A stretch of 64,000 nt of DNA. Source: Anthoceros angustus. Its lineage: Eukaryota > Plantae > Anthocerotophyta. Made by a program: the position numbers and the translations under genes. Positions 1 through 64,000 of the stretch are shown here, piece by piece; position 1 is the first letter of the stretch, and the number at the start of each line of letters is the position of its first letter. The DNA is taken from assembly GCA_010909165.1 (NCBI GenBank), contig MU008151.1, forward strand, positions 1,054,001 to 1,118,000. Reading direction: 5' to 3'. The notes under the pieces are model-generated. The model was not told the origin of the DNA and did no database searches. It saw nothing but the letters and a program-made list of their open reading frames with translations.

Positions 1-666
1 CCACCACTCATTGCATCATTCACGGCTCCCTCGAATCGAGGGTCAAACCCTTGGTCCCTAAAATGGGCCTCATCTTCAATTTCTTCCATGCCCATAGCAA
101 AATCATCCTCGGGATCAGACCTCATTCTCTCAAACATATCAATACACTCGGTCGTGATAACTTGTTCGGAGCGCGACGGAATGGAAAACTCACGGTGAAA
201 GGAATTGAGACTTATCTTGCACGGAGAGCCACACAGCCATTTCGAGATTGTAGGCATGCTTTCAGAAGGACCATGGAATCGAGTAATCGGATGGACATTC
301 TCACCAACAAACTTAACCCCTCTCTCGAAGGACAATAGTTAGTAATCTCGACAAGGGACCCTCCACCAAGGGCAGTCGGGTGTCAACCCTTCTTCTCTTC
401 CGAGCAAATTCAAGAAGACGGGCATCCTCCTTGGATGAAAAGTGCCTTGGCGGTTTGGGAATGGACTTTTCGGCACCAAATATGTCCTCACTATGCACAA
501 GGACACCGTCAACTTTACCATCATCCTGCAGAGGGTGGGTTGCGGTGAACGATGGCTGTTTTAACACGTTGTCGAGTGTACGGCTTGGACATGACTTGCA
601 CAAAGGTGCTTCTTGCCCGTCCAGTGAGGGTTTTCTTTTAGGAGCCATCGCAACAGGAGAAGTCAT
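1..666 (-). pseudogene. N-terminal part of an unidentified, frameshifted gene of the element (basic then acidic region); runs off the window
   Basis: ORF 313-666 (MTSPVAMAPKRKPSLDG...RKRRRVD) continues after frameshifts as VKFVGENVHPITRF...SDPEDDFAMGMEEIEDEAHF. It is preceded by a long T-rich intron-like leader and a minus-strand TATA at 2516-2525. Confidence 0.35.
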
Positions 667-2515
667 GTAACAACGTTGAGATGTACAAACAACATAGGAT
701 AAACGAAAAGAAAGAACTCACATGCGCCTTGAACCGTCCGGATGAGAACTGCTGGAAGGTCTAAAAGTTGATTATCGGCCTGAGACAAGAGAGGATATAA
801 AGGCCCCAAAACACAACTTGGGGCTAGACATTGTTAGAGTTGTTATTCCTTCCACTTTCTTAAGGATGACACATAGAACTGTAAAAATACACCACATATG
901 GGAAAAATAAAGTGAAAACCCTTTTTCAAGTACAACAAGAGTTAGACGTACAAACAACCATAGATGTACAACATATACATCGACCACACAAGTAAAACAA
1001 TCAATCGCTCATTGGACAACAGACTCATCCATGCCACACAACAACACATATTTCTAGATTAGAATCGGAAAACATCCAAAGATGTTGGGAGGCAAACCCT
1101 CAGACGTTGCACACTTCAATACCGCACATAAACACCGGTCTATGAGATTAAGCTCCAAGACATGCACACAATACACCATGCCCAATCCAGATTCACTTTT
1201 CAATAGACACAAGCAGATGAGTGATTACCAAATCTACAAGCGGGTCTTCAACGACAAGCAAAAGAAAGCGTTATCGGATTCGCAAAAGTCAACTTATAAC
1301 GACACAACAAACCACAAACGAGACAACGAAAAATAGATGCAGAGAAGAACAAACAACGCTACACAACGGACAATCAACACTACGAGACAAACAAAGTCAT
1401 TACGAAGTCAAGTAGGATCACATGACAGAAGACAAGAACAAAGTGAGATGATACCATATACAAACCAAAGGACAACAAGGACCATACATAGGGGACACTT
1501 CCAACAAGCAAATAAAAGGATTGTATGAAGGACAAATAAAGATACTATTATCACAAATGCATCGATGAACAAAACTCAACCGCTGCAACACTCAAGCTCT
1601 AAGTCTAAGAAAGTTCGTCGTTTTCATAAAAGGAACGAGGGATCCGTTTCAAAACGGCACCACCATTGACTGGCTTCAACAACAAACACGATGTACAACG
1701 AACAACAACAATACAAAGAACAAGAGGAACGGAGAGCGATCGGCAAAGACAAATCGGATAGCAATTGAGCATCGAGACATCTTCTAGCAATAGACAAGCA
1801 CGCGAAAAGAACAAGATCATCGACGGGGAAAGACACACCGCGATAAGGCCAAGACCGAGCGGGCCGAATACATAACATTGATAAGACCAAAACCGCACAA
1901 ACAACAAGAGCAAAACAATAGACAAGGAGGCAACAGACAACGTAAGCGCAAATGGACAGCGATTTCAAAAGGGAGCGATAGACCTTAACCTTTAATAAAC
2001 CTTGGCCGGTGTCAAAACACCTTGGCCTTGGACTAAGCAACAACCCGGCCTTAGAAGCAAAGACCTTGACCTTCTGAAACCCTTGCCTTCAAAAACAACC
2101 TTCAAAACAGAGCAGCAAACGACCTTTGCCTTCAAAACAAAACTACAGAGACCTTGGCCTTGAAGGCTGGTAAAGGCCTTAGCCTTTGGAGAAGGCTGAA
2201 AGAACTGGGCTCAAAACTTGAACAAAGGCCTTAGCCTAGCATCCTAGAACACCTTGGCCTTAAAGACAACAAAAGGACTTAGCCTTGAGCAGAGCAAACA
2301 ACCTTGGCTCGAAACTAGAACTAGAGCTCCTAAGCCTTGAGCAAAGCTGGATGCACCTTGGCCTACAAAGACAGGCATGCGAAGGCCTTGGCCTTCAAAA
2401 CACAGACGGAATACCTTACCTAAACTAATCAGACGAACGCCTAAGCCCGGAGAGAGGTGGACCACCTAGGCCTTCAAAAGGAAGAAAGAAAAGACCTTGG
2501 GCTTTGGAGAAGCCG

Positions 2516-2790
2516 TTTATATAGGCCACAAACCCTAACCATTCTCCTCCGCCGCCTACCGCTCTCTCTACCAAACTGATTTGAATTAATCAACCTAACA
2601 TTCCGAGAATCCAAACCTACGTGGGCCATTCACGCCGCCTGCTTCAACCAAACCTAGGTTGGATTCCAAACCTAGCCTAACCGCACAAACCTAATCTCCG
2701 AGCTCAAGGCCGGGCGAAGTCAAGCTACCGCCAACCATGCATCGCCACGCGCCACCGAACCATCTAGAACCCTAAGTTTTGTATTTAAAC
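2516..2790. promoter_or_regulatory. Putative bidirectional promoter with minus-strand TATA, telo-box and site II-like motif
   Basis: TTTATATAGG 2516-2525 (CCTATATAAA on minus), AAACCCTAA 2530-2538, TGGGCC near 2622, plus-strand TATTTAAA near 2782. The same layout occurs at 34522-34800. Confidence 0.45.
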
Positions 2791-3849
2791 AAAGCATACA
2801 GGGTTGCTCACTGCCCAACACGCCGCCAGTGCTCTTCACAAGTCGATCTTGACGACCTTTGGCGGTGCATCCGTTCGATCGCGCCGAGTGTGTTCACGTT
2901 TGGCTGGTGTCCTGGGAAGCTCAATCGGCTCCACTTCCCTTCATCTAGGTCGCCCACCACACGTCGATGGGCTCTTTTCGATCGCCTAGTCTTGGTTCCT
3001 TTCAATTGCATGTGTCATTCAATTGCACTCTCCGATATTGGTTCTGCTGGGAACCATCTCATCAAGTTCATGCCCACACCCGGCATCCCACGCTTAGCTC
3101 GCCACCAATTGGACAGTTCGCTTTTGGCTTCCTCCGAGGTGCGACGTCCTACCTCCTCTACTCGCCAGATGTCCAAATTGTCATTGAGTTCCACCACACG
3201 CTTCATGCAGGATCTCCCTCCCGGGCTTTTGGATCCGACCATGTTCTGCCTTGCACCAAGGGTTAGCCGGAAAAGTTCTCTTGTGGGTTATGGTGCTCTT
3301 CCTTTGTTCCCACCCGTCGATCACATCCTGCTTGTGTCTTTGCATACCACGCTGACTGTGGGTTGCTCTCTTGGTCTTGTTTTTCTCGTCATTGTTTTAC
3401 TACATGCCTTGTCCCTTCTACCCACATGGCTTGTCCCCGCCAGTTCCACTCTCTCCTTGGTGTCCGATTGCATCCGAGTACGAGTTTCACGTTGCTTGGT
3501 ATCGAGGTGTAAGCCGAGAGGCTCTTTGCCCGCTTTGCCATAGTTGTCACACACCAGCCCTCTTTTCGTGTTGGCGCATGTGACGATTACTCAAGTTTCT
3601 CTGACTGAAAAGGACCAAGAAATCTCTTGGTCTCCCACATCCTCATTAGTTGGGCATGATTGGTAAACGCATGGAGTTTTGATGGGCTAGTGTTTTCAAT
3701 GCTACATTTGTCATGCACTTAATAAACTCACGACCTCTCCTCCTGAATTCGACAGCCAAAGGTCACGCAAGAAGGCGCCATCCTAGTGTATCGTCCGTCA
3801 CAATAATTCTATGGTCATTTCAACGAGGTGTCCGGAGGGTTGCTAGAAA

Positions 3850-5700
3850 CTAATGCATGATTGGGTTGACCAAGGAGGTAAGGGGTCTGCGCAAAAGAGT
3901 CTCGTTCTTGAAGTCTTTTGAACAACTATCCTCGTAAAACATGCAATCTTGTGTGCGAGTTTGAGAACATATTCGCTTGTTGCTTCCAACAAGTTCGGAT
4001 TGGTGATGACGCTTTTAACAAAATTGATGCGGATCTTAACAATTGGTTTCGCGTGAAGCATAAAACGATCGTGGACGGTAATACCTTGCTCAACCCGCTG
4101 TCGCTTTGCGCACGCCTCACTGATTCGACTTTGTCTTCACTATGATAAGTGTTCATGGCTTTTCATTTGAATCGATGGAATCGACAACTAAAGCAATAAC
4201 GATTTTCAAATCCAAGAAGGTACTTGATTGCTACGATTATACGCTTTACTTTGCTTTTACTTTTACTTTTACTTATATCTATGTGTCAACCCTCAGACAG
4301 AACTCATGACGCCACCGTGAGCGCCATTCGACAAATTACTTCCCACCCATGGGGATCCAGGATATGACGCTAACGCAGAGTTTGAACCACCAACTGGAGA
4401 TAAGAAAGATCGTAGAAAAAGGTATTCGGAAAAATGATTGTTAGTCCCAGATATTCTCGCTGGTCGAGTCTAACAAAACCCGGGTTTGTCCGCGAGCACA
4501 CAATGTTCTCGTGATGGACAAACAAGACCTTAAGCATCTTTGAGATGCCCATTGAATAAGATAAAGAAGGTAACTTTTCCTATTTCATAAACTTGATCTA
4601 AGTATGCTCAATCCAAAATCTTAACCCTAAATTTATCTCTGCAGGATATAAAAAGAACAACAACAATTCAATTGAACCTGAAACGTACACACTTGTGGAA
4701 AGGTTTAATGGACACCGATTTTCAATGCAAACAATGTTGGAGGGATATCAAAGTTCCATCCAGATCGGAGGTAATCAAATTAACATTCATACCTTCTTTG
4801 CTTCTTCACATTTACCTTCTTATAACTTGGCATTACAGAATCTTTGGAAAACAAGTCGCCGCAAAAAATATAAAGGACAAAGTCGATAGATTGACAACAA
4901 CATTGACAACGGCCATCTCCAATCGTATACAAAATGTATTTTGTATTTAATTTGTTTTAATATGATTTTGGTTTAAGAAAGTAATGATTTTGGTTTTGAT
5001 CGTGCAAAAGAGAAAATAGATGACTTCATGGAGAATGGACCAACTTACGTCACAAGAGTTCACCGAGTTTGGAAAGTGGATGAGCAATTTTCAATATCCA
5101 CCACTTTTCAAGACTTTAAATAAGTATCGCAATTTGGGAGCATAGTCTAAAAGAGCAAGCACAGCCCATCTTGAATGAAGATGGGTCCAACCCAACATTC
5201 GAGCAAAAGACAGAGATCCAAGCAAGTCAATAACTTTTCTCTTTCTTATTTTTTTACATATAATCTATGTAATGTAATTGTATGCATTGAATGCGTAGAT
5301 AGGGGCAGCAATTGAAAATAAGGAGTTGAAAACCAGACTTGTTGTCTCTCATGGAAGAACCAGAGACAACTAAAAATATTCAAAAGGTACATCGCTTTGA
5401 AAGATAATATCCGCTTGCATTCCAAGATGAATTCTAATGTTTTATGTTTCTTCGTAACATACGATCACATTTCAGTGTGAATCTTCACAAAGACGTGTTT
5501 AACGCTTGTCGAAAAGGTATATGCAAAGAAAGATCTTCTCCGAATTGAAATGGAGGTAAATGACTAATTACTTTTACTTTTTGTTTGTAGTTATCGGAGA
5601 ATCAAAACGAGTTGTTTTCACTCTTTGAGGTGAGTACTAAAGTTAAAAACAAATATGTTTTATATATGAATTCGACAATGGTTTAAATTGCGTAAATATT
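3850..5700 (+). pseudogene. Decayed multi-exon gene with short introns, product unidentified
   Basis: Series of GT...AG AT-rich introns of about 60-100 bp, e.g. AAG|GTACTT...CTCAG, AAG|GTAACT...CTGCAG, AAG|GTACAT...TTTCAG, GAG|GTAAAT...TTGTAG, GAG|GTGAGT. The exons contain stops. Confidence 0.5.
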
Positions 5701-6127
5701 CTCGCTTGGATGAAATATTCAAATGATTATACATTTATCTGGACCATACAATCAGCAGCTCAAAAGTACTATTCTCAAGAGAAAACACTGAACCATTTTA
5801 CACTCCATCTACTCCAATAGAAGATGAGTAGAATTTACCAAAACTATTTGAATTACCTTACGACAAAAGGAAGGTAATGCTTTTATTGTGTAAAAGGATT
5901 CAAAACGAAAAAAGAAATGAGAAATGACCGTAAGAGAGAGAGAAATGACATATAAGATGGGTGGTTTAGGCACCAAGTCACAGTTCACAGACTCCCGCCT
6001 CCCGCCCCTCCGCAATGGTTGGCGCTGCCCGACTCACCGCCGCCTCACGCCTGTGAACGGGCGCCAAGACGGCCTAGAACGCCCTCGCCTCACGACCGCT
6101 CGCCGTGACGCCTCCGTCTGCTCCCTA

Positions 6128-6990
6128 CACATGGCACTCCCCATCAGAGGGGACGAGGGCATGGCACCTCACCGAGGGAGGGGAGGTGCACCCCACGCGA
6201 GTGTGAAGGAGAAGTCCGGACGTTAAGGTAGCACGAAGGTAACAAGGGTATGTATACTACATGTATGTATGTGGGTAGTATGTAGACTGTGGGTGGCCCT
6301 ACATGGCAGGATGTAGGGTAAGGTGACTCTAATCTGCAGGTAACTAGGTAGACAGATGGCAGGTAGATGTAGGGTGAGGTTCTCACCGTAGGGAGTGGCG
6401 AGTCTCCCACCGTAGGGGAGGGATGAGGTCCCCTACCGTAGGGAGTGGCGAGGTCCCCACCGTGAGGGAGGACGTAGGCATGGCACTCCCCACCGAGGAG
6501 GGGAGGTGCACCCCACGGGAGTGTGTAGGGCGGAGAAGTCCGGACAGGTTGTAGTACGTAGGGTAGTAATGTGAAGTAACAAGGGTATGTATGTATGTGG
6601 GCAGCAGTAGGGTGACTGGTGGCCCTACATGGGCAGGATGTAGGGTGACTCACCAAAGAACTGGGTAGGCAGAGTAGGTAGGGTAGATAGGCAGGCAGGT
6701 GAATGGGTAGGGTGAGAGTGTCTCCCTCACCGTAGGGAGTGATGAGGTCTCCCACCGTGGGAGTGGCGAGGTCTCCCACCGTGAGGGAGGGAGCGAGGTC
6801 TCCCTACCGAGGAGTGGCGAGGTCTCCCTACCGAGGGAGTGGCGAGGTCTCCCACCGTGAGTGAGCCCCACTGGGGAGTGGCGGTCCCCACCGTAGGGAG
6901 GGCGAGTCTCCCACCGTAGGGAGTGGTCTCCCACCGAGGGAGTGGCGAGGTCTCCCGTAGGGAGTGTGAGGTCTCCCCACGTGGGCAGCT
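6128..6990 (+). repeat. Minisatellite of about 21-22-bp units (GGGAGTGGCGAGGTCTCCCACCGT) within a ~350-bp higher-order duplication
   Basis: More than 12 near-identical units at 6385-6470 and 6720-6980. The ATGGCACTCCCC...GGAGAAGTCCGGAC block is present twice (about 6130 and 6480). Confidence 0.9.
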
Positions 6991-9094
6991 GGGCGACTAG
7001 AAGTTGTTAAAGAGGACAGATATGCAACATGGGAAGTTGTTAAAGAGGATCAGATATGCAACATGGCAAGGAATCGATACCTATATCAAGGAGTTTCACC
7101 GTCACTACTAAAGGGCCATGCAAGCTGGGTGTGTAGGTGGCACCAGGGAAGCCCGCGAGGAATCGCGAGGAAGAGCTTGTGCATTAGGGAGTGACACCTA
7201 GGAAGCTGAGGAATCGCGAGAAGAGCTTGTGCATGCAAGGAAAGCTAGAGCAAGGACTTGGTGAGAACGCGGCCCGTGTGTGCAAGGAGAAGGAGGTGCG
7301 TGCATAAGGAGTTGTGTGTGGGGATTTGAAGCACGACTGTGAAGAGGGCAAGGCGCTGATTTTGTGCCTAACCTTGCAAGTGAGGGATTTGAAGCATAAG
7401 GAGTCAGAGGCCGTGAGGACATCAAGTTTGAGCTAGGTGGGACCGTGGAGGAAGAGGAAGTAAGTGGAAAAGGGCTGAAGTTGCTCTCTTGGTGGATTTT
7501 GTGTGGCGAGGAAGAAAGCTTGCAATTGGGGAGAAACCGAGGGAGTGAGAAGAGCCCAACACATCCGGCTGTATATGGAAGGCAGAGAGGATGACTCGAG
7601 GAGGAAGAGGAAGGCATGGAGCAAGATCCGCCACGGGAGACCTTCTTGCAAAGAGAGCGTGGAGGCGAGGGCCATAAGAAGTGACCCACGTCCGTAGGGA
7701 GGTGTAGAGGGTGGCCCCACATCCGTAGGGATCACCAGGTGCGACATCTAGAGGTAATTGAAGAGGTGGTGGTAGCTTGGAGTGGGCTCATTGCTTGGGG
7801 AGACTTTCTTTAGAGGAGGACAGATTAATGCTTGTCAACCCAAGAGGGTGTTGACTAGCTAGATAGGAATGTTGACAGAGCCATTAAGGCTCACTAGGTG
7901 AAGTTTGCTAGAATAGAATTTTACCCAAGATGCTTGGATGTCGAACTTAAAGTCCGACAAGAGGATACACTAGAATAAGGAGTGAGGCTGTGAGGGCGCG
8001 CTGTGGGAGGTTGTATGTGAGGACCTCCCTAAAAGGAGGGAGCTTGTGAAGTAAAATTATCGGTCTGCGCCCCAAACCGCGAGTCCTTTGCTCCTTGTGA
8101 AGGAAGTTCGTGCTACCGCAAGCTAACGAAGGCCGTAGAGAGGGAGTTTGCGTGGTCGGAGTTTGGAGAGCTCGCCCTCGGGCGCCCGCAGTTGCTCCTT
8201 GTGAATGGTTGCCGGAAATTGCTTTGCTTTGGGTGTGTGGCGATGCCCAAGGAACTCTCGGCTTGAGGGTAGACTACAGGAAAGACTCGGAGGTTCTCGT
8301 CGGTGCAAACTCATAGCAACCCCGCCCAAGGAAGAACTTGTTGGCTTGTAGGCAGGCACTGTGCGCCAGCTGCAGGGGCGAGCTAGGCTGAGCTTGAAGT
8401 AAGGTTAGATTAGGAGGATGAGGAGTTGAGTTGAGGTGAGTGTTGAGGAGAATGTGGAGCTGAATGTTGAGTAGAGGAGTAGGTAGAGATTAGAGTAAGA
8501 AGAAGGCCCAAGTCGAGCCTAAGGGAGGGGTCCCAACCGCACCAAACCGAGACCGGAAGCTAAGGTCTCAAAATCACGGGTGGAGAAGTCGCTACCAGTA
8601 GGGGGTCCCTACGCGAGACGGGACCTGGACCATAGGGTGGGACCCACGATCGAGGATGTCGCTGTAGGTCCAGAGTGGTGATTCCGACGAGCAAGGCGGG
8701 AGTGGCGCCGCCGAGTTGGTGGTTGAGGTGTGCCAATTGTGGGAAGGCGGGGAAAGGAATAGTGGACGATCACGGGTGGTGAAGTCGCTGCAACGTAGGG
8801 GGTCCCTACGCGTAGTCACCGACCCACCGCTGTGGGTGTGGACCATAGTCGAGGGGTGTCGCTGTAGGTCTAGAAGCGTGATTGACGGAGCAAGATGGTG
8901 AGGCGTGGCTGTCTGTGGAGTGAGTTGAAGTTGCTCCACTGTGAGGGAGCTTGGGTGTGAAGAGGCGGTGGTTTGTGCCTTGATGCCGGTGACCGACAAA
9001 CAAGAGTCTCATGGGACAAAACCTATTGTACTTAGCGACAAGGATAAGTGTGGCCACTAGAGGGTGAATCTAAGCCCCGGGTTTTCCTCCCACA
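6128..9094 (+). mobile_element. Large LTR-like unit (family B), 5' part truncated, ending CCCACA
   Basis: The 3' end TCTCATGGGACAAAACC...GGATAAGTGTGGC...CCCCGGGTTTTCCTCCCACA and internal blocks match the reverse complement of 53637-54600. It abuts the truncated 5' LTR of element A. Confidence 0.6.
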
Positions 9095-10187
9095 ACGGGC
9101 TGATCGGCAGCCCCTCTCGCCACAAGAGGGCGGGAGATCCCTGGATGGTCGAGAGCCGAGTGACCAAGCTCCGTGATCCGGGGTGACTAGTGGTGAAGGG
9201 TGCTCAATGCATGCGGAGAGGGAAATTCCTGGGACCGGGAGATCACGCAGTGTAATCGCACTGTGGAGCCGACTCAAATGCTTTTTTTCCTTTCCCAACC
9301 CGTCCAACCTGCATTGTGGTCTAATCCCAAGGAAGGGTCTGGTGGCCCAAGGTGAGGTTTGTGGCCTGAGGAGGGGTCTGTGGTGGCCCAAGGAGGAGTG
9401 TGTGGCCCAAGGTGAGGTCTGGTGGCCCAAGGTGAGGTCCAGTGTGGCCCGAGGAGGGGTCCGTGTGGCCCAAGGAGGGGTCCGTGGCCCAAGGAGGGGT
9501 CTGTGTGGCCCAAGGAGGGGTCCGGTGGGGTCTGTGGTGGCCCAAGGAGGGGTTGTGTGGCCCAAGAGAGGTCTGTGGTGGCCCGAGAGGAGGACTGTGG
9601 GAACATCTTGTGCGCGTGGTGTATGAGGTCCCAAGAAAGGGGTGAGTGAGTCGCTGTGTGAAGAGGAGTCTAGGAAGTGGTGAGCGCGAGAGTCCGGAAA
9701 ATGCGAACGCCGAGGAAGGTTGGGAATAGAGGAAATCGAGGTGAGGTGTCACGGCGGTGGCCATGGTGCATCCACCGTTGAGCTCGTGTGAATCCACATG
9801 AGTGTGACTTGGTGTACATGTGAACTGTGGTGCATAGGACCATAGCCCTTAACGAGCGTGAGGGAACCGCGCCAAATAGTCGACGCGACTGGGTGGCGCG
9901 CGGCCGGGTGGGGTCCCACCAGGGGTTGATCGCCACCGCTGGGAACCCACCACGGCGTGGCGGAACCCACCACTACGTGGTGAATCCACCACGTGGTCGA
10001 ACTTCCACGGCCGTGGCCTGGATACTGAAGTTGATTATGGCGGTAGGAACTGATTGTAGGAGGACTAGAATCCATAGTTTTAGAACATCTTGACACAAAA
10101 CCATTCCCTTGGGATCGAATCCTAGGACTATAACGACATAGAGGGTAAATGTGGCCTCTTTGCCTTGGATGCAAAACCCATTCCACA
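9095..10187 (+). repeat. 5' LTR of element A (3' half only)
   Basis: Direct repeat of about 12893-13886; ends GCAAAACCCATTCCACA; contains a GTGGCCCAAGGAGGGGTC array at about 9335-9595. Confidence 0.85.
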
Positions 10188-10190
10188 TTT

Positions 10191-10208
10191 TGGCGCTGCT
10201 GTCGGGAA
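10191..10208 (+). promoter_or_regulatory. Primer-binding site, tRNA-Asp-like
   Basis: TGGCGCTGCTGTCGGGAA lies 3 nt after the LTR; 14/18 match to the Athila-type tRNA-Asp PBS TGGCGCCGTTGCCGGGGA. Confidence 0.7.
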
Positions 10209-10589
10209 TGAAACGCCGATTATAGGAAAGACTAACCATAGCTTAGGTGTCTAGTCTTTGAGTGTATTTAGTTTGGTAGATGGATGCCACGAGTTGAGTC
10301 TGAGGATCAGAGTCAAGTCGGAAGAGAAGCCTCAAGCGGCGCCAAGCATGGAAAGGTTGAAAAGGGTTGCGGATCGGGAGTTGAGGAGGACCCAAGAGGA
10401 CGACTTGCCGGAAGGAAGGAGGGAATCAACCGGATTCGGGGTCCGATCTTGTTGGAGCAAGATCCCCAATCTCCGGGTCTTGGACGAGGTACCACGGCCG
10501 AGGAACCTTGGTCCAAACTTGTCTTCGACCTCTTCCAGGTGTGCAATCAATGGCCAATCAACCACCCATGCGCATCAATCACCACGATA

Positions 10590-11540
10590 GTCATGTCCAC
10601 CACTGGTGGTCACCACCAAGCAACCTTACCTGTATGGAGAGGAAAGGGTATGAGGATCCCGATGAATTTGTTGAGCTTTGAGCAGACATTTGCAAACCAG
10701 AATCGATGCCGTGATTCAACTGCTCTATGGAGTTCTTCGGGCGGTCCAAAGAAGTGGTACGCGAGTACCTCAAGTCACCACACCCCAACCACCTTTGAAG
10801 AATTGAAGAATGCCTTCCGAGAGGTTTAGGGGATTGACATGGAGGGCTACGTGTTGTCCAAGCTTGAGAGGTTACAAAGAGAGAGGAAGGAAACCTTGCA
10901 AGCGTATGTTGAGAGGTTTCACACCACGGATCGTAGTGGTCCTCATTCGAGTTGCAGCAATACGGTGGTTCGCTAAAGGCCTGGTTCTAAGATGGGGAGA
11001 CACGTAAGGTGGCAAGCGGAGAAGAATTTGGGCAAGGCTATCAAGGCGCTTAAATTACGAGGAATCTAACTCGCAGGAGATGAAGAAGGCTAAGAAGGAT
11101 GAAGAAGTCCAAAACGGGAAAAGAAAGGGATTCCTCATCGCCCCAGAAAGTTCCTGAGAGGAAAGCTCCTCAAGATTCCCAGAGGATTCCATGGAGGAAG
11201 AAACGAGTGACTTGGAGGAAGATTCACGATGGGGAGCGCCGGGAGGAAAAAGAAGAAATCAAGGGTGAAGTGGAAGGGAAGAAGAGCTGCAGGGGAACAA
11301 AGAGTCATGAGGGCGAAACAAGAGGCGCTAGTATGCAAAAAGATGCGGAGCAAGCAAGGGAGGCCGAGGCAACCAAGAAAGTGGAACAACATGTATGGAG
11401 GGCGAGAGGGCCAAACCCAATTCAAGAGGGGAAGGGAGACGAGATGGCCTCGAATGAGAAGGGAGAAAGAGCTTCACAAAATCGACGATCTGGAAATTTG
11501 TGAGTATCCGGCACCGCCAAATTCCTCAAAACCTCTCTAA
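10590..11540 (+). pseudogene. gag: Decayed retrotransposon gag
   Basis: LPVWRGKG...LLSFEQTFANQ...KKWYAS...TPTTFEELKNAFREV fits the Retrotrans_gag pattern. A K/E-rich tail follows, with a possible decayed zinc knuckle (EICEYP). Confidence 0.65.
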
Positions 11541-11759
11541 GGTACAAAGAATGCGTCATTTACTCGCGACCGCTCGTAAGACACAAGACCAAGTTATATC
11601 GAATGGGACGGACGGTAAAAAACGTTATGGGTGACGACCGAAAGGTGGATGGGTCCGCTCGGTCCCGGAGGTTTTCCACAATGGTTCCATCCACCGCAGA
11701 TTTGAATGAGTCGCTTTGCCAACCGAGTTGGTTGGCGAGTTGAAAAGTATTATCAATAA

Positions 11760-11793
11760 GTTGGCGAGGACGCCAACAAATGAGAAGGGAGTA
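11760..11793 (+). promoter_or_regulatory. Hairpin plus polypurine tract immediately before the 3' LTR
   Basis: GTTGGCG-AGGA-CGCCAAC (perfect 7-bp stem, 11760-11777), then AAATGAGAAGGGAGTA, then TGTGGAA. Confidence 0.75.
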
Positions 11794-13886
11794 TGTGGAA
11801 GACCACATGTACACTAACCCTCCCCGACTATTTGAATGTTTTTTTGTTTTTCTCTTATGTTTTGTGTGATGGAGTGCTTAGGAAATGTCCGAGGCAAGGC
11901 CTTTTATATTAAATGGTCCTTGGCCCATGACAATATTACTTTTACAAATAATTAGTCCTTGGGCCTCGAACTGGAATATCGTGCCGCTAGAAGGTCCTTG
12001 GACCTTGGGATTTTAGGAATAAAATTGTCTATATAAGGTGGGGATCCTTCATTCAAAGAACGGGGCCTGTGAACAAGTGGAGACTGCACCTCCGGAGAAG
12101 TTCGAAGCTAGCGGAGAGGTATAAGCGGAGAGAGGTGAGGCTAGGGCAGGTCAAGAGAGAGGCAAAACCAAGAAGAGAGCAACACCACATGGTCAAAACC
12201 CACTGCTAGAGCACACGGTGGTGGAGCCACCACGTCACAGCCACCACGGTGGTGGAGCCGCCATCGTCAAGAAGAAGGACCCAAGGTGGGGAAGCCACCG
12301 TCGAGCGCAGAGGAGGATGCAACCCCTCGATTCCGGAAGCACCACTGGATTGTCCACGAGCCGCATACCCTTCACAAAGTTGTGCTCGAGGAAATGAGCA
12401 AGGCGGAGGCTAGAGCATGGATGGAGGAACGCACTGGCCGTCAATGGAGGAGCGAGGAAACGCGCAGGGGCGAGAGACGGCGCCTCCTAGAGGAGTGAAG
12501 GGACCTGATAGCGGGAGTGAGGTGGAGATATTAAGGGAGGATCTTCGGATCGAGGGCAGGAGAGCGAGGGAACACCCATGGGCCGCAGGGGCTAGGCCAC
12601 AAGGGAGGCAAGGCTGATTTTAGAGGGAGGGCATCATAGGTCGAGGCTTTCACTTGGATTAGAGGATAAGGTGCTAGGAAGCTTGTGAATTTGTAGATAC
12701 CGAATTGGTAGGCGCGCTGTGGTAGGTTAGCCATCTTTAAACACCGGAGGTAGGTTAGCCATCTTTAGACACCGAAAGTGAGCTATGGCGCTGTGCGATG
12801 TATAAGAGACCCTTGAGTGTCTCTCTTAGACAATTTCGTGTGAGCCCCGTGTGTCGAATTTGTGCGCGTGGTTGGTTGGAGACATCCGATCGATGATGGG
12901 CTGATTCGTGTCTGTCCTCGCCACAAGAGGGCCGGGAGATCCTGGATGGTCGAGAGCGAGTGACCAAGCTCCGGGGTGACTAGTGGTGAAGGGTGCTCAT
13001 GCCAGAGAGGGAAATTCTGCAGGGACCGGGTGATCGGGAATCACCGTGGAGCCGACCACTGTTTTTTCCTTTCCCAACCCGCCTAACCAGATTGTGTCTA
13101 ATCCCAAGGAAGGGTCTCCCATCTGCCTAACCCAAGGATGTGCTCGAGGATCTGTCCCAAGGAGGGGTCTGTGGCCCAAGGAGGTCTGTGGCCCAAGGAG
13201 GTCTGTGGCCCAAGGAGGGGTCTGTGGTGGCCGAGCAGAGGGTGGGTGGCCCAAGGAGGGGTCAGGTGGCCCAAGAGAGGTCGTGGGCCCGAGAGAGGAG
13301 GATCTGGGAACATCTTGCGCGGTGGTGTATGAGGTCCCGGAAGAAAGGGGTGAGTGAGTCGTGAAGAGAGTCTAGGAAGTGGTGAGCGCGAGAGTCCGGA
13401 AAATGCGAACGCCGAGGAAGGTTGGGAATAAATTGTGGGGTCGAGGTGAGGAGGTGCCGCGCGGCGTGTGGGCCATGGTGTGCATCCACCGTGAGCTCGG
13501 GTGTGAATCCACATGAGTGTGACTTGGTGTACATGTGAACTGTGGTGCATAGGACCATAGCCCTTAACGAGCGAAAGGGGAACCGGGCGCCAATAGTCGA
13601 TCGACGCACGGCGCGCACCGGGTGGGTCCACCAGTGCCGATCCACCGCGGTGGCGAATCACCACGGCGGTGGCGGAATCCACCACGGCGGTGGCCGAACT
13701 TACCACTACTGGGCTTGGACCAGTAGTTGATTATGGCCGGGTAGGAACCGATTGTAGGAGGACTAGAATCCATAGTTTTAGAACATCTTGACACAAAACC
13801 ATTCCTTGGGATCGAATCCTAGGACTATAACGACATAGAGGGTAAATGTGGCCTCTTATGCTCTTGGGATGCAAAACCATTCCACA
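11794..13886 (+). repeat. 3' LTR of element A (2,093 bp)
   Basis: Termini TGTGGAA...TTCCACA form a perfect 7-bp inverted repeat. CTATATAAG near 12030. GTGGCCCAAGGAGG array at about 13155-13295. Confidence 0.85.
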
Positions 13887-13889
13887 CAT

Positions 13890-14770
13890 GGCTTGCTACA
13901 AACATGACGTGTTAATTGTGCATAAACTCTTTTGATTTAGAAAACTATGGGGGTTATTTGTTAATAAAACTACATTTTGTTGAATTTATAATGACGTGGC
14001 ATAAAGGATGTTGTAAAATTACTTGTAAAAGACGTTGTAAACCATGTTTGTTGTAGATGTGGTTGTAAATTGTGCAAGACTTGATTTTTGGAATAATACC
14101 ATTTATTGGAATATCTATGAATAGATTTATTATTTGCTGATGTGGCAAGTTCGTTGCAAATGATGTTGTAAATATGTTTCTCTGGATTTATGTTAGTTAT
14201 GGGATTATCTTTTTTTTGTATTCTTGACGTGTCACATGCATTGTAGCTATGGTTGTAAAACGCATGAAAACCATTTTATATAAATATCTATAAATAAATT
14301 TATTATTTGCTGACATGGCAAGCTCATTGCAAATATCATTGTAAAATGGTTTCTCCAATTTATGTTATATTATTGGATTATTCATTTATTGTATATTCCG
14401 ACGTGGCATGCGTCGTAACTATGGTTGTAAAATGCACAAGCCAGCCAATATCCATGAATAAATATATTATTTGCTGATGTGGCATGTTTGTCGTAAATGC
14501 CTTATTGTAAAATTTTGGAAGAGACCTTTTCCTTATTTATGTAATTTATGAGGTTATATATTAGTAAGATTGCGATGTGGCATGCTTGTCGCAAATGCCG
14601 TTGTAAATATGTGGAAGAGACCTTTTCTGATTTATGTCATTTATGAGGCTATATATTAGTGAAATTGCCGATGTGGCATGTTCATTGCAAATACATTGTA
14701 AAATGTTATACAAATTTATCGATTTATAAATAGTGCCAGCATTGTAAATGTCGGTGTAAGAATTTTCCTA
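13890..14770. repeat. AT-rich degenerate tandem array (ATGTGGCA / GTTGTAAA motifs), resembling CACTA subterminal repeats
   Basis: Repeated TTATTTGCTGATGTGGCA...GCAAAT...TTGTAAA units; no terminal CACTA seen. Confidence 0.55.
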
Positions 14771-14779
14771 GCCAAGTCA

Positions 14780-15770
14780 CAAAACGAGGCATGCATCTTG
14801 GCATCGTCCACCAGAAGCCCACAAGCACGGTTATCCAAATGTCCTCTTTGCACAAGTGAGTGCACCGCCTTCCTGAAGGCACCAATGCTTGCACATGCCT
14901 TCAAAAGGCAAAAGTAACCTCATCACCACAAGTGGCCCTCCTGTTGCATTCGTCCATACAAAAATAGCGCCTCTTGACCAAGCCCTTTTCCATACCCAGA
15001 ATCGTGGCATTCCAAGTCACCACATCCTTTGGGCTCAAGCATTCAAAAACTTGATGCGCATCTTCTACTTCGCCACACTTTGCCTACATGTCCACCGTGC
15101 AAGTGCCCACAAGTGTGTTATCTTGTCCTCTCACAACTGTGAGTGCACACCGCCTTCATAACTTGGCACTTGCGTTTGCACAGCCTTCTAAGGCAAGCAA
15201 AGGTAACATGGTTGCCCACAATCGGCCCTCCTTCTCCATTTGTCCATGAACAAGCGCCTCTTGGCCAAGCCCATGATTTGCATACCCAACTATCGGGCCG
15301 TCCATGTCACGACATCCTTCGCCTAACCTATCGAAAACCGTGTGCCTCTTCCATTCACCACGCTATGCGTACATGTCCACCAGAGTTGGCAAACAAGTTC
15401 GGTGGAATGTCACTGCAACATATCATGCCGCACTTTTCTCGCTAGATTCCGTGTCCACAAAGAAATGCACAAGCTTGAAGGGCTGCTACAAAGATGTGGG
15501 CATCCGCCTTCACACCAGCGACACATCGCATAGTAAAGTTGTATCGCCTCATTAGGCTCCCCATGTGTAGCATGTGCGGAGATTATTGAAAACCACATGA
15601 AGGGATTTGGTTTGCCCACCCTCCGTAGCCTACCTCCGGATACATACATCCGCAAGATATGGTTCCCCAAGTATGTGATTGACTCGTACCCAAGTTTGTG
15701 TGAGATCATGAACGCGTCATCCCACAACCATGTCCTTCTTATCTCGCACAAAGTTTTAGCACGACATATA
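14780..15770 (-). pseudogene. PLS-class pentatricopeptide repeat (PPR) gene fragment
   Basis: Frameshifted motifs: LGNHILRMY, FMWFSIISAHATHGEPNEAIQLY, KDVVTW, GLGQEALFLYGRMQQEG, LLKACASIGA. Confidence 0.85.
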
Positions 15771-15864
15771 AGATGGTGAGGAATAGAATAGTCTATCTAC
15801 GCTAGATTTTCTGAGCTCCAACGGCCTCGAAGCTTTCCTACTCACATAACGTCGATGGTTACAG

Positions 15865-16603
15865 TGTCACGACTCCCATATCCAATCCGGCACACCTCCT
15901 GTGCTCGGCTCACGGAGAGCTCGACTTGGAAGGAGAAGCACAATGACCCACTGCATATTCAAAGAAACAAGCTTCTCATCCAACAAGTCGGCTTGAACAT
16001 GTTGTTTAACCCGAGGACCTCACGGACTCCTTGCACCGAATGTCGTGAGCGAGAGCTCCACCTCGCCTAGTTTCCCACGCACAAGAGGGGAGTCCTAGGA
16101 AGTGGTGATGGGAGGATTACTTGGTGTGGTCACACCGAGAAGCGGTGGCCGCTCAAGTCCGCTGAGTCCGGTAGTCCTATCTATTCAAATAGGTAGGACT
16201 CAAGTCCTTGGTCTTTGGGGTTTAAGAAGACTCAAGTCCTTGGTCTTGGGTTTGAATGATGTTCCTTGGTCCTTGGGAAAGTAGCAAGTAGATAGAAGCC
16301 TATTTCGAGTCCTTGGTCTTCGGGGTTCGGAAGGATGTTCCTTGGTCCTTGGGAAAATGGTATGTAGATAGAAACCTAGTCCTTGGTCTTCGGGGTTTCG
16401 GAAGGATGTTCCTTGGTCCTTGGGAAAAGTAGCATGTAGATAGAAACCTATTTCGAGGGCCGAGGAAGGCAACTTCCTTGAACCATGGGAATTCCGTTTT
16501 TCTAGATATTGCATGTAGGGCTATATATACATGTTAGGTAGACTGCAGGGGGTAAAATTGGCCGAATCATCAAGGGCCTGGGTGTGAGCATGGTTAGGTG
16601 ACA
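15865..16603. mobile_element. Probable solo LTR (739 bp) with internal ~75-bp tandem repeats
   Basis: Termini TGTCAC...GTGACA (perfect 6-bp inverted repeat). TCCTTGGTCTTCGGGGTT...GGGAAAA...GATAGAAACCTA is repeated about 3 times at 16195-16460. Flanks TACAG/TAATT do not form a clear TSD. Confidence 0.5.
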
Positions 16604-16897
16604 TAATTTTAAACCGCATGCTTTCTAAGTGGTGTTTTGCATGACACAGATTTCTTAACAATTGAAATTATGCTCTATTTTGACCGATATTTTTAGGGCT
16701 ATTCGTTTTAACTTCATAGATATATTTAAGTTTTTATATTTGGAAAATTAATTTATTTGATGCTCTATTAGATTAAGTCTTGCTAGCATATGCTAGGGAC
16801 AATTTATTAACTTTAAACTCGTAGTATTGACCTTGAGGCAAGGGAGGCGTGAAGCGAAGCAAGGCGGGATGCCTCGTCCACACTTTAAAAAGGATTG
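16604..16897. mobile_element. Possible end of a hAT-type MITE
   Basis: AT-rich body, then GAGGC/AAGCG/AGGCG repeats and a CTTTAAAAAGGATTG terminus, resembling plant hAT subterminal structure. Confidence 0.3.
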
Positions 16898-18329
16898 ATG
16901 AGGTTATCCACTTTCCTTATTGATACTCCTAATGTGAGACTCACAAGCATTTAGTTTGTGCATGCATCACGCCGAATCGCTAGCTCAACCTTGACGAAAG
17001 GCGGTGAGGACGGTTGTCGGCGCAAGTCCCTACATCTTCACTAGAGCTATGTATTCACGGGCAGCCAGTGTGGCCGGCCCAGTATTTAGCGTGCCCATAA
17101 AAGAGCCGCATGAGGTCGGGAAACCCAGTTCTTACACGGCCGGTTGTGGCTAAATGTAGCCTGCAGCAGCATGGTGGCTGCGTAACTTTATCTTGGGCGT
17201 TTGGGGCCGGGTGCGTCTGGCGAAACTTCTGGAAACGTGGGCCCCATGGTGGCAGGCGGTCGTAGCATGACAGCGAACGCCGATAAAGGTACTATAAGCG
17301 CGCGACTTCCCATTTTGGCCAGTCGGTAGGGGCGCGCCACAATCCCGTGCAGGTCGTTGTAGTAAGGTCCGTTCTCAAGAGAATGATAGGTACAAATTGG
17401 CCCACGCTTCAGCGGCTTTCTCACCTCCGTAGTACCGTTTTGGACTCCACACACGCATCGCTTTTACTGACTAACTTCCCGTGAAACATTCACGGTGGGC
17501 TCGCGTAGCTGAACGCTTATGAGACCGTTCACCGCGTCAAGTCATTCAAGTTTGTCACTGAATCCCTCTAGTCCGCTCCTCCCACCATTCACACTTCACT
17601 CATTATCCTTGGGGAAAATTTGGTGGCTGGCGGGTCGTGACCTCCTCCGCCGTGCTGTGCCTCTCCGTCCGGCTCTACGCCCTCCATAGTTCCTCTCCGC
17701 TCACGTTGCCCGGTCCGTCTGACCGGTCACCGCCGGACGAGCGGTCCCGACGCCTTCCCTCGCACACGCCACCACATGTTAGGGGTCCGCCACCGTGACC
17801 TTGACCGCCTCAGCCCGGCCCGCCGCTGACTCAGACTCACGCTAGCAAGAAGGCACGCAAAGGGCACTGCAGAAGACGCTGCATCAACACCAAGAGAAAG
17901 ATACTTTTACTTAGAGCGACTTTCACTTTTATACTACATCAAGATCGGCCTTTTTATTACACCCCTATTCGAAATGATGGTGCAGGTGCGCCCTAATCGG
18001 CCGCCTACTATTTCCCCTATTCCACCCATATCTACGCCAAGCAGGTGGGCTGCCCCTCGACCGCCTTGGCATGGAAAGTGCCTGCCTCGAACAACCGCGG
18101 GCGCACCCAATCGGATGATCCGCGAGGCGGGCCCCTACCTCCCCCGAGGTTCCTGTCAGCCGCTCACCGTGGCGGCCCGACACCTGGCAAGGTCACCACT
18201 AAATCCTCCCCCCGTCCTCTCTTATCTCTCCGCGGCCTTGTACCACTGGGCCCTCCAAGAGAAGGCTCATCGATTGGCTGGTGATTGGTGGCTCTCTCCG
18301 CCCCCTCGACAGGTCGGACTTCGGGTCTA

Positions 18330-18735
18330 GTCTAGACTCAGGAGGCCGACCTCTCAGGTCCGATCTTCTTCTTGGGTCCGGACCTGGGTCCTGGCTTCTT
18401 TACGAGTCCCGGGACCTCGGGTCCGGGTCTTGTCACTAGAGTTCTGACCTCCCGGAGTCCAGACCTCGGAGTCCGGAATTGTGGTCCTAAGTCTCACATC
18501 ACTAGAGTCTGACCTCTAAGTCCAGGACTTTCAGAGGTCGGACCCCGGGGTCCCGGACCTGGGTCTCGGCCGAGTCCCGACCTCGTGGTCCCGGCTCACT
18601 AGAGTCTGGACCTCCGAGTCTTCTTCGAGTCCGGACTGGGTCCGGCTCATCACTGAGTCCGGACCTCTAAGTCCAGGACTTTCAGAGGCCGGACTGGGTC
18701 CGGCCCAGTGGAGTCCCACAAAGTCCAGGACTCCA
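18330..18735. repeat. Degenerate GAGTCCGGACCT-type short tandem array
   Basis: Many GAGTCC/TCCGGA/GGACCT units, plus a repeated ACTAGAGTCTGACCTCTAAGTCCAGGACTTTCAGAGG block. Confidence 0.8.
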
Positions 18736-18869
18736 CGAGCACCCGGTTTGCCCTCTGGGCTTATCACGGGCTCACTGCCCAGGCCCTCCGTGGTTCCGGT
18801 TTCTGGATGCCCTTCTCACGGCCTCCCAGGGGTTCCCTGCCTCTGGATGCACCCCTTCCACCGCCTCCT

Positions 18870-20573
18870 CCCTGTGGCCCTCCTCCCTTCCTTCCGCGAA
18901 GGTGCAGTGTGCTTACCTCCGGCAGGATCTTCCCCGCCCCGCCTCCGCCTCCCCTGCCACCGCCGCTGATGTTGCCAATGGCCCTAAGGTCCCCGTGGTA
19001 TGCTATCCGGACCTTCCTCCTCGCCTCCTCCTTTAGACCCATCTGAAGTCCGCCCACCGCTAGGGTGGCGAAGACCTCCAGCCTTTTGAGAAGCTCCGCG
19101 CGGTAGTAGGCAAAGTCGGAGATCGACTTGGAATTGCCTCCTCCACATGGGCCCGGAGCGCCTTGCAGCATTCTCCTCACCTCGAGGTGCTCCGGCACTG
19201 GCGTGGTTGTCCTACCGCCTCTGCCTGGCCAGCCACAATTGAAGCCGGGCACTTTGATGCCGCCAAGGCGGCCTCCGACACCTCCTCGCAGCCTTTGTCG
19301 CTACTCGACGTGCTCCTCCTCCTTCGCCGGGCACCTCCACCAACTTGCCGCCATGGACTGAGCTCCTCCGCCTCCGCAATCGGACAAGCAGCCTTTGCTC
19401 CTCCCGCCGGGCCTCGCCCTCCTGCTCATCCTTACCGCAGGTCCGCCACTTTCTTTCTCCAAAGGGGGCTTCGTGATTCCGCCCACCTCGGCTTCCTCCA
19501 ACTCTTCTTAGCCCCTGCGACGCTCCAACTCCTTGGATCGCCGCCATTTCTCCTCCGCCTCGTCAGCGGCCGAGGCGCCTATCTCCTCAAGTCTTGGGTT
19601 CTCCTGCTGAGAATCCTGTGTTGCTCCCGACGCTGGCCTTGAGTTGCAGCCAAGGTGTCCTTGCCGCCTCCGCCTCCCCCGCCGCCTCCTCCGCTACTTG
19701 CAACCGCACACGGAGGTCCCCTATTTCTCGGTGTCAACGGCCTCCTGTGGCCCTCCTCCTTCCTTTCCGAAGGTGTGAGTGCTTACCTCCGGCAGGATCT
19801 TCCCCGCCCCGCCTCCGCCTCCCCTGCCACCGCCGCTGATGTTGCCAATGGCCCTAAGGTCCCTGTGGTATATCCCCGGACCTTCCTCCTCGCCTCCTCC
19901 TTTAGACCCATCTGGAGTCCGCCCACCGCTAGGGTGGCGAAGACCTCCAGCCTTTTGAGAAGCTCCGCGCGGTAGTAGGCAAAGTCGGAGCCGACTTGCT
20001 GAATTGCCTCCTCCACATGGGCCCGGAGCACCTTGCACTCTCCTCCGAGGTGCTCCGGCACTGGCGTGTTGTCCGCCGCCTCTGCCTCCGCCAAGGCTTG
20101 AAGCCGGGCATTTCTTGATGCCGCCAAGGCGGCCTCCGACACCTCCCCCGCACCTTTGCCGCTACTCGACGTGCCTCCTCCTTTCGCTGCCAGCCCACCA
20201 ACTTGCCGGGCCATGGATCCGAGCTCCGCCTCCCGCAATCGGACAAGCAGCCTGCTCCTCCTCCTCCAGCGCCTCGCCCTCCGCTCATCCTTACCCGCAG
20301 GTCCGCCACTCTTTCTCCAAAGCGGGCTTGATCTCCGCCCGACCTCGGCTTCCTCCAACTCTTCACCCCGCGACGCCCAACTCCTCGATCGCCGCCATAT
20401 TCTCCTCCGCCTTCGTGCGGCCGAGGCGCCTATCTCCTCAAGTCTTGCCTCCTGCTGAGAATCCTGTGTTGCTCCCGACGCCTTGAGTTGCAGCCAAGGT
20501 GTCCTGCCGCCTCCGCCTCCCCGCCGCCTCCTCCGCTTCTGCAATCGCACTGAGGTCCCCTATTTCTCGGTGT
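18870..20573. repeat. ~850-bp tandem duplication inside family E copy 1
   Basis: CCTGTGGCCCTCCTCC...GCTTACCTCCGGCAGGATCT starts at both ~18871 and ~19744; both units end CTATTTCTCGGTGT. Confidence 0.9.
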
Positions 20574-21497
20574 GGCCTCCATCTCTTCCTCGCGGCTTGC
20601 TGCTTGCTCCGCCACTGTCACCTTGGTTATTCAGGCATGACCCATGGCTTTCTCCACCGGCTCCGATCACGGTAGTGATCCCACGACCGCCGCGCCTCCG
20701 CCTCCCGCGCCGCCTTCACCAGCCTCGGTCACGGTGTTGATCTAGCTGAGCCACCTCGGCCGTGTCAAGCTGGCGTTTCTCACCGCCTACTCGACCCTCC
20801 GCCTCCTTCGCTCGCCCTCGGGTTTGCCATAGAGGTCTTAGCCCGTTTATGCTTGGGCTCGCGACGCTTCAGCTGCATTCCCATAGCTTGATCTTGGTCC
20901 GGTCTTGTCAACCGCCTTGGGACCTCTCCTCCGCCTCCCGACGCTTTCTCCTTCCTCGACTGCAGGGACTCCGCCTGCCGCCGGGCCTGCCCATCCGCCT
21001 TGAAGTTCACCATCCTCCTCCCGGGTGGCTTCTCCACTTCTTGGGTCTTCTCCGCTATGCCGCAGAGGCCCCAAAGCATCCCTGGGTCATGATGGGGGCT
21101 AGTGGCCAAACTGCTTCTTCCACGGCCTGCTACTGAGATGCCTTCGTAAAGTCCGCTGTGGGCGCAATGGGTATCTCCCGGTCCGGGCTGGCAGGATCAC
21201 ATCGCAGCTCTTGATCCCGGGCCCGAACTCGGACTGGGCCTCTCCTGGAATCACCGTAGTAGGGCCCTTAGGTCCTAGCACTGAGGTCCGAGGCCTCTCT
21301 CTCCTTGGCCCTTCTTGGCCCCTAACTCTTCTCAGCCGCCTCCCCTTCTCCTTCCGGGCTTGGGGGGTGAAGAGACGTCAAGGCCCTTTTCCCTCTCCTG
21401 GGCTTAGAGACTCGGGTGACAGCTCCGCCAGTAGGGCTCCGGCCAAGGGCTCCCCCGCCTCCTGGGCCGCCCCTCTCCGCCCTTCAGCCCTTCGCAA

Positions 21498-24238
21498 GAC
21501 TAGTAGAAACAGAAACGGGGAATATGATAATACGGTTTTATAACGGTTTTGGGCTTATTTGTAGCGTTTGTGACGAGAAGTTAGCGATTTACGGAGTTCT
21601 GACTTGGGTCCCCTAACCCGGAGCCTAGCAAATGTTATAAAATTGTAACATGAAGTGGTGACAAACAAATTTGTTACTTGCCTGAGGTTCTGCAGTCCTA
21701 GGTTTGGTAACCTGGGTTATCAAGGTTTAAAACCCGGGTTACGACAAACCATGGTAGACGATGCGTGACATTTATGTCTCGCACGCCCCCAAGTCCCAAA
21801 TCAAAGGATCCAAGGATGCATATAATTATGCACATCAACGGCATTAGGATTTCGATTCCTTTGGGAACGGCCTTGTGCCGACATGTGGCATGTACATAGT
21901 ACATACTACACGCCATATTTATACATACATAAAATACATATGGCATAAATATATGCTTCTATAATATAAAAATATAGTAATAAAACAAAAATAGAGATTT
22001 TAATTCATCATAAAATGGGCCATGAATGATGAATGACCCATTCATAATGACCCATTCATAAATGGGTCATCATGAATAGGTCATGAATTATGGCCCATTA
22101 TTCACATCATGTATAGCCCATGTTGTGGGCCACGTTCTTTGGTTGAGATCCTAATAATAATTCTTGCCGGATATTTTGACTTATCGCTCATGACAAACTT
22201 AAGTGCCTTTGGATCGTTTGGGTTTTGGTCCACCAAGCTCGTTGCTTTGTCCTTTGGATCTTTTGCTTTGGTCCACTAGGCTCGTTGCTTTGGCCTTTGG
22301 ATCTTTTGGGTTTTGGTCCACCAGTTCTGCTTTCCCCTTAAGAGTACAGGGAGCACAAAACGTGAGCACACGCACAACAACTTGAAATCTATAACAGCAC
22401 AACTACATGAGATCTAGAATTCAAGCACAAAAACTTAAGAACTCGTCATGCCAAAGCTCACCGCTACGCCTTTTTTTCTCATGGCTGCTGCCCTTGCCAT
22501 TGTCCGTCTTCCTCCCCCACTGCCCTTCTTCCTCCCCCACTTTAGAAGTCGCAAAGAGATCATGAACTCGTTATTGGTTCTAAAGCAATTAGCAACAAAC
22601 AAAATAGTAGGCATGCCACTCTACACACACATCACAAGCACATTTGTGCTAGATTCCAAGGCTGAAGGATAGCATACAATTTCAGCATAGTGGAAAGCAA
22701 GACTATGGCTCCCATATGCATAACAACATAACCTACTCAAAGTCACAATTGTGATGGCGCCCATTCTCGATCCTGCAACCCTACTAGCTTGAAGCTTATC
22801 CGGAGAGTTGGACACAAAAGAAGAGGCTGCAACACCGCATCTGCATATCCAAGGAAACAAGCTGTCATCAACCCAATACCCTTCACAAATCAACAACATA
22901 CAATCGGTAGGTGCAAATCGGTGGGATCTAGCGCTCCCTTCACGAGCCGCCATATCTAAGCGGCACGCTCCGCACTGATATCCTCATTGAATTGCAAGCT
23001 TCATAATGAGCTCCCACTGTCCCCAAGGATCGCGCCTCCCCATCCCATTTGCAAGCTCAATGAGCTCCCACCGTCCCAAGGATCGCGCCTCCCCTTGGCG
23101 CAGAAGATGGCGCGCCTCTCCTCCACGCGCATGGGCTACAACCCCCGGAGGAGACACGGTGTTTTCAATGATGTTTAAAGGTTTTGAATATATTTATAAG
23201 CGAACAAGCTTCTTGTATGAAAATCACCTTCGTGAGTTGGTGTACACTAGACTTGCATAGCCGGTTGTCTTTGCGTCGGGTTGGAGTCAAGAGCATTTTA
23301 TTAATTAGAAATAATGCAAAAGGTCATGGGGTGCTACTATTATGTGGTCGGTCGGGTTCACTTGGAGCCAGTCTCATGGGGTTTCATGAGGTGGCCATTA
23401 TTATATTATAAATTTAAATTTCAAAGTCTTATTAGGTTTAATGAGGTGGCGGATATTATATTACAAATTTAAATTTCAAAGTCTCCTCACGGGATGTCAT
23501 GGGTTTGAGACAACCATCTATTATAATTGAAGTTTAAATTTCAAGTCTCCTAGACCTCCAAGTAGGTATTATATTTTAAGTCTCCTAGGGTTTAATGAGG
23601 TACAATTATTATATTTTAAGTGTCTCTTGGTGTTTATGAGGTTGCAACTTTATATTTTAAGTTTGAATTTCAAAGTCTTTAGGTTTAATGATGATATGGG
23701 TTCTAATATTGAATATTTTAATATTAAAATTTAAAAGTTAAATATATTAAATTTTAAGTTCAAATTTTACTTCTAGGGTTCAATTACTATTCGATTTATT
23801 TTATTTCTTCACTCCAAAGTTTAATATTATTAAAATCTAGAAATTATTACAGTTGGTGACGCATGTGTGGAGGGAAAGAAAGAGAATGTGATAAATGTTG
23901 AAGTAGGTGGCACTTTTCATGTGGAGAAAGGAGAGAAGGTAATAAATGTTAAGTTTGGTGAGATGTTGTAGTTGCTTTCTTTTGATATGGGAGATACCAA
24001 GACTAAGCAAAGAAGAAGAGAAATGGATGTAAGGGTGGGAGGCGGGACCCATATGTTATCATTTCAATTGCCTTTGAACATGTGGCACTTCCATTCCATG
24101 CCTCTCTCCCATGCCAAAAGTGTAATATTAAAGTGTTACAAAGTTAGGCTCGTGTCATGTCTCTCTCATGCCAAAGTTTGTTACGCTTTTGAAGACCATT
24201 ATAACCATCGGTAATAAAAGCATAACATCCCCCCGTTT
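21498..24238. mobile_element. CACTA-like non-autonomous insertion with a damaged right end
   Basis: Left end GACTAGTAGAAAC (CACTAGTAGAAA-like) followed by GAAACGGGG; right end CCCCGTTT. CAA flanks both sides (21495-21497, 24239-24241). AT-rich interior with tandem arrays. Family E sequence resumes on both sides. Confidence 0.6.
23400..23700. repeat. ~55-60-bp AT-rich tandem array
   Basis: TTATATT...AATTTAAATTTCAAAGTCT...GGTTTAATGAGG repeated about 5-6 times. Confidence 0.8.
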
Positions 24239-26199
24239 CAAGGCGCCCTCCGCTTCTTGCCACCCGCTAAGGGGGCAAGGGGCATCGGCGCTGTCTCCGG
24301 TGTCGCGTTGACAAAGCGGCGCCTGCCTTCTTGCCTCGGTTCCCGTGACGAAGTCCGCTTCTACCGGCTACCGCCGTTGTCGTGGCTACCACCGCCGTGA
24401 GTCGGAGCCGCCAACTCAGGTCTGTGGCCGCCTCTTCCTGCGCCGCTCCGGTGGGGGCACCGGAGGAGGGAAGCGGATGTTCTCCCACAATTCCCTGTGG
24501 CGAGGGGTCCGCTCCAGACGATAGAGTCCGGAATCCCTCCCAATCTTCCTCCTCCGGACCTCTTACTCCCGTGACCGATCGGCCCACCTCCACTGCGCTC
24601 TTCCTTCCGGCCTCCCAGAGAGCTGCCACCCCTTTCCTGAGTGCTCGCTCTTCTTCACCCTCCTTCCGGGAGGTTTGCGTGCCTCACACATGAATCAAAA
24701 AACGCGATAACGCGGAGGTGGCTTTTCGCACCTCGCCATGCGGGCTTCACTTGACCCCAAGATTATCTCGCCCCCAGCCCCATCCGGCTTTCCCCTGTGT
24801 AGGTCGTGGAGGAATCATTGTACAGATTATCTCCAAGGTGATCCACCTTGAGGTAGTATGTTCCAAGGTGGGCGATAATCTTCGGCGACCGAACGTACCT
24901 CTTGTCCGTAAGGTGCGAGCATCGCCCATCCGTTTGGAGGACCGCCACGCCTCGGCGGTCGCCAAAGGGCCGCCCCGGCCGCCACCTTCCCCTTCACCTT
25001 CGTGGGTTCCGGGTACCACCTCCTTACTTTCTCCCATATGGCGATTGTAAACCGCCCTCAGGACCTCCACGGTCCACCTCCTAGGGTCCTCCCGCAGGTT
25101 CTTGGATCGGACCTCCTTGTTGGCCGCTGCCAACATCTTCCGGGCGTATTCCGGACTAGGGAGACGCTGTCAAAGGTCCAGACGGCCTGGAAAATGTCCA
25201 GCCACTCTTGACCCCTCCTCCCAGCCTCCTCCCGGCCCACGGCCCTCCAAAGTCCGAGGAGGATAGCGCTTGAGGTCGGCAGTGTTGCGCTCCACCAATG
25301 TTCCTAGCGCAAAACGCCCAGCCGCTTTCTTGGGTCCCATCTTCACACTCTTTGTGTTCATTGAGGCGTGAGGCTCGCAATCTCTCGCCTCGGCCCGTCG
25401 TGCTTCCCTCGCTAAGTCGAACTACGCCTGAAAGGTGCTGGCCCGAAAAAGAAACGCCCGAGAGAGCCGGGTGTCGAGCGCGAGAGAATCTGAAATCGCC
25501 TGTTGTTTGGAAGAATGACCTCTCACCGCTTTCTCCGTGAGTAACCGCCGCCAAGGGCGTGCTCTTTGTTGTCCGAATACGTGGGCCCGCATGGCTTTCA
25601 CTCCTCGACCACGCTGCCGCCACGCCGGGCCTTACTGCCACAGTACTTAGCCTACGCCACTGCAGTCGAGCGTGAATACCACCTAACGCCTAATCGGCAA
25701 CCCTACCTGCCCGCTCACTGCATGCCCCGTTCACCTCTCAGTTCACGTGATACCGGCCTCTGCCTAACTCACGCTCCAACTTCTAAGTTACTTTACTTAG
25801 CGATTTATCCCGTTTTGACCCGGTGGTCCTGACTTATCCCGATACTCCCGGTGCATGTGGGAGGTCCTCCGGGAGTGGGCTCAAGGTCAGGGTTACCTAC
25901 CCCAAGTCCGGAGGCGTCCGGATCACAGGTCGAGTGGGTCAGTACAGGTGGGAGTACAGTCCGATGCAGTCAGAGTGCAATCCGAGTATCTGGTCTGCTT
26001 CTTCCTCCTTTCCACAGCCTTATTTTACACTCCATACCTACGAAAAAAAACAAACCCAAATTTTTATTTCTAAATCCCAAGGAGAGTGGTTTAGCCATGC
26101 GGCCAACTCACCGCCAACCAGCCGCTTGGGTTTTCCCTCGGTGAGTCCTTGGCATGGCTTCGCTAGAGCTTTGTCGGGCGCTGCATAGGCGGGTGGTGT

Positions 26200-27800
26200 G
26201 ACGGTGATCAGGCGCAAAGCTTTGGGGTCGGAATTCTACGGCGGATTTGGTAGCTCGTGGTAGTAGGGGCGTGGCTTTGTGCGGAGGGCGTTTGGGACCA
26301 TCAACCGCGGCGGTGCTTTTCTCGAACGTGAGCGTGTGGTGCTCGTGGATTTGGGAGTTTTGCAGCAGTGCAATAGGGGGTGGTTTGTGCGGAAGGCCTT
26401 TGGGTCCGCCAGCCTGCGGCAAGTCCCGCCTTCCCGGAGCGAGGAGCTGTGCAGCGCCAAAGCGGTGCGCTGGGCGAATCTGACAAGGCAGCCAAAGCAT
26501 TTTGAGGTGAAGGACACCATGTCACTAGCAACGAGTAGGGTGAAGAACAGGTGGCGTGAGCACCGATAATTCCGGCAGTGTCAAGCGCCTGCAACCAAGA
26601 TGGACATGAACGCTTAGGCGCCATCAAGGCTAGGTTGGATAGCCGCAAAGGTGTCGCGGCTCGCAAGGACACGACATTCTCGAAAAATTGTGGGGAGCAT
26701 TGGTGTTGGCACTACGGTGATATGGAATTGTCAACTACGTGTGAATGTGTGTGTCAAGCGCCTGCAAGCAAGATGGACAGAACGCTTAGGCGCCAAATCA
26801 AGGCTAGGTTGGATAGAGCCGCAAAGGTGACTGCCCGCAAGGACACGACATTCTCGAAAAATCTGGGGAGCATTGGTGTTGGCACTACGGTGATATGGAA
26901 TTGTCAACTACAGTGTGAATGTGTGAACTACGTTGGACTAAAGGAGGCTATTGGAGGTGAAGATGAGATCAAGAGGCATTTTGGGGATGTCACTAATGGA
27001 ACGATGGATACCTCTTGGGGATCACACTCACTTCGACATAGAGTGGACGATGTTGATAGTCTTGTTGAGAAGTCAGATGGGCGGCTCCACGGTGCAGATA
27101 AAGGGTGCCACTGTGGCACTTGGGTTCCTAATCGAGAAGAAGCTTGGCAAGCGTGTGAATTGGTTTGAGTACTATTTAGCTGAGAAGAGGAAGGTGGATA
27201 AGGCGATGCGATGGAGAAGAAATCAGTGGAAGTCCCATCTCGAGAATACAACGATTCTTCACAACTGTTGTGGTGGCGGTGATGATGCAGAGCGGAGGTT
27301 GATGTGGAAGAGTGTTCCACTCTGTCAAAGTGAGCCGAGAAACCAGACGATCCTCCCAAAGAATCTGGAGCTCTCCAGAGTTGGGAAGAGGGAAGCACAG
27401 AAGGCCATGAAGAAGGACAGACCTCCGGCTGCAAAGAATGTAGAAGAGGATGCCGGCAAGATGGGAGACGAGCAGTCTCCAATCTGTTGCGCAGCGGCGA
27501 GAAAAGTGATCAAGGCCAAAGCACGTGTACTGAGCCATGGGCACCAAAGGTTGTCATGGATGATGGATTTGGGCAACACCAAGGTCCAGCTTGCCGACAT
27601 GGTCATGAACAGTGGAGGGCTTGACGACGAGTATTCAGAGACTGACAAGATTCAAATTCGTGCTTGACAAAACTAAATATTCCGAGGGTGTTTACCGCTT
27701 GAAGGAGAAAAACGTGAGGAACAAGCTCCGGACACCGGCTTCTCTTGAAAACATGAGGATGTTCTCCAGGCTCAACAGCGTAACATGGATCACTGCGGTG
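26200..27800 (+). pseudogene. Possible decayed gag-protease region of a Gypsy element
   Basis: VRWANL...KHF is gag-like and KVQLADM is protease-region-like; very degraded. Confidence 0.3.
26578..26924. repeat. ~173-bp tandem duplication
   Basis: GTGTCAAGCGCCTGCAA...GGACACGACATTCTCGAAAAAT...GTGAATGTGT occurs at 26578-26750 and 26751-26924. Confidence 0.9.
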
Positions 27801-28279
27801 TCGGCTCGCCTCCCGCCAAGTCATGCCCCGTCAGAACGGCGTAGTGTTTGTACGTAAGTGTGGATTCTTCTTGCACACGGACGAGGTGTCCGTGACCGAT
27901 GTTTTCCTTATGGTGATGTGCGCATGTGGTGGGGTGGACTGGGTGCTCCCGTGACGCTCACGGATGGTGAGGTGGTGGTAGGGGTGCTCAAGGGGTGGTG
28001 ACTCATGTGTTCTCTGGTGGAAGGGTGGGTGATCACTTGACGGGATGGTGAGGAATTGGTCGTGTTCATCCCTGGGTGTCCCGTGAGCTTTTGGTGGCCT
28101 TGGTGATGTAGTGCATGGCTTGTGTGTTATGGCCTCGATCGTAGGGGTAGGTCGGTGGTGTGGTGGCATTCGTGATGTAGTGGTAGGTTGGTGGGCGTGG
28201 TGGCTTGATGTCATGGTTTCGTGGATGGGTTGCCGGACTTGGTGATGTAGTGGTGGGTGGCGGAGAGGTGGCCTTGGCA

Positions 28280-31240
28280 CCACCTAGTCATGTGGTGCCA
28301 AGGCCAAGGTGATCCCTTTCTCACGCAACCGTGGTTTTCCTTCAAAGCGCAAGCCGTGTGTCCTAAAGTGTAATGTGTGTCGGCGTGTGGTACGCCTGAA
28401 CGAGATGGTGTTCACTCCATGTGGCCATTGCTTCCACGATATCTCTGTATCGTGCACTTGACAAACATTGTTGCCGCCCACGTGTGGTGCAATGCCGATG
28501 TGCCCGCATCATGGTTGAGAGCGAAGGGTTACTGATCAAAGCACGAGGAGAAGCTCCTTCCATGGGAACAGGACCGAGACACTTGGGAGAAAGAGTTCCT
28601 CGAGTGCATTGGAGACCCGACCATGACACAACGATGGAAAGACATTGAGTCACAATCACCGAAGAATTGGTTGGCCACCCCAGAAGAAAAAATCTTGAGT
28701 CTCCAATATGTATGTTCCATGCCTCCAGGTGTTGTTGTCTTGTCCATTTTCATTGCTAAGTCTCTCGACTAAATTTTGTCATTATCCAGGTGCAATTATG
28801 CCAACTGACGCCGATGTCAACATATTCTCGCACCGTGTAGCTGATGAATTTGCTTGCAAGGCCAAGGGAGGCACATGAAGCCTACGTGAATTCCTTCGCA
28901 GACCCCAATGCCCGGAGGAAAAGCCTCGTGTTGTTCGCGCATGTTTGGGCATGATTACTCGTGCAGGTGCTAGACTCACAAATTGAAGATGACGTTGTCC
29001 CCATGAAGCAGTACCACACGAGCCCTCCGTTCATGGACATAGCTCCTACTCCACCAAGGCCAGACACAAGGTCCTCAGGGTTGAAGTTGGTGAGGAATGC
29101 ACGGCAAGTTGGCATGTGCGTGTTCCTCCCAAAGGACATCGTGTGGGTTTGTGAGGGCATTGCTTTGTTGAAACTAGATATTGTTGTCTACACTTTGAGT
29201 ACATGTTTGTCCGCTATGCAGATGACCAGCCACAAGACAAGCTACAACGGTGCGCCTCGCCTCGTTGGTCACGGTGTATTGTGCGCTCTTATTGCGATGC
29301 ATAACGGTGCCTTCCCACCGGTATTCGTGGAGGTGTGGATGTAGGTGATGAAATGGTTGTGGTGTCCGAGTCTTGTGAATCAAGTGATAACTTGGAGGTG
29401 GCGCAATTGAATGTGTTGATAAATGTGACGAATCGCGAGGAGTCGTGGTGTTCTACCGTGACCAATATCTTGGATCATGTGGCAAGTGACGGTTCGGACC
29501 AAGTGTCCATTTGGCATTGACGACAACGGTGATGTCCAACCGCTTGGTAGCTGTGGTGGTGGAGATCCGTATGAGGGTGGCGCATGGATACCGTGATGAT
29601 TGGTGCCAATCAAGTTATAGCGATAGGGTTGTTGCGGATGACGCCTCAATCAGCGAACATCAAAAACTTTTGGAGCATCCTCATGTGGAGGCGGTGGCAT
29701 CGATCCGAACATACTTGCAACTGTGAATCAATGTCCGTGCTCTTCACCGCTTGGTCGACGGACGGTGTTCTTGCAAGTGGTGGTGGGCCCATCATGCCCA
29801 ATGAAGAAGGTGGGCCTGCGAATGAAATGGTGACTTTTGAAATGGTTGACGAGTTCGCAGCACCGTGGCGAATCGAAAAACCAATGAAGGAAAGGAGAGC
29901 AAGATGCATGCGGAGTCCCAGGAGACGCCACCTCCTGGCCAAGTTCGTAAGCCGAGGGAAAAGGAAGAATGGGAAACAGCCCCAAAAGAAACATCCGTGG
30001 GAAGCACAAGGGTGCTCAATGGTCAGTAGAGAATGTGGATGAAGTGGCCCACCCATGCCTCAAGGTCTTATGATGTGCGGACACTGCGTGTAGTAACTTT
30101 ATGGTGCCGGCTCCCAAGGGAAATGTAGAGCATGTGGAGTTCTATGTGCTACGGTATCGACGCTCCGCCATTTAGCCAAGCCGCTTGACAAAGCATGGCA
30201 AAGCGGCAAGGTGTTTCCTATTGGCGAGGGTGATCATGGCTTATTATTAAGGGGAGCCAAATTTAGGGGTGTACCCCTCCTTAACTCGTGTCCGTGGTCA
30301 CCCCACGCAATAGAGGAGGACATGGTTTTGGCAACAAACTTCAGATGATCGCCATCCCAAGGCTACCCAAGACATCTGTATTGGCCGAGCCCCACAATCG
30401 CCAAATATCCGACTGGGTGGCTAAGAGGGAGCATGACGAGGGAGGACTCACCCAAGTGATTGTCTTGGCGGTATGGTCGACTGTCTGCGTGGTTTTGAGT
30501 TTCTAGGCACCCATGCCTAAATGTAGGGTTGTTAAGGAGGGCTTTTTTTTTGGTTGATCCACATACAATGGTCAGATAAACTTGCCGACATGAGGCAACA
30601 AGATTTACCTCGCACTTGACATTAACGAAACATGCCTTCAACCCGCCTTGCATTAGCACATGCCACACAACATCCTTTCCAACTCGAGTTCACATGAGGG
30701 ATCGTTACGACTTGGGTAACAACTACATCCAAGCACGCCTAAAAGGGCTTCGCACAACAACATGCACGCCATGTCCAGCTATCCAAAGAATGTGGAAGAC
30801 GGCCCCAATCACAAGACCGTAGCTAACAAAGATGCTTCCATTGCGTAGTGGCAAACCGCCATCAAGAGTCGCCACTTTCCACGCCATCCTTGATTCATTG
30901 TCTATAACACGCCCATGTCACAATCATCCTCAACAACACGGCCGACATCCCTTCCGCGAATTGCCGAGCGACTTGAGGTCTTCCCCATATGGCATCCACG
31001 CCCCTCTTCAAGCCCGAACACCGCCAGCCACCGCCGCCGGGCGATCTTGGAACTCACGCGGCCAAAACCTTCGCTTCCATCAAGCTCCTTGCGGCTGCCC
31101 ATGGCTTCTCCCATCAAGGCGGAACCGGAGGAGCTGCGGTGTGTGGGTTCGACAAATCACAAGACCCAAGTTAGAGCACATGGCGGCCATTGCATTCTCC
31201 TGTAGCCTGGAAAGAAGTGACTGACCCGCCAGGCCGCCAA
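28280..31240 (-). mobile_element. pol: Highly decayed Ty3/Gypsy gag-pol (PR-RT-RH-INT order)
   Basis: In order on the minus strand: VLMQGGLKACFV (protease-like), SSLGMMG...VDQAVK...LQKFL (RT C-terminus), LLAIRH...QVITDSQ (RNase H), TVREYV / VANQFF (integrase). A PBS-like TGGCGG lies near 31239. Confidence 0.55.
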
Positions 31241-31649
31241 TTTAAAGCCTGACTATGTGCCACCAAGGACAAGGCCTGTGGACACCACGCCGGGGTCAAT
31301 TAAAGTGGCTTCAACGCGTGGCGGATAATCATGTGTCCCGGAGACCAGGAACTCAACTTTTAATGCAAATGCCCTTGTAAGCAAATTCCACGGGAATAAG
31401 TGTCTTGCATGAATGCAACTGGCATATGCTATGTGCATCCTGCTTTGTACTTCAGGACCCCTAAAGAAGCCATGTATCAACGTGTTAACATGGACAAGAC
31501 CCATTTGCAAAATAACTTTCTGGTGAACCTGGGCGCCACCTGGTTAGTGACAACCTGGTTAGTGAGCAAATAGTTAGTGACCAGCTGTTTGGTGGTCGCG
31601 TGGTTATGTTTGCCAAACGTGGGCCTCGACAATAGAGGGAGACCAATCA

Positions 31650-32335
31650 TTACGCACATGTGCTTTCTAGCACAAGGCTCGAGTTGCTTTCTCTTACCAA
31701 GGTGGTCACTCCGTCGAGCTTCCTCTAAAGAATAGCACTCCACACCTTCACTATGTACACCAATTCAATCTTGCAACTTAGGACACGGCATGAAGGGTGC
31801 ACATTCTCTTCTCTGACACAGTGTACGCCGCTGCCGTGGAGTGTGTAATCGCCACGAGACAACCACTTCTCCCACTTAATGTTGAGTTGCTCCAAGGGCA
31901 CCACTTGTTACACAAGAGGGTTTGTTTCAACCGTGTGCAACGCACAAGGTAAAACAATTGCCCCTCGCCTTCGATGTCGGCACAACAAACGATCACCAAC
32001 TTCTAGGAGGTCGGCCATGTCCGACACATCCTCCATAGCATCATCGTCAAGGCCATCAACGTAGTTTCCAAAGCCCTTGTTCCTCCCGAGTAGCAAACCG
32101 CGAAGGTATCCAGACTCAAAGATCCCGGCCTCTTCTCCGAGTACGGCCTTCCGTGGTTGTCCATGTGGCCTAATGGATACGAGTCTCCAGATCCTCGCAT
32201 GGGCGACCACAATAGAGAATGCCGATCAAGACAACAAGACGTATATGCCAACATGCGATTTTCGCTTGAGTTGGGTCCAGAAAAACCATATATGCTATGC
32301 ATTTTTTTCGACCCAGGTATTGGGTCACAATTAAA
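31650..32335 (-). pseudogene. Sola-like transposase copy 2, C-terminal part
   Basis: FNCDPIPGSKKMHSIYGF...CCLD...AHARIWRLVSI...DMADLLEVGD...FYLVRCT; joins in frame to 37674-38194 when 32336-37673 is removed. Confidence 0.7.
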
Positions 32336-32340
32336 CGTAA

Positions 32341-32368
32341 CGTCGCGGCCTCGTCTGGGGCCTCGACG
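32341..32368 (-). other. GC-rich 3' subterminal hairpin of the HLE2-like element
   Basis: CGTCG-C-GGCC-TC-GTCT-GG-GGCC-T-CGACG: CGTCG/CGACG and GGCC/GGCC pair, with a 4-nt loop. Confidence 0.75.
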
Positions 32369-34521
32369 CGCCCGCTTGATTTTTTTTTAGGGAGCAGCAG
32401 GTAGATTCTAGAGAGAGAATTGACCAAAGGTAATTATTTTTTACTGAATAAAGTAAAATTTATTACAATAGGGTAGAAAACATGCCATGTAAGGTAAATA
32501 TAATTCACCATCAATGTTGAAACCAGGGTAGTAAGGTAAAAAATGGGCCACTAAGTGAAAACCATGTAGATCTAAAGAAGCTCATAATAGAAATCCCACC
32601 AACATCAAGTAACCGGCAAAGAAACATTTCCAAATAATATTCATGCGGATCCGGGATATACAAATAACCAAAAAAGAAACTGTTCTTTGCAAAGTTTTTA
32701 GAATGGGATGAAATACAAATTAAAATAATGAAAAGTAACACGTAATAGATTGGTCCCGGACATCGGATCGAAAAGAACAAGCAGAATTATTGATAAAAAA
32801 GTTGATCGCTCAAATTGATTAGACAACTCAAGTTATGGCACGTACGAACTGGTTGATGGGGTATCTTAGCCTAAAGGCACAAAGAAAAATCCAAGGAACA
32901 TCATACAGTTGAACTAATGCACACAAAAAAACAAAGAGTGAAACAGTAACTCTAGAGAGCCATACCATAGACAAACAACAACAACAGAACACACGGACAT
33001 CACAAATGACAGGACAGATAAATAAAAGATATTTCACACTGAACTTTACAACCAGTGAACAAGACCCTTAACAAAAGAAATTTTGAACCTTCAAACACTG
33101 CAAAAAACATTCCAGACCAATAACAGATTGGAGTCCACTAACACAACTCACATCCTACTTGTTGCTCAAGACGCTTAAGGTCCAAAACTTATCAATTTGA
33201 ACTTGTAGACAAACACCAAACGGATCACAAATGATTAAACATGCAAACCGTAGTATAGAATCACGCATGACAACGGGTCAGCAAGATCCACACGTACACT
33301 CAACATGATTATCAAAGACCAAGAAGAAATTGGAAACATAGACACCTAAACTGTAGCATGCAAAAAGGACTTGAAAGAAAACACACACAACGGACAAGGG
33401 GAGCCACACATACACAAACCAAACAAGTTTATGATACCTGACATCAGTAATAAGCGTAAAGAAATTGACCTCCAATGGTCCAGGATGTAACAGTTTTAGT
33501 CTCCGGCCTGCAACCATACAAGGTATAAGCGAAAGGTTCATAATACAAGCACATGGGATGACAACGCAAGAGAGCAAAAAGGTAGCTCTACAACTAAATC
33601 ACAATACGCAATGTAAAAATGCAATGGATCGACAAACCAAACTTTCAATGTCAAGACGAGAAGAACGACATAAGATACATTTGCCAAACTTGCCAGGCTG
33701 AAATGGACTTTAATACTACACTTGAAACAATAGAGAAGCTGTAAGCAAAAAGCAACATACAACTAGCAACAAAGATTTCAAAGATGTACAAAGTCCCAAG
33801 ACTCTGCAAAACACAAAGCTTAAGAGATAAACAAAGAATCGAAGCAAAACATATCCATCAAAGGAAAACTCGAACCAAAGCAGTCTCGTAAAATAGAGAA
33901 CACTTTTGAGATAGAAGCGAAGCACACTTGGAGAACAGCAACATAGGAAAACACTATGAGCTTTCAAGACAGCCAAATACAAGAAAAGAGAGGAAACTCA
34001 AAACACCAGAAACCAACCACGCATCAATAGTGAAGGTCGACAAGCATATTGAAAGCACATGAAAACAAACAAGCTATGGGCTCGGGGTCGGCATTGCGCT
34101 AGAAGCGGCGGCCTTTAAGTGCTAGGGAAAAATTGCTTTCAAGTCCACCACAGACGAAGAGTAAACAATTGCGTGCAGGACCTTACGCGTAAATAACAAA
34201 GAAAGACAAGGCCTGCGAGTGCAGAGCAAAATAAAGAGAAAGACCTCGAAAAGAGCACACATATATGGTAAGAACAAGGAAAAGAGCAAAACACCAAAAG
34301 TTCACAAACACAAGCGGCACAAGCTAGATCGGGAGGACCAGACGCACAAAACCAGCCTCAAGCTCAAGCGCCCTAAACACAAATGATCGCCTGAGCACAA
34401 ATGATCGCCTGACCCACGGAGTAAGACAGAAACCTCAAAGCGACAACGAACGCAAGAGAACCTCGCACAACCAGAGCAGAAGCCGATAAGGGAAAAAGAC
34501 GTTGTAAGTAGAAGAGAGGGC

Positions 34522-34800
34522 TTTTATAGCCTATGAAACCCTAACCTCTCTCACTGTCGGCGCCGACAACCTCTCTCTACCAGACTCACTTCAAATTTAC
34601 CAAACCTACGGTCCGAGGCCAATTTCTGAACCTACCTGCCATCGGGATTGGTGAGTGCCGGCCGCCGCCAAACCCAACCCTAATTTGAATTCACCTAACC
34701 TAAATACCGAACCACCAACAGCTGGAGCGTGAGCCAAAGCGGGCAACCAATAACAGATTGACACGCAGGCAAATCGCTGGAAGCCTCTCGAATAGTCTAC
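34522..34800. promoter_or_regulatory. Second copy of the internal promoter block
   Basis: TTTTATAG 34522-34529 (CTATAAAA on minus), AAACCCTAA 34536-34544, CTCTCTCTACCA...AAACCTAC as at 2516-2790. Confidence 0.5.
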
Positions 34801-35194
34801 CTTCTCTTACTTAAGTCCTCTCCTCAGCTGTAGCTCCTTTCCCAAGTGACTCTGCTTCGCGCTCACATCGCCCACCTGCAGCCGGTCAGCGATCGCCATG
34901 GTTTTGGTTTTGTGGGGTGTTGCTCGTTAGGGGTTGGTGGAACAGATGCTTGGCACCCTAGTTCCCTTGTGCTCCTCGAACGCTACCTCCGGGACGTAAA
35001 CCACCGGTAAGTAGTTTGTCTTCACTTCATTTCATGCCGCTAAGGTCTTCGAGTGCAAGCAATTACAATCAGCCGGCTTGGTATGTTAGAGCTCACGAAT
35101 CAAGATTTGGTCCTTTTCTGGTGGGTCTTGCATCGAATCGTACTGTGTTTCTTACGCTACATACTCATCCATCCGATGTCTCTGGCGCTTTACA

Positions 35195-35580
35195 GTCGTG
35201 AAGAGACGCTCAAGGCACCCCACCATTTTGAACTGGCGTAAGTTTCTTGCTCCCTTGTTGGCCTCTGCTTTCACGTTGGTCGTGCTGGTTTAGGCTTCTC
35301 TTGTAGTTTGGCGTCCTCTCTGTCCTCAGTTTTAAACGTCTGCAGTCTAGGCTGGAATGAAAAAGGGTCTTCTTCCATCGTACTGTCCCTGTCAACATTT
35401 GTACGTTTTCAGACTCATCTTGACTGATGTTATCGCTTACGCAGATTTTGCGAAGAGACGCTAGAAAGCACCCCACCTACGCGTAAGTTGCTTGCTTGTA
35501 AGTTTCTTTCTTGCTCTTGTTGGCCTGATCTTCCTACGTTCGTGGTGCTGGTTAAGGCTTGCTTGTAGTGTGGCGTTTAG
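35195..35580 (+). repeat. ~250-bp duplicated exon-end/intron unit
   Basis: GAAGAGACGCT..GCACCCC...GTAAGTTTC...TTGGCCT...GTGCTGGTT..GGCTT...TTGTAGT occurs twice. Confidence 0.65.
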
Positions 35581-35649
35581 GCTTGTTGTAGTGTGGCTTC
35601 TACAATCTTGATGATTAGAAAAGAAACCTATGACCAGATCCGCTTTCCG

Positions 35650-36600
35650 GAAAATAGTAGCCTGTGGTGTAGAGGGGATCCAGTGAGATGTTGCGCTACC
35701 GCGATTGCCAAGCCGAAATCGCACTAGCCGGCAGGAGCGGATTACCTCCACAGGCGTTCGGCGAGGTCCACAAATTTGATGGCACTCAAATCGCCAAGGA
35801 CGCCAAGACGCTCAAATGTTGTTGAGCTTAAGTCCGTAACTTGAAGGCCCCGAGATGCGTAATCGAGTAAGAGATTGTTCACACCGACGAACGAAATTGA
35901 TTGTTTGGTTCGTGCAAATGGAAGAGGAGAAGTGGGTCCGGAGGAGATGGGTACCGTGAAGGAGGTGATGGCGCAGGAATCGCCAGCCGTAAAGTTCCGC
36001 CACATCAGACCAGCCGAGTGTGCGAAGTGAAGTTCACGCCGCTAGGCGTGACGGACCAAGCTTGTTGTTTTCAAGACGAGCTCGCAGCCGCCTGTGGCAA
36101 TCAAGTCGTGATGGCTCGCCGATTGTTGTTTCAGCGAGCCTCTCGCAAGAACGGGCGTGAAAAGAGAAGGTGGATAGCGCCGCTAAGCGATTGTTGGACA
36201 AATCGGCGTAGTTGAGTTCACTTCTGCGTAATCGAGCATGGCCCCGTGAGTTTGTTGTCGCTCGTAATGATAAAGTTTGTGGATCGCCACGATGTCGAGG
36301 AATGGGACCGCCGAGCTGGTTGTGTTGAGTCCGTGGAGAATCGCCTCGAGCCGATCGGGATGGGGCCTGTGAACCGATTCGATGCAGTCAAGGTAGTAGA
36401 GCAGAGGGATTTGCGAAACTTTGGGAATCGTCGCCAATGCATTCACCGAGGTTGATGTAGCCAAGACCGGGCCGCCCGATTGCGGTGCACCGGGTGAGGT
36501 GGTTGTCGGTATGTCAATGAATTGGGTGTTGTAGATCCGGAACACCCATGCACGGACCGCGACATGGGAGTATGTATGTCTTGATGAAGCCATGCCCTTC
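35650..36600 (-). pseudogene. Plant extracellular LRR (RLK/RLP/PGIP-type) gene fragment
   Basis: Frameshifted LxxLDLSxNxLxGxIP repeats: YLDC..NRFTGPIP, NQLGGPIP, SDNKLTGP, LNYADLSNNRL.GAI, LQVTDLSS, IKFVDLA. CTATATAA on minus near 36675. Confidence 0.75.
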
Positions 36601-37673
36601 CTTCCATAACCAAGAAGCCCGAAAGAAAACGAGCTGGCTAAGTGTCTTTACTTTGACTAACTTGAAACGGCATTATATAGGTCGCTTGAAAGACACGAAG
36701 ACCAAAGAGTCGACCAAAGTGTAACAACTCCATCGCCAAGGTACCATAGCATCCAAGTGTTATCTTTTCTCCTTAGGTGGCCTCAAACAGTTCGTGGTCG
36801 AGGTTTGGTTTATGATGCGGTTCGCTAGCTTTCGTCATTGTTTAAAACCTTTGCGCTTACATTCTTAAAGTAGTTTTTATCCTCACATCCATAAGTTTAA
36901 AGTCGCCAAGATGCCCAGACGATGTCGAAATCTAACAACAAGTTATCGATTGTTTCTATGTACGGCTCGGGCCCCCGAAGAGCCCGCCGATAATCGCTTG
37001 CGTTCTAGGCATTCAAAACGTCTGACTTTTCTATCAGAGAGAAGTGACCGACAAGAATAAAGTAGCCGCAAAACATTATAGCTTTCACCCCGACGATGTA
37101 AGGCAACGCAGTACCTTACAAGTTTTCTTGCATCAAGGTTGCAACAGTTTCCAACATTTTCCAACGCGTTTGTAGGTTTCAGAGAGCCAAAAGGAGTTAT
37201 TCGCACTCTTTGAGGTTAGTGCATGAAATGAAAATGAATTTGGATTCTAATTTAAGACATGTTCGCTCAGAAATATTCTCGTATGGATGAAATCGATAAT
37301 TTTTCCATCCACGCCTGTGGAAGATAATTAGAAAGTTGTAGTAAATAGTTAAGAGTATCCAAGTGAATTGTGAAAACTGCTATTACGTTAAAACCAAGCA
37401 TATAGAAATGTAAAGGTGCTTTCATCGAGAAAGAGGAAAAGAATTATAAGCCTAATTCCAAGCAACAACCGAAGAGATTTCGAATGCATCTCTGCCCCGC
37501 CTCCCGCCTTGGCAGGCAGGCACAAGTGAGAAGGTTCGCCCTGCCCCGCCCCTTATGCTGTGACTTCTACTCCGGACGTTGTCGGGATAAGACGGTTTGG
37601 AACGTCCCAGCCTCTGCTCACTAACGGCCTCGACTGCTTTCTACTGTGACGCCCATGCTTGTCTGCTCCCTCA

Positions 37674-38194
37674 ATACTTGTTCACCTCTCTGCTCACCCT
37701 CGCTTCTCCTAATCAGCCAAGCTCCTATGGACAAGATGCTCTCCACTTCCATCAGACGACAAGCAGAAACAGACCGGGCCGAGATGTTCTCTCTAAGTAA
37801 GTGACAACATCGTAGGCGTGCAGCATCGCAATGAGGAGATATCTTGAGAGGATCAAGCAGCCTGCATCAATGCCCTTTTCAAGATTGCACTGCCTGGCTA
37901 CATGTTCGCTTTTGCCATGCCCAATCGCCAAAATGACCATAGCATCTGCAACCACCAACCAAGCTTAGGTTAATCTGCAACAAAGTAAGAAGGCCTACAT
38001 GCTTTAAATTGACTAGTTTGCCCCATCCGGACTAACACTAATGTTCCTTTTGTGGCACCGAAACCTGCATCGAAGCATCCAATCGCTAATGCAACATGAG
38101 GCAAGAAGGTCGCATAAAAAGGTATCGTGGACCATATCATCACCTGATGTAGAAGTGATAGTATTTGTCGATGTTTGTAGACTCGGCTTTGCCT
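37674..38194 (-). pseudogene. Sola-like transposase copy 2, catalytic core
   Basis: KYYHFYI..DDMVHDTF, DGA.SQFKACRPSYFVAD, MLWSF..GHGKSEH, AILKRAL. Confidence 0.75.
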
Positions 38195-41100
38195 TGACAC
38201 CGTTTAGAGCTCGCCTCAAAGGCTACACTTATCCCACGGTCGTTGAACACGAGGTTCGATCCCAAGAGATTTGGTTCGGATTGCTACAGTCGCTCCTCAC
38301 TCTCTCACTCTCATCACCCGCCTCGCCTACTTGTCCTCGGCAACAAACCGTGTGGTGCGGTTCTGGGTTATCTCGCCCACGCCTCCACGCCTGTGATTCC
38401 TCTCCACCCCAACACTCTCCTATGCCAATTACAACGATCAATTCATCTACAACGACACACCATAGCCAACCTCTTCACCATTCTCAAAAGAAACATAGCT
38501 CACAAATCATCACATACAAACTCACTCATTCGATCCCAAATCTAACTCTCAACGCTCGCTAGCGCACGCCTCCCTTGCAAACGCCTGGGTGACGACTATG
38601 GTATTTCTCTCGGCCGATCACGTACGAACACCGACGCGGCGTAGTCGAGCGCTACCACCGCAGAGGCCAACCCAACAAAGAACACAAAGCACATCCAACA
38701 ACAATCTTTCACGAGAGGAGGACTCTGCTGAGCGAACCCACCGCGAGGGGCCTCCGACCGAACCCCACCCTTCTCGCCTCGCTTGGACGATCACAATCGA
38801 CGCACACAAAGGGATGCGCCAAGAGACGAAGAATGCATGACAAAGCAAGGTCTGTGTTTATTCATTCTTCCACCCTCCCTTTTATAGGTGGGGAGTCGAT
38901 CGCCACTCTAGTTTAATGCTAGGGCGACTTGCCAAGTCCAACAATAGGATCCTTGTCGCCCCTTGCAGTCATCCTCTCGCCTTGGTCCACCACCTTGACC
39001 GTAATATCCTATGTCTACCGCCGCCACTCTTAAATACTCACACTTCCCAAGGTGTGCACCACTTGGGACAAAACGTCCCTAGAAAAGGTCCCACTGACAT
39101 CCCACGTCACGCTTCTTGTTCGCCTCGCAGCCTTCAATGTCTTCCCTTCGATGGGTCGCGGCCTTGCCTCCTCCAGGAGTCTTCACCAGACTCCCTCGGT
39201 AGCCGCCACGCCCCCCTCGGTGGTAGGTCCTCCACTGGTAGGAGGTTCCATTCCTCCCCACTGCTGTCCTCGTAGGTTCCTCCCCATCGTCTTCTTGGTA
39301 GGCGGTCTGCCCCCTACCACTGCTCGATCTCGCTATGGGGGTTCCTTCCTCACACTGGTTTCAGACCGGAGGTACCCTCCGGGGTCACCTCCTCCTCATC
39401 AGCAGTTCCTACCTGAGTAGGAACCTTGGTAGGTACCACCCTACCATCAATCTCCTCCTCCCCTTGATGATAGCTCCACCGCCCCTGGAGGTCCCATCGC
39501 CGAGGTGCTTCTTGACTTGTTTGTTTGGCTATGTCCGCTTTTCCTTGTACCAATCAAAGTTTCAAATTTCCGTGGCCATTCCACTTGGTGTCGTAATGAG
39601 GTCTGCTTTCTTCGCCTTCCTCACCGTAGGCTTCCTCAATCGCCTAGGAGGTTGTTGTATAGGTCGCCACCCTACCACTCTCCTTCTTTGTGCGCCCATG
39701 ATGCGGACCCTTAGTGGGATGACGACTCGTCCCACCCGGCCCGATTTGTCACTCCTACCAATGCGGCCTTTCTCCACTACCGCCCTCCAACCTGTGGCAA
39801 GTCTCCCAATCTCCTTATCTTCTCCATGGCTTCCATCGCCATGCGTTTCACTATGGCGCAGCCTACCGCTCCTCGAATGACCAAGACCTCCAAAGATCCA
39901 TTAAAACTTCCTTCCGCAGTTCCTTGCCTCCGCCTCATAGGCGTGGTAAGGTCGTCCCTTCTGCGTTGCTCCAAAAGTTCTCTCGTAATGAAGCTCCTCT
40001 TTGTGACCCTTGGTCACATTGTCCCATCCTTGTCGCCTTCACCAAGTCGTCGATTTTCCCTTGTAATGCTCCTTCCGTTGCTCCATGGCAACTAACTTCT
40101 TTCGTAGGAGGTCCTTCTCGCCTTCAAGGTCCCGGCCTTGTTAGCCGAGATGCCGCCTCCTCCTGCTCGAATGCCTCCTACCCTTGCTAGCTTCCAATTT
40201 CTTCCGCCTCCTTCCCGGCTTTCCAACTCTCACCCTCTTGGCTGATTTTGCCTCCGTAAGACCGGTCAATCATTTCCCACACATTCACCAACTTGGTCAT
40301 CCCGTCGCTCTTTGGCCGATCTAGCACGGAGTGTTGCTTCTGAGGTGGTTTCGAGCTCCTCTCAATTTCTTCTGGCCTCCTCCTCAGAGGTCTCAAGTTC
40401 AAACGGCCACCTCCGACATTGTCCACTAGGGCGTCCATAGATCCCGCGCCCACTTCCTCACCAAGAACTCCGTAGGATGCCTAGCTCAAACACTTCCTAC
40501 CTCCTCCTGCTGGTGCGAGGTCACCAACGCCTCGGCTCTTCCCACACCTCCAGCAAGTCCACACGTTACCTCTTGGTAGGAGGTAAAGCTCACCGTAGGT
40601 CCTCCATCCTCCTGGTCCCACCAGGGGGTCTCTCCTACACCGGTGTTGTTGGCCTACCAATCCTCAACCTCCGTAGGTGGTCTCGTATCCTTTCCTCCTT
40701 CCTCCGTAGGAGGTCTTCTATGGCCTTCTTCTTGTTGGGTCTCGATCCCGAGGCCTCATGGTTCGGGGCGTGGCGGCCTCTTGCCCAGGGCCTCCGCCTC
40801 TGCTCTTCATCCTCTCGGGCTGGATGGCCCCCTTCCACTACCCTCACCGTAGTAGCTTCTATCTTGGCTTCTTCCACCGAAGAACCTCCTCCTCCGATAT
40901 AGGTGTACGAGGAAGGTAGAGACAAACCGATTCTTGCCCTCCATCCATCACCAAATGGTTCGTGCGCAATCACTGCTCATACGTAATGGTGGCCCAATCC
41001 ACCAACTTCCCTCGACATCTCATATATCATCATTAAATGGGAATTTCCTGTGCACGCCTTCCGCCACACGTTAGTCCCAGCCATATCTTGGCGAATAAAT

Positions 41101-42324
41101 TCCACTTCCGCCTCCTTGAACAAAGAGATCCTCCACCATTGCCTTGCGACCATACTTCCTCCTTCGAGGAACATACCCATAACCTCCTCCGGATCCGATT
41201 CTTGAGAATCAATCACGAATGATCCCTCCCTTGTGGGCTTCCTAGATCAACACGATCCCGGAAATGTCGTACCTTCCACATCCTGTGATGACTTTGACCG
41301 TCGCATCCTCCGAACCGTCCGCCTTGGTCACTCTCATTCGTCAAGACACTCGAACCAAGGGCTCGCAAAGTGCCACCTGTACCAAGCAGCCCATTCCATC
41401 TTCATCTCAGATAGCGAACGCCTCAAATCTCGAGGTGAAATTTGGAGCGCCTACACTAACTCGAATTGGGTGTTTCTTACCTTTCCCTTGGTGGGCGGTG
41501 GCGTGGAGGTTTCCCGTGGACTGCTCCCCGTCCTCACTATCTTACCATCCGCAGTGGGAGCACACACAAGGATAGCAGGATTGAGATTGGAGAGTAATCT
41601 ATCGTGCTAAGAGAGTGGAGAGCAAAGAGGTGGTGGTTTGGCAGCAGGGAAAACTTCCTGCCTCAACCCCGGCCTCACACAACCGAAGAGGTGGCCTTGG
41701 CCCCTTCAATCTCCCTCCAGCTTTTCCACCTTGCCCCACGCCTCGAAGCTCTTCCCCTCGCGCCTCCAACATCGCCTCCGCCGAGCACTCCACTTCGCCC
41801 CTGCGGACCCCCTCCAGACTCCTCTTCAAGAATAGCCAGCGGGCGGCGCTGCCCCGACGCCTTCGCGCTACGCCGCCTCGCAGCGCCTCCTGTCGCCCGG
41901 TTGCGCCCTCCCGCCACGCTGTAATCGATCAAGACGCCGCCTGCCGCCTTCGAGCGCAACTCCTTTCTCGCTTTGGCCGCCATCCGCTGTGTCACCAAAA
42001 CGCCTGCTCAAACCCTCAACTGTGATTTGCAGTACATGCAACCGCTTTAATGGCGCCTCCTCGATGGTCGCCATATGTCCGTTCAAAACCCTCAGCTATT
42101 TTCCATTTACAACTTAACTAGCCCTTTTGGCATATATAGCCATGCGTAACCTAAATAATCAAGGCCAAGGAACTTCCTATCCCCGAATATTCCTACTCCC
42201 CATGGTCCAAGGAATTATCATGCCCTATGTATACCTATCTACCCATGCTTCCTACCGTGTTGAACCTTCTACGAGTCTTCACTTAAGCCCCGAACTCCCT
42301 GGACGTCCGAATCTACTTCCCACA
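38195..42324 (-). mobile_element. 4,130-bp solo-LTR-like unit (family D) containing a decayed ORF
   Basis: Minus-strand termini TGTGGG...GGTGTCA. Flanks TGCCT/TGTCT (4/5 TSD match). TATA CTATATATG about 190 bp from the start. The 3' end CTTGGGATCGAA...AACGAC...ATAAGTGT resembles the ends of LTRs A, B and F. Confidence 0.65.
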
Positions 42325-42369
42325 TGTCTCTATCGCCTACCTACTTCCATCGCCCATGACCATGGCTGT

Positions 42370-45300
42370 GGCGCGACTACCGATGGCCACCGGCAGACAA
42401 TCCCAAGTTGTAGTAAGGAGTCTGCCCGAGAGAATGAAAAGCTTCGTCACGCTGTTCGACCGATCCTTACCTTGCGTCCACCTCAACTTTAACATACGCA
42501 ATCGCGCTTTGCGCCTAACTACTCAATATTCACCGAACAGCCCGGGCCAGGCCAAACGCTTAAGGACCCGCTTAAGGGCCCCAGATCGCTTCCGCACGCC
42601 ACTCCCCTCAAGTCCGCTCTCTCACCTCACCACGCCATCAACCTTGGAAAAGAACGCAAGTGGCTACACAGCCCCGACCTCCTAACCAGCCTCCGTCTCG
42701 GCTCAGACGCCTCCCGAGTTCCTCCGCTCACACGCTCGTCCGCCTGACGGCACCGCCTGACGAACACGGGTCCCGCCGCCTCCCCGCACACACCACCACA
42801 CGCTAGGGTCCGCTACCGTGACCTTGATCCTCTCCCGAGCCGCTGCGCCGGACTCGTGACTCACGCTAGAGAAGACACACAAAGGTCTCGCAAGAAACGC
42901 GATCAACACCAAGAGAAGATGATTTATTCAGTGTACCTCTTATACTACGCCCAAGTCGGCCTTTATTACACTATTCGATGGTGGCGCCAAGACGCCTAAT
43001 CGCCGCCTACCATCCTATTCCTCCTCCTATCTCCTTCGCTTCATGGGCCTGGAAGGTCCCGGTTCCTGGATTGGTGGTCCAATCTCCGTCTCGAGCTTGC
43101 GCACCTAATCGGATGATCCGCGAGGCGGACCCTTCCTCTTCCCGAACTCAGAAAGGCGGCCCGACGACCGCCACACACAACGCTGCCCCCTGCCCCCAAG
43201 GGGTCCCTCCCAGGGGGCCACCGACCGTCGCCTCCCCAGCCAGAAGCCTGAGGGACCTCCTTGCTTCCCGAGTCCTGGAGGTCCGGCCTCGACCCCGAGT
43301 CCGAACTGAGTCTCGCTTATTCCCGAGTCCGGCCGGGTCCGGCTCATCTCGGGGTTCGACCTCGTGGTCCGACCATTACCGGGTCCGTCCCTGACTCACC
43401 GCTAGGTCCTCATCCTTCCCCACCGACCTGTCTTGGGTCGGGTTCCTCCTTCCGCCTTCTGTGGCCGCCTATCCTCCCGGAAAGTGTGCGTGGACTTACC
43501 CCGAGATCTGCTGGCCGGCCCCGCCTCCTCGAGGCTCTTCTCCCCGCACGCTGCCTCCAAACAGGGCCACTAGGGTCCCCTGGCCCCCATGCCCTTCATC
43601 CCCTTCTCCTTCCTTCCGGGTCCGAACTTATTCAGTCCGGTCCCCAAGCTCCGGACCCCTGTCTGCGGACCTCTTCTGCTGGGTCCTCATCCCTTCCACA
43701 GACCCTTGTCTTGGGTGGGTTGGCTTCCTCCTTCCGCCCCTTCGGGCCCCGCCTCTATCCTCCGGCGGGTTGCGGTGGACTTACCACGAGATCCGTTGTA
43801 TTGGCGCGTCCTGCTCCTCCGAGGCTCTTCTCCCCATTCCGTCGTCTCCAAGCAGGGCCACTAGGGTCCCGTCTTTGTCCCCATGCCCTTCATCCCCTTG
43901 AGCCTTGGGGGTCCGTCCAGGTGTGGCGAGAGGCTTAAGGGGCTCGGCGTGGTAGTAGGCAAACCGAGTCAATTTGCCGGATTGCTTCCACATGTGCCCG
44001 AGCACCCGATACTCCTTCGCCATTGGTGCTCCGGAGTCGAGCGCAGTCCGCTTGGACCATCCCCCGCCAGTTCGTACCGGAGCCGGCCGACTCGCGAGGC
44101 CAAGGCCGCCTCGGCCACCTCCCCGCAACCGCTGTTCGCCCGCCCAGCCTCTGCTTCCGCCTCCGCCGCCAGCACTCGCGCAGCGCCTCCTTCCGCCTTC
44201 CTTAATCGACCAGCAGCCTTTTTCTCAAGGCCCAAAGGTTTCGCCTCCCCCTGCTTATCTCGGGAGCTCGCCATCTCCTCTCCAGTGGTCGCAACTCGCC
44301 TGATTGCGGCTTCGCCAGTCTCCATTTCGGCGACGCCCGCCTCTGCTCCATCGCCTTACTCCTCCGTCCGCCCAGAGCCGGAGCCGCTTATTCTCGCTCG
44401 TGGATCCGATCACGCCCGCAGACACCATTCCTCTCAATGGTAACTTGAGCCGCAGCCTGTGGTCTCTTGCGGTCTTCCATCTCCGCCGCCGCTCCACCTC
44501 ACGCAATCGACCCGGAGATCCTCCATCTCCTTGTCGGGCTTCCTTCCTCTCTGGCATGGCCGCCTCGCCTCCGCCCCCGCCTCCTTCTTCTTCGTGTTAG
44601 CTGCCTATCCTCGCCTCCTCCACCCGCACGATAGTGATCGCGGCTTTCTTAGCCAAGCCTCCGCTTTCACTGGCTTGGCGGTCCACCGCCCCCGCGAGCC
44701 TTCTCGCTTGCGCCGGCCTCGCCTCCGCCACTCTCCTCTCCTCGCAGAGGTCTTCACCGCTGGGCCTCTCAGGCTCGCTTCACCGCCACCCAAGGGAATT
44801 TAGTCCGTCCCGCCGAATGGACCAGACTTCGCCTCCGCTTCCTCTTCGATGCGGCCGAGAGCTTCGCCTTCCTCCTCGCCTCCCGGGCCGCCAACCGCCT
44901 CCCGAGGAGCACCATGCGCCTCCGGTGGCTTCTACCCCTGGGTCTTCGTCCCGCAGAGACTCAAAGCATACCGCCCATGACGGTAGCTGTGATCACTCTT
45001 CCACGGCCGCCACCGTGAGGCCCCAAAAGTCCGTGAGGGAGCGGGCATCTCACGGTCCGCCAAGGACCTCCACACCGCAGCCCCGAGTAAGTCCGACTGG
45101 TTCGACCTAATCGTCCCTTAGGTCCTCGATTGCCGAGGTCCCGAGCCACCCTCCTTGGCCCTCTTGGCCGCCAATTCCTTATTCGCCTCTCTTCCTGGGC
45201 CCTGAGGTGAGGGGTTCGAGCCGACTTGCCTCTCCCGGCGATGACTGCCCGTGGGTTGCCGCTGACCTCGCCTCCTTGAGGCCCCCTCGCCTTCTCACCG

Positions 45301-48300
45301 CCTCACCTGCGGGCAGGCAGGCACGGCCGGCGGCGGTGGCACCGCCTTCCGCCTCTTCGTGCCCGCGAGTTCCGGGCCTCGCCAGGTGCCGGGTGGTCTG
45401 CTGAGCCCGCCTCCTCCGTCAGACTGCTGCCCGGCTGGGCACAAGAGGAGGAAGGGATATCTTCCCACACTTCCCTAGGTGGTGAGGGGTCCGCCATGAC
45501 GCATGGAGTCCCAGATCCTTCCCGCCGCCTCCTGACCTGCTGGCCCTAGGGGTCGGGCCCCTCAGCGCCTTGCCCGCCCGTCCTGTAGGGCCGCCAACCC
45601 TTCCGAGCGCCCGCCTACTCCCCATCCTTCAGAGGTCGTAATGTCCCCATACATGGATCGTGTATGGGATAGTCCTGACGGAGGGCTTCGCCTCACCAGG
45701 GCCTCGTCAACCGGGCGAAGATGATCCTTCCCGCCGCCTTCTTGCCATGCAACGCATGCAGAACACCAAGAATTATCACCAAGGTGATCCACCTTGGTGA
45801 GCAAGTTCCGTGGACAATGATCCGGCACGCCTCACTTCCCGCTCCAGCAGTCCGACATCAACCAGCTGGTTGTCCGCCGCCCGGCCTCAAAGATCGCCGC
45901 CTGCCGCTCTATCTTCCCCGCCTTGAGGGGCTCTGACCGCCCCATCCTCCTCCGCGGTTGAGGCCGCCCCTGACCTCCAAGGTCCATCGCCTGATCTCCG
46001 GAGGTTCTTGACCGAACTTCTCACGCTAACATCTTCCGGCGAACTCCTGACCATTTCGTCAAACCTCCGTCACAAATTGTAGAACGATCTAGACTTGGAA
46101 ACCCCGTTGGATGTGCCCCAAGTGATTTTTTTGTTTTTGGCCGAGTGGTGTGAAAATAAGTCGATACGTAGTATTTATAGAAGAAATGCCTTGGCCTATG
46201 GTTTTTTTTCTTGTTTTGATTTTTAAGTTAGAAAATAAATGGTCCGAATTTGGTGTTCCTTGGCCCATGGACTTGGAATGTTCCTAAAAAGTCTATATAT
46301 GTGAGATAGGGGGTTGGAATAATTAGAGTGTGATAGGTCTATAAGTTTGGGGTCGACTGACCGCGAGTCGAATGAGTGTGGGGTTGTGGATTGGGATGTG
46401 GAAGCTCGAGAGGTAACAGAGTAGGGGAACCCGGGAAACTTAACCCTAGGAATGATGTCCGCTCAAACAACGGAGCGCAACGGCCCGGACGGAGCAAAGC
46501 CGGAGCGACGACGGCGACGAAGTCGAGCGCCCGGCGATCCGGGGAGGCGCGAGGCGCAACGAAGGGGGAAGGAGCTCAACCCCATTGCGCGACGCAGGAG
46601 GAGGAAGGCGCGACCGCGCCCTTGCCGAGGAGGTAGGAACCTGAGACCGACCCCGTGAAATTCGCAGCGAGGTGGCGTTGATTTGAGGCGCGAGACCGTG
46701 AAGACTGCGGAGAGGGATGGCGCAAGGTCACCACCGAAATTGTGCTTGCCCAATGGCCGAACATGGATCATTGGAAAGTTCGAGCTGGGAATCGTGAAGG
46801 AGTCAAGCCGGGTTTCATGGAAGAGCGGTGGAATTACATGAACTGGGACTGTGCAGAGTGTGCGCGCCACCGGACAAATACCAAAGGGGGATTTAGAGCG
46901 AAGCCAGGATTGGGACTGGAGTTGGTTAGAGGGTGTATGGGCGCAGAAGGAGGAGGCGGTTTGGTGATGGAGCCGCCCAGAAAAGAAGCACAAGCACCGC
47001 CCGTTAAAGCGGGCGAATTGCGAACCCAACGGGGTTGAGGGATTTGGCAACCAGCTTGATGGGTCCGGTGGTTCCTATGTTTCGCAGACAAGAAGCGATT
47101 ATTTGTCCGACCACTTGGCCGCTTCCTTCATGAAGTGGTCAAGGGCGAAAGATCGATTAGCGAATCTCTCGACAAGTTGTGTGAAGAGAGGTTGAACTGA
47201 TTTCCTCCGCCTCGGCCCTCTCTAATCTCACCATTTCGTCCATCCATCTTATGTTTACGCTAACCGCCCGCCGAGGTGGAGATTGTAGCCTCCTCCACAT
47301 GTGGAAGCCGCTAGGGAGGTGAATGGAAGGCGGAGGAGCCCAAGGAAAAATCGATAGCCGGGGAGCCTGGCGACAGTGCCTGAGGAGGAGAAGGAAATTC
47401 CCACCAAAGAAAAGAGGAAGACCGGGGTGAAAGGCGGGCATCAAATAAAAAGGTGAAGACGTCACCAGTCAAAAACGGGCCACATGAAAATGAAAGCCAA
47501 ACCATGGAGGTGGCGAAGAGGAGGCGCGATCCGAGGACAATTTTGTCGACCGGATGCGATGATGAATCAACTGAGGGTTTAGGGTCGACCTCGGCGGACC
47601 CTCCTCAAAGATGGGAAGAGATTTTCAAGGGGACTCCACCGGCAACAGAGGTGGATGCAACCGAATTGGTGAGGGTGCGCACCGGGGAGGAAAGTTCTCG
47701 ATGAGGGATGGCGTCGGGCCGCCACAACAAGTGGACTTGGTGAGCCGACCACGCCGATGATCCGCCCAAGCATTTGTTGGACTGCTTTAGCTCACCGCCT
47801 CAGGGCGACGGAGGAAGTGGTGAAGGCCAGTTTGATTTAAGAGGAGGCCAAGCGCAAGCAATCGGAGGAAGACAAGCGGAACCTAGAGGAAATAAGGGCC
47901 AAGATTCAAGAAGATTTGTGCAGTGGCCCAGAAGTTGCAAGCCATGACGAGCAGGAAGCACTCATGGCTCAAATTAAGGATGCCCAGACGAACCAGAGAT
48001 GCAGGGGAGTTGTTGCAGCCCGAGCGTGGAGGCGGCCTGGAAAAGGCCCATAAGCGGCGAGCGATATAAGCGGAGCGGATGAGGCACGGGCCGTAAAAGA
48101 CAAAGGGAAGGGAAGGGTAGCACGACCACGAGTAGCGGAAGGAACTACCGAGGAAGGAAGCAAAGAACCGAGGTAGCCGAAACCTCACCTACCAAGGTTC
48201 GAACGAACGACGGTGGAGTCCACTGTAGTCGAAACCGCCACATTGGCGCAACCAACCCGGAAGTGTGGGCGGGCGACGGTGGCGCCTGCGAGGACATAGG

Positions 48301-50580
48301 CCAGCAACTGTGTGTAGCCTACGGAGGAGGGTAAGCACCTCACCGCAGCAGGGGTCCTATTATATTACGGCACATGGATGAGGAAACTTATGTTCCCGGG
48401 TCTATATGTGAATGGAGAACGCGTGCTTAACCTCACCGCCCATGTGCGTGGAAATAGGAGGGACTGTGGCCTACCCATCAAAGTGAGGACCAAGTGCATA
48501 CTTCTACCATCGCGCCCGTGTGGGGTTGGCCCCTATTATGCGAGGCGACTTTGGAGGAGTTGAGCGAGGAGGAGGTCCAGCTTGGGTGGACGAGGAACCG
48601 AATAATCCTCAAGAATAGGCGGCCAGGAAGATGCGAAGCCCAGGCGTGGTACACCTCAAATTCGACGCCCAGCAGGATGCGTGAGGTGGAAGTAGTGGGA
48701 GAACCCGTCCACCGCAAGGTGAGAGCTCGTGGCAGCAATGGAGGACGAGGGGCCGACGGCCAAGTCGAGGTAGGGCGCAGACATGAGAGGTGGTAGCAAC
48801 CTAAAGATAATTTGGTTAGGATGTCGATCGACCTAGGATCGCCCGACCATTGTGGCCCCTTCGTGATAGCCATCTTAGGACCTAAAATCCGGGGCATGGT
48901 GCCCCACCGTGTAAGAGGGGCAATTAGGTCCCTCAGCCGATAACTCCCGGGTTGAGATCCCCACGCTGTGGCGGTTGGAGACGTCCGATTGATGAGGTGG
49001 CGCAGACGCCCTAGGGGTGGTCGAGAGCTTGCTCCGCAACTGGGAGGAGGGGTGATAGCAATCTTGCAGAAAGGAGGAGGAAACCAAGGGATTGGCGGGC
49101 GGGTCCGGAGCTTGCTCGAACGCCGCTGTGATGGGGTTCTTCTTCCTTCACCTTGTCCCGAAGTTGTGTTCAAAGAGAAGTGTTGAGTGGATGGTTGGAA
49201 GCCCGTGGGGCGAATTGAGGGAGAGAGAGAGAGAAGAGATCGGGTGAAGGGAGATTAAATCAGACGCTGGCGCGAGGTGAGTGAGTGAGAAGAGAAGAAT
49301 TGAGAGGCTGGTGGAATTGTGTGTGAATCGCGAAACCAAAGGCTGTGGAAAGTGCAAGGGAAATGTGTTTGGAAATGGTGGTGTGGCGCCTTGTGTGTGT
49401 GTGTGTGTGAGAGCGTGAGGTATCAGGAACTTTGGTCCCAGGAATCGGTGTGCATGTGTGGAGTCACGCTACGGGGAGACAACCCGGATCCGGCCGCGCC
49501 GTGGAAATAAGTCGCTAGGGTTTGTGGGACCCACCTCGGGCAACTACCGGTAGTGGAGACACGTAGTGAAAGGAACGGGTCGGGAGTTAGATCCGTGGTA
49601 GTTGGACAAGACAGAGGTAGTAGTAGTTGAGTAGATAGGTGGAGAAGTGCAGAAGTCCGACTTAGGCAAGGTTGGTAGTGATAGAAGATAGCGCCTTGGC
49701 ACAAACCATTCCCTTTGGGAGCGAATCCTAAGCCTACAACGACATTGAGGGTGGTGGACTCGGCCAGAAAACCCCACGACACGGTCTCAACCCACAACAG
49801 GAACACGCCTATGCCACTCTTCGACTAATCCTCCCGCCCTCCAGCCCATGGCTTAAAGTCCTGGAAAGCGCACATGTTGCTACTTACTGTGTTCCATGGC
49901 TCCTGACCTCACTTTTGGGTCCCATTGCCTCTTCTCCTTTCGTCACCGTGATGGAGACTGGCACGATGGGCCCTCTTCGGCCGCTGCTCATGCCCAACTC
50001 ACCCGTGAGCTGCCAAGATGCCCGAGCTGCTCAAAGATAGGCTGAGGGCTTGCCATGAGCGCAGAGATCATGAGAATTGTCTCGAGGTCGCAGAAACGAC
50101 CCTCCGCCGCCGCACCGCTGGTAATCACCGCGGAAGGTGCCTCTTCCCCCGCAGAATCGCGGCCGTGATGGCTTACTTCGACCTTCGATACCGCCTTACG
50201 CTGCATTTCTTTGGCTCTTGCCACAGCTGTGTCGCGGGCGTGACACTTATAACTACTGCAAGGCCACTGTCTCGTCACGCATGCCCGACCTCCACTGTGG
50301 TCCCACGTGAGTCCGTCTCTCACGACTCAACTTAAATTAATTTCCTCGGGCGATTTATCTTTTGACCCGGGAGGTCGGACTTATCCTTACATTCTTGGCG
50401 TAGTCCCGGAGTTTCAGAGTGGTACGGGGTCCACTCATTCGAGTCCCGGAGTATACTCCGAGCGAAAGCACCATCCGTTTATTCCTCCTTCCGCCTTTAT
50501 TTTACTATTCGACCTACTAAAAACAAACCCCACTTATTTCCTAACCCCAAGGGGAGTCCATAGCCTGGCCAGCTCGCATG
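42370..50580 (-). mobile_element. Family E copy 2 (segment with extra ORF, lying 3' of a pol relic), interrupted by 46078-49796
   Basis: Collinear with 17040-26110; homology resumes at GCCACTCTT after the inserted LTR. Confidence 0.6.
46078..49796 (+). mobile_element. ~3.7-kb solo-LTR-like unit (family F) containing a decayed ORF
   Basis: Starts TGTAGAACG, TATA GTCTATATAT at 46291, ends AAACCATTCCCTTTGGGAGCGAATCCTA...AACGACAT...CCCACA like LTR A. It interrupts family E; no clean TSD. Confidence 0.55.
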
Positions 50581-50949
50581 AGAAGAAACATTAGTGATCA
50601 TGTGCAGCCCAAACTGGCGAGTCCATCGCCTCACCGGACATCCCGCCTCTCTTCCTTCACACCGAGGCCTTTGTCTTCACTGCCACGCCGGCCTCGCCAT
50701 CCGCTTTCGGCCCCGCGGCCCGAGAACAACTACACTTCGGAAATCGCCGCTGTCCGATGCCGATGCCCCTCCACCTAGTGACCTGGCGTGGAAGTGAGAT
50801 GCCAACGCCATTCCGCCTGCTGTCTTCATCCCCATTCTGGACCTGCCCTTCCCCTCTCTCGACATACTCTCCTCACCTCGCCCTCCGAGCACCTCGTCTG
50901 AATTTGTGTCCTCGTATGTGTCCTCCATCCGCTCTTCCCACCGCTTCAT

Positions 50950-53450
50950 CCTCATCAAGCACTAACATCCGAATCGAATTAATTCCAAAGACACTTACCC
51001 GAATTCCGCTTGGCCTCGAGGGTTTTAGCACTGCGTTGAGCCCTTATTCTGACCCTCGATCTTTCAAAAGTCCGCCATGTGTGGTTCTCCCCGCTCATCA
51101 CATCCCACGCTCATGCATTTTTGCTAGTGGCCTGAGTGCACCAAATTCGTGATTCTTCGCCCTGGGGCCTCCATACTTTTCTAGGAACTTGAACTCCCAA
51201 ACAAGACGTCCACACCGGCCCCATGGGTTTGGCCTTGTCCATTGGATTTCTCCAATCTCGCTTTGTCTGAAAGCGATGCCTTCGACGCAAAAGTTCCGTG
51301 TTGTCTAAGTTCAACCTGCGCCATGTGACAATATCCTCCGGACCTTTTCATCCGCTGGAGGTTTCAAAGCTCGGCTTTTTTTTTCCTTTCTTCTCCGCTA
51401 AGGCGATGCCTTTGCCGCCACATATCTGTTGTTCCGTGTTCGAGTGTACCGACTAAACTCGACCTTATCATGGACTTCACCAGAGATCTCGGGAACTGTG
51501 AAGCCACTTCAACGCACAGCCTTCCTTCCTTGCATGGCTAAGTCGCCTCCATTTGCCCGAATCCCATTTGCTGCGATGACTTCCATGAACTTTATGTCGT
51601 GGCACACCGAGGCCACCAAATGTCAATGGTATAAGCTTCGCCGCCACATTCCTTCCTCTTGCCGCCACTTGTTAGCTCCAATCATTGGTCCTGACCCACC
51701 GCAATCCCCTTTTCCGTAGTATTCGACAAGCTCCTTGTTGTCCATGTCGCCCACAACAATGCTGGCCCATGTTTGCGCAACATGGTGCCTCCGCCATGAC
51801 CGCCTGCAGAAATTCCCGCCCACACTTCGGAGGGCCGCCGCCAAAGCGAGCAACACTACCCGCGTGCCATCGACTCGCATCTTCCTGAACTGGAACCGTC
51901 TGGGACAACCGAGGCGAGGTCCTCCTAACATCCATGTCCTCCTCCATCTCGTGATCCGGATCCCATATGGCATTTCCATGTGCTCCCAATCTCCACCCTT
52001 CGAAATTTCACAGACCACAACCACTTACATCGCTGTAGTTTTGGGAAGACGTCAGATGCTTCCTTGTGAACAAGAAATTCTGGTTCACAATGTTACAACA
52101 CGGCAGGCCTCTCGCTCAAGATCAAACCTGACAAAGATGAACATGTTGAGACTCACCTGTCCGCAAAGGTATAGGCACTCAAACCATGTCTTCAAGCCGG
52201 AGTTCTCCGAAGGCGAGGAATTGCTTGACTCGGAACGCCGGGTCCCGCTGTGCAAGCCATTTCGCCTTTGGTTAGGATAAAGCGGAAGATGGAAGATAGG
52301 AAACGAGTAGCAAATCATGGGGATGGCGCAGATTGTAGCCTCTTTCAAACCCGCTGCCTCGCCTCCACCGCACTGCGGTCACGGACAAAGACCACCTGCT
52401 CGCACTTGACTCGCCCATGTGATCAAATCACAAGCAATAGGAAACTTGTTCCTTGACTCCATCTCGACATGGCAGGCCAAACCGCCCTCCCTTCCTCCGC
52501 CTACCGACAAATTACAATGTTTTCAATTGATGGAAATTGGGGAATAGTTTATGAGATGGCAATTTATTCCGCACATCCTTACATGCAGAAAGCATAAAAC
52601 CAATGGACTCACATTGATCGCTTGTTATCCGCACTTCAGCCGTTATCCATTCATGTTTTCCGCCACCGATCTCATTCCAATTGCATACGACGAAGGTTGA
52701 CAAGTGTTACACGCTTCCTTTACTCCTCTTTCTTCACATAACCGGCTTTGCAATGCGCGTGGAAGGCAAGTTTCATACAAGAATTTGTTCTGCTCACACC
52801 AATCGCCAAAACACGCCCATACATCGGCTTCGCTTTCCATCTAAGAAAGGGTCATGGTGATACTCTCCGATTTCTCTTCCATATGAGGGGTCAATACTGT
52901 GGCACGTGGTCTCTATTCCAAAGAGGCGTCACCCGAGCTCCCCACATGGTATACAAGAATCCCCAATGACGCCATCCTCCGCCCCTATATGTGCACATTC
53001 TCCAATAATCGGACCACGCTTCCCGCAAGGTACCTCCGTGTAGTCTCGCATCTCATCTTTTGATGGCGGTTGTTGTTGTCCGTTGTTTGGCATGTGATCG
53101 ATGCCTTCTCGCCTCAATGCACTCTCCACGTGATCTCGACCTTCATCTCATCCGCTTCACAGACAATGTCTTGGGGAATGGATGTGGGGTGCGCACACAT
53201 CCTCCCGACGCCTCCACGCTGCCATTTTTGTGTCCGTTGAGCCATTCCGCGACAGTAACGTGAGATGACTCGTTCCGATCTCCCAGGCCCTCACCATTTA
53301 TATTTGATCGCCTTGGGTGTCTGGGCGAATCTGCGCATTGTCCTTGTTTAATTCTCGTACATACCATTATCAAGGACAAGTTTAGGGCGCATCGCTATTT
53401 CCCATGATCATGCTCTGTCCTACATATGTCACATGGCCTTCATGTCTGTA
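50950..53450 (-). pseudogene. Very decayed Ty3/Gypsy pol relic
   Basis: GKHEWITAEVRITSDQCESI...KDVRN...LFPNFHQLKTL resembles the RT C-terminus (LGH..SAEG...KDVRSF...FIPNF). LKTWFECLYLCG resembles RNase H. Confidence 0.4.
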
Positions 53451-53636
53451 TGTGGAAAATGTCCATGTTTTTCGCATGCATGTGCGCCAGCATTTATAGG
53501 CCGGTCGTCCTTGGGTGTCAGGAATAATTAAGTACCATTACTCGATGTATTATACAATATTCAATGTATTAATACACTATTCGATGTATGTCATCCCGTG
53601 CCATTATCCAAGGATAAATCATCCGTCATCCCAAAC

Positions 53637-56100
53637 TGTGGTAAAACCGGGGCACTCCCGAGGTCCTCCCACTATAGCGCCACACTTATCCTAATCGCCA
53701 GCTTTGGGTTTTGTCCCATGAGATTGTGTGAAAGTTCGAGGCCTTATGATGATCATGACCACTCGCAGACACAACTCTCACCTTCTAAACAAGCAAGGCG
53801 CCTTTGCTTGCAAAGAAAAATCACCACTTGCATCGTCAAACCAACTGACCCACTTAGCGGCCACATGTGTGCCCCGCCTTAACCAGCAGCCCGCCTGTGA
53901 CCTCCCACACCGCGATTCGTCTACTTCTAAGACCACTCTTCTCCACCTGTGGGGCGCCTTTTACTTGACGGGATCATTCCCTTAGGCTCGCCTGTGGCCT
54001 TCCACTAACACCTACACCTCTAATCCTCTCATCTTCTCATCTTCTCATCTCTCTTCTCATCCTCTTCCTCCTATTCTAACCTCGATTCGGGCTTCTTGGC
54101 CGACTCGCCCTTACGGCTGGCACAGGGTCGGCCTCCACCAAGTTCTTCCTTGGAACTGGTGAGTTTGACACCACTCACCGTGGAGTCTTTCCTGTGGGCC
54201 TCGGGTCTCACCGAAAGTGTTCCACAGGCATCGCCACACACCCAGGCAAAGCAATTTCACAACAACCATTCACAAGGGAGCAACTGTTTAGGCACTTGCA
54301 GAGCAAGTCCTCCACCAAACACTCAAGCCACAACTGACTCTTCACATCACGAAATTTAAGAAATTCCTAATGGCAAAGGACTCGATGAGGGTGGGAAGGC
54401 AAAGACGTGATACTTTACTTTGTGAAATCCTCCTCCTTTTGCAGGAGGCCTTCCACATACACCTCCCTTAGGTGACCCTCCGCGGGTCACCTTTTCCAAT
54501 TTCTATTATTTCCTACCGCGATTTAATGCCACGCACCTAAGTTCATCTGGCCTTGGTGAAATTCTATTCTGTAATTTTCACCCAAGATCACCAGGATGTC
54601 ACCTATCTCTCCTATCCTTGCTATTCTCTCATAGTCCATTTATGGCCTTTGACCATATCCAGTCTTCACCCCTTTGGATTAGGGATGCGTCCATGGATTG
54701 GCTCCCTCGCCTCCTTTTGCTCTTGCCCCTTCGACCTTTGTCACCTTCCTAATGTGTGCAGTACAATCACCTTCCTCCATGGGCGGCGCCGGATTCCTTT
54801 GGTCTTCTGCACCGCCTTCGCGCACCTTCACCTCCGCCGCGCTTTTCCCATCAGCACTCATAGTCTGGGACTCTTGGGGTAGTTCATCACCTACCATGGT
54901 AGTCTCAATTCTCTCTCCTTCCCCTTCTTCCTCTCCATCGGTGATGCCTCACGGGGTGAGTTCCTCTTTGCTCCTTCCTTGCTGGTTGGTTTGTCTAGAC
55001 TTATCATGGAGCATGTTCTTCAAAAGTCTTCTTCCCCAATTGTCAGCCGATGTCTAACTTCTCCGGGCCCTTTTTGCATTCGACTCTTCTCCTGGCCCTG
55101 GTTCTTCTCTTGCTCGTGGGGGAAGGGAACTTCTCACCCCTCCTTCTTCTTTGTGGTGGGTCCTGCCTCGTCCTCCTCGTTGGTTGTCTCCCCACCTCAT
55201 TCATGTCGCCACCCACAGCCCGGCTCCTAGCGATTAGCCACCCCGTGGTACTTGTTCACCGGCAGTGAGACTACCAGTTGTCTACCAGGTAGTCTGGCGA
55301 CTACGTGGTGAGGTGTCACCTACCGTGGTAGGTTGACCCCAGGGAGGTGGGCTGTCCCCTCACTTGCTCTTCGCGCTATCTTCCACCTTTGGCGCTACGG
55401 CCGCTCCTCATCTCCTCACCCGCCCAGACTCCTCGAGTCCATTTCCTTTGATGGCCTCAGCCAGGCCTGGCCGCACTTGTTGCAGCACCTTTTGCCGATC
55501 ATCATCATGAGGACCCAATGTCCTCCTCTACAAACGCAATTCGTTGTTGGCCTTCAAAATTCTATTGTGGAGGGCGAGCCCCAAGCTATGATATTGCATT
55601 TGGAGATCATCAATCAGTGGGCCCTCTCCACCTCACACCTACCTTTGTAGGCGTCCCTTGGTCAATTCCCCACCTTGACTTGGAGGGTTACATTTCCTTG
55701 CTTCCTTTAATTTGGCCAATTTTGCCTCAAGGGCATATTCCAAAATCGCAGCTTCCTCACTACCGGTGCACCACCTTCGATGCTCCTCCTCTTGGAACCT
55801 CCTTTGTTCAGCCACGGCCATTTTGCTTGGCAAACTTTTCCTTCTCCTCTGCCAAGGGACCCTCTCAGCTCCATTTGCGTAGGTCTTGAGCTTCGCCCAG
55901 CGCTTCTCCAAATTGAACCTCCGATCTCATGAATTCCTCTTCCATGTCACGGATCTTGATGGCAGGTATGGCCATCATCACGCTTCTTGGCGTCCAATTC
56001 TTTGGACCGCTATCTTCCCCCTCGCCGAGCCTGTTTTGCCTCCGCTCTTGCTCTGAATTGGCTGTTTAGCCATACATCTCCATGAATCCCTCGCGACACC
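53637..56100 (-). mobile_element. Family B LTR-like unit, second (inverted) copy with a coiled-coil ORF relic
   Basis: Minus strand ends CCCCGGTTTTACCACA; blocks are homologous to 7850-9094; E/K/R-rich ORF fragment at 55639-55911. Confidence 0.6.
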
Positions 56101-56109
56101 TTCTCTTGA

Positions 56110-59100
56110 CTGCACACGATCTTGAGCCGAGGTTGGTTGCATCCACTGAGTCACCATATATGTCATGCCTTTAGAACCCGGATTGGTGCACACCCCACCG
56201 GCTGACTTCATTCTTTCCCACCAACCAAAAACCTTTGCACCGCTTCTCCACTTGCATAGGAGGATGCACCATTGGATATCTTGGACCGCAGGAAGTCGAC
56301 ATCCGCGGCTCTCGCAGCCTCGATGAAGGATTTCTTCGGCACGTAGTGCCTCTTTAATATGGCACCGCGCCACGTGCTCCCCTTTCCGGCCTCGACCCAA
56401 AATAGCTCCACAAAGATTCTCGCATCCTCCTGCTAGACTTGGGTACCGCCACAAAATAGCTTGGTCCGTGCAAGCCTTAAATTGCTAAGTCGCACCATCC
56501 GACCACATCCAATGCTCTCGTGGACTCTGTATCCATTTGACAAGAGTCCCCAATGTAGCATAAGGGCCGGACAAAGAGAGTGTCAGTCGTCATGTCATCA
56601 CTAATGTAAAAGTGGTAAAACTTCGAACATTTAGGGTCCTCCTCCACCACGCCCCATCCGCATATATGTAACATGAACTAGAATAGTAACTTGATCACTA
56701 TGCCAAGGCATTGATTGTATCTCATTCAACTTGAAAAGCATAGTATGAAAAGTCCAAACTATCACATCCTGAAACCAATCAATGCACTTCAAACCTGTGG
56801 CTTGCCATCTTTGGACGTAGTCATGAAATGAAAGCAACAATTTATCCTTAAGAAATTCAATCACGATGATGGGTTTCAGAAACTAGCTTTATTCGACTTG
56901 GAGGTTCCGCCTCATTCACTCCCACCTTCCGATATTCAAGCACCGCCACTTCACTTCATCTCCGAAAATGCTTGTGAAACCTCCTTAGGACAGAGGGCCA
57001 GCTTGAAACTCCACAGTGATTTACCAAGCAAACATTTTCGCCTATGCCACCTCATCCGGGCATAAACAGAGTGCACCATCTCTGGACGGATGAAAAACAT
57101 CTCCGGCGCGTGGCACTTGTCCCCTCCTCGTTCCTCCACACACCCCATGTACGCGGCACACGAGGTGCACCTTTGATGTGGCATCAAGAGCGTTCGTGAG
57201 TCTTTCAAAATGCCATCTCGACATGGTAACAACAATGTACATTTCTCTGGATTTGATGAAGAAGGGCTTCAGTCAATGCTCACAATCTTGATATCCGGAT
57301 TCTCCTTTTGAAAGCGCAAAAATTGGCACATCTAAATGGGACACCAAGATGTGACCAAACAAAGTAGATAGAGTGGAGCGGTCACAGAAAGGACACAGAG
57401 CCACATGAAGTGCCCCACTCACAAAGTGTGAGCCTTGTATATCCTCGAGTGAACTCGAAGCTATGAACATGAACATTGCAGAGAGCAAATGATCGAGCTG
57501 GCAAAGGAGGAGCCAGTGATGAGCCAGGGAGCTGGAACCCGACCAGAGCCGAGAGAATGAGAAGGAGCCGAGCAAATGAGCAATAGGTAAAATGACCGGA
57601 GCCAGAGCAAATGACAAGGAGAGCAAATGACAAGGAGCCGAGCAAATGAGCAGATAAAATGACTGAGCCGTGAGAAAATGAATACAGCTGTGGCAAATGA
57701 CCATGGAGCGATAAATGATCGAGCGGCAAATGACCGTGAGCAAGAGTAACTAAACAAGAGCTGTGGCAAGCATGGCGCAAGCAAAGAGACAAGAAGTGTC
57801 AAGCGAGGCCACAGAGGAAACTCGAACATGCAGAGTCAGTAGCACGAAGCTGCGGTCATATACATAGTGATGATCCCGACGGCTTGTCAAACAAGTTAAA
57901 GGGTTAGTGGCGTGTTCAATTGCAAGAATAGACTAGCTTGCACTGGCAAGGAGACGCGCCACCACCAGCGCAGCACGCGCGGAAGCAAAGAAAGAGAAAT
58001 TCGTGAACCGAATCACCGAGAGGTATCTAGGAAATGGATGATGTGCGTGCGGAAGACAAGAGGAGCCACCACGCCTCGCATCCTTGGAGTTGGAGGAAGG
58101 CCTTGACGCCGACTCCCAAAATTGCAAAATTTCCTTAACCCCTTGGGGCAAACAATCGAACGAGCCTTCCCCCACACACCAGCCGCCTCCTCGTGCACTT
58201 TGCAAAATCGCTGCGGTTTGAAGATGGCGTACAACTCACCGACCCCAAGGACTCGCCCAAGGCGCCAGCTTGCCTCACGTTAGTTAGCACAATATTCATA
58301 AAGGTTTGTCTTGCCTTCAAGTGATCGACGCTTGTACACTCCGCATTTTTCACCGCCGATGTTTTGGAAGCGAGGGATGTGGCTCGAGCCTTCACCCCTA
58401 CGCAAGAACGGGGAAGAATTCCTTGAGGCCACGAAGCGGAAAAAGCATCTAACACCTTAGCCTTGCTATCGAATTGAAGTGGGCAGTTCTACAACCGAAA
58501 ACGTGGCCAAGTTCTCGAGCACGCCCACATTGTGCATCACAGGCCCCATCACGACTGGTGAGATCCCGCCTTTGCAGGAAATCGCCTTGACCGCCTGGAT
58601 GAAAGAGGACCTGTCTTGCCCTCGAGACTAGTTCCCTCCTCACTCATTGAGGGTTCTTCGATCCCGAGAAGCCGCCTCACACCCACCCTCCGCCGTATGA
58701 TTATCACCGTGACAATCCTCCTCCATGCGGACTCCCGCCTCTTGCCTAACATCCGCTACGCACAAAGATGCTCCATCTTCCACACGCAAAGATGCAACTC
58801 GAATTTGCTTTTCCTCCACCGCCCAGTGCGTGTTTTGCACCTCAGAGGGAGGCGCTGAGCCATTCAATTCCCTTGCTCGCCCGGACGGGCTCCCTTCCCG
58901 CCTCCTCCTCTCGCAGCTCAAGATCGGGGCACATGGTTCACACACGGCACCGAGCGCCAAGCGCAGCTGGTGAAAGGTCTCGCAGACGTGAAGATGGCAG
59001 GTTATGCTCTCATCGGTGACAAGTGCTGCACCAACATGGGTACTTACCATCTTTTGAAAATCCCGCTTAGACAAAACTTTGAAATACAAACAAGTTTACA

Positions 59101-59531
59101 CTTGTTTGTGACCATGCTTCACTTTCAGTGTTCCATGTTCACTTGACGACTGCTCTTGAAATTCGCGCCAGGGTACAACTTTGAAATTCCCGCTTATTCC
59201 AAACTTTGAAATTTGAACAAGTTCCAACTTCAGTGTGACAAAGACTCACTTTTAGTGTTCGTGTTCACTTGACGTTATGCTTGAAATTCAAATGAGCTTG
59301 GTTGTGTGTCTTGTGCTCACTTTTGTATCCAAAGCTCACTTGTCCATCCATGATCAAGTAATTAAATACCAAATGCAAAATCATATCCTTAAGATCCGGG
59401 CATTTCCGTGGACTTGTTGCCATGCTCTTAGTTTTGGGAAAAAACTTGAATCACTTGATCATTATTCTAGCGAGGAGAGTTTTTGGAAGGTAAATATGTC
59501 CATGTGGACATATTTCACGTTCGTCGGCCCC
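56110..59531 (-). mobile_element. Sola-like (probably Sola2-type) DNA transposon copy 1: decayed, intron-containing transposase and putative 5' terminus
   Basis: FWESASRPSSNSKD, LKPFFIK, WHRRKCLLG, NEIQSMPWHSDQVTILVHVTY, YHFYISDDMTTDTLFV, EHWMWSDGA..QFKA, RYPSLAGGC, GKGEH..GAILKR. Putative terminus GGGGCCGACG at 59531. A ~120-bp subterminal repeat occurs twice at 59056-59290. Confidence 0.7.
57480..57790. repeat. GAGCAAATGA-based minisatellite inside a probable transposase intron
   Basis: More than 10 GAGCAAATGA / GAGCC units between two transposase exons. Confidence 0.8.
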
Positions 59532-59537
59532 ACATAA

Positions 59538-60343
59538 TGTGGTCTACCTAACTGCTTGCACCCATGCGAGGGGGCAGTATGTTCTATTAGAACAAGACAA
59601 ACATCAACAATCCAGAATCCATGGCTGGTGCCTACATATATAGGCAAAACCCCGGGAGTTCTCGATGAAGTGTCCACCCGTATCGATGGTGGGCACTTTA
59701 TAATCCTACTTTCCTTGGCCTTGAAATAATAATATTTTATGTGTTTAACAGCCTATTCGTCCTTTTCCTTGATTTATGATTTTTATGTATTTTCTAATAT
59801 AAATCGCTATCTATATGCGCTATATCACTTACATGCATAACCATGCATATAGATTGCATGCGCCATGACACATCACCCGCCACATGTCCACACATCACAT
59901 GTCATCCTTCATCTCCATACGCATGCATACATGGCACACATGCATGGCATACATGTCATGTGCAGGCCATCCATGGGCCATGTACATGACATCATCAAGC
60001 ACTTGATCGGGCTTATGCGAGATGCTCCAATCGATATCTAGTCATTTCAAGATTCTTATGCCGGGATGCTCTAGTCGATATCCAATCATAGAGTCTTAGG
60101 TGCTCTGTTTCCCATACAAGACAAGATGACATGGCCGCACAGCCGTGATAGCCGCATGCCTACCTAGCTGTCACAAAGCTAAGTCACTAAACACCACCGT
60201 CACATCTCGATCTCCTTGGCCTTGGCCCGAGCAACACCTAGATAATTGTCCTTGGCCTATGACCAAGGGCACTAAAGGCTGGTTTGCCTAAGAGAGGACA
60301 TGACCCCCAGGAAACTTGGAGGCCTAGCCACCGGTTTCCCACA
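59538..60343 (-). mobile_element. Probable solo LTR (806 bp)
   Basis: TGTGG...CCACA termini; CCTATATATG on minus about 100 bp before the end; no matching TSD. Confidence 0.45.
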
Positions 60344-60359
60344 AAATTGTCTAGACCAT

Positions 60360-61500
60360 GTGGCCTAGAAAAACACAACAATGCTACCAACGCCCCCACC
60401 ATCGAGAACGTAGCTTGTCCAACAGTGGTGCGAGGAGGAGGAATGGCGTCATCTTGAGATCCTCATCATCGATGGGTCTTCTTGTGCCTCTGCTTAATAG
60501 TAATCTCGCGCTTGAATCAGATCACAACTTTCTTCCACAAAGCGCTTGCATCGAATCGGGCTGAACAGGATGTGCCATCTGTCCATCCATGTCCCCGTAA
60601 GCTGTTGGGTATAATTGAAAACGAACTGGGGAAGTGTAGATGTGGCGAGCCTCCGAGAGTTGAAAGCATTCTTCTCCTCTCGAGTCCAAGCACGATCAAC
60701 ATGAGGGGTCCTCAATTTGTTGGTCGAATGTAAACCGCGAGGCCATCCTACCACATGATGCCGTCGCAAATGATGGAACACTCGAAACCATTCCTTGAGA
60801 AAAATCAAGCGACGAGGGTATGTGTCCTCAACAATTCCGGCAACCTCATCCCATCAAACCATTGATGCATTTGGAAGTGATGCTGCAACTTCCTCCATGC
60901 ACCCTCTCAGATAGCTTGTCCAGGCCCAAAGGCGCTTGTGACTGGAGCTCAAACAAATCCTGTTCCGGGATAATGCTCCACCGCATTTTCATGATGCTCC
61001 TCAACATACTGAGAAGATGTGAAGCTCATCATAACTTGGTGGAATGCCCTGCTCATCATATCGGGAGTAGAAGATGCTCCACTTACCCGCATCTTCATCA
61101 TCCACAAATTGGGGTCCCATCCTCGAAACTTGCTTGAATTGAGACACTCATAGCAAACTCGGAGGGCATGATTCCAAGATCCACCTCGGCGAGACCTCCT
61201 CCATGGTGATGAAACCGCCCCTAGTGCAACGAATTTTCACAGACCGAAGCATAATCATGTGCACTGAGTAGGATCGGAGGCGCTCATTGCCTTGGCGGTT
61301 GCTCCGCCGCCTGCTGGGAGGCGATCTTGGTGTCCTCCGGCTGCCGCCTGACGTCCGCTCGGGTTGAGACCGCTTGCCTCAACTTGCCGGCTTCCATGTT
61401 AGGGAGGATGCTGGTCGCCCCTCTTGCGCTTGAGCGGTGGCCTCCTTCCGACGCTTCACCGCGTGATAGGGCAAGACTTTACGCCTTCTCATGCACGATG
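60360..61500 (-). pseudogene. Possible gag relic
   Basis: KFRGWDPNLW resembles the gag PKFxGxDPxxW motif; otherwise highly degraded. Confidence 0.3.
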
Positions 61501-61813
61501 AATGACTCATGGCCGCCCTATCCAAAACAATGAAACCTTTAGAAACCGTGAGGAATTCTCAACTGAGCTTGGTTCTTGTGCAAATGATATCCTCCTCGTA
61601 GCTATGTGTGCCCTCTTTGTTTCGGTGAATTAGACCCTTGCCTGCCTCTCCTCGTAATTCCTCTTCACAATTCCTTGCACATGCAGCCGGCTTCTCGAAC
61701 AACTCTCGCCTTAGCATGTGCAAGATCCCATTCTGAATTTGGCCCCAAGCATCTTGTGTCCTTCTTCACAGCACTGCAATCAGCTTCCAACGTGTGTGAA
61801 TTTAAGACACACA

Positions 61814-64000
61814 TCGCACCACCTTCGTAAGAGCCACGTCACACTTAGCACATTACTGCTCACATAGCCATTCTCCTTCCGGAACACCGTCCGGGTTTGA
61901 GGCACAGATGGTAACCACCATACACACATAGCAACATGAATTCTCCATGTGTGCCCACACTCCTCACAGTGGCAAATCACCTGGTGGCGTGTCGAGGCAC
62001 GTGTATCCAGTCGGGCAAATGGCATGGAGCCAAATGCTTCATGTGTTCCTTGCACCTTCGCCATCTCTTCCTTCAAGTTCAACCACACCTTGCTCACCAA
62101 CTCGACAACTCTCAAGATAAGCCTCCGACATCCAACGCGTGCTCGGCAAGTACATCTCGGATGCAAACTTGCGCTTTGGGCTTCCACGAGCCCCACAGAT
62201 AAGCATACCTCACTGGTCCCGGTGGGCCACAGCCAAATTGTCCATAGCCATGGGAAGAATTCTTTGAAATACTGCCTGGCTTGAACTGCCAAGCACATTT
62301 GCATCTTTGCTCCAATGTGGATGGACCACATTCGCAACACTGCACACGTCCGAATAACAAAAAGTATGGATGAAACTTCCAAGAGCGCACACCGAGCACC
62401 CAACACGATGTAAGGGAGCAATTCATCCCAACACTTGGGCTCCACAGTAATGCAGTATTTCCTTAGTGCATCCTTGAAGGTCTGCACTAGCCTTTTCCGC
62501 TGGCCATCCCTGTGGATGATCCTCGATGTCCTCCTGTGATCAATGAGACTCGTCAGCAAGGTCCGGAATTCACCTAAACTCACTCGGTCCGTGAGCACCT
62601 CTGCGCAGCTCCCAAATCGGCTGAGCACACACGCAGAAAGCTCACTGGTGTAATGCGAGTTCTCCGTGGTAAGAACTACTTCAACCCACTTAGAGAAATG
62701 CTCAATCATGACCATGCAATGTCGGTTACCTTGCTTTGTGAGAGGAAGCTCGCATAAGGTCAACCGACCATCTAAAGAATAGCCCCCCGATTGGTAGGAG
62801 TGCAACACCACATCACGGGTGTTAAATCTAGCTTTGATCGCATCACATGCGCACACTTAGCCACCACCTTCTCGACATCCATACATCCCCACGTACGTAC
62901 TCTTCAACATGTGGTGTCCTCTTCACACCAAAGTGGCCAAGGGTTTCGTGCACCTTGGTCACTATGCCCACTCTTTCCTCGGGACTTGGTACTTTCCTCA
63001 CGAGTTCTCCTTCGATGTGACTCACCATCTTCCCATGAGTATCCGCCACGCTCGAGTTTAGCCAAGCCTGCTTACCATTCCGCAGCCTTCCTTCAAGAAT
63101 CAGATGGCTTGAGGATGTCTCCAAACATCCCCGACGGACTGACATGTCCTTCTTCATGATCATCTATCCCGCCATGAGTGCCATGAAGCCGCCGGGTGCA
63201 CCATCATGTGCCCCTCATCCTGCCGAGCTCTGACATCCTTGTCACTTCATCGCTTAGCCCATCCGCATTGTGATGCACCTTGCACCGCCTGCACGATCTC
63301 CATATCGCATTTCGAGAGCACCACCGGCTAGCTTACCACTCAACTTCATGTTGGTCATCACCAATGAAGTGATGATCCGTGACTGTGAAAACGCCTTCCA
63401 TACGATAGACCTCAAATGCAATCGCCCATACCGCAAGAAGACACTCTCCCTCATATGAGGAGTAGTTCATGAGTTGTTAGATCGGCTTGCATAAGCTATC
63501 ACTCGCTCAACACCATCTCGCACTATGTTGTGACAACACCGCTCAATTCAGCTCCATGCAGAGTGAAAGGGTGATCAAAATTCCCGCAAGATAGGCTTCT
63601 CCGCCAACTGGTCCCAAGATCTTGCCAAGCCCCCTCGGTCTTGGTCCCATTTCCACGCAATGTCTTTCTTCAACAGCTCATGAGGTTTACATGTGAACCG
63701 AGGTCCTTCATAAACCTGTAATAGTTCACCAAACCTGGAAGGCTCTAAGAGCGCATCCTTTGGTCTAGGCATTTGCATCACGGCGCACCTTAGCCACCGA
63801 GGCATGATGCCTCCGGTACTATCTCATGCCCCAGTACTACCGGAAAGCAAACTTGCATTTCTTAGGATGAGCTTTCAAACGAGCTTGACTGTAGCAATAT
63901 CTCTAGATGCTCCATATGTTCTTCGATTGTCTCATCAAGACCGGATATCATCTATGTAGCAACGCACAAATGGCCTACTCTAGATCCGCATTCTTTGGAA
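61814..64000 (-). mobile_element. pol: Ty3/Gypsy pol (RT C-terminus, RNase H, integrase, C-terminal PHD finger), frameshifted; continues beyond the window
   Basis: LRKCKF, MPRPKD, ELLKKDIAWKW, VERVIAYASRSNN, MTNMKLSGKLA, HETLGHFGVKR, CACDAIKA, IEHFSKWVEVV, RFGSCAEVLTD, LVQTFKDALRK, then a PHD finger at 61855-61975. PPT-like GAAGGTGGTGCGA precedes TG at 61813. Confidence 0.9.

Follow-up and report, generated by a model that had tools for sequence, protein, structure and literature searches.

Within the window (the whole stretch analysed, 64,000 nucleotides of contig MU008151.1 of Anthoceros angustus), a decayed Sola2-like transposase is split by an inserted element, and a second, diverged member of the same family lies at the left edge (Table 1). 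The host motifs are collinear, and the order of those in its catalytic core (D..H / SDG..FK / HGK), as well as their spacing, agrees by eye with that of Sola2_DFa-2 and Sola2_PPa-1. The first Sola2 motif (DFxEN) was not found on the minus strand within the window. A word search and a metagenome scan returned no homologue of the host, and there was no database match; the sole match of the full HMMER scan, P0001, is a repetitive bacterial protein that we set aside as a false positive.

Table 1. Features of the inserted element, its host and the second family member (positions in the window).
Feature	Position	Strand	Remarks
Host, upstream half: decayed Sola2-like transposase core	37675..38195	-	YHFYI..DD.VHDT, DG..SQFK, GHGKSEH and YDVV motifs, in shifting frames; comparison with Sola2 proteins made by eye
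Host, downstream half of this transposase	31700..32335	-	from FNCDPIPGSKKMH onward; left limit approximate
Inserted element, about 5.34 kb	32336..37674	-	5' end 37673 or 37674; 3' end 32336 or 32335; alternative (M3) 32332-37671
5' asymmetric inverted repeat	37663..37674	-	9-bp core AGGGAGCAG at 37671-37663; 11/12 match to 3' copy if the end is 37674
Inverted repeat, 3' copy	32386..32397	-	core 32397-32389, 53 nt before the 3' end; continues into an A9 tract
3' hairpin	32341..32368	-	9 pairs with one mismatch; loop of 8 nt; TTACG follows
AT-rich block	37168..37290	-	conserved with second member (5583-5710); best part 81% over 53 nt
Decayed reading frame	35745..36647	-	301 codons, 2 stops (154+46+99 aa); no relatives detected
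Promoter-like block	34515..34620	-	shared with second member (2520-2607); telo-box AAACCCTA at 34536-34543 beside a TATA-like motif
T-rich tract (43% T), intron- or UTR-like	32400..34200	-	
Second, diverged member	1..6129	-	5' end TGTAGGGAGCAGAC at 6129; extends past the left edge of the window; decayed ORF starts near 648-666

That the element is a genuine insertion, as the first-pass annotation had proposed, is borne out on the minus strand, where removing 32336-37673 rejoins the split transposase frame as EVNKYFNCDPIPGSKKMH. The same annotation held that this restored frame fixes exact, TSD-free ends, a claim for which we find no support. Dozens of alternative deletions at the locus keep EVNK...DPIPGSKKMH in frame, and at least three frame-keeping junctions are plausible, which we call M1, M2 and M3. 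M1, the earlier choice, deletes 32336-37673 at a T^T site, in a frame with a stop codon 13 codons upstream. M2 deletes 32336-37674, one nucleotide more, so that an open stretch of 64 codons (37675-37866) runs on into the downstream piece; under M1 and under the shifted M2 alike, the element sits between two Ts. M3 deletes 32332-37671 at a 4-bp ATTG direct repeat, keeps the M1 frame and reads EVNKYCD. Because the flanking gene changes frame several times within 1 kb, the frame is a weak ruler for the ends. No empty site, that is, an uninterrupted host homologue, was obtained from the word search, the full HMMER scan or the metagenome scan, and the window holds a single 3' end, so that the ends are not fixed by comparing copies.

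The structures that had been described near the ends are all present: a 9-bp repeat 2 nt inside the 5' end (taken as in M1), its inverse copy some 53 bp before the 3' end, and a hairpin 5 nt from that end. The inverted repeat can be read as 9 bp perfect or as 12 bp with one mismatch, and it lies 0-3 nt from the 5' end depending on the junction. Among random position pairs from the window, a repeat of at least 9 bp in such a geometry has P=0.001 and a comparable hairpin P=0.008, values that are somewhat optimistic since these features themselves helped in choosing the ends. The folding energy of the 3' hairpin is by itself unexceptional (z -0.9 to -1.3). At the 5' end, no stable hairpin was found in the 32336-37674 copy (z +0.6), and the second member has no more than a 4-bp stem. 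The element has the ends 5' TG/TT and 3' TTACG; a 5' terminal T is present under both M1 and M2, and the second member starts with TGT.

Motif spacing in the host bears on where the element stops. The DV-to-PG distance is 52.0 codons under M1, compared to 52 residues, counted by eye, in Sola2_PPa-1; it would rise to about 70 were the 53-nt tail part of the host, and it is 50 codons under M3. This spacing also bears on whether the locus might instead contain a cut-and-paste TIR element of PIF/Harbinger or Sola2 type, with TIRs GGGAGCAG...CTGCTCCC, beside an unrelated 53-56-bp hairpin insertion. GGG-like termini occur in both of these superfamilies, the inverted repeats are perfect over 8-9 bp, and the flanks TGA and TAA are one change away from a TWA-type duplication. 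However, no identical 3- or 4-bp duplication surrounds the repeats (TGA/TAA, TTG/AAA), the second member has GTA or TGT at the same place, and the spacing indicates that the tail is not host, so that two events at one site would be needed. We consider this arrangement very improbable, and plain TIR elements were rejected for want of a matching flank duplication and because of the 53-nt non-host tail.

The second member retains the same 5'-tip 11-mer and aligns to the 32336-37674 element over about 95 nt, with no protein similarity between the two interiors. Its TGT is unmatched in paralogous host units, and the element therefore seems to start 3 nt before AGGG; if each member starts there, both 5' tips are an 11/12 match to the 3' repeat. 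The ends known for the family within the window are two 5' ends with unrelated flanks and one 3' end. As to the T-rich insertion of the first-pass proposal, the first copy is compatible with T^T, but the 5' flank of the second is GCCATG, within a GC-rich repeat. The CCCTAC shared at this flank suggests that the junction may be secondary.

This second copy also helps in weighing M3, under which the insertion would be a passenger bounded by direct repeats (32332-37671, ATTG on both sides): a Crypton-like tyrosine-recombinase transposon, moved as a circle recombined at a short repeat, or a Replitron, moved by a Y1 HUH Rep. ATTG does occur at both ends, and the frame is preserved if one of the two copies is removed. 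Cryptons lack TIRs and end in direct repeats of 4 or 6 bp (PMC3212892); Replitrons are abundant in non-seed plants, and their termini carry short direct repeats and possibly a hairpin at the right end (PMC10288648). Nevertheless, we regard this origin as unlikely. With a few dozen plausible pairs of ends, a 4-bp match often arises by chance (5-15% as a rough estimate), the second member has GTGT where ATTG stands in the first copy, with a start that seems to lie 3 nt before AGGG, and the 50-codon spacing departs from the 52 of Sola2_PPa-1. Asymmetric inverted repeats are a defining trait of neither class, and Replitrons were not detected in hornworts (PMC10288648). No tyrosine recombinase was found in either copy, and the Y1 Rep motifs HUQ and GYxxK occur in the two copies only as isolated chance matches.

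In the interior of the element, the putative promoter block with its telo-box and TATA-like motif lies ahead of the T-rich tract. The equivalent of this tract in the second member leads to an ATG, and in the 32336-37674 copy it reaches the 3' end instead. Neither copy contains a RepHel gene or any transposase, nor is there a RepHel elsewhere in the window. The internal frames had no matches in Pfam, PHROGs, PDB, Atlas or homologue searches, in which short frameshifted pieces were queried apart, lowering sensitivity; the proteins of the window were absent from the 15-billion collection, and Rfam and tRNA searches returned no matches. Single-sequence fold predictions gave a pLDDT of 35-37. By eye, the 99-aa piece resembles what we take to be an RPA-like OB fold, a likeness supported by no tool. 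Searching with the shared 5' pattern returned 1 viral and 20 metagenome matches, most of them GC-rich and none similar beyond the pattern. We treated these as chance matches rather than further copies; the closest (L020) lies within an ORF and shares nothing past the pattern.

Taken together, the shape of the ends suggests that the older Sola2-like transposase was probably interrupted by a non-autonomous rolling-circle transposon of the Helitron2/Helentron type (HLE2). Because no RepHel gene was found, it is from this shape that membership in HLE2 is read. Short asymmetric inverted repeats of the HLE2 size (8-16 bp) are present, with the 5' copy in the expected range of 0-4 nt from the end, the 3' repeat at 53 nt (20-60 nt expected) and followed by the hairpin, and a T at the 5' terminus. 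The 5' hairpin listed with the 5' repeat as a Helitron2 feature by Bao and Jurka (PMC3627910) is absent, but the canonical HLE2 structure in HELIANO does not include one (PMC11417382). Of the first-pass interpretation, the HLE2-like assignment stands as the best reading, as the geometry fits published HINE and Helitron2 ends and a second member has the same 5' tip, while its exact TSD-free ends are unproven.

The evidence can also be read as an unclassified DNA transposon that merely converged on HLE2-like ends and was mobilized by some enzyme with no known link to such ends, a reading that we think improbable. No enzyme was identified, the encoded frames all lack relatives, the flank of the second copy breaks the T-rich rule and there is no 5' hairpin. 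On the other hand, the geometry is a close fit to a known class, and the blank searches carry little weight given the short frameshifted pieces and that they also missed the clearly Sola2-like host. A more far-reaching version, to which we give a slightly smaller chance still, would be an undescribed class mimicking HLE2 ends: a non-seed-plant family of large gene-carrying elements in which the 5' tip, AT-rich block and telo-box promoter form a constant chassis, the carried genes can be exchanged and belong to no known family, and movement depends on an enzyme that is not RepHel and has no strict T target. Most likely, the element is an ordinary new family of the already known rolling-circle group.

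By analogy with what is known of Helitrons, a RepHel protein (HUH endonuclease and PIF1-like helicase) from another copy would nick one end and peel off a single strand, halting at the repeat-plus-hairpin signal of the other end. Joining of this strand into a T-rich target would involve no staggered cuts and so leave no duplication. Judging from the second member, the 32336-37674 copy may have arisen by internal deletion, retaining the 5' half together with the promoter block and its long leader but losing the gene behind them.

The novelty of a land-plant HLE2, implied by the first-pass annotation, is overtaken by the literature: Helitron-5_SMo of Selaginella, named Helitron2 in 2013 (PMC3627910), is a land-plant precedent, and HELIANO, a tool built for such ends, reported HLE2 in 13 land-plant species including Sphagnum in 2024 (PMC11417382). 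If the HLE2 reading is true, it adds one more such family to a plant repeat library and may extend HLE2 to hornworts, for which we found no paper stating its occurrence (the HELIANO species table was outside our search). Because HELIANO does not detect a family when the genome contains no RepHel copy of it (PMC11417382), manual curation of this kind has some practical value. Knowledge of rolling-circle transposition would be unchanged; the element would matter more only if its moving enzyme were not RepHel or if the carried frames were a new protein family.

Among known systems, Cryptons (PMC3212892) and Replitrons (PMC10288648) resemble the element in having no symmetric TIRs and, under M3, in the 4-bp direct repeat, and Replitron-1 in its possible right-end hairpin (PMC10288648); unlike them, the family does not share ATTG, no recombinase or Rep is seen, and asymmetric inverted repeats are not their hallmark. 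Canonical Helitron1 (HLE1) likewise has a 3' hairpin, and junction M2 allows an A^T reading, but HLE1 was rejected, as the element has no 5' TC or 3' CTRR and possesses inverted repeats. With Helitron2 (Bao and Jurka, 2013, PMC3627910) the element shares 8-15-bp asymmetric inverted repeats, a 5' T and a 3' repeat upstream of a hairpin; the Helitron2 repeats lie 0-2 bp from the 5' T. The element differs in the missing 5' hairpin, in a 3' repeat that sits further in (53 nt from the end, against 20-30 nt), in a left flank that is not TTTT and in having no RepHel to place in a tree. Non-autonomous Helentrons, HINE and DINE-1 (Thomas et al., 2014, PMC4067079), also have a subterminal inverted repeat a few nucleotides from the 5' end, a 3' stem-loop and no transposase, and their T-rich site with ambiguous terminal Ts is compatible with the first copy. 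In mite HINEs the repeats measure 12-15 bp, the 5' copy lying 2-4 nt and the 3' copy 38-60 nt from its end; the latter range includes our 3' repeat, and the terminal Ts are variable (PMC4067079). In contrast to HINEs, the repeat here (9 bp if perfect, 12 bp if imperfect) is no palindrome, the hairpin is 5 nt from the end (8-35 nt in mite HINEs), and the element is a 5.3-kb plant insertion with a decayed gene, a promoter block and no identified partner. The HLE2 families of HELIANO are anchored on RepHel, whereas this element is not. Compared by description, land-plant HLE2 such as HelenSM92 of Sphagnum magellanicum (Li et al., 2024, PMC11417382) share with it short inverted repeats, a stem-loop after the right repeat, additional carried genes and compatibility with T^T insertion.

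The insertion of copy 1, a ~5.34-kb element, is real. Its two flanks carry the motifs YHFYI..DD.VHDT, DG..SQFK, GHGKSEH, YDVV and IPG...H in shifting frames, in an order that, compared by eye, agrees with the Sola2 proteins in the PMC3627910 supplement. With 32336-37673 removed, the DV-to-PG distance is 52.0 codons, matching the 52 residues of Sola2_PPa-1 (PMC3627910 supplement); counting the 53-nt hairpin tail between the 3' repeat and the 3' end as host DNA would bring it to ~70 codons. This spacing and motif order, judged against one distant homologue, indicate that the flanks are halves of a single Sola2-like gene and that the tail belongs to the insert. The alternative of a TIR element beside an independent small insertion seems very improbable. 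Database searches gave no confirmation of the host identity, and the first Sola2 catalytic motif was not found on the minus strand in the window. The host motifs end near 38195, and the sequence from there to ~43000 looks like a nested retroelement.

The first-pass annotation had taken the restored reading frame to define exact ends. Many deletions preserve the frame, three of them plausible (M1 to M3, see table), and because the host gene carries several frameshifts, the frame is unable to choose among these. The M1 frame meets a stop 13 codons upstream. Under M2, the inverted repeat becomes 12 bp with one mismatch, beginning at the first base, and its offset of 3 nt equals that of the second member (copy 2). 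A T^T insertion fits both M1 and a shifted M2. The ends are thus not exact but placed to about 1 nt, with a duplication possible.

Coordinates of the candidate junctions of copy 1 and of other features in the window
Feature	Position	Strand	Description
M1	32336-37673	minus	First-pass junction; T^T insertion
M2	32336-37674	minus	Links 64-codon open stretch to downstream host piece
M3	32332-37671	minus	ATTG flanks both sides; M1 frame; 4-bp duplication
3' hairpin, copy 1	32368-32341	minus	
CGAGGCC, copy 1	37632; 32365, 32353	minus	Once near 5' end; twice in 3' hairpin
Decayed frame, copy 1	36647-35745	minus	301 codons, two stops
Direct duplication, copy 1	35200-35314, 35452-35576		~120 nt, 75% identical, downstream of decayed frame
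Decayed ORF, copy 2	1-666	minus	Begins MAPKRKP after T-rich intron-like leader; exits window
Open frame, copy 2	2779-3543	plus	254 codons, divergent from telo-box block
GC-rich array	6130-6980		~24-nt units, including CTCCCTAC, which resembles the element's tip; higher-order 320-nt duplication; directly adjoins copy 2
Direct repeats	9116-10187, 12917-13886		~1 kb, 79% identical, internal GGCCCAAGG arrays; probably old LTRs
Short tandem arrays	14095-14706, 16232-16457, 23371-23770, 26578-26925		Periods about 95-173, 76, 55 and 173 nt
Tandem duplication	18871-20580		~870 nt; 88% identity overall, 99% in parts
Longest window ORF	61780-62856	minus	358 aa; integrase core (Pfam rve) matched weakly, E=0.03, short of the cut-off

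Read along the minus strand, AAGTAT-TGAGGGAGCAGAC spans the left junction and CTGCTCCCT-A8-...-hairpin-TTACG-TTTAATTG the right one. The 9-mer at the 5' end, the inverse copy located 53 nt before the 3' end and the hairpin lie where the first-pass annotation had placed them. Among random position pairs drawn from the window, an inverted repeat in this geometry has P=0.001 and such a 3' hairpin P=0.008, values that are somewhat optimistic because the choice of ends was partly guided by the same features. The combination of repeat and hairpin exceeds chance; the folding energy of the hairpin by itself is unexceptional. The CGAGGCC motif is not present at the 5' end of copy 2.

Copy 2 has its 5' end at 6129 (TGTAGGGAGCAGAC) and aligns with copy 1 across about 95 nt. 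Two internal blocks, one AT-rich and one telo-box/TATA-like, are common to both in the same order, with no protein similarity between their interiors. A long T-rich tract follows the second, promoter-like block in each. In copy 2 this tract is succeeded by an ORF (near 648-666) running out of the window; in copy 1 it continues into the 3' end, the only one of the family within the window. We infer that internal deletion gave rise to copy 1. The flank of copy 2 is a GC-rich repeat unit whose last bases are GCCATG; paralogous units go on with CC, so TGT is part of copy 2 and its target is not T-rich. A shared CCCTAC suggests that its junction may be secondary.

Copy 1 is more than simply non-coding: its decayed frame has P=0.001 in shuffles and ranks among 1% of window frames. 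Pieces of it, searched separately, found no relatives in any library tried, and their predicted folds have pLDDT of about 35. The copy 2 ORF had no match in Pfam, PHROGs or Atlas, and the divergent frame, for which copy 1 has no equivalent, none in Pfam or PHROGs. Neither copy shows a recognisable Rep, helicase, recombinase or DDE gene; these blank searches are weak evidence, since the same tools failed to detect the Sola2-like host. That copy 1 is a direct-repeat class element, a Crypton or Replitron, appears unlikely, and we give equally little credence to an unclassified element. The sequence just outside the window, into which the copy 2 ORF continues, may hold the family's enzyme.

We consider it fairly likely that a RepHel from another locus moved copy 1. 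Encoded elsewhere, this protein would copy the element via single-strand peel-off, the repeat-plus-hairpin would serve as end signal, and the peeled strand would be joined to a T-rich target. What the sequence shows directly is the anatomy; the enzyme and chemistry we infer from the Helitron2/Helentron (HLE2) class.

HLE2 elements occur in 13 land-plant species according to HELIANO, with Sphagnum HelenSM92 as worked example (PMC11417382); we found no description of hornwort HLE2 in the literature, which is weak evidence of absence. The definition of Helitron2 calls for asymmetric repeats of 8-15 bp together with a hairpin at the 5' end, with Helitron-5_SMo of Selaginella among the named examples (PMC3627910). 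Copy 1 lacks this 5' hairpin, and Helitron2 in its strict, two-hairpin meaning would be the wrong label for it. The nearest match to its end layout is the mite HINEs, which have variable terminal Ts and whose repeats sit 2-4 nt inside the 5' end and 38-60 nt inside the 3' end (PMC4067079). Together, these comparisons suggest that copy 1 works like an HLE2 passenger, and that it probably represents a non-autonomous HLE2 family.
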